Positions 1-31,336 of a stretch of 31,336 nucleotides of DNA are shown here, in pieces. A program made the position numbers and the translations under genes. The notes beneath the pieces are model-generated. The model was not told where the DNA came from, ran no database searches, and worked only from the letters and a program-made list of their open reading frames with translations. Every line of letters begins with the position of its first letter. Position 1 is the stretch's first letter. Source of the DNA: Chloroflexota bacterium (GTDB lineage: Bacteria > Chloroflexota > Limnocylindria > Limnocylindrales > CSP1-4); the NCBI GenBank assembly GCA_021801545.1, contig JAJYXX010000263.1, positions 1-31,336 of the forward strand, read 5' to 3'.

Positions 1-100
1 GTCGATGCCCGTGGAAGACATCGGTCATGAGCTCCGAGAGGTGGCTCTTCGCGGGCGAGAAGTCGGTCGTCGGGACGAGCGTATCGGTCATATCGGTCAT
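1..100 (-). CDS. Putative Phd/YefM-like antitoxin, N-terminal part (runs off window edge)
   Basis: Manual translation from ATG 100: MTDMTDTLVPTTDFSPAKSHLSELMTDVFHGHR. F-S-x-A-K-x-H-L-S-E-L resembles the Phd N-terminal DNA-binding signature. Not in the ORF track because it is truncated. Confidence 0.4.
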   Translation of the reverse strand, partial: MTDMTDTLVPTTDFSPAKSHLSELMTDVFHGHR

Positions 101-126
101 GCTAGGCCACATTGGTCTGATTGGTC
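83..126. repeat. Four AT(C/T)GGTC heptamers in two 9-bp-spaced pairs around the antitoxin start (possible operator)
   Basis: ATCGGTC at 83 and 92, ATTGGTC at 111 and 120 on the + strand. Confidence 0.35.
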
Positions 127-370
127 ACCTTTCAGGGGCGCGGTGCCTGACAAGCAGGCCCGCCGCTGGCTGCGGCCGTCGGTGACGATGACGTGGGCGT
201 GGTGGAAGAGGCGGTCGACCGTGGCGGTGGCGAGGCGCTTCGGCAGGATCGTGTCGAAGCGCGCCGGGTGAAGGTTCGAGGTCACGATCAGCGAGCGCTT
301 CTCGTAGGCGGCATCGACCAGGCGGTACAGGGCTTCGGCCTGGTTGGCGCCGGCGGGAAGAGGCCGATGT
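97..370 (-). pseudogene. istB: IS21-family IstB ATPase, C-terminal relic
   Basis: DIG/LPAGANQAEALYRLVDAAYEKRSLIVTSNLHPARFDTILPKRLATATVDRLFHHAHVIVTDG carries the IstB motifs (xTSN, A.VDRL.HHA). Frameshift near 361; 5' part absent. Confidence 0.75.
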
Positions 371-384
371 CAACACCATGCTAG

Positions 385-738
385 TGTTACGCGAAGGTCA
401 TCCGTGGCGCACCGCGCCCGTTACGCGGTTCCTCTTGGGACACCAATATGCCGGCTGGCTACCTGGACACGATCCTTGGTGACGACCCACCTATCTGGAC
501 CGTCGGGTCGAGCGACACGCGCGGGATTTCAGCTGGAGTGTGGTATCAGACGTGGATTCGCTTCAGCACCGGCTACGGTGAGACGCCCACAGACACTGCA
601 GCTGTTTCGTATCAGCGGGGCCACCGGGATCCTTCATGGTGTGGCGACCCATTCTGCATTTACGCAGACGACACCGTCTACGTAATCCCGAAATGGCAGC
701 AGTCAGTCCCCGGGGGCAAGAGTTGGAACTGGCCGTGA
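385..738 (+). pseudogene. 5'-truncated hypothetical protein (Trp/Tyr/Thr-rich, secreted-protein-like C-terminal half)
   Basis: Frame is open from 385, after a stop at 382-384, through ATG 448 to stop 738. Low in Arg/Pro/Ala, unlike the shadow ORFs. No signal peptide or RBS; abuts the istB relic. Confidence 0.4.
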
Positions 739-755
739 GTCCGGTCAGAAGGTCG

Positions 756-1082
756 ATGAGCGCCGCACGCGTGGCGGCGCTCATCGTCGTCGTGCTCCTC
801 GCCATAGGCCTGGTCGGCTACCTGCAAGCGATTGGCGAGGCTGAGGCCTTGGGCGTGGGAGCGGGCGGGGTAAGGGATCAGGAAGCACTCGACCTCGCAA
901 GGGAGCACTGGGACAACCCCGTCCTCCGCCTCTTGACGCTTGAGCGGGTCATCGTCGCGTACGGGACCGAGAGCATCGGTGGCTGCAGACGCGTAGATGT
1001 CGCTGCAATCTCGTTCTTCGGGGTAGCACTCGACAGGGTACGGGTCGGGTGCGATAACTCGGTGATGAGCCTAGGCGCCTGA
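756..1082 (+). CDS. Small hypothetical membrane-anchored protein (108 aa)
   Basis: ATG 756 lies 17 nt after the upstream stop. N-terminal hydrophobic helix VAALIVVVLLAIGLVGYL, then a soluble region with two Cys. Confidence 0.55.
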   Translation: MSAARVAALIVVVLLAIGLVGYLQAIGEAEALGVGAGGVRDQEALDLAREHWDNPVLRLLTLERVIVAYGTESIGGCRRVDVAAISFFGVALDRVRVGCDNSVMSLGA

Positions 1083-1197
1083 ACTGCGGCGAGGGCCTCC
1101 GATCTTGGTCTAGGCGATCAGGGAGGCCAACCTCAGCCGATCGCCGGTTCGCCCGAGGGAGAGAGCCCGCCTGGGCGCGCTGCCTGACCCGCCGTCG

Positions 1198-1302
1198 TCA
1201 GGAAGCCGGGTCGAGCGGCTTGACCCCGCGCCCTTCGATCGCTTCGGTGAGACGGTGCGATGTGCTTTCGGTCACGATCACGTGCGCATGGTGGAGGAGG
1301 TC
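1198..1302 (-). pseudogene. istB: Second IS21-family IstB C-terminal relic
   Basis: Manual translation: DLLHHAHVIVTESTSHRLTEAIEGRGVKPLDPAS*, the typical IstB C-terminus. Synonymously divergent from the copy at 97-370. Confidence 0.65.
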
Positions 1303-1304
1303 CG

Positions 1305-1628
1305 TCACGAGGCCTGCCGGAACTCCTCGTAGCGGCGGGCGAGCCGATCAGGATCCGGAAGGTCGATCCGGCGGGTCGGCAGGTGGATCCGCTGGCCGTG
1401 GATCTGCTGGAGCCCGACGACGAGCATCGGCCCGTCGGTCTCGGCGAGGACGGACGGGCGGACCTCGATGACGTAGTCGGGCCGGACCGCGAAGAAGAAC
1501 CCGTCGAATGCGGCATGGTGGAGCTTGCAGAGCGCGAGCCCGTTGCTCACGAGAGGCTCGCCCTCCGGGTCGCGATCGGGCGTGATGTGGGCGGCGTCGA
1601 GCAGCTCGCGGTGGCGCAAGCGCCACTC
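1305..1628 (-). pseudogene. HNH endonuclease, C-terminal fragment
   Basis: RLRHRELLDAAHI...VSNGLALCKLHHAAFD is an HNH_2-type motif. The preceding CxxC is missing; upstream in-frame sequence belongs to the HEPN gene. Confidence 0.8.
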
Positions 1629-2047
1629 CGATCCAAACGACTCATCAGCGGCGCGAAGGATTCGCTTCGCCTGTCGTATCGCGGCCTCGGTCTCCTTCGG
1701 CGTCACGATGATCGCCTGGTAGTGGACCTTGTCCTTGACGCTGAGCAGTCGTGCAGGTCATTCCTGACTCGCGAGCCTTCAGGCTGCGCCTTCGCGAGAA
1801 GGTCTACGGCTTGCGCATGATCCTCAGCCCTGGACATCTCGCCGAGGCGGACGCAGCAGATGACGTCCGCGGCCGCGATTCCGCCAAGGACCGCTACAGC
1901 CGCGGCGACACCGCGAAGCGGGAGCACGGGATCGTCGGGCTCTCCGTAGACGAGCTCGGCGACGGAGACGAAGGCGCGCGCGGCAAGGAGACGAGCCTGG
2001 GCTTCGTTCCGACCACACCTCGCGGTCCGACCTGTTCCACGCGTCAT
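1629..2047 (-). pseudogene. HEPN-like toxin partner of the MNT, frameshifted and lacking its own stop
   Basis: ATG 2047 overlaps the MNT stop (ATGA). MTRGTGRT...GGIAAADVICCVRLGE...NDL, then in the shifted frame RLLSVKDKVHYQ...RQAKRILRAADE. One missing base at about 1754. Confidence 0.65.
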
Positions 2048-2673
2048 GCCGACCGCCGTCGGCTCGTGCGAACCAGGGTCTCGATCGAAGCCCCGACGAG
2101 GTGGATGCTCTCGCGGCGCCACGCGTCGACGAGCGGATCGCCAGCCGCCACGTGGTCCGCAAACCGAGAGCGATCCACGTCGAAGATCTGGCAGCGGTTG
2201 CCGGTCGACTCGAGCACCCAGGAGTGGAGGGAGTCGAGCTGCGCCTCCCACGCGTCGTCCGGTGCGGCGTCGGCGCGGACGATCAGCACATCGATGTCGG
2301 ATCGATCGTCTCCGTCGCCTCGGGCCGCGGATCCAAAGAGGGAGGCGTGGATCGGCGCGATGGGCCACCCGCCGATGAGCTCACGAAGGCGGTCGAACAG
2401 CGTGGCTCGCAGCCCGACGAGGGCCTCGATCGCCGGCCAGGCGAGGTGGGCGCGGTTTCCGACGTACAGGGTCGACCCGGCATGCTCGTCGGCGATCGCG
2501 ATCCCCTGGGCAACGAGGCGGTTCAGGACGAGCCGGACGCCGCGGTCGCTTCCCGCTCGGGCGAGTCGATACACCTCGCGGCCGGACAGGGGCTTCGTCG
2601 TCCCGGCCAGGGCCTCGAGCACGGGGGCGTCTAGGGTGGGGATGACGCCGCGTACGGGATGGGAGACGTTCAT
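2044..2673 (-). CDS. wHTH + minimal nucleotidyltransferase (MNT) antitoxin, 209 aa
   Basis: GSAARGDGDDRSDID matches the GS-x10-DxD MNT motif. N-terminal winged-helix-like region (LSGREVYRLA...GVRLVLNRLVAQG). Confidence 0.85.
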   Translation of the reverse strand: MNVSHPVRGVIPTLDAPVLEALAGTTKPLSGREVYRLARAGSDRGVRLVLNRLVAQGIAIADEHAGSTLYVGNRAHLAWPAIEALVGLRATLFDRLRELIGGWPIAPIHASLFGSAARGDGDDRSDIDVLIVRADAAPDDAWEAQLDSLHSWVLESTGNRCQIFDVDRSRFADHVAAGDPLVDAWRRESIHLVGASIETLVRTSRRRSA

Positions 2674-2679
2674 GGCGTG

Positions 2680-2707
2680 ATACTAGACTTCTCACGTGAG
2701 AAGTCAA
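2680..2707 (-). promoter_or_regulatory. Sigma70-type promoter with a perfect 20-bp palindromic operator; probably leaderless
   Basis: Minus strand TTGACT (2707-2702)-N16-TAGTAT (2685-2680), ATG 6 nt later. Palindrome GACTTCTCAC|GTGAGAAGTC at 2686-2705. Confidence 0.7.
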
Positions 2708-2737
2708 GTTCCAATGTGGGAAGTGAAGTACCACCGC

Positions 2738-3029
2738 CTCGGTTGTCGCGATGCTGGGGATCGGTGCCGCGGTAGGCGTAGCGAAGGGTGCCCCGATCGC
2801 GATCGAAGCTGTCGGCGTAGGGACCACGCACGACGGTCGTAATCGAGATCGGGAGCTCGCAGGCGGCCGGCTTCCAGATCCCCGACGGACCGATGAGCGG
2901 GATCCGCCGGTTTCCCAGCCGGAAGCCCTCGAGCAGGATTCGCGCGAGCGCCTCGCCGTGCTCGGCGCGCTGGTCGGTCAGCCAGTCGAACGCCGCGAGC
3001 CTGATCTGCCGGTCGGCCTCACCGAACAC
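2738..3029 (-). pseudogene. HNH endonuclease, N-terminal fragment
   Basis: GTG 3029: ...DRQIRLAAFDWL...IPLIGPSGIWKP...ISITT..GPYAD...YAYRGTDPQHRDN resembles (from recall) the N-terminus of a putative-restriction HNH family. Homology stops near 2738, where the MNT promoter region begins. Confidence 0.7.
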
Positions 3030-3058
3030 TTGCGCAGCATAGGCCCTGTAGGGACGGA

Positions 3059-3572
3059 TCACTCGAGTTGCGAGGATTCCACCACTCGGATCTCGGGCAC
3101 CGACTCGGCGCCCGCGAACAGGACGACCAAGTTGTGGCCGGGGCTTCGGGCCGACGGGACGATGATGCCCTCAAGGTGCAGAAATGAAGCGGCTGCACCA
3201 ACCGCCTGACAGGCGCCGTAGTCGTCACCGGCGAGGGCCTTCTCGTCCACGCCGAGGCCTGCCAGAAGCAGGGGGTCGGTGAGATCGACGGCACTTCGAA
3301 GTGAGATCTCGAGGCGATGGAGAGATCGCCTTGAGCGTGGTCGTATGGGCCGGCTGGCAATCAGGTGGTCGCCTTCCGCTATTGCCGTCCTTTCGTCCAG
3401 GCTCGTGTACAGAGCCTCAACGCCAGGCGGGTTCCAGCGTGCGCCCCGAACGTTTTCGCTTGTCTGGTGGGTTGTCCGCGATGGTATGCCGCCGCACTTC
3501 CCCCGACCACGGTGGGGCGTCGAGCGCCGCCAACCTGTCCAGGATGTCGGGGTCCGGAGCTGGCCGATCCAC
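3059..3572 (-). pseudogene. RES-domain toxin (NAD+-consuming, MbcT/ParT type), frameshifted
   Basis: GTG 3572 lies 4 nt after the Xre stop: MDRPAPDPDILDRLAALDAPPWSGEVRRH... then ENVRGARWNPPG.EALYTS...AIAE...GIIVPSAR..GHNLVV. The R, Y, E, S and N motifs are present. One extra base near 3458. Confidence 0.8.
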
Positions 3573-3576
3573 GGCG

Positions 3577-3915
3577 TCAGACGTACGCCCCACTCTTCAG
3601 CTGTTCTATGAGCGCGAGGACGGCGTCGATGTCGCCCTCCTTGATCCGCTGCGCAGGCGTGGCACCGTGAAGCAGCCGGTGACGCGAGAAGAGCCACAGG
3701 CGGGCGTCGTCTGGCTCGTAGAACTCGGCGAGCTCAGTGGCCAACCATTCAAGGGTCAACAGCCGATTGAGATGGGTCGGCTGTGGGTCGACGCGGCCCT
3801 GCTGCCATCTCGAGACTGTCTGAGGAGTGGCGCCAACAAGCTCCGCGACCTCACGACCGCGGATACCCGCCTTGTCCTTGATCGAGTGGAGCTTGGCCGC
3901 CACAGCACCGGGCAT
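3577..3915 (-). CDS. Xre/MbcA/ParS-type antitoxin (HTH + toxin-binding domain), 112 aa
   Basis: HTH EVAELVGATPQTVSRW, C-terminal ARLWL.....LL.GATP motif, upstream AGAGGAG RBS, adjacent to the RES gene. Confidence 0.85.
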   Translation of the reverse strand: MPGAVAAKLHSIKDKAGIRGREVAELVGATPQTVSRWQQGRVDPQPTHLNRLLTLEWLATELAEFYEPDDARLWLFSRHRLLHGATPAQRIKEGDIDAVLALIEQLKSGAYV

Positions 3916-3978
3916 GCGTTCTCCTCTACTTGATCGACGGGGGTCTCGGTCGCTGGCAGACCGACACGAGGTGCACTT

Positions 3979-4027
3979 TTACATGAACATTACCATGAAC
4001 AGTACCGTTCGCCGGAAGCGGCGTCAA
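3979..4027 (-). promoter_or_regulatory. Promoter for xre-RES with tandem operator-like repeats
   Basis: Minus strand TTGACG (4027-4022)-N17-TACTGT (4004-3999). Direct repeats TTACATGAACA (3979-3989) and TTACCATGAACA (3990-4001) on the + strand. Confidence 0.55.
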
Positions 4028-4132
4028 GCGATCGGCCGATGTTCGTCGCCCGCCATGATGGCGCGCGCGCGACGGGTCGGTCCTCAGCTGCGTTGCGGGC
4101 CCGGAGGGTCAAGGTGGTCCTGCGTTAGCCGA

Positions 4133-4751
4133 TCATTCGCCCCCTGGGTGGGTCCAGTTCACGCTATCACTCGCAGGGTTGTCATTTCGAGCCACCCACG
4201 TGACGCGATCGGCGAGATCCGATCGTCCCGCCCGGCTGAGACTCTCGCGCTCGAGATCGATGACCCACCCCTCACCGGCCGTCCCGAGCTGGCGGGTCTG
4301 GAAGTCCCTGAGAGCGGCGATCGGGCCCCCGGTGAGACCGACCGAGATGCGCCGAGGAGCACGATCGCGAGCCCCCGGAGCCGGCACGACGACATCGTCG
4401 GTCGCGAGGCGGCGCGGCCGGGCGGCGACGAGGCTGGTCGTCCCGTATGTCGCCAGCGCCTCGCCGATCCGGTGGCTGGGACCCATCGCGGCCAATACGA
4501 CCGGCTTGAGGTCGCGCTGGTAGTGAGGGAGCGGCTTGTAGCCATCGATCCACTCCAGGCCCGACTCGTCGAGGATCGCGCTCACGCTCTGCAGCTTCCG
4601 CTCGATGGACCCGGTCGTCCTGGCCGGAAGAAGGGCCCCTGAGCTGGCGAACGGCATCGGCCTTCGAGAATCGCTCTCCCCGAAGCTCCATGCGCAGCAT
4701 GTCGGCGTAGCCGGAGACCGTCGGTCCTCGCCCGACTCTGTTCATCGGCAC
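4133..4751 (-). pseudogene. DUF3883 (NO VEIN-like) domain protein relic
   Basis: TVSGYADMLRMELRGERFSKA / ALLPARTTGSIERKLQSVSAIL...GYKP..HYQ resembles the N-terminal domain of this family. LGTAGE.WV...ER..L...GR.DLA..V.WVAR begins the DUF3883 nuclease region, then homology ends. Frameshift in a G-run near 4638. Confidence 0.6.
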
Positions 4752-4808
4752 GGCGTCACTCCGTGGAGGGACTCGACGAGGGTCAGCGGAGTGGGGATGA
4801 CAACGGCG

Positions 4809-7800
4809 TCATGCTGGGACAGTCGAGTCGCCGAGGCCTCGCAGTGCCGCGAGCTTGATCTCCGAATCCGGTCGCAGCGGCGTGGTCGGGTGGCAGGTGA
4901 AATACAGGATCTGGTGGCGGTTCGCGAGCTCCTCGATCGAGCGCGCGGCTCGTTCGGCCCGCTCGGGATCGAAGTTGACGAGAACGTCGTCCATGACGAT
5001 CGGAAGGGCCTCGCCACCCTGCGCGAAGTGCTCCACCAAGCCGAATCGCATGGCGAGGTAGAGCTGCTCGGCGGTCCCGCGCGACAAGCCGGTGAGCGGG
5101 ACCAGCGTGCCATCGCGATGCTCGACGCCTTCGATCTGGCGCCCGATCGGGGCCACGATGCGCTCGTAGCGTCCGGCGGTCCAGTCGCGGAAGTATCGCT
5201 CCGCCATCGAGACGACGGCCGGCCTGTGCTCGCGCTCGTATGCCTGTCGTGCGTTGGCGACCATCTCAGCAGCGATCGCGAGAACGGCCCAGTGTTCGGC
5301 CACCGACTCCAGCCGCGCCTGGAGATCGCTCCGGCGCTGCCGCTTCTGCGTGGCTTCCACGTCACGCTCCATCGACGCACGGCGGTCCCGAACCGCGCCG
5401 GACTCCTCAAGCAAGGTCGACCGCCGCGCGTCCAGATCGCCGATCTCCCTGGCGACGTCCTGAGCATGCCCGTGCACCGCGTCGATATCGGCTATCTCGG
5501 CGAGCGCCGCCTCGAGCGTGGCGAGGGCCTCCCCCGGACCGGAAAGGGCGGTGAGTGCCGCGCGTGCCGAGCCGATGACCCCGTCCAGTCGCGCTGCCTC
5601 CGAGCTTCGCTCCACTTCCAGGCGAAGCGATGGCGCGTCCGGTACACCCAGCTCGTCAAGCAGCGCCTGAACCTCCTCCTCGCGGGTCATGGCAGCCGCC
5701 CGCGCTTTCTCCGCCTGCTGCTCGAGCTCCGCGATCTCGCCGGCGAGCGTCCCGCGGCGGTCATTGAGCCGAACGGTTTCCTCGAGTCGCCGGGCCAGCT
5801 CGCGCACGATGTCAGCCGATGAGCGACCGCCCCTGCCATCCTCAAGCAGATCGGCTGACTCGTCGACAAGGCGTTCGAACGCTTCCCGCGCCGCTGCCAG
5901 CGCACCGAACTGCTCCCGGAAAGACGAGGCGCTCGCAAGCCGAGCCTTTGCCGTCGTCACCGCGTCCACCACGCGCGCCGCCGATTCCCGGTCCAGATCC
6001 GTCTCCAGGCCGTGCTCCTCGAGCCATCGTGCCCACTCGGTGCGGGCCACCTGTCGCCGCGTCTCCGAGCTCTCGACCTCTGCCCCGAGACGCTCCTCGC
6101 GCTCCTCCAGGTTCGCCACACCCCGTGCGTGGAGCTCCCGCTGTTCGAGAAGGCCGCTGCGGCGACCCTCCAACTCCCGATCGCGCACGAGATCGCGGCG
6201 GAACACATCGAGTTCGCCCACGTTCTGATCGAGGCCAATCGCCGCGAGTTCGGTGGCCAGACGGCCCTCCAGCTCGACGGTCTGCGCGGTTGCCCGCTCG
6301 AAGCGCTCGCGCTCATCGGCAAGCCGGGCCACGACAAGCCGCTCGTCGTCGAGCGTCCGCTCCGTCACCTGCAGCTCGGCCAACCCAGCTGACCCTGGCA
6401 TTCCCAACTCCTCGAGGAGGGGCGTAGCGAGTGCCCGTTCTGACCCAGCCTGGAAGGCGGGGCCAGCCGACGTCCGGTCGACTTCCCCTCGCCCCCGCAC
6501 GGCCCATGCAACGAGACCGGCTGCGGCGAGCGCAACGAGCAAGATCGCGACCGCGAGCACCGGCGGGGCCCCGGCCGCGATCACCACCGCGCCCCCGAGC
6601 ACGCCGGCCCCGGCGATAGCGAGCATCGGCCAGCTCCCGACGGGCCGGGCAGCCCGGGACCCAGCAAGGGACGTGAGCACCTGCTCACGCTCGAGCAGCG
6701 ACCGGGCTTCCGCGGCCATCCTGAGACGGTCCGCGAGGGACGGACCGGACGCAACGTCCTCGGCCGGTGGCTCACCGGCCGGCCTCGTCGCCTCGAGGCG
6801 GACGCGAAGGTTGTCGATCGACTGCAGAGCCGCCTCCCGATCGGACACCGACCCGCGAGTACCCAGGTCCTCGTCGATCTCCTCGATCCGAGCCTTCACG
6901 GCTTCGAGTGCGCGCCGGGTATCTTCGAGCTCGGTCCGGTTCGTTTCCAGGCGGCCCGTGGCCGCGGTGACGGCACCGTCCACGCCTTCGAGGAGCGTCC
7001 GGAACCGCCCGGAGATCGCCGTCTGGACCGCGATCGAGTCGTCGAATGCCGCGACGCGTTCCTCCGTCCACGCCGGGCCGAGCCGCTCGAGGGCGGCGTC
7101 GAGCTCCGCGCGCGCCCGCTGGTGGTCCCGGCCCAAGCGCGCCAGCTCCCCGGACCGGGCGCGATCCTCGGCCCCTGCAGCGACGAGGCTCTCGATCTCG
7201 TCGCGCCTGGCGAGCAACCGTTCGTCGATGTGGAGCGCCGCCATCTGCTCGACGGCATCCTGGTGGCGCGTGGCCACCTCTTTGTGCGTCTCCTCCGCCG
7301 CCTGTTGGTTCGTGTCGAGGACGCCGTACCGCTCCAGTGCGTTAGTCGGCAGGCTCAGCACGGCCCCGATCGCTGCGCGGTCTGCTCGCGCGGCCCCAAG
7401 CTCTAGCCATGTCGGCCAAGCCGCGATCAGCCGCTCGAGCGCGCGACTGTCGGCCTGCCGGGCCGCGAGATCGATGTCGAGCGTGTCGAGCTCCGCTTGG
7501 ATCTCGACGAGGCGCTCGCCATCGGCCGCGTAGGCGGCGGGGAGGTCGAGCCGTCGCAACTCGGAATCGACTTCGTCGAGCTCGCGTAGGAGCTCGTTCG
7601 CAACCGGGTTGTGTCCGCCGGGCTTGAAGAGGCCATCGCGCTCGGCCTTGAGCTGCGCCTCGACATCCAGCGCTCCGCCGAGCCCGAGGCCGGCCCCATA
7701 GATGCGGGCGGCCACCTCTTCGTCGGTGAGCCGCCGGAACTCAGTGAGTTCGCCGAGCCCGAAGGCGAAGATGCTCCGGTAGACGGTCTTCTCGACACCC

Positions 7801-8132
7801 CGCAGGAGGTTCGGGAGCACCTCTCCGCCGAGGTCAGCGCGAGATGCGTCGAGCACCCGGAGCTGGCCTGCTCCGCCGCGGTCACCGTAGCGCTCGACCC
7901 GGAAGGAACGGCCGTCCGTCATCTCGAGATCGAGCCAGCCGCCACGGCGACCCCCTGCGAGCGCGCGGTACTCGTTCGTCTCGAACCCGAAGAGGATGGC
8001 CCGAACGAAGGCGAGGAGCGTGCTCTTGCCGGCCTCGTTCTCGCCGCTGACAAGCGTCAGCCTGGAACTCGGGGTAAGGCGGTAGCCGTTGAGGAGGCCG
8101 AAGCCATCGACGGCAAGCTCCGTGATGCGCAT
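4809..8132 (-). CDS. yhaN: YhaN/SbcE-like SMC/Rad50-type ATPase (AAA_27), 1107 aa
   Basis: Walker A GENEAGKST, long coiled coils, signature LSRGTAEQ, Walker B/D-loop IVMDDVLVNFD, H-loop FTCH, central hydrophobic segment. Confidence 0.9.
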   Translation of the reverse strand: MRITELAVDGFGLLNGYRLTPSSRLTLVSGENEAGKSTLLAFVRAILFGFETNEYRALAGGRRGGWLDLEMTDGRSFRVERYGDRGGAGQLRVLDASRADLGGEVLPNLLRGVEKTVYRSIFAFGLGELTEFRRLTDEEVAARIYGAGLGLGGALDVEAQLKAERDGLFKPGGHNPVANELLRELDEVDSELRRLDLPAAYAADGERLVEIQAELDTLDIDLAARQADSRALERLIAAWPTWLELGAARADRAAIGAVLSLPTNALERYGVLDTNQQAAEETHKEVATRHQDAVEQMAALHIDERLLARRDEIESLVAAGAEDRARSGELARLGRDHQRARAELDAALERLGPAWTEERVAAFDDSIAVQTAISGRFRTLLEGVDGAVTAATGRLETNRTELEDTRRALEAVKARIEEIDEDLGTRGSVSDREAALQSIDNLRVRLEATRPAGEPPAEDVASGPSLADRLRMAAEARSLLEREQVLTSLAGSRAARPVGSWPMLAIAGAGVLGGAVVIAAGAPPVLAVAILLVALAAAGLVAWAVRGRGEVDRTSAGPAFQAGSERALATPLLEELGMPGSAGLAELQVTERTLDDERLVVARLADERERFERATAQTVELEGRLATELAAIGLDQNVGELDVFRRDLVRDRELEGRRSGLLEQRELHARGVANLEEREERLGAEVESSETRRQVARTEWARWLEEHGLETDLDRESAARVVDAVTTAKARLASASSFREQFGALAAAREAFERLVDESADLLEDGRGGRSSADIVRELARRLEETVRLNDRRGTLAGEIAELEQQAEKARAAAMTREEEVQALLDELGVPDAPSLRLEVERSSEAARLDGVIGSARAALTALSGPGEALATLEAALAEIADIDAVHGHAQDVAREIGDLDARRSTLLEESGAVRDRRASMERDVEATQKRQRRSDLQARLESVAEHWAVLAIAAEMVANARQAYEREHRPAVVSMAERYFRDWTAGRYERIVAPIGRQIEGVEHRDGTLVPLTGLSRGTAEQLYLAMRFGLVEHFAQGGEALPIVMDDVLVNFDPERAERAARSIEELANRHQILYFTCHPTTPLRPDSEIKLAALRGLGDSTVPA

Positions 8133-8134
8133 CG

Positions 8135-9484
8135 TCAGCCCTCCCCCGCCAGGCGGTCGGCGAGGATCGATTCGGCCTCGGCAACGAACTGGCCAAGCCG
8201 CTCGCGATCGGGGCGCGCGTCCCGCAGGTACCGGCGGGCCCGCTCGTGCGTGTACAGACTGTCGAGCATCGCAGAGAGCTGGTCCGGCTCCATCGGCGAT
8301 GTGCCAGCAGGTTCCGTCGGGGGTGACGCGGGGGGCGGATCAGCGGAGGCGAGCGCGGCCTGGGTCGCGTCGAACCGTCTCAGCAAGCCGCCCAGGAAAT
8401 CGTCGGCGAGTCGTCGGCTCGCGAGATCGACTTCGGCCGCCGTCTCGTCCCGTAGCGACTCGATCCAGGCGAACGGGACACTCTCGCCGAGCCGCTCTCG
8501 CGCAACGTCGCGAGCCTGGTCAAGGAGCCCGGGGCGGCGAAGAGATCGGTGGAGGGGTCCCCGCCCGGTGAGCGCGAGACGGACCACAACCGAACGGTCG
8601 GCGGCGACTCGGGCATCATCTGCCGCACGGGCGATCGCCTCCACGAGATCATCCTCAGTCGCGAGCCCCTCGATCGGGACGCGGATGAGTTGCCACCGGA
8701 CGGTGTCCGCGACACGGAACTCCGGGTGGATCCCGCCCGCCGCGTCCACGCTCACCACATAGCAGCCCCGGGGCTCGGTTTCGCCCGGATCGCGTCCCTG
8801 CGGGTTCCCGCAATAGACGGCGGTGGGGCGGTCTGAGAGGAGAACCCGGTGGCGGTGGATGTGCCCGAGGGCCCAGTAGTCCATGTCGGCCGCGCGGAGA
8901 TCACCGAGCGTGCACGGCGCATAGTTCGGGACGCCCTCGATCCCACCAACGTTGGCGTGAAGAAGCCCCACCGCGAAGGGGGTGTCGGGATCACGGCGGA
9001 ACCTGGCGGCAAGGTTCGTCGTGACGTCGCGCACCCGATAGCTGATGCCATAGACGCGGGCGATCTCCTCGCCATCGCGGGTGATCGGCATCGAAGTCAC
9101 GTGGTGGGAGTCAAAGCGATGGGCGAGCTCCGGCCACCGGACCGACGGCTCCCAGCCGGAAAGGGGGTCGTGGTTGCCCGTCACGACAAACGAGGGGATG
9201 CCCGCTTGGGCCATTGCGTCGAGCCCGTCGCGGAAGACGATCTGGCCGCGAAGCGTCCGGTTTGCCTGCTCGAAGACATCGCCTGCGACGACGACGAAGT
9301 CGACCGGCTCCTCGACGGCGATCCGCACAATCTCGCGCCACGAGCGGATCGTTGCCTCGCGGAGCAACTCGGCGACCGCGGGGGGCGCCTCCGTCGAGAG
9401 CCCGACGAACGCGCTGTCGAGGTGAAGGTCGTCGGTATGGAGGAACCTCAGCGGGCTCTCGCGTCGGCTACTGGCTGGCACCAC
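8135..9484 (-). CDS. yhaO: YhaO/SbcD/Mre11-family metallophosphoesterase nuclease, ~449 aa
   Basis: Motifs DLH, AGD, GNHD, LLH and GHIH all present. GTG 9484 follows a GGAGGGGG RBS. Stop is 2 nt from the yhaN start. Confidence 0.9.
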   Translation of the reverse strand: MVPASSRRESPLRFLHTDDLHLDSAFVGLSTEAPPAVAELLREATIRSWREIVRIAVEEPVDFVVVAGDVFEQANRTLRGQIVFRDGLDAMAQAGIPSFVVTGNHDPLSGWEPSVRWPELAHRFDSHHVTSMPITRDGEEIARVYGISYRVRDVTTNLAARFRRDPDTPFAVGLLHANVGGIEGVPNYAPCTLGDLRAADMDYWALGHIHRHRVLLSDRPTAVYCGNPQGRDPGETEPRGCYVVSVDAAGGIHPEFRVADTVRWQLIRVPIEGLATEDDLVEAIARAADDARVAADRSVVVRLALTGRGPLHRSLRRPGLLDQARDVARERLGESVPFAWIESLRDETAAEVDLASRRLADDFLGGLLRRFDATQAALASADPPPASPPTEPAGTSPMEPDQLSAMLDSLYTHERARRYLRDARPDRERLGQFVAEAESILADRLAGEG

Positions 9485-9966
9485 GGCCCCCTCCCTCTGC
9501 GCCGAACCGTGGCGCCCAGGCCGCTGAAGACCCGTCGCGCGCACTATCCCGCCAGGTCGATTCGCGACCTTCGAGCCGCTCACGCGCACATCCTACTCAA
9601 CTGTCGTGCCAGCTCACATGGCACACGGCGCCGTCAATCAGCTCGAAAATCGTCTCCCAATCCTTCGACAGCACTTGCCTCACCCCTCCCATCGGGGCGC
9701 CCGAGGCGCCAGTCTCCCGAGGCGCAGCTCAAGGACATGCGCTGTGACTTCCAATTCGACGATGCAGATCAGCCACGGCACGATCGTCCGGCAGAGCGTG
9801 CACATGTCGGTCCAGCAAGGCGATATCGCCGTGGCAGCGCTGAAGCGCGAGCGCCGGTTGCGTTGCCGCCGGTCGAGCATCCACGCGCAGCACGCCGGAA
9901 CGTGGCCGATCGCCAACAAGCGAGCCGGCAGGGGCTGCATTGCCGGCGGCGGACCTGCGGAGCCGC

Positions 9967-10254
9967 CTACTTCCCCTGCTTGTTCCAGGGCGGCTTGGTG
10001 CGCTTGACCACGCGCTCCTCCTTCGCGCGAGCGTCGTCGATGCTGGGCATCTGCTCAATCTCAACCTTCGCACCCGGGATGGGGTCTTTCCCTCCAGGAA
10101 GGTGCTCCTGGAGTCTCGCGCGGACGCGACCGCGCTGAGCGACGCCGGTGTAGTTGTTCCTGCCGCCACCCGTGAAGATCTTGTAGACGACTGGCTTGTC
10201 GTCTGGAAGCTTCCCGATACCTGCGTTGTTGAACGCCGCTGTCCTCTTGCCCAT
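9967..10254 (-). CDS. Stand-alone minimal GIY-YIG nuclease, 95 aa
   Basis: AAGGAGG RBS before ATG 10254. VVYKI...NYTG.A...R.RL.EH...A..KE...P.WN matches the GIY-YIG core (Y, Y-G, R, E, N). Confidence 0.7.
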   Translation of the reverse strand: MGKRTAAFNNAGIGKLPDDKPVVYKIFTGGGRNNYTGVAQRGRVRARLQEHLPGGKDPIPGAKVEIEQMPSIDDARAKEERVVKRTKPPWNKQGK

Positions 10255-10480
10255 TCGGACCCTCCTTCGGGGAACGCCCACCCTTCAGTGTGACAGGCGC
10301 GGAAGGTCCCCCGGTCGCTACCTTCTGGTGCCGATGCGTTGCTCCGGGGTCCGTCCTGCCTCGAAGCCTATGCCGGACGAATGCCAGCTAGGTTGTCACG
10401 GCGGAGACCGATGCCCTCCGAAACTCGGCGACGACCTCGCCGCTGCACGTCGTCGCTCGCCCAAGCGTCGAGTCGGGGCG

Positions 10481-13617
<3,137 letters not shown>

Positions 13618-13621
<4 letters not shown>

Positions 13622-15378
13622 CGCTCGTCTTCCGCGTGCCACAGGGTCATCGGATCCTCGGCGACACGCCGACCCCGTGTGCTTCTGGGAGGCTTGGGGA
13701 ACCGTGGCCCCGGACCGTACTCCACCGCCGGCCCGCGCTGCTGTGGCGACGTCTTGACGAGGATCCCGCGCCGAATCAGGTCGTCGAGCAGGTTGTTCGC
13801 CGGGTGAACGGTCAGGTCGAAGAGGTTCTGCACGGTTCGGTTCGTGACCTTGCCGTACTCGCGGACGTGGGCGATCACCTTCCGATCGGTCTCAGCGGCC
13901 GTGCGCTGCTGGTAGGTGACCGCGGGACCGAGGGCGGCGAGGGCGCTCCCGCCGAGCCTGTAGCCCTGCGATCCGCTGCGACGCCCCCGCGTTGGCTCGA
14001 CCATCGCCGGCGGGTCCACGGCCAGCCGCCGGAGGATCGTTTCGGCCTCTGTGGGACCTCGCTGCAGGATGGGAGCGATCTCGGGAGCGGTGACAGTTCG
14101 GTGGGAGCAGAGGTGGAAAAGGATGAGCAGCGCATCGGTGTCGTCTCGCTCGACGGACGGCAGCTGGGCGACATAGCGGGCAATGTGGGTGTTCGGTGCG
14201 CCCCCGACCAGCCGCACTGCCACCTGGTCGGCGGATGCTTCGATGATGGGAACTCCTCGGCCGGCTCGGATCATCGCAACGTACATCCGGTCGACGCCCC
14301 GGCCGTATTCCTCGCCGAAGCCCAGGATCCGCGCCGCGTTCGCGAGCGCGCGGTTTCGCGGCATTGGCGGGTGGGTGAGGATGTTCTCGGGCGTCACGCC
14401 GGAGACGAGCGGCCCGGGCGAGGTGACGCTCAGGACGGCCGGCGAGTGCTCGACGACGACAGGCCCCCGCAGCTGATGGTCCCGATGGACGATCCCGTTC
14501 GCGATCGACTCGCGAACGGCGAGCTCGGGGAAGTCCTGGAGCTGAATCTGCTGCCCATCAGGAAGCGTGAGCGGCGTGCTGTTCAGCCGCGCACGCACCA
14601 CCTCCATGACACGTGGGAAGGCGATCACCAGTGGGGTTTCGAGACGCTCGGACGCCGTCGGCTCGCCGCCCGGCGTGGGCCGGAACTGATAGGCGATTCG
14701 TGGATTTCCGGTTGCGGCCGCCGTCAGCAGGAACTCGCCGGCGTGGTTAAGCATCCCGTCCTCGAGCAGGCCGAGCAGGCGCAGGAGGTCGAGGTCACTG
14801 CGTTGAGCATGCTCCCGACGCTCGTCCGGCAGGCCGGCCAAGGTCGCCCTGAGTGTTGCCATCGCGAGAGGCGAGACCTCATCGGGCCGGCGATCCGAGC
14901 GCTTTGCGGACCAGTCCACGCCGAGGCGGTCTTCTCGGAGACGAGCGACCTCGGCCGGCGACATCGGCTGACAGTCGTCGTTGATCCGCCGGTACGCCCG
15001 GCTCTTGCTGTCCGCGTAGACCTCGATCCCCTCCGGGACGAGAACCACGAGGAGCCGGACCCCGAAGTACGTCTGGGCCTCGACCTCGACCAGCAGGTTC
15101 GGCTGGGTCGTCGCGTGGATCGTCTTGCGGAGGCGGTCAGGATCAAGTGCTGTGCCCATGAGTGCCGCCGGACCGGCCGTGCGGTCAGAAACGCCGACGA
15201 CGACGGTGCCGCCGATACCGTTCGCCAGGCAGATGGCAGCTTCGGCGATATCGCGCTCGGTCTCCTCGGGGGTTGCCTTCTCTCGCTTGAACTCCAGGAC
15301 ACGCGATTCGAAGCTGGCGGCGCGCTGGCCGGCATGGACCGCACCGAGGATCGTCGGGAGATCGGACAGCGTGGCCAC
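13618..15378 (-). CDS. Schlafen/AlbA_2 + RecG-C/HATPase_c_4-like + wHTH protein, 586 aa
   Basis: E24-x4-E29-F-K31 and ANGIGG.VVVGV.D Schlafen motifs; central [14 protein letters not shown]...SPG...RN..LA...E.GRG.DRM; C-terminal helix-turn-helix-like regions. Confidence 0.85.
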
Positions 15379-15384
15379 GGTCCG

Positions 15385-15447
15385 GAGTTTGACCGGAGTT
15401 TAGTAAGACGTCAATCGTGTCGGCGCTACTAAACTCCCGCCAAACTC
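15385..15447 (-). promoter_or_regulatory. Inverted-repeat operator (21-bp arms, 21-bp spacer) over a promoter for the Schlafen-hsdR unit
   Basis: Arms 15385-15405 and 15427-15447 match 19/21 as inverted repeats; each arm has two AAACTC units 11 bp apart. Minus-strand TTGACG at 15414-15409, with weak CAAACT 17 nt later and GTG 7 nt after that. Confidence 0.6.
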
Positions 15448-15607
15448 ACCACCCGACGTGGAGCCCCACCGACACCCGCACAGGCATCCCCATTCCAGGT
15501 GTCCGACCCGCCTCTCGATTCTGAGCCTTTGGAGTTGACGCGTAGCCGACAGACAGAGGGAGCCTCGAGGTTGTGGTTGTCGAGGCATGTCCCCGGGTCG
15601 CGCCGCG

Positions 15608-16108
15608 CTACCGCGGCAGCAGACGGTCGACTTCGTCAGACGGAACGAGCGTGACCAGGTTCTTCTCCCTCATCACACCGACCTCGATCTGGGGATCATG
15701 CCTGGGGTCCCCGCCAACCACGATGAGGATCGGCTCTGGACAAGCGTACGCAGCGTCCTGCGAGAAGTCCTTGATCTGGGTCTTGTCACGGTCGCTCGGG
15801 GTGGCTGGCATGAATGGATGGAAGTGCCACTCGCCCAGGTAGTAGCGATGCCGTCGCCAAGCCCGGTCGACGTGTCCCTGGAGGCCAGCAAGCCCCCGGA
15901 TGAACGACGCGCGCCGACGGATCGAGTCGCTCGGCGGACCCGTCACCTCGGTGACGATGGCTTGGTCGTGGAGGTCGGTGTAGTGGCCGATCAGGACGCC
16001 ACCGGTCTCCTTGTGACCAGCCCTAACGCAGTGCTCGATGAGCCGACAATGGACGTCCCCGCTGATCACGACACCGAGCCGACGGTCGTTGGTCACGAAG
16101 GTCGTCAC
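15608..16108 (-). CDS. cap3: CBASS Cap3 JAB/MPN isopeptidase, 166 aa
   Basis: ETGG...EWHFHP...PSDRD is the JAMM motif. GTGA overlap with the cap2 stop. Confidence 0.92.
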   Translation of the reverse strand: MTTFVTNDRRLGVVISGDVHCRLIEHCVRAGHKETGGVLIGHYTDLHDQAIVTEVTGPPSDSIRRRASFIRGLAGLQGHVDRAWRRHRYYLGEWHFHPFMPATPSDRDKTQIKDFSQDAAYACPEPILIVVGGDPRHDPQIEVGVMREKNLVTLVPSDEVDRLLPR

Positions 16109-17946
16109 GGAGCAGTCTTCCGCAGACCCGTGAAGCGCCCGGCCTCATCCTCATCGCGCTCGAACACATAGAACCCGCAGGAGCCCGACGCGATGGGCCA
16201 CTGGTCATCGAGTAGGCTCACCGCGGCTGATGCCATCAACCAGACTTCGTCAGCGCGCGCGGGGAAGACAGGGTGGAAGCATCCGATCCCTTCCCACGGC
16301 CGCTCCTCGTCACGATCGAATTCTTCCTGGCCGAACGGCTGATATGCAAGATCGAAGTTGGCGACAGAGAAGCCCGACCCCTTGGCGACGAACGCGAAGA
16401 GGCGCTTGGCGTGCATCGAGAGCGAGAACGATGCGAACGTCGGCTCGCCATCCCACGGGAACGCCGTTATCGCCTTGAGCACCGCGTATTCGCCGGTCGT
16501 GTCGATCACGAGGTCGGCGGCCCGATACTGGTCCGCGCCATCCTGGGTCGGGAAGCCTGCGTTGACCGCCGACGCCCGGACGTTCGGCGAGAGGGCCGAC
16601 AGCCGTTCGGCAAGGGACTCCGCCTTGAAGGAACCCAGGTCGCTCATCGTGAGGGTGTGGCGAACGAGGTTGCCGGCCACCAGGCGCTCCGGGTCGACCA
16701 CGGTGATGTCGGTGACGCCAGCCCGAACGAGAAGTTCGCCGATGGGAGAGCCCAGCGCGCCGGCGCCGATCACCACAACGCGCTGCTCCGTCAAGTCGCG
16801 GTCCAGTCGACCGCGCGTCGCTAACTGGTCGGGGTGCCAGTTCTCGGACGGCGCCCAGTTGAGCGCCTCGCGGTCGGCAAGCGTGCCAGTCCGGCTGGTC
16901 TGCCACCAGCCCTCAGCGGTCCGCGGAGATCCGCTCATCGGTCGCCGCTCGAGCCTCGGCAGTTCGATCGCCTGCCAGTGCATCTGGCGCGCTGGCTCCC
17001 TGACCTTCTCAGGCACGGGAAAGCCGACCAACATCAGATGGGTGTCGTGGTCATGGAAGCGGTGCGTCCCGTCTCTCATCAAGCGGTCAAGGTCAACACC
17101 TTGCCCTCGGGCGACCGCCCGCAGTTCGCCCCAAGTTCGAGGCGCCTGGTAGGGCGACAGCGCGACGACGTCCGGAAACCGGACCCACATCGCCGACGGC
17201 TGTCGGCGTCCCACGATCGCCTGGCCCCACGACAGTCGGACCAGTTCCTCGCGGCCGAGCGACCGAAATGAGGCCACCACGTCGTGCCCGGTCGGCAACT
17301 TGAGAACCTCGGCGTGCCCGCTGGTGATCCGGGTCTGCGCCCATTGCGCCAGAGTCTCCGGGCCTTCGCGAAAGGCCACCAGCCGGGCCGCGGATCGGTG
17401 GTAGAAGGGCAACTCGAACCATTCGCCATCCACGACGAGCGTGCCATGTGAGGCCTGCCGCAACCAACCGCCGGCGCGCCTGACGTGCCAGGCCAGACGG
17501 TCCTCGGCAGAGCGCGGCTCGACCTCCTTGCTCGTCCGAAGGTTGCTCTCCGAGTCAGTCGCGACGCATAACTTGCCGCCCCGGTACGGCCGGCCGGGCA
17601 GCGGAACCGTGTTCGGCATCTGGTGCCAGAAGGTCTCGGTGATGCCGCCGTCAGCCGCGGGCCAGATGCCGATCAGGCCCGCCGGGTAGTTCGGTTCTGC
17701 AAGGACGTACCACGGCGTCGTCGGCGGGATCGGGAACTTGGTCCCGAGGTCGCCTGGCGTCAGGTCGACCCTGAGGCGCCAGCCCTCCTCACCGCGATGC
17801 CAGTCCTGGACGATCCGAACCTCGCCGAACTCATCGAGCGTTCGGCGAGCGGCGAGCAATGACTCCGGGACATCACCGCCTGTGGCCAAGCCCGTACCGT
17901 CCCGTGGTGACGACGGTCGACTTGGCGACCCGCTCGGTGAAGCCAC
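16105..17946 (-). CDS. cap2: CBASS Cap2 E2-E1 fusion (start codon uncertain)
   Basis: N-terminal E2-like domain with KLC; ThiF/E1 domain VIGAGALGS...VDPE...N..RH; C-terminal GCFHPVFPA cysteine. Confidence 0.9.
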   Translation of the reverse strand: MASPSGSPSRPSSPRDGTGLATGGDVPESLLAARRTLDEFGEVRIVQDWHRGEEGWRLRVDLTPGDLGTKFPIPPTTPWYVLAEPNYPAGLIGIWPAADGGITETFWHQMPNTVPLPGRPYRGGKLCVATDSESNLRTSKEVEPRSAEDRLAWHVRRAGGWLRQASHGTLVVDGEWFELPFYHRSAARLVAFREGPETLAQWAQTRITSGHAEVLKLPTGHDVVASFRSLGREELVRLSWGQAIVGRRQPSAMWVRFPDVVALSPYQAPRTWGELRAVARGQGVDLDRLMRDGTHRFHDHDTHLMLVGFPVPEKVREPARQMHWQAIELPRLERRPMSGSPRTAEGWWQTSRTGTLADREALNWAPSENWHPDQLATRGRLDRDLTEQRVVVIGAGALGSPIGELLVRAGVTDITVVDPERLVAGNLVRHTLTMSDLGSFKAESLAERLSALSPNVRASAVNAGFPTQDGADQYRAADLVIDTTGEYAVLKAITAFPWDGEPTFASFSLSMHAKRLFAFVAKGSGFSVANFDLAYQPFGQEEFDRDEERPWEGIGCFHPVFPARADEVWLMASAAVSLLDDQWPIASGSCGFYVFERDEDEAGRFTGLRKTAP

Positions 17947-18988
17947 CGTCCTTGGGAGGCTCCGGGAACTCGGGGCCGAGGAGGGCCCGCCATCGCGTCA
18001 CGCTCTCCGCCACGGTGTCAGCATCGAGCGCCGCCCGGGCATCACCTGCCGCGCGGTCAACCAGATGCCAGAACGCCGCGAAGTCCTCAGGCGTGACCCG
18101 GCGGAATACGTCGTTCTCGGGGACACCGTGGTCGGGAAGGCTCGCGACGGTGCCGGTGGACACCGCATACCGGTAGTCGTCTCGGATGCGCTCGAACGAC
18201 CGCGTGAGGCCCTCGGCGACGGAGCCGATGTCGTTCGGGCAGACGTGGCCGAGCAGGTGCTCGAGGGGGTACCCCTTCGGGTACTCGGGCACCGCGTTGC
18301 GCTTCCGCCACCACTTGCCGCTCTTGACGATGTTCACGTAATGACTGTCGGTGAGGTCGTTCTTCTCCTCGGTCCAGCGGATCTGCTCGAGCGGATGCGT
18401 CGGGACCCAGATCTTCAGGGTCCGGTCCGGGATGAGGAGGCGCTCCTGCTTCCACTGCGCGTCGCCGGCCATCTTGCGCAGACCTTCGATCGCCTCCCGG
18501 AGCGCGACCGGGCCGCCGTTGACATCGCCGCGCGCCTCAATCCGCCACTCGGTGGCGGCGGCCTTGGCGATGGCTTCCTGGATGACTTCGGACGGGGCCG
18601 CGGTGACGACAAGATCGAGCGTGACCGGCGTGTCGTCGAACCAGATCTTCATCGACCGGTCGTTGACCGACCAGTGGTCCTTGTAGTTGCCATCGAGGAA
18701 CGGTTTGAAGCGCGCGACCACCGCCGCCGGCGTCCAACTGTTCGGGTCAAGGGTCGTCACGACGACAAGGTCGACGTCGATGTGCTCGCCGTCCGCGAGG
18801 ATCCGCACGCCGGTGTGTCGGCGATAACTGCCCTGCAGGAAGGCATCGATGACGATCGCCTTGAGGTCCGGATCGGCGCCCAGACGCTCGCGCAGTTCGC
18901 GGTGCTTGGCCTCGCAGGCGTCGCGAAGTTCCGGCGTCAAACGGATGTCGCTCAGGAAGTCGGTGAAGTACGACGGGACCGCAGACAT
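17873..18988 (-). CDS. cdnD: CD-NTase (cGAS/DncV-like), CdnD-like clade, 371 aa
   Basis: FLQGSYRRHT...DVD...DLV motif; THPLEQIRWT.EKN, KWWR, YPKGYPLEH, DHGV.E.DV and GGFT...TGRYG track the Enterobacter cloacae CdnD sequence as recalled (alignment not run). Confidence 0.93.
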   Translation of the reverse strand: MSAVPSYFTDFLSDIRLTPELRDACEAKHRELRERLGADPDLKAIVIDAFLQGSYRRHTGVRILADGEHIDVDLVVVTTLDPNSWTPAAVVARFKPFLDGNYKDHWSVNDRSMKIWFDDTPVTLDLVVTAAPSEVIQEAIAKAAATEWRIEARGDVNGGPVALREAIEGLRKMAGDAQWKQERLLIPDRTLKIWVPTHPLEQIRWTEEKNDLTDSHYVNIVKSGKWWRKRNAVPEYPKGYPLEHLLGHVCPNDIGSVAEGLTRSFERIRDDYRYAVSTGTVASLPDHGVPENDVFRRVTPEDFAAFWHLVDRAAGDARAALDADTVAESVTRWRALLGPEFPEPPKDGGFTERVAKSTVVTTGRYGLGHRR

Positions 18989-18997
18989 GCGTTTCTC

Positions 18998-20518
18998 CTA
19001 CTGGCTCGGCGGAAGGCTGATGGCCGGCACGTACGAGCCGAGGGCGCGCGTGTCGAAATCGAACTCGTAGACGGTGGTCGGGCCCAAGCCTCGACCCAGG
19101 CGACCGAGGAAGAACACCAGGCCGTTCGGCGCGGCGACGAACAGGTGGATCTGGCCGCCTCGTTCCTCGGGCTTGCGGACCTTGGCGAGATGATCGATGG
19201 CGTCTCGTGCCAGCGCAAAGGCGTGGCATCCATTGCGAACGGCGGTGCCCGAGGGCTGAGGGACGGACAGGCCGACGATGCGGCCAACCGATGGCAGCTG
19301 CGAACTCACGTAGGCCTCGACATCCGCGCGGACGTTCTGGGTGATGCTGAGCGCCAAGGCGATATCGACGCCGGCCGAGGGCATGTCCTGCTCCCATGGC
19401 TCCCACAGCGGTCCGTCCGGCTCGGCCCCGGCCGAAGGCCAGGGCACCACCGCTGGCCCGGTGCGCTGCATCGGGATGACCTCCGCCCCGGCATGCGCAA
19501 GGTCCCAGCCCGCGGCGAAGGCGATCGCGTTGTGGGCGTCGAGGTGGAGCCGGTAGGTCTCGTTCGGTTGGACGCGCGCTTCGAGAAACGTCGAGATCTG
19601 GGGCGCGACGTCCGCGTTCCAGTCGACGCCGGTCTTGATCGAGCGGGCATGAAACAGCGGGACCAGGTCGAGGAGGTCCTCCGTCTCGTCCTCGAGGTGA
19701 GCGGCGTACGGTCGGCGGCTCCGGATCGCCAAGGGGCGGCCCGGCAGCGGATCGAGTCCGGCCGGACGCCAGAGGCCCTCGGCCTCCAGGACACGGCGCA
19801 GCGCCGGCTCGTCGAACTCGCGCTGACGGGTCTTCACGAAGCCGTGGGCGAGGTCGACGTACGGATGGCGGAGGCTTCCCGGCGGAACGAGCGACAAGCG
19901 GGCCGAGTCGAGCGCCGACTCCAGCAACCGGTCAACCTGATCGGGGCCGTACACCAGCAGCCGGAAGGGCTCAAGCGTCGTGCGCAGGTCGGCATCGGTG
20001 GTGAGCCCGAGGTGCGATCGCCACTGTTCGCGGACGACGCCGGTGGCCGATTTCGGGCCTCCGTCGAACAGAGAATCGAGGTTCAGTTCGCCGTTGGTGG
20101 AGGTCAACGCCGACAGCGGGTCGTCGGGATGGATCTGCCAGGGCGTCACGATCGTGTACCGCCCACGCAGCCCGGTGTCGGCGAAGGTCCGCTGGGCAAG
20201 GCGAAGCCGCTGAAGGAGCGAGAAGCGGGTCGCGTTGACGAACGCCGGATCGATCAGTGCTGCGGCGGTGATCCGCTTGCGATGGTCGACCTTGAACTTC
20301 GCCTGGTAGCAGTCCACGTCTACCGGCTGGCCCCACGAGTTGCGGTCTGGCCGGATCGGCAGGCTGACCACGTCGTCGAACGCTCGTCCGTAGCGGGCCA
20401 ACTCGAAACCGACGCTCGTCAGGACCGGCTCAGTTCGAAAAAGCCTGGCTCCTTCGAGCCAGAACCACCGGGCTTGGTAATCGAGGCCGAGGATGATCGG
20501 CCGGACCGAGTTCGCCAT
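18998..20518 (-). CDS. cap4: CBASS Cap4 effector: restriction-like endonuclease + SAVED, 506 aa
   Basis: ATG 20518: G.DYQAR.FW, AFDDV, YQAK (K74); SAVED motifs LHLDAH.AIAFAAG, LSIT, LFVAAPNG..F.LG, YEFDF. Confidence 0.92.
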   Translation of the reverse strand: MANSVRPIILGLDYQARWFWLEGARLFRTEPVLTSVGFELARYGRAFDDVVSLPIRPDRNSWGQPVDVDCYQAKFKVDHRKRITAAALIDPAFVNATRFSLLQRLRLAQRTFADTGLRGRYTIVTPWQIHPDDPLSALTSTNGELNLDSLFDGGPKSATGVVREQWRSHLGLTTDADLRTTLEPFRLLVYGPDQVDRLLESALDSARLSLVPPGSLRHPYVDLAHGFVKTRQREFDEPALRRVLEAEGLWRPAGLDPLPGRPLAIRSRRPYAAHLEDETEDLLDLVPLFHARSIKTGVDWNADVAPQISTFLEARVQPNETYRLHLDAHNAIAFAAGWDLAHAGAEVIPMQRTGPAVVPWPSAGAEPDGPLWEPWEQDMPSAGVDIALALSITQNVRADVEAYVSSQLPSVGRIVGLSVPQPSGTAVRNGCHAFALARDAIDHLAKVRKPEERGGQIHLFVAAPNGLVFFLGRLGRGLGPTTVYEFDFDTRALGSYVPAISLPPSQ

Positions 20519-20584
20519 CGTCTTGGGCAACCCACTCTGGGGGAGTCGGCGACATCGCCCCGGAGGCGATCCACCTTTCGGTGA

Positions 20585-20691
20585 ATGGTAGGGTGTGAGC
20601 CCGAGGTGTGTCAACGATATGAGCGTCACTTTTGTGTCTAGCCACGCTGACCGCCAGCCACGTTGACGCCGATTAGCCGGTGCCTCATGCT
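20585..20691. promoter_or_regulatory. Divergent promoter region between cap4 and the HTH regulator
   Basis: Minus strand TTGACA (20614-20609)-N18-TACCAT (20590-20585). Plus strand TTGACG (20663-20668)-N17-CATGCT. Confidence 0.5.
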
Positions 20692-21034
20692 GATGTACGT
20701 GGAGTCGTTCTACCGGGAGTTCGGCGAGAGGGTCCGTCGCGCCCGTGGCGAGCGGTTTAGCCAGGCCGAACTCGCGCGTCGGATCGGCATGAGTCGTGGG
20801 TCGATCGCCAACATTGAGGTCGGCCGCCAGCGGATCCCACTGCACTTGCTGACCGTCCTCGCACGCGAACTCGACGTCGAGCCAGCGGCCCTTCTTCCGG
20901 TTGGCGATGCCAATGCGGCAGATATCGTGCCAGCCGACCGCCTTCAGCGATTGCGCCCCGAGGATCAGACAGCGCTGCAGAAGGTCGTGCGGCGGGCCCG
21001 CGAAGAACGAGGCGCTTACGATGGGCAAGGCTGA
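20687..21034 (+). CDS. Xre-family HTH regulator (CapH/ImmR-like), ~115 aa
   Basis: FGERVRRAR...SQAELARRIGMSRGSIANIEVGRQ is a cro/C1 HTH. Divergent from CBASS; start 20687 or 20693. Confidence 0.85.
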   Translation: MLMYVESFYREFGERVRRARGERFSQAELARRIGMSRGSIANIEVGRQRIPLHLLTVLARELDVEPAALLPVGDANAADIVPADRLQRLRPEDQTALQKVVRRAREERGAYDGQG

Positions 21035-21542
21035 GACCGAAGCCATGCGCCTGCTCGCTGAGACAGGTCAATCAACGCAGGCACCCGTCGACATCGAGGC
21101 GATCGCTCGGCATCTCGGCGCCCAGGTCGTCCAGGAGAGACTGGATCGGTCGGTGTCCGGGATGCTGTACAGAGATGGCGACCATGTGGTCATCGGAGTG
21201 AACTCCGCCCATGTCGATCGCCGGCGGCGATTCACCGTCGCGCACGAGATCGGCCACCTGGTACTGCACAAGGGACGTCCCCTGGTCCTCGACCATGTCC
21301 GCGTGAACTTCCGCGACGCCAACTCGAGCACGGCGAGTGACCTCGAGGAGATCCAGGCGAACGCATTCGCGGCGGAAGTCCTGATGCCGCGTGACCAGGT
21401 CATCGCCAGCGCGAAGCGCCTGTTGGAGGACCGAACGATCACGGAAGCGGCCATCGTCGAGTACCTGGCCCAAGGCTTCGACGTGAGCGATCAGGCGATG
21501 GAATACCGGCTGATCAACCTGGGGTTGCGCCGGCAGGTCTGA
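21021..21542 (+). CDS. ImmA/IrrE-family Zn metallopeptidase (CapP-like), 173 aa
   Basis: RRRFTVAHEIGH (HExxH) and E.QANAFAAEVLMP; overlaps the HTH gene by 14 nt. Confidence 0.9.
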   Translation: MGKAETEAMRLLAETGQSTQAPVDIEAIARHLGAQVVQERLDRSVSGMLYRDGDHVVIGVNSAHVDRRRRFTVAHEIGHLVLHKGRPLVLDHVRVNFRDANSSTASDLEEIQANAFAAEVLMPRDQVIASAKRLLEDRTITEAAIVEYLAQGFDVSDQAMEYRLINLGLRRQV

Positions 21543-21615
21543 GCGCCTGGAGACACGCAAGCGGGCATGACGTCGTAAGCCGAATGCTCGGCTCCGCCTG
21601 GTGTCCGCTTGGCCA

Positions 21616-22953
21616 TTACAGCGCCCTCCCGATGATCCGCTCGGCGTCGTTCACCTGCAGCTCGCCGGAGAGGAGCTTGGGCAGCAGCGTGTCCCGCAGG
21701 GCGGCGAGCGTACGGCATTCTTCGAAGTTCGCTTCCATCTTGGCGCGAATCGGTCGTCCGATTTCCTCAAACCGCATCGCCAGATCCCCGTCGGGAAGTG
21801 CGAGGCGGAGCCTGGGGATGCTTCGCACGTTCAAGGCATCGAGGATCGTGCCCGCGTCGGTGTTCAGCGCAACTTCGTCCCGGAGGGCCTCCGACAGCAG
21901 CGCCTCGAGTAGGAAGGTGGGGTACTCAAAGGATGGCTTGCATCGAACGCCGGTCATGTTCCTGCCGAGCGCCGCGGTGAGTCCGCCTGGTATCTGGGCG
22001 ACCGCGCCAACGCGCCCAACGTTTGTGATCACGCAGTCACCGGGCGACGCCTCCAGTCTTGAGGTCCAGGCCCTGTAGTCGGATTCGTCAATGAGGTAGG
22101 TGTCGGTCATGTCCAGCAGGCCGTCGGCCCGGATGTTCGAGAGCTGGAGAAGGGGCCACCCATGCTCTCGTCGCTCCGGCTTCTTGGCGTGCGAGCAGTC
22201 GATGACGTCTGCGATGTCACCGAGCGGCGCAACCTTCCAACCCCTTGGGATCTCCCCTAGCTCCGAGACCGCGAACGAGTCCGGGAACAACAGGTCGGCG
22301 AGGTGCGGCGGGAGGCCGGGCTCGCGGCCTTCGGCCTTGGCGCGGACGGGGTCGAAGTCGACGAACCAGGACTTGAAGAGCGCCCGCGCGATCGCCTCCA
22401 GGGTCTCGTTCATCCGGCGGTTCAGCTCGATCTTGTCGTCCAGCGTGCCGAGGATGTGGGCGATGACGCGCTGCTCGGGGAGCGGAGGAAGCGCGAACGC
22501 GTAGTCCCGGATCTGGCCGCCGCTGATGTGCGGCACCGCGGTGCCTGTCTGGACTCCGGTGACGTACTCCGTGAAGGCGCGGCCACCGATCACGTACTTG
22601 AGGAAGCCAGTGTCCAGCTTCGCGGTGCCGCGCAGTCTGGCAACCCGTTGCACGAGAAGGGCGGGTAGATCCGAGTCGCGGACAGCCGCGTACTTGAGCC
22701 CTGCCTCGATCCACGGCCGATCCATTGCCAAGATCACGTCGCCTTCGCTCAGCCAGTAACTGTCGAGGTCTCCCATGCCTGAGGCCGGCCATCGCTTGGC
22801 GCCATCCCAACGAAGGACACCCTGCCCGACGTTGTCGCCTCTCAGGAGGCGTGGCGCTGTTGGATCGGTGGTGTAGTGCTGGCTCTCGAAAGGGAACCCG
22901 GTCACCAAGTCCACGACGTCGCCGAGCCGCACGATCGGCCACTCACCCGCCAT
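21616..22953 (-). CDS. hsdS: Type I RM specificity subunit, 445 aa
   Basis: Two TRDs separated by the conserved PPLPEQ..IAHILGTLDDKIELNRRMNETLE; C-terminal L..LRDTLLPKLLSGE. Confidence 0.95.
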   Translation of the reverse strand: MAGEWPIVRLGDVVDLVTGFPFESQHYTTDPTAPRLLRGDNVGQGVLRWDGAKRWPASGMGDLDSYWLSEGDVILAMDRPWIEAGLKYAAVRDSDLPALLVQRVARLRGTAKLDTGFLKYVIGGRAFTEYVTGVQTGTAVPHISGGQIRDYAFALPPLPEQRVIAHILGTLDDKIELNRRMNETLEAIARALFKSWFVDFDPVRAKAEGREPGLPPHLADLLFPDSFAVSELGEIPRGWKVAPLGDIADVIDCSHAKKPERREHGWPLLQLSNIRADGLLDMTDTYLIDESDYRAWTSRLEASPGDCVITNVGRVGAVAQIPGGLTAALGRNMTGVRCKPSFEYPTFLLEALLSEALRDEVALNTDAGTILDALNVRSIPRLRLALPDGDLAMRFEEIGRPIRAKMEANFEECRTLAALRDTLLPKLLSGELQVNDAERIIGRAL

Positions 22954-22975
22954 ACCCGAGCTCCCGCAGGTTCGC
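22943..22975 (-). pseudogene. Orphan HsdM-like C-terminal tail (ANLRELGYGG*) overlapping the hsdS start
   Basis: TAT GGC GGG TGA overlaps ATG GCG GGT GAG. The peptide parallels the resident HsdM end ENLARLGY. Confidence 0.5.
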
Positions 22976-23208
22976 GGCCTTGGCAAGATCCACGTTCGAC
23001 GCGAGCTCGGCCGGCTTGAAACCCCTGCCGTGCGCATTCTGGCTGCGGATCGAAGGCGCGGATGCAAAAGAGAGAACCCCGGCGGAGGCCGTTACCGGCT
23101 GATCCGACGGGGAGTAGATGTCGACACGGTAGTCTGAACGCTCGGGCCGGTCAATCAGGGCGATCGGCCACGTCCGAACCGGCCCTGACCCCACGCGGCG
23201 ACCGCCTG

Positions 23209-23556
23209 TCACCGCCCGCGATCCTCGAGGTCCCGCAGGAGCCGTTGCAGGGCGGGCTGGAGGGCTGGAACGTCTCGATTCGCCGCGTCCCAGACGATGT
23301 CGGCGTCGATCTCGAAGTACCCGTGGACCAGGACGTTCCGCATCCCGACGATGCTCGGCCACGGCACGTCAGGCGCGAGGGCACGAACATCCTCCGGGAT
23401 GCCTCGCGCGGCCTCGCCCAGGATCTGCAGGTTGCGCAGAAACCACACCTGGAGCAGCTCATCGCGCTCGAAGGACGCTCGATCGCGATCGCGATACCGC
23501 TCGATGGCTGCAATCGCATCGAGCATGTCCCTGAGTCGCTCCGCGGGATTCCTCAC
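23209..23556 (-). CDS. hepT: HepT/DUF86 HEPN RNase toxin, 115 aa
   Basis: RNVLVHGY fits Rx4HxY; GEAA motif; GTGA overlap with the upstream MNT. Confidence 0.92.
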
Positions 23557-23843
23557 ACCAGGACGGCCTCACGCAGCACGGTGCTGCGGATCCGTGCCTT
23601 CAGGCCGCGCACGGTCACGACGTCGACAGGGCGCCCGAGCAATGATTCGAGTTCGACCTGGAGGCCGCCGAGGTCGAGGAGTGACCTGCCGGGTTCCATC
23701 TCGACGAGGAAGTCGATATCGCTCGTCTCGTCTGCCTCTCCGCGGGCGACCGAGCCGAAGATTCGAACGTTGTGCGCCCCGTGCCGTGCGGAAACGCGGA
23801 GGATTTCCTCGCGCTTCCGCTTCACCAGTTGCTCAGTCGTCAT
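23553..23843 (-). CDS. mntA: MntA minimal nucleotidyltransferase antitoxin, 96 aa
   Basis: [16 protein letters not shown] fits GS-x10-DxD; LGRPVDVV. Confidence 0.92.
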
Positions 23844-23855
23844 ATCCCAGCGCCC

Positions 23856-24203
23856 TCACTCCTGCGTGGCACCCAACAGCGCACTGATCTCGCGACTGAG
23901 GATCGGCAACTTCGTCTCAAGGATGTCCCAGACCAGTCGGTCATCCACGTCGGCGTACCCGTGGATGAGGATGTTGCGGAAGTCGATGATGCTGCGGTGC
24001 TGGCTGACTCTGGTGGCAAGTTCCGGATCGCGTCTGGCGAGCTGCGCAAGGGCTTCACCGATGATCTCGAATTCGCGCTCGACCGCGGCGCGCAGCATGG
24101 CCTCACCAGCATAGTCGGCGAAGTTCTTGCCGGCGGTGAATTGCGCGAGCAACGTCGCAGCCTGCTGGATGTCGTAGAGGTATTTCCTGGCCTCAAGCCG
24201 CAT
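23856..24203 (-). CDS. hepT: HepT/DUF86 HEPN RNase toxin, 115 aa
   Basis: ATG 24203: [12 protein letters not shown]...AAVEREFEIIGEA...RNILIHGY. Confidence 0.92.
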   Translation of the reverse strand: MRLEARKYLYDIQQAATLLAQFTAGKNFADYAGEAMLRAAVEREFEIIGEALAQLARRDPELATRVSQHRSIIDFRNILIHGYADVDDRLVWDILETKLPILSREISALLGATQE

Positions 24204-24501
24204 AGAGCAACGCCTTGGTCTGATCGATGGACTGCCTGAAATAGGGGTTCTTGATGGCTGACGCGACCACCAGGTCCACCGGCCGCCCCAAGAGCCGCTC
24301 CAGAGATTCGAGCAGCCCGAAGTAGGCATCGGCGTACTGTCCCGCTGGCAGGCTCTCGAAGTCGACCAGGAAGTCGAAATCGCTCTGCTGCGGGTTGAAG
24401 TCGTCGCGCGTGGCCGAGCCGAACAGGGACAGACTGAGCACATGATGACGCCGACAGAGCTCCGCCAGCTCGGCGCGGTTGTTTTCGATCGAGGGGATCA
24501 C
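24193..24501 (-). CDS. mntA: MntA minimal nucleotidyltransferase antitoxin, 102 aa
   Basis: [17 protein letters not shown] (GS-x11-DxD); GTG start overlaps the hsdM stop. Confidence 0.9.
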
Positions 24502-26060
24502 GGGGCATCCTCCTTGCCGACACGGTAGCCGAGACGGGCGAGATTCTCACGTATGGCGGCATCGAGCCGCGCGCCTTCCTCGTATTGTGCCGCCAAGGTT
24601 TGCGTGAGGCGGCGCATCTTCTCGTCGAAGGGCTCGTCGTCCTCCTCGGCGGCCGCCGCTCCGACGTAGCGGCCGGGCGTGAGGACGTGACCGTGCTTCC
24701 GGATCTCGTCGAGCGGCGCCGCTCGGCAGAAGCCGGGCACGTCGGCGTATTCGCCCGCGCCCTCATCACCGCGCCAGGCGTGGTACGTGCCGGCGATCGT
24801 CGCGACGTCGTCGTCGGTCAGCTCGCGGTGGGTCCGATCGACGAGGGTGCCCATCTTCCGGGCATCGATGAAGAGCGTCTCGCCGCGCCGGTCGCGGAAG
24901 CGGCCGTTGCGCTTGTCGCGGGCGAGGAACCAGAGGCAAACCGGGATCTGGGTCGAGTAGAAGAGCTGGCCCGGCAGGGCGACCATGGCGTCGACGAGGT
25001 CCGCCTCGACGATCGATCGGCGGATCTCGCCCTCGCCGGACTGGTTCGTCGACATCGAGCCGTTGGCCAGGACGAAGCCGGCGATCCCGGTCGGCGCGAG
25101 ATGGCTGATGAAGTGCTGGACCCAGGCGAAGTTCGCGTTGCCCGCCGGCGGCTCGCCATAGACCCAGCGCTTGTCACCCCTGAGGAGTCCGCCCCGCCAG
25201 TCGCTGTCGTTGAAGGGCGGATTGGCGAGGACGTAGTCGGCCTTGAGGTCGGGATGGCGGTCGTTGTGGAAGGTGTCGCCGTGAGCGATCTGGGCGTCGA
25301 TCCCGCGGATCGCGAGGTTCATCTTGGCCAGGCGCCAGGTCGTGTAGTTGGACTCCTGGCCGTAGATGCTGATGTCGCCGAGCCGGCCGCTGTGGGCCTC
25401 GATGAACTTCTCGCTGCTGACGAACATGCCGCCGGAGCCGCAGCACGGGTCGTAGACGCGGCCCTTGTACGGCGCGAGCATCTCGACGAGGATCCGGACG
25501 ACGTGGGACGGCGTGTAGAACTGGCCGCCCTTCTTGCCCTCGGCGCTCGCGAACTGGGCGAGGAAGTACTCGTAGACCCGGCCGAGCGTGTCCTTCGCGC
25601 GGTCGGCGGGGGCCCCGAGCGCGATGTCGGTCACGAGGTTGATGAGCTGGCCGAGGCGCTGCTTGTCGAGGCCGGGCCGGGCGTAGTCCTTGGGCAGGAC
25701 GCCCTTGAGCGTCGGGTTGTCGCGCTCGATGGCGGTCATCGCGTCGTCGACGAGCGTGCCGATCGTCGGCTGGGGCGCGCTGGCCCGCAGGTGCGACCAG
25801 CGGGCCTCCTTCGGCACCCAGAAGATGCTCGCGGCACGGTACTCGTCGGGGTCCTCGGGGTCGGCGCCCTGGGAGCGGTCGGCCTCGAGATCGGCGTGTT
25901 TGGCCTCGAACGCGTCGGAGATGTACTTGAGGAAGATGAGGCCGAGGACGACGTGCTTGTACTCGGCGGCGTCCATGTTGTTGCGCAGGGCGTCGGCCGT
26001 TTGCCAAAGCCGCGCCTCGAGGCTGGCTTCCGGTCGCGCTGCCGTTGATCTGACCTGCAC
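24498..26060 (-). CDS. hsdM: Type I RM N6-adenine methyltransferase, 520 aa
   Basis: LW..ADALR N-terminus, [15 protein letters not shown] (SAM binding), catalytic NPPF. Confidence 0.97.
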
Positions 26061-26175
26061 CCGTCAAGCCCCCTTCGTCGTTCGCTGCGACCTAGTGTGC
26101 GATACCGCTCGGGCAGTCGTATGAACTTATGAGAGCCGCCGGAGCTCAGTCATCCCACCCGCTTCTGGCTTCGCC

Positions 26176-27159
26176 TCAGTAGGCCGCGAGCGTCCGGATC
26201 CCCTCGGCGATCTTCTCCGGGTTCACCATGAACCAGTCCTCGAGGACGTGGTTGTAGGGGACACCCGGCACGTCCGGTCCGGCGACGCGCATAACCGGGC
26301 CGTCGAGGTAGTCGAACGCCTCCTCGGCGACGATCGCGGCGATCTCCGCCCCGTAGCCGCCGAACCGGTTGTCCTCGTAGACGACGAGGCACTTGCCGGT
26401 CTTGCGAACAGACCCCAGCAGCGTCTCCCGGTCGAGCGGGCGCAGCGTGCGCAGGTCCACGACCTCGACGCTGATCCCCTCCTCGGCCACCCGCTCGGCT
26501 GCCTCGAGGGCGTAGTGGGCCATCAACCCGTAGGCGACGACGGTCACCCGGGTCCCGACCCTGGTCACGGCCGCCCGCCCGATCGGCACCGTGTACTCGC
26601 CGTCGGGCACGTCGCCCCGGACGCTCCGGTACATCTTCTTGTGCTCGAAGAAGAGAACCGGATCGTCGTCCCGGATCGCCGAGCGGAGCAGGCCCTTCGC
26701 GTCGTACGGGGTCGAGGGCACGATCACCTTCAGCCCCGGGACATGGGTGAAGAACGCCTCGACCGATTGCGAGTGATAGAGCGCGCCGTGGACGCCACCG
26801 CCATACGGGGCACGAATCGTGATCGGGCAGCCGAACGCGTTGTTCGAGCGGTAGCGCATCCGCGCCGCCTCCGAGACGATCTGGTTGAAGGCCGGGAAGA
26901 TGAAGTCGGCGAACTGGATCTCGGCAACCGGACGCAGCCCGTTCGCGGCAGCCCCGATCGAGGTCCCCACGATCATCGACTCGGTGAGCGGCGTGTCGAT
27001 CACCCGGGTCTCGCCGAACTCGGCATGGAGGCCATCGGTGACGAGGAAGACGCCGCCCTTCACGCCGACGTCCTCGCCCAGGACGATGATCGACGGGTCG
27101 CGCCGCATCTCCTCGCCGAGCGTGTCGCGGATCGCCTCGAGGAACGTCCGGATGGCCAT
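26176..27159 (-). CDS. bkdAB: 2-oxoacid dehydrogenase E1 beta (branched-chain type likely), 327 aa
   Basis: GEDVG..GGVF, DTPLTE, EIQFADF, GALYHSQS. Substrate class is inferred. Confidence 0.9.
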   Translation of the reverse strand: MAIRTFLEAIRDTLGEEMRRDPSIIVLGEDVGVKGGVFLVTDGLHAEFGETRVIDTPLTESMIVGTSIGAAANGLRPVAEIQFADFIFPAFNQIVSEAARMRYRSNNAFGCPITIRAPYGGGVHGALYHSQSVEAFFTHVPGLKVIVPSTPYDAKGLLRSAIRDDDPVLFFEHKKMYRSVRGDVPDGEYTVPIGRAAVTRVGTRVTVVAYGLMAHYALEAAERVAEEGISVEVVDLRTLRPLDRETLLGSVRKTGKCLVVYEDNRFGGYGAEIAAIVAEEAFDYLDGPVMRVAGPDVPGVPYNHVLEDWFMVNPEKIAEGIRTLAAY

Positions 27160-28187
27160 CAGCCCGCGCCCCCGCCGGTCGCCGGGCGATCCTCGGCGTA
27201 GACGTACCAGGTCGCGCTCGCCGGGTCCGGGTCCGGCTGGGACTCGGCGTAGCTGGTCGCATCGTCGACCAGGCCCGCGATCTCGGTCGCCAGGCGCCCC
27301 TCGATCTCCGGGGTGAGGATGCCGGCCGTCGCCAGCTGCTCGCGGAAGCGCGGCAACGGGTCGCGCGCCCGCTCCGCGGCGAGCTCCTCGGCGGTGCGGT
27401 ACTTCGTCTGCTGATCGTCCGACGAGTGCGGGGTCAGCCGTGTCACCTTCGCCTCGATGAGCGTCGGACCCCCGCCCGTCCGGGCCCGCTCGACCGCCTC
27501 GCGCGCCACCCGGTAGGCGCCCAGGACGTCAGCCCCGTCGACGATCACGCCGGGGATCCCGTAGCCGGCGGCCCGAGCCGCGACATCCGGAAGGGCGAGC
27601 TCCTTGACCGACGGGACGCTGATCGCGTAGCCGTTGTTCTCGACGACGAGGATCATCGGCAGGTGGTGGATCGCCGCGAAGTTCAGGCCTTCGTGGACGT
27701 CGCCCTGGTTGCTCGACCCCTCGCCCATGAACGTGATCGCGACCTGGCCGGTGCCCCGGATCTGCGCCGCCAGGGCGATCCCGGCGGCGTGGAGGATCTG
27801 CGTCGCCACCGGCGAGGACGAGGAGAGGATGTTGTACGCCGCTCCGCCGTAGTGGCCGGGCATCTGGCGTCCTCCCGACGAGGGATCGCTGGCCTTGGCG
27901 TACTGGGCGAGCATGATCTCGCGCGGCGACATCCCGAACGTCAGGACCGCGGCGATCGAGCGGTAGTACGGGACCATCCAGTCGAGTCCGGGGCGGAGCG
28001 CCGAGACGATGCCTACCTGGGCGCCCTCGTGGCCCTGGCCACTGATGACGAACGGGACGCGTCCGGCCCGGTTGAGGATCCACATCCGTTCGTCGATCGC
28101 CCGGGCGAGCGCGACCATCCGGTACATCGCCAGCAGCTGGTCATCGCCCAGCCCGACGGCCGCACCGAGGTGCTCGGTGGCCGTCAT
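27159..28187 (-). CDS. bkdAA: 2-oxoacid dehydrogenase E1 alpha (branched-chain type likely), ~342 aa
   Basis: QGHEG, TPP motif GEGSSNQGD...ENN, RLTPHSSDD; TGATG coupling to the beta gene. Confidence 0.9.
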   Translation of the reverse strand: MTATEHLGAAVGLGDDQLLAMYRMVALARAIDERMWILNRAGRVPFVISGQGHEGAQVGIVSALRPGLDWMVPYYRSIAAVLTFGMSPREIMLAQYAKASDPSSGGRQMPGHYGGAAYNILSSSSPVATQILHAAGIALAAQIRGTGQVAITFMGEGSSNQGDVHEGLNFAAIHHLPMILVVENNGYAISVPSVKELALPDVAARAAGYGIPGVIVDGADVLGAYRVAREAVERARTGGGPTLIEAKVTRLTPHSSDDQQTKYRTAEELAAERARDPLPRFREQLATAGILTPEIEGRLATEIAGLVDDATSYAESQPDPDPASATWYVYAEDRPATGGGAG

Positions 28188-28241
28188 CGTTGCCGACCTG
28201 CCGTCATCGCCCGCCGACCTCACCCGCCGTCATCGCCCGTC

Positions 28242-29693
28242 CTAGAAGTTGATCGACCGGCCGTCGACCGCCATCGCCGCCTCGCCGATGATCTCCGAGA
28301 GCGTCGGATGGGGATGGGTCGAACCGCCGATCTCCCACGGCGTGGCCTCGAGCTCGAGGGCAACCGACGCCTCGGCGATCAGGTCGGTCGCGTGCGGCCC
28401 GACGAGATGGACCCCGAGCGTGTCGCCGGTCTCGGCGTTGCCGATCACCTTGGCGAAGCCCTCGTACTCCCCGCCGATGAGCGCCTTGGCGATCGCCTGG
28501 AAGGGCACCTTGCCGACCAGGTACGGAATGCCCAGCTCCTGGCACTGCTGCTCGGTCAGCCCGATCGAGGCGATCTCCGGGCGGCAGTAGGTCGCGCGCG
28601 GCTGCTTCACGTAGTCGATCGGATGGACGTTCGTGTCGCCGGCGATCGTGTGGGCGGCGACGATCCCCTCGTGGGCCGCCGTGTGGGCGAGCCACAGCCC
28701 GCCGACGATGTCTCCGACCGCGTAGACGTGCGGCTCGCGTGTCCGCATCTGCTCATCGACCTTGATGATCCCGCGCTCGACCTCGACCCGGGTCGTCTCG
28801 AGACCGATCCCCTCGATGTTCGCCGCCCGGCCGGTCGCGACGAGCATCACCTCGGCCCGGATCTCCTCGGCCGTGCCGCCCTCGGGACCGGCCGAGACGA
28901 CGACGCCCTCGCCCTCGACCTTGACCGCGGCCGGATCGAATCGGGCGTTCGTCATCACCCGGATGCCGCGCCTGGCGAAGCTCCGCTCGAGCAGCGCGCT
29001 CACCTCACGATCCTCGAGGGGCACGATCGAGGACAGGTACTCGAGCACGGTCACCTTCGTGCCGAGATCGGCGTAGAACGAGGCGAACTCGACCCCGACC
29101 GCGCCGGCGCCCACGATGATGATGCTCGCCGGGTAGGTCTCGCGCCGGAGGATGTCGTCGCTGGTCAGGATCCGCTCCCCGTCCGGGACGAGACCGGGCA
29201 GGCTCTTCACCCGGCTGCCGGTGGCGACGATGATGTCGGTCGCCTCGAGCAGCCGCTCGCCGCCCGCCCCGGGCGTCCCGTCCTCGCTGGGCTGGCTGAC
29301 CCGGACCCGGCCCGGCCCTTCGAGGCGTCCCCGGCCCTGGACCCAGGTCACCTTGTTCTTGTCGACGAGCGACTTCAGGCCGGTCCACATCCGCTTCACC
29401 ACCTGGTCACGGCGCTTCGCCATCGTCGCGTAGTCGACGCCCGGCTCGCCCGGCTCGCCCGGCAGCACGACGCCGAAGTCCTTCAGGTGGCGCGCCCGGT
29501 TCATCATCTCGGCCGACTCGAGGAGCGCCTTGGTCGGGATGCAGCCGCGATGGAGGCACGTCCCGCCGATCTTGTCCTCGTCGACGAGGGCGACCCGGAG
29601 ACCGAGCTGGGCCGCCCGGAACGCGGCGCTGTAGCCGCCGGTGCCCGCGCCGAGCACGACGAGATCGAACGAGTTGGACGAGCCGACAGCCAT
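28242..29693 (-). CDS. lpdA: Dihydrolipoamide dehydrogenase (E3), ~483 aa
   Basis: GAGTGG FAD motif, redox-active GGTCLHRGCIP, GAGAVG NAD motif, C-terminal HPHPTLSE. Confidence 0.97.
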   Translation of the reverse strand: MAVGSSNSFDLVVLGAGTGGYSAAFRAAQLGLRVALVDEDKIGGTCLHRGCIPTKALLESAEMMNRARHLKDFGVVLPGEPGEPGVDYATMAKRRDQVVKRMWTGLKSLVDKNKVTWVQGRGRLEGPGRVRVSQPSEDGTPGAGGERLLEATDIIVATGSRVKSLPGLVPDGERILTSDDILRRETYPASIIIVGAGAVGVEFASFYADLGTKVTVLEYLSSIVPLEDREVSALLERSFARRGIRVMTNARFDPAAVKVEGEGVVVSAGPEGGTAEEIRAEVMLVATGRAANIEGIGLETTRVEVERGIIKVDEQMRTREPHVYAVGDIVGGLWLAHTAAHEGIVAAHTIAGDTNVHPIDYVKQPRATYCRPEIASIGLTEQQCQELGIPYLVGKVPFQAIAKALIGGEYEGFAKVIGNAETGDTLGVHLVGPHATDLIAEASVALELEATPWEIGGSTHPHPTLSEIIGEAAMAVDGRSINF

Positions 29694-30025
29694 GGTCAAG
29701 GTGCCTTTCGCAGGACGTGGATGGAGTCAGGGAGCGCGGTGCGGGGGGAACAAACCGGTGGGCCGAGCCGACCGCAAACGCGCGATCGCTCGGGCTGGTG
29801 GTGGTCACCGGGCGATGGTACGCGCGCCGTCGCGATCGGCGCAACCGCGACCGCCTGCCGGCTGAGCCGTGGCAAACCGCCCGGGAGGTCAGCCAGGGCC
29901 CCACCCGGTCGAGAGGGCCCCCACCCGGTCAGCGCGCGGGCGGTGCTAGACTGCCCCCGCCGGCGGCCCTGATGCCCGCCGGCGGCCCTGGTGCCCGCCG
30001 AGCGCCTCGCAACGGAGTGTCGAAG

Positions 30026-30682
30026 ATGGACGCCGCAAGGCTGGCAGCCGCGGTCCTGCTCGTGGCGTTCGCCTACCTGTCAGGGTCGGTCCCGATGGGC
30101 GTCATCGTGGCTCGCCTCTCCGGCGGACCGGACCCGCGCACGGTCGGCTCGGGGCGAACGGGCGGCACGAACGCCCTGCGAGCGCTTGGTCGCAAGTGGG
30201 CAGCCGCTGTCGTCACCGGCGACCTCCTGAAGGGCGCGCTTCCGGTCCTGCTCGCCCGCGCGCTCACCGGGGGCGACGCAGCGGTCGAGGTGGCGGCCGG
30301 GCTGGCCGCGGTCACGGGAGCGTCACACTCGATCTTCCTCGGTTTCGGCGGGGGTCGCGGCGTGGGCACCGGGGTCGGCACGATGCTCGTCATCCAGCCC
30401 CTGGCGGTCATCCTGGCCACGCCCGTCTTCGTCGGGGTGATCCTCGTCACGCGCTACGTCTCGCTCGGCTCGCTCCTCTCGTCGGCCGCCACGGTGCTGA
30501 TCGTTGCCCTCTGGTGGCTGGCGGCGAACGGCTCGGTCCCGGTCGCCTACCCAATCTACGCCGGGCTCGGCGCCGGGCTGATCTGGCTCGCCCACGCCGA
30601 CAACATCGACCGGCTCCTGCATGGCAAGGAGCGCAAGTTCGACCTGGGCCTGCTCAGCCGAGGGCGCCCCGGCGGGACATGA
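30026..30682 (+). CDS. plsY: Glycerol-3-phosphate acyltransferase PlsY, 218 aa
   Basis: YL.GSVP.G, DPR..GSG..GGTN..R, DLLKG, GH/SH.IF..F.GGRGV.T, H.DNI.RL..G.E. Confidence 0.93.
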   Translation: MDAARLAAAVLLVAFAYLSGSVPMGVIVARLSGGPDPRTVGSGRTGGTNALRALGRKWAAAVVTGDLLKGALPVLLARALTGGDAAVEVAAGLAAVTGASHSIFLGFGGGRGVGTGVGTMLVIQPLAVILATPVFVGVILVTRYVSLGSLLSSAATVLIVALWWLAANGSVPVAYPIYAGLGAGLIWLAHADNIDRLLHGKERKFDLGLLSRGRPGGT

Positions 30683-30683
30683 A

Positions 30684-30714
30684 ACGACCCGGGTCGGCTG
30701 ACAGCCCGGGTCGT
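30684..30714. terminator. Hairpin between convergent plsY and zinc-ribbon genes
   Basis: ACGACCCGGG (30684-30693) and CCCGGGTCGT (30705-30714) form a perfect 10-bp stem; only a short U tract. Confidence 0.55.
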
Positions 30715-30767
30715 GGTTCGTCCTGGAGGGACCGGTGCCCGATGCACCGGGCCGTCGAGAGGAGTGG

Positions 30768-31133
30768 TCAGCCGCCGCGCATGCTCCGGAAGCAGTCGCT
30801 GCAGTAGACCGGCTTGCCGCTGGTCGGGCGGAACGGGACCTCGGCCTCACGGCCGCAGTTGCTGCAGGTGGCGGTGAACATCTCGCGCGGTCCGCGCTCG
30901 CGGCCACCGTAGCCGCCGCCACCGCCGTAACCGCCGCCACCGGCCCCGTAGCCGCCGCCGGTGCCATAACCACCGCCCGAGCCGGAGCCGCGAGCAGCCT
31001 TGCGACTCGCCCGGCAGCTCGGACAGCGACGCGGCTCGGTGAACCCGCGCTGCGCGTAGAAGTCCTGCTCGCTGGCGGTGAAGACGTACTGCTGGCCGCA
31101 GTCAGCACACGTCAGGGTTTTGTCCGTGTACAC
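30768..31133 (-). CDS. Double zinc-ribbon protein with Gly-rich linker, 121 aa
   Basis: CADC...CPSC zinc ribbon, GGGYG repeats, CSNC-x17-CSDC. Confidence 0.88.
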   Translation of the reverse strand: MYTDKTLTCADCGQQYVFTASEQDFYAQRGFTEPRRCPSCRASRKAARGSGSGGGYGTGGGYGAGGGGYGGGGGYGGRERGPREMFTATCSNCGREAEVPFRPTSGKPVYCSDCFRSMRGG

Positions 31134-31336
31134 AGAATCGAAACTCCTCTCGGTAGCCGCGCGATCCCTCGTGTTCTCGCGTCAGCCGTGAGAGGAGTCC
31201 GAGTCGGTCGTCGAGCTACGCTGTTTGTGGCCGCGGACCCTATCCCGCGGCGTTGATGGGCCGGAGTGTAGGGCCTCGGATCGTGCGTGTATAGAGGAAA
31301 CTGCACGGTTCCCGGCGGGCCTTCCGGTCCCCCGAA

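Follow-up and report, generated by a model that had tools for sequence, protein, structure and literature searches.

The window, a stretch of 31,336 nucleotides from a Chloroflexota bacterium (contig JAJYXX010000263.1), carries a type I restriction-modification (RM) locus with other defence genes embedded in it. Positions 15608 to 21542 are occupied by a type II CBASS of six genes and 5.9 kb. Its ends are exact: the stop codon of cap3 at 15608 and that of capP at 21542. Two regulator genes, capH and capP, are read from the plus strand and diverge from the core operon, cap4-cdnD-cap2-cap3, on the minus strand. The core is densely packed, with a gap of 9 nt between cap4 and cdnD, an overlap of 17 nt between cdnD and cap2 and one of 4 nt between cap2 and cap3. 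The preliminary description of this DNA had recognised a type II CBASS that is complete and sits inside a type I RM operon, and this is confirmed. PADLOC and Pfam recovered all six genes as well as the flanking hsdS and Schlafen-hsdR; within the module the PADLOC profiles for Endonuclease/SAVED, CD-NTase, E1-E2, JAB and capP were matched (Table 1).

Table 1. Features of the locus, from high to low coordinates, with lengths and profile matches (E-values).
Feature	Positions	Strand	Description
hsdM	24498-26060	-	520 aa, type I methyltransferase; Pfam N6_Mtase 2.2e-104, HsdM_N 7.5e-27
MNT-HepT pairs	23209-24501	-	two tandem toxin-antitoxin pairs, cargo in the hsdM-hsdS gap; PADLOC PDC-S09
mntA1	24501-24193	-	
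hepT1	~24200-23856	-	
mntA2	23843-23553	-	
hepT2	23556-23209	-	
hsdS	21616-22953	-	445 aa from ATG 22953, specificity subunit, two target-recognition domains; PADLOC Specificity_I 1.4e-91, profile 1-444 of 446
right boundary	21543-21615		73 bp, junction of convergent capP and hsdS stops
capP	21021-21542	+	173 aa, M78 Zn-metallopeptidase; Pfam Peptidase_M78 3.7e-22; PADLOC capP 4.4e-32
capH	20687-21034	+	115 aa, HTH repressor; Pfam HTH_3 2e-09; PADLOC capH 1.4e-11
divergent promoter/operator region	20519-20686		promoter scan
P_cap4	-35 20614-20609, -10 20590-20585	-	TTGACA, TACCAT; promoter scan
cap4	18998-20518	-	506 aa, nuclease-SAVED effector; PADLOC Endonuclease effector 1.5e-125, profile 1-506 of 506; Pfam SAVED 1.5e-27
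cdnD	17873-18988	-	371 aa, CD-NTase; PADLOC Cyclase PDLC00822 1.4e-115; Pfam SMODS 3.7e-21
cap2	16105-17889	-	594 aa, E2-E1 fusion; PADLOC E1-E2 3.1e-166; PDB Cap2 7to3 4.4e-74, full length
cap3	15608-16108	-	166 aa, JAB/JAMM isopeptidase; PADLOC JAB 1e-45; Pfam Prok-JAB 9.6e-12
left boundary zone	15448-15607		L083 homology stops at 15602; Schlafen-cassette homology of CBASS-free relatives starts at 15517
operator-like inverted repeat	15385-15447		four boxes, GAGTTT x2 / AAACTC x2; arms 21 nt, 21 nt apart
Schlafen protein	13618-15378	-	586 aa; Pfam SLFN_AlbA_2 2.1e-15, HATPase_c_4 1.5e-11
hsdR	10481-13642	-	1053 aa, type I restriction/translocase subunit, full length; PADLOC REase_I E=0, profile 2-1023 of 1029

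Three gene starts were corrected. That of cap4 is at 20518, not at the first ATG of its reading frame (21046); the profile match opens at residue 177 of the frame. For cap2, TTG at 17889 is the most likely start and yields the 594 residues also called in relatives. The frame of capH opens with TTG at 20663, yet the gene starts with ATG at 20687, which gives the 115 residues likewise found in relatives and an overlap of 14 nt with the start of capP.

Cap4 consists of an N-terminal nuclease and a C-terminal SAVED domain; the sensor is thus fused to the killing domain. Compared with the solved Cap4 (PDB 7yib; E = 9.1e-65), its D..QxK motif is conserved, including the lysine mutated in 7yia. The best solved relative of CdnD is the cAAG synthase CdnD (7d48; E = 8.1e-69), and alignment to 7d48 and 7ljl reveals conservation of GS, DVD and LDL, the elements of the GS...[DE]xD...D site. 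Cap2 has both Cys127 of the E2 part and the E1 cysteine, which are alanines in the catalytically dead 7to3 construct. In Cap3, ETGG and EWHFHPFMPATPSDRD fit the pattern E...HxHx7SxxD. The residue sets of all four proteins, claimed to be intact from the first reading, are complete when checked against solved structures, and the assignment to the CdnD and Cap4 families stands as well. The nucleotide product of CdnD and the ligand of Cap4 in the window we infer from these families.

The same four families make up the type II CBASS of Enterobacter cloacae (CdnD02-Cap2-Cap3-Cap4; 7d48/7ljl, 7to3, 7yib), with full-length alignments and all catalytic residues. A SAVED-nuclease effector and E1/E2/JAB control of the CD-NTase C-terminus are common to both. 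The system of the window, however, has distant sequences, starts with cap4, extends CdnD by five residues after GRYG and is accompanied by the divergent CapH/CapP pair; it belongs to a high-GC uncultured organism. The tail of CdnD reads TTGRYG and then LGHRR, with RR at the very end. A comparison of tails revealed that in many members of this CBASS clade the CD-NTase stops at GRYG or GRFG or bears a second xGRFG. Judging from its tail, CdnD would have to be trimmed before Cap2 could prime it.

The regulator genes face cap4 across 168 bp, HTH and M78 gene lying upstream of the core on the opposite strand. The CapH/CapP operons described by Lau et al. (2022, 10.1101/2022.04.27.489752) likewise have an HTH and then an M78 gene upstream, on the opposite strand, with a promoter region in common; the pair occurs with type I, II and III CBASS, and the target of CapH in the model system is a conserved site that precedes the -35 (same reference). 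A conserved block in this position is also seen in the window: the palindrome GCTGGC-G-GTCAGC lies upstream of the -35 of P_cap4 within a conserved stretch of about 35 nt. The hexamers of P_cap4 and the palindrome (GCTGrC-G-GTCAGC) are kept in the window, in the locus with the nearest copy of the CBASS (L083) and in a 74% relative (L084); their surroundings diverge. The palindrome is a candidate CapH site. The CBASS would thus be autonomous, having a conserved promoter and a putative operator to itself.

CapP has its HEIGH motif. It is a short form: the match to 7t5t covers chain residues 89-147, and the PADLOC profile is matched from 4 to 154 of 242. [quoted passage not shown] Since the GAF domain of the characterised CapP is absent, the trigger may differ. 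In some clade relatives (L086, L106, L108) the regulator genes are found downstream of cap3 on the same strand.

The RM scaffold begins with hsdM, which adjoins a housekeeping gene, 2-oxoacid dehydrogenase E1-beta. Its hsdM, hsdS and hsdR are all on the minus strand. Relatives with 83-95% identical hsdM (L090, L095, L098, L101/102) bear related hsdR, too; hsdM at 83-93% is joined by hsdR at 80-84% in L090, L095 and L098, and hsdM at 82-85% by hsdR at 78-80% in L003, L005, L006 and L011. The three genes belong to one RM system, since they are found together in relatives and their identities there match. The nesting thus holds also against the view that hsdS and hsdR stem from unrelated RM systems. 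HsdR has the Pfam domains HSDR_N, SWI2_SNF2, ResIII and T1RH-like_C and is 69-81% identical to the proteins of the 80 nearest loci, which are spread over many phyla. A second hsdR match on contig C91 was considered as an alternative allele and rejected: it is only a 3' relic of 556 bp that lies at a different locus. At the nucleotide level, hsdS matches its relatives only in the central (22207-22499) and C-terminal (21629-21736) conserved regions. The Schlafen gene is further cargo; it starts with GTG, overlaps the start of hsdR by 25 nt and is 95-97% identical in L090, L092, L098 and L105. Of 137 cargo ORFs from the wider set of relatives, 5 likewise combine AlbA_2 and HATPase_c_4. The scaffold thus holds three separate cargo blocks: MNT-HepT pairs, CBASS and Schlafen.

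On the right of the CBASS, homology to the non-RM CBASS relative L084 stops at 21547 and that to CBASS-free RM relatives at 21629-21639; the breakpoints are 21629-21639 and 15517-15602. The capP/hsdS junction folds on the minus strand with -32.1 kcal/mol (z -2.2), and a hairpin that extends from the cap3 stop (15610-15543) with -31.9 kcal/mol (z -2.8); both lack a U tract. The latter is not significant in L083 and L084, which speaks against a conserved terminator. A scan for consensus terminators yielded 5 sites versus 4.6 expected, with none at a junction, and an Rfam search of 13000-26500 returned no family. Direct or inverted repeats flanking the module, such as target-site duplications or transposon ends, reached chance level only, and between 10481 and 26060 there is neither a recombinase nor a transposase.

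Beyond the left boundary, 7 nt upstream of the Schlafen GTG, lies the four-box inverted repeat, which occurs once in the genome. In L083 its hexamers are invariant and its spacers vary. The same element precedes Schlafen in L090, L092, L098, L101 and L105, RhuM-Fic in L099 and hsdR itself in L095, and its position points to a control element of the hsdR unit. An RNA hairpin was considered, too; the substitutions between window and L083, however, are non-compensatory and confined to the spacers between the hexamers, and therefore a protein-binding site is favoured.

Among related loci the slot between hsdS and hsdR is polymorphic. Contiguous hsdS and hsdR, which the preliminary description had proposed to look for, are seen in 9 of 64 related loci; the remaining 55 have 0.4-7.4 kb of defence-type cargo there, among it OLD/Gabija-like ATPases, Abi_C, Schlafen, Fic, Mrr, SIR2, ThsB-TIR, KwaB and the AbiP2 reverse transcriptase. 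Within this RM lineage, such an arrangement is nothing unusual. In the closest RM relatives the place of the CBASS is taken by DUF4145-like, PDC-S39, PDC-S14, Abi_C or TPR-PIN genes; L095, which has the E1-beta/hsdM chromosomal flank in common with the window, contains neither CBASS nor Schlafen. L090 and L101/102 contain fragments of the hsdR 5' end that resemble scars of recombination. The 80 nearest hsdR loci are all free of CBASS. Outside type I RM, the six-gene module sits beside N6_N4_Mtase, Abi_C and a recombinase in L084, and it occurs in other islands in L086, L106, L108 and L110; L084, L086, L108 and L110 are without a neighbouring type I RM. For the most part, this CBASS clade is thus found away from RM operons. 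The lineages of the window and of L083 both keep the CBASS adjoining hsdS. What follows CBASS and operator in L083 is another gene, a partial ORF of 116 aa; Pfam gave no match for it, and neither the retrieved loci nor the genome contained a relative. In a 59% relative (L109) a related CBASS directly follows hsdMSR. This hints at a non-random association of CBASS and RM, which a purely random choice of cargo would not predict.

Embedding in type I RM is already published, and the window shows a clean instance of this familiar pattern rather than a novel type of system. Defence genes are often embedded in type I RM ("guilt-by-embedding"; Payne et al. 2024, 10.1101/2024.01.29.577857); several of the PDC families of these authors (S05, S09, S14, S23 and S39) are among the slot cargo of the relatives. 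Other examples are DarTG2 in the RRDM island of EPEC, where the hsdS-hsdR site was proposed as a recombination hotspot (PMC12255303), TgvAB in VPI-2 of V. cholerae (PMC11411939) and PrrC in EcoprrI (PMC3874165). As there, hsdS and hsdR of a single, co-oriented RM system enclose the CBASS cargo of the window, and the site behaves as a recombination hotspot. Unlike the published cases, the cargo comprises six genes with divergent regulators of their own, capH and capP being antisense to the scaffold (four of the six are co-oriented), and one scaffold accommodates three separate cargo blocks. Payne et al. (10.1101/2024.01.29.577857) do not mention CBASS in their main text or in the supplements available.

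The best explanation, to which we assign a probability of about 80%, is an autonomous type II CBASS that is carried as exchangeable cargo of the hsdS-hsdR slot, with three separately controlled units linked for co-inheritance. CapH would act as repressor of the divergent promoter and CapP, the short peptidase, would lift this repression, as their families suggest. The operon would then supply a CdnD-type CD-NTase, the C-terminus of which is primed or regulated by Cap2 (E2-E1) and Cap3 (JAB). A cyclic oligonucleotide would activate the nuclease-SAVED protein Cap4, DNA would be degraded and the infection aborted, again by analogy with the families. The module was most likely acquired by recombination in conserved flanks, the 3' region of hsdS and the sequence just upstream of the operator of the hsdR unit; apparently no transposase or integrase placed it. 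CBASS, hsdM-TA-hsdS and Schlafen-hsdR are probably three transcription units under separate control, and their linkage would serve the co-inheritance of layered defence without any obligatory functional coupling.

The preliminary description had gone further: the insertion would have uncoupled hsdMS from hsdR and could link hsdR expression to CBASS induction by read-through. The uncoupling finds no support. Cargo separates hsdS from hsdR already in 55 of the 64 related loci, and separate promoters for hsdR and hsdMS are the classical arrangement of EcoKI (PMC12707154). Because the operator precedes the hsdR unit also in CBASS-free relatives (L090, L095, L098, L099), the unit was already separately controlled. 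For the read-through no supporting evidence emerged; two strong hairpins and the operator intervene. In its full form, this idea lets P_cap4, under control of CapH/CapP, read via cap3 into Schlafen-hsdR, so that damage or infection raises restriction, Schlafen and CBASS together. The core operon, Schlafen and hsdR are indeed co-oriented, embedded genes are so in 96.7%, which made Payne et al. (10.1101/2024.01.29.577857) suggest co-regulation, and since the 229-bp spacer between cap3 and Schlafen has no canonical intrinsic terminator, some co-transcription is possible. In the path of the polymerase, however, the hairpin right after cap3 is followed by the operator with its 21-bp stem, which CBASS-free relatives keep before an hsdR unit with its own control. 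In L083 another gene lies behind this CBASS and operator, and the module also functions as a unit where it is not part of an RM locus (L084, L086). More HsdR after DNA damage would also be contrary to restriction alleviation, by which damage normally lowers HsdR activity (PMC12707154). We therefore consider such coupling unlikely. Slightly less likely still is its extension, by which a damage-responsive CapH/CapP promoter would arm the Cap4 nuclease, the Schlafen RNase and HsdR at once, operator and hsdS 3' end being the recombination anchors of a defence-cassette platform.

A guard function of the PrrC type deserves very little credence. Here the surrounding type I enzyme would hold the CBASS in check, and the CBASS would sense the inhibition or failure of that enzyme. 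PrrC has the same hsdS-hsdR position in EcoprrI (PMC3874165), and the vicinity to hsdS in the window and L083 and to hsdMSR in L109 would fit. The occurrence of the same module without type I RM nearby, however, argues against exclusive dependence on RM, as do its own set of sensor and regulators and its absence from the 80 nearest hsdR loci. Hardly credible, finally, is that the nesting is a chimera of assembly or binning or the CBASS a decaying remnant. Of course, the source MAG is 76% complete and split into 442 contigs, the GC content is lower in the island (0.63-0.70) than in the genome on average (0.71), and dN/dS of cap3 alone is 0.65 against the nearest copy in L083. Yet the hsdS-capP and cap3-operator junctions recur in three independent metagenome assemblies from other samples (L083 and two further contigs), and the operator-Schlafen-hsdR junction in independent assemblies L090, L092, L098 and L105; because of this, the contig is not chimeric at the CBASS junctions. 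Every ORF is intact with its catalytic residues in place, and dN/dS of the CBASS against L083 is 0.24 overall, in keeping with purifying selection.

Our knowledge of the mechanisms of CBASS or type I RM is not changed by the autonomous cargo described here. It adds a well-resolved case to the picture of embedded defence: a full, self-regulated type II CBASS as hsdS-hsdR cargo. Its boundaries are placed at base level, near-identical scaffolds supply an allelic series of other cargo, and the hsdR 5' fragments resemble recombination scars. It may be useful for work on the shuffling of defence islands and for gene discovery by embedding.

The two tandem MNT-HepT pairs in the hsdM-hsdS gap had not been mentioned before. 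Their genes, which are joined by 4-nt overlaps of start and stop codons, match Pfam NTP_transf_2 (2.8e-12 and 7.1e-16) and HepT-like (3.1e-19 and 3.4e-27). L083 has neither pair; L098 has the second one, at 97-98% identity.

The source metagenome-assembled genome (MAG) is 76% complete and has a GC content of 71%; the window is one entire contig. Because high GC produces many spurious ORFs, reading frames were picked by third-position GC, and the chosen frames were checked with Pfam and PADLOC. The resulting locus is a type I restriction-modification (RM) system with a CBASS module between hsdS and hsdR.

Genes of the RM locus and its cargo
Feature	Position	Strand	Remark
hsdM	26060-24498	-	
mntA1-hepT1-mntA2-hepT2	24501-23209	-	4-nt start/stop overlaps with hsdM and each other
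hsdS	22953-21616	-	
capP	21021-21542	+	
capH	20687-21034	+	
cap4	20518-18998	-	
cdnD	18988-17873	-	
cap2	17889-16105	-	
cap3	16108-15608	-	
cap3-Schlafen spacer			229 bp
Schlafen AlbA_2/HATPase_c_4 gene	15378-13618	-	
hsdR	13642-10481	-	

The right flank consists of 2-oxoacid dehydrogenase housekeeping genes. To the left, directly downstream of hsdR, genes for a metallophosphoesterase (484 aa) and an AAA_27/SMC-like ATPase (1107 aa) occupy 4809-9589 (-). They match mad3, LmuB, JetC and GajA weakly in PADLOC, and may be another defence module of the island. The hsdM-hsdS gap holds two tandem MNT (NTP_transf_2)-HepT toxin-antitoxin pairs, which the preliminary description had missed.

That description had claimed a complete type II CBASS with intact catalytic motifs, and so it is: 15608 and 21542 are exactly the stops of cap3 and capP, and every motif that can be checked against a solved homologue is present. 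Only the starts of cap4, cap2 and capH were corrected. In alignments, CdnD keeps the GS/DxD/D of the cAAG synthase 7d48, Cap4 keeps D..QxK, including the Lys that is mutated in 7yia, and Cap2 has Cys at the two sites where the inactive 7to3 construct has Ala. Cap3 contains HxHx7SxxD and CapP contains HEIGH. The solved CapP has 291 aa with a linker and a GAF domain; both are missing from CapP throughout the present clade (window, L083, L084, L086, L106, L108), where it is a peptidase domain of 173 aa. The CdnD tail (17873-17905) reads TTGRYG and then LGHRR. Among the related proteins P0001-P0040, many clade members stop at GRYG or GRFG, and in others the tail runs on into what resembles a second copy (xGRFG, xGRHG, xGRYG), giving the look of a tandem conjugation motif. 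The extension of the window and of P0001 finishes in RR, and the C-terminal Gly would therefore be exposed only after trimming.

The RM genes around the module belong together. When the window proteins were mapped onto 80 fetched loci with hsdR relatives (69-81% identity, many phyla), hsdM and hsdR co-occurred at matching identities (82-85% and 78-80%, respectively, in L003, L005, L006 and L011); an origin of hsdS and hsdR from unrelated systems is therefore contradicted. Contiguous relatives exist, hsdS abutting hsdR in 9 of 64 loci; in 55 of the 64 a gap of 0.4-7.4 kb separates them. The 7.97 kb of the window is the largest gap seen. Cargo also lies between hsdM and hsdS in 35 of 57 loci. 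The hsdS-hsdR slot yielded 137 cargo ORFs, including AAA_15/AAA_21 and OLD/Gabija-like ATPases, Abi_C, RhuM, Schlafen (5 cases), Fic, Mrr, SIR2, ThsB-TIR, KwaB and the AbiP2 reverse transcriptase. CBASS is absent from all 80 loci.

The nearest CdnD relatives (93% aa) are found on three independent metagenome contigs. The one of these whose DNA was compared, L083, matches window 15602-21717 at 94.9% identity and reads hsdM-hsdS-capP/capH<>cap4-cdnD-cap2-cap3, without toxin-antitoxin pairs; the second pair recurs in L098 (97-98% identical) and both, at lower identity, in L101/102. A chimeric contig is ruled out, as L083 carries the same hsdS-CBASS arrangement in an independent assembly. Comparing the window with L083 gives an overall dN/dS of 0.24, which implies that selection maintains the CBASS genes. 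L084, a 74% relative, has the same six genes next to an Abi_C gene, a recombinase and an N6_N4 methyltransferase, and its homology to the window stops 5 nt past the capP stop. Other neighbours in the clade are CoiA/TetR genes (L086), an IS21 helper (L106), a NERD gene (L108) and an integrase with GmrSD (L110). From such varied islands it follows that the module is mobile among them and does not depend on the type I enzyme. L109 (1920-13483) shows a second, different way in which CBASS and type I RM adjoin: its cap4-cdnD-cap2-cap3 operon, with a CdnD 59% identical to that of the window, lies immediately downstream of contiguous, co-oriented hsdM-hsdS-hsdR, and an integrase follows further on. 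The regulator genes follow cap3 on the same strand in L086, L106 and L108 instead of standing divergently upstream. The L106 module (75% relative) may be a decaying copy; its cap4 (114-1633) is apparently broken into two ORFs, one of 137 aa and a SAVED ORF of 305 aa, and an IS21 IstB gene stands at the module end.

The Schlafen start is closely preceded by an inverted repeat of 63 bp (15385-15447) with two GAGTTT and two AAACTC hexamers, which occurs once in the genome. It is kept in L083 (8287-8349), although the sequence on both sides is unrelated to the window. The substitutions between the two copies fall into the inter-hexamer spacers and are not compensatory, which favours a predicted protein-binding operator over an RNA structure. 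Scanning metagenomes with the inner arms yielded 18 contigs, several of them close relatives of this RM locus. L090, L098 and L101/102 have hsdM (83-95%) and operator plus Schlafen (95-97%), and no CBASS; L092 and L105 have the same operator-Schlafen cassette (96% identical) without hsdM. In L099 the element (1300-1340) precedes RhuM-Fic, with hsdR next. The E1-beta/hsdM chromosomal flank of the window recurs in L095; here the element (5395-5435), lacking its outermost box, directly precedes hsdR, without Schlafen or CBASS. Since the first gene may thus be Schlafen, RhuM-Fic, an unknown gene (L083) or hsdR, the element would control the hsdR unit rather than serve as a switch for Schlafen alone.

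The CBASS genes appear to be a transcription unit of their own. A single sigma-70-like match occurs in 13.5 kb (TTGACA-18-TACCAT, 20614-20585, -), and it lies between cap4 and capH. L083 and L084 keep both hexamers, and likewise a block with a palindrome upstream of the -35, amid diverging surroundings; the published CapH site has the same position (10.1101/2022.04.27.489752). This conserved promoter and the antisense capH-capP would set CBASS apart from hsdM-TA-hsdS. The preliminary description was right in nesting CBASS within a single type I RM system; its idea that the insertion uncoupled hsdMS from hsdR, however, finds no support. The hsdR-unit operator is conserved with or without CBASS, and EcoKI, the classical arrangement, has separate promoters for hsdR and hsdMS (PMC12707154); CBASS therefore did not create the uncoupling. 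Transcription could conceivably read through from cap3 into Schlafen-hsdR, as a terminator scan of the intervening spacer found no canonical terminator, only strong hairpins, none with a U tract (one of -31.9 kcal/mol following cap3, not conserved in relatives, and the operator stem). Nothing in the data supports such read-through, however, and raised HsdR upon DNA damage would run against known restriction alleviation (PMC12707154). We consider it quite improbable.

How did the cargo get in? In operator-bearing relatives the CBASS position is taken by a DUF4145-like pair, DUF4209 (PDC-S39), DUF4357 (PDC-S14), Abi_C or a 1291-aa TPR-PIN protein. Homology to CBASS-free relatives is lost sharply at 21629-21639, within the conserved hsdS 3' end, and returns at 15517. 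Stray hsdR 5' fragments (residues about 1-165) are present in the cargo region of L090 (6494-6973), L101 (3428-3856) and L102 (8994-9422), with more cargo and a complete hsdR downstream of them; the likeliest reading is that cassettes were exchanged by recombination within the hsdR 5' end, leaving these fragments as scars. Pfam and repeat searches found no recombinase, transposase or flanking repeat accompanying CBASS. With such breakpoints and scars, exchange by homologous recombination within the conserved flanks would be the most economical explanation.

Defence genes embedded in type I RM loci are familiar from “guilt-by-embedding” (Payne et al. 2024), and several cargo families seen here are PDC candidates of that study; CBASS is not mentioned in the accessible parts of its text and supplements. 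DarTG2 of EPEC sits between hsdS and hsdR, a site suggested to be a hotspot of recombination (PMC12255303); TgvAB of V. cholerae (PMC11411939) and PrrC (PMC3874165) are likewise embedded. Distinctive here are a full type II CBASS with a divergent CapH/short-CapP switch as cargo, an RM scaffold carrying three cargo blocks simultaneously, and an allelic series of alternative cargo resolved to the base.

Two further stretches recur within the MAG. An unrelated locus on contig C91 (5015-5570) contains a 556-bp hsdR 3' relic (91% nt, 89% aa to window 10474-11029) with no hsdR sequence upstream of it. At the left end of the window, 240 bp of the HNH/MNT region (1548-1786) are 97.5% identical to contig C7 (2964-3203).
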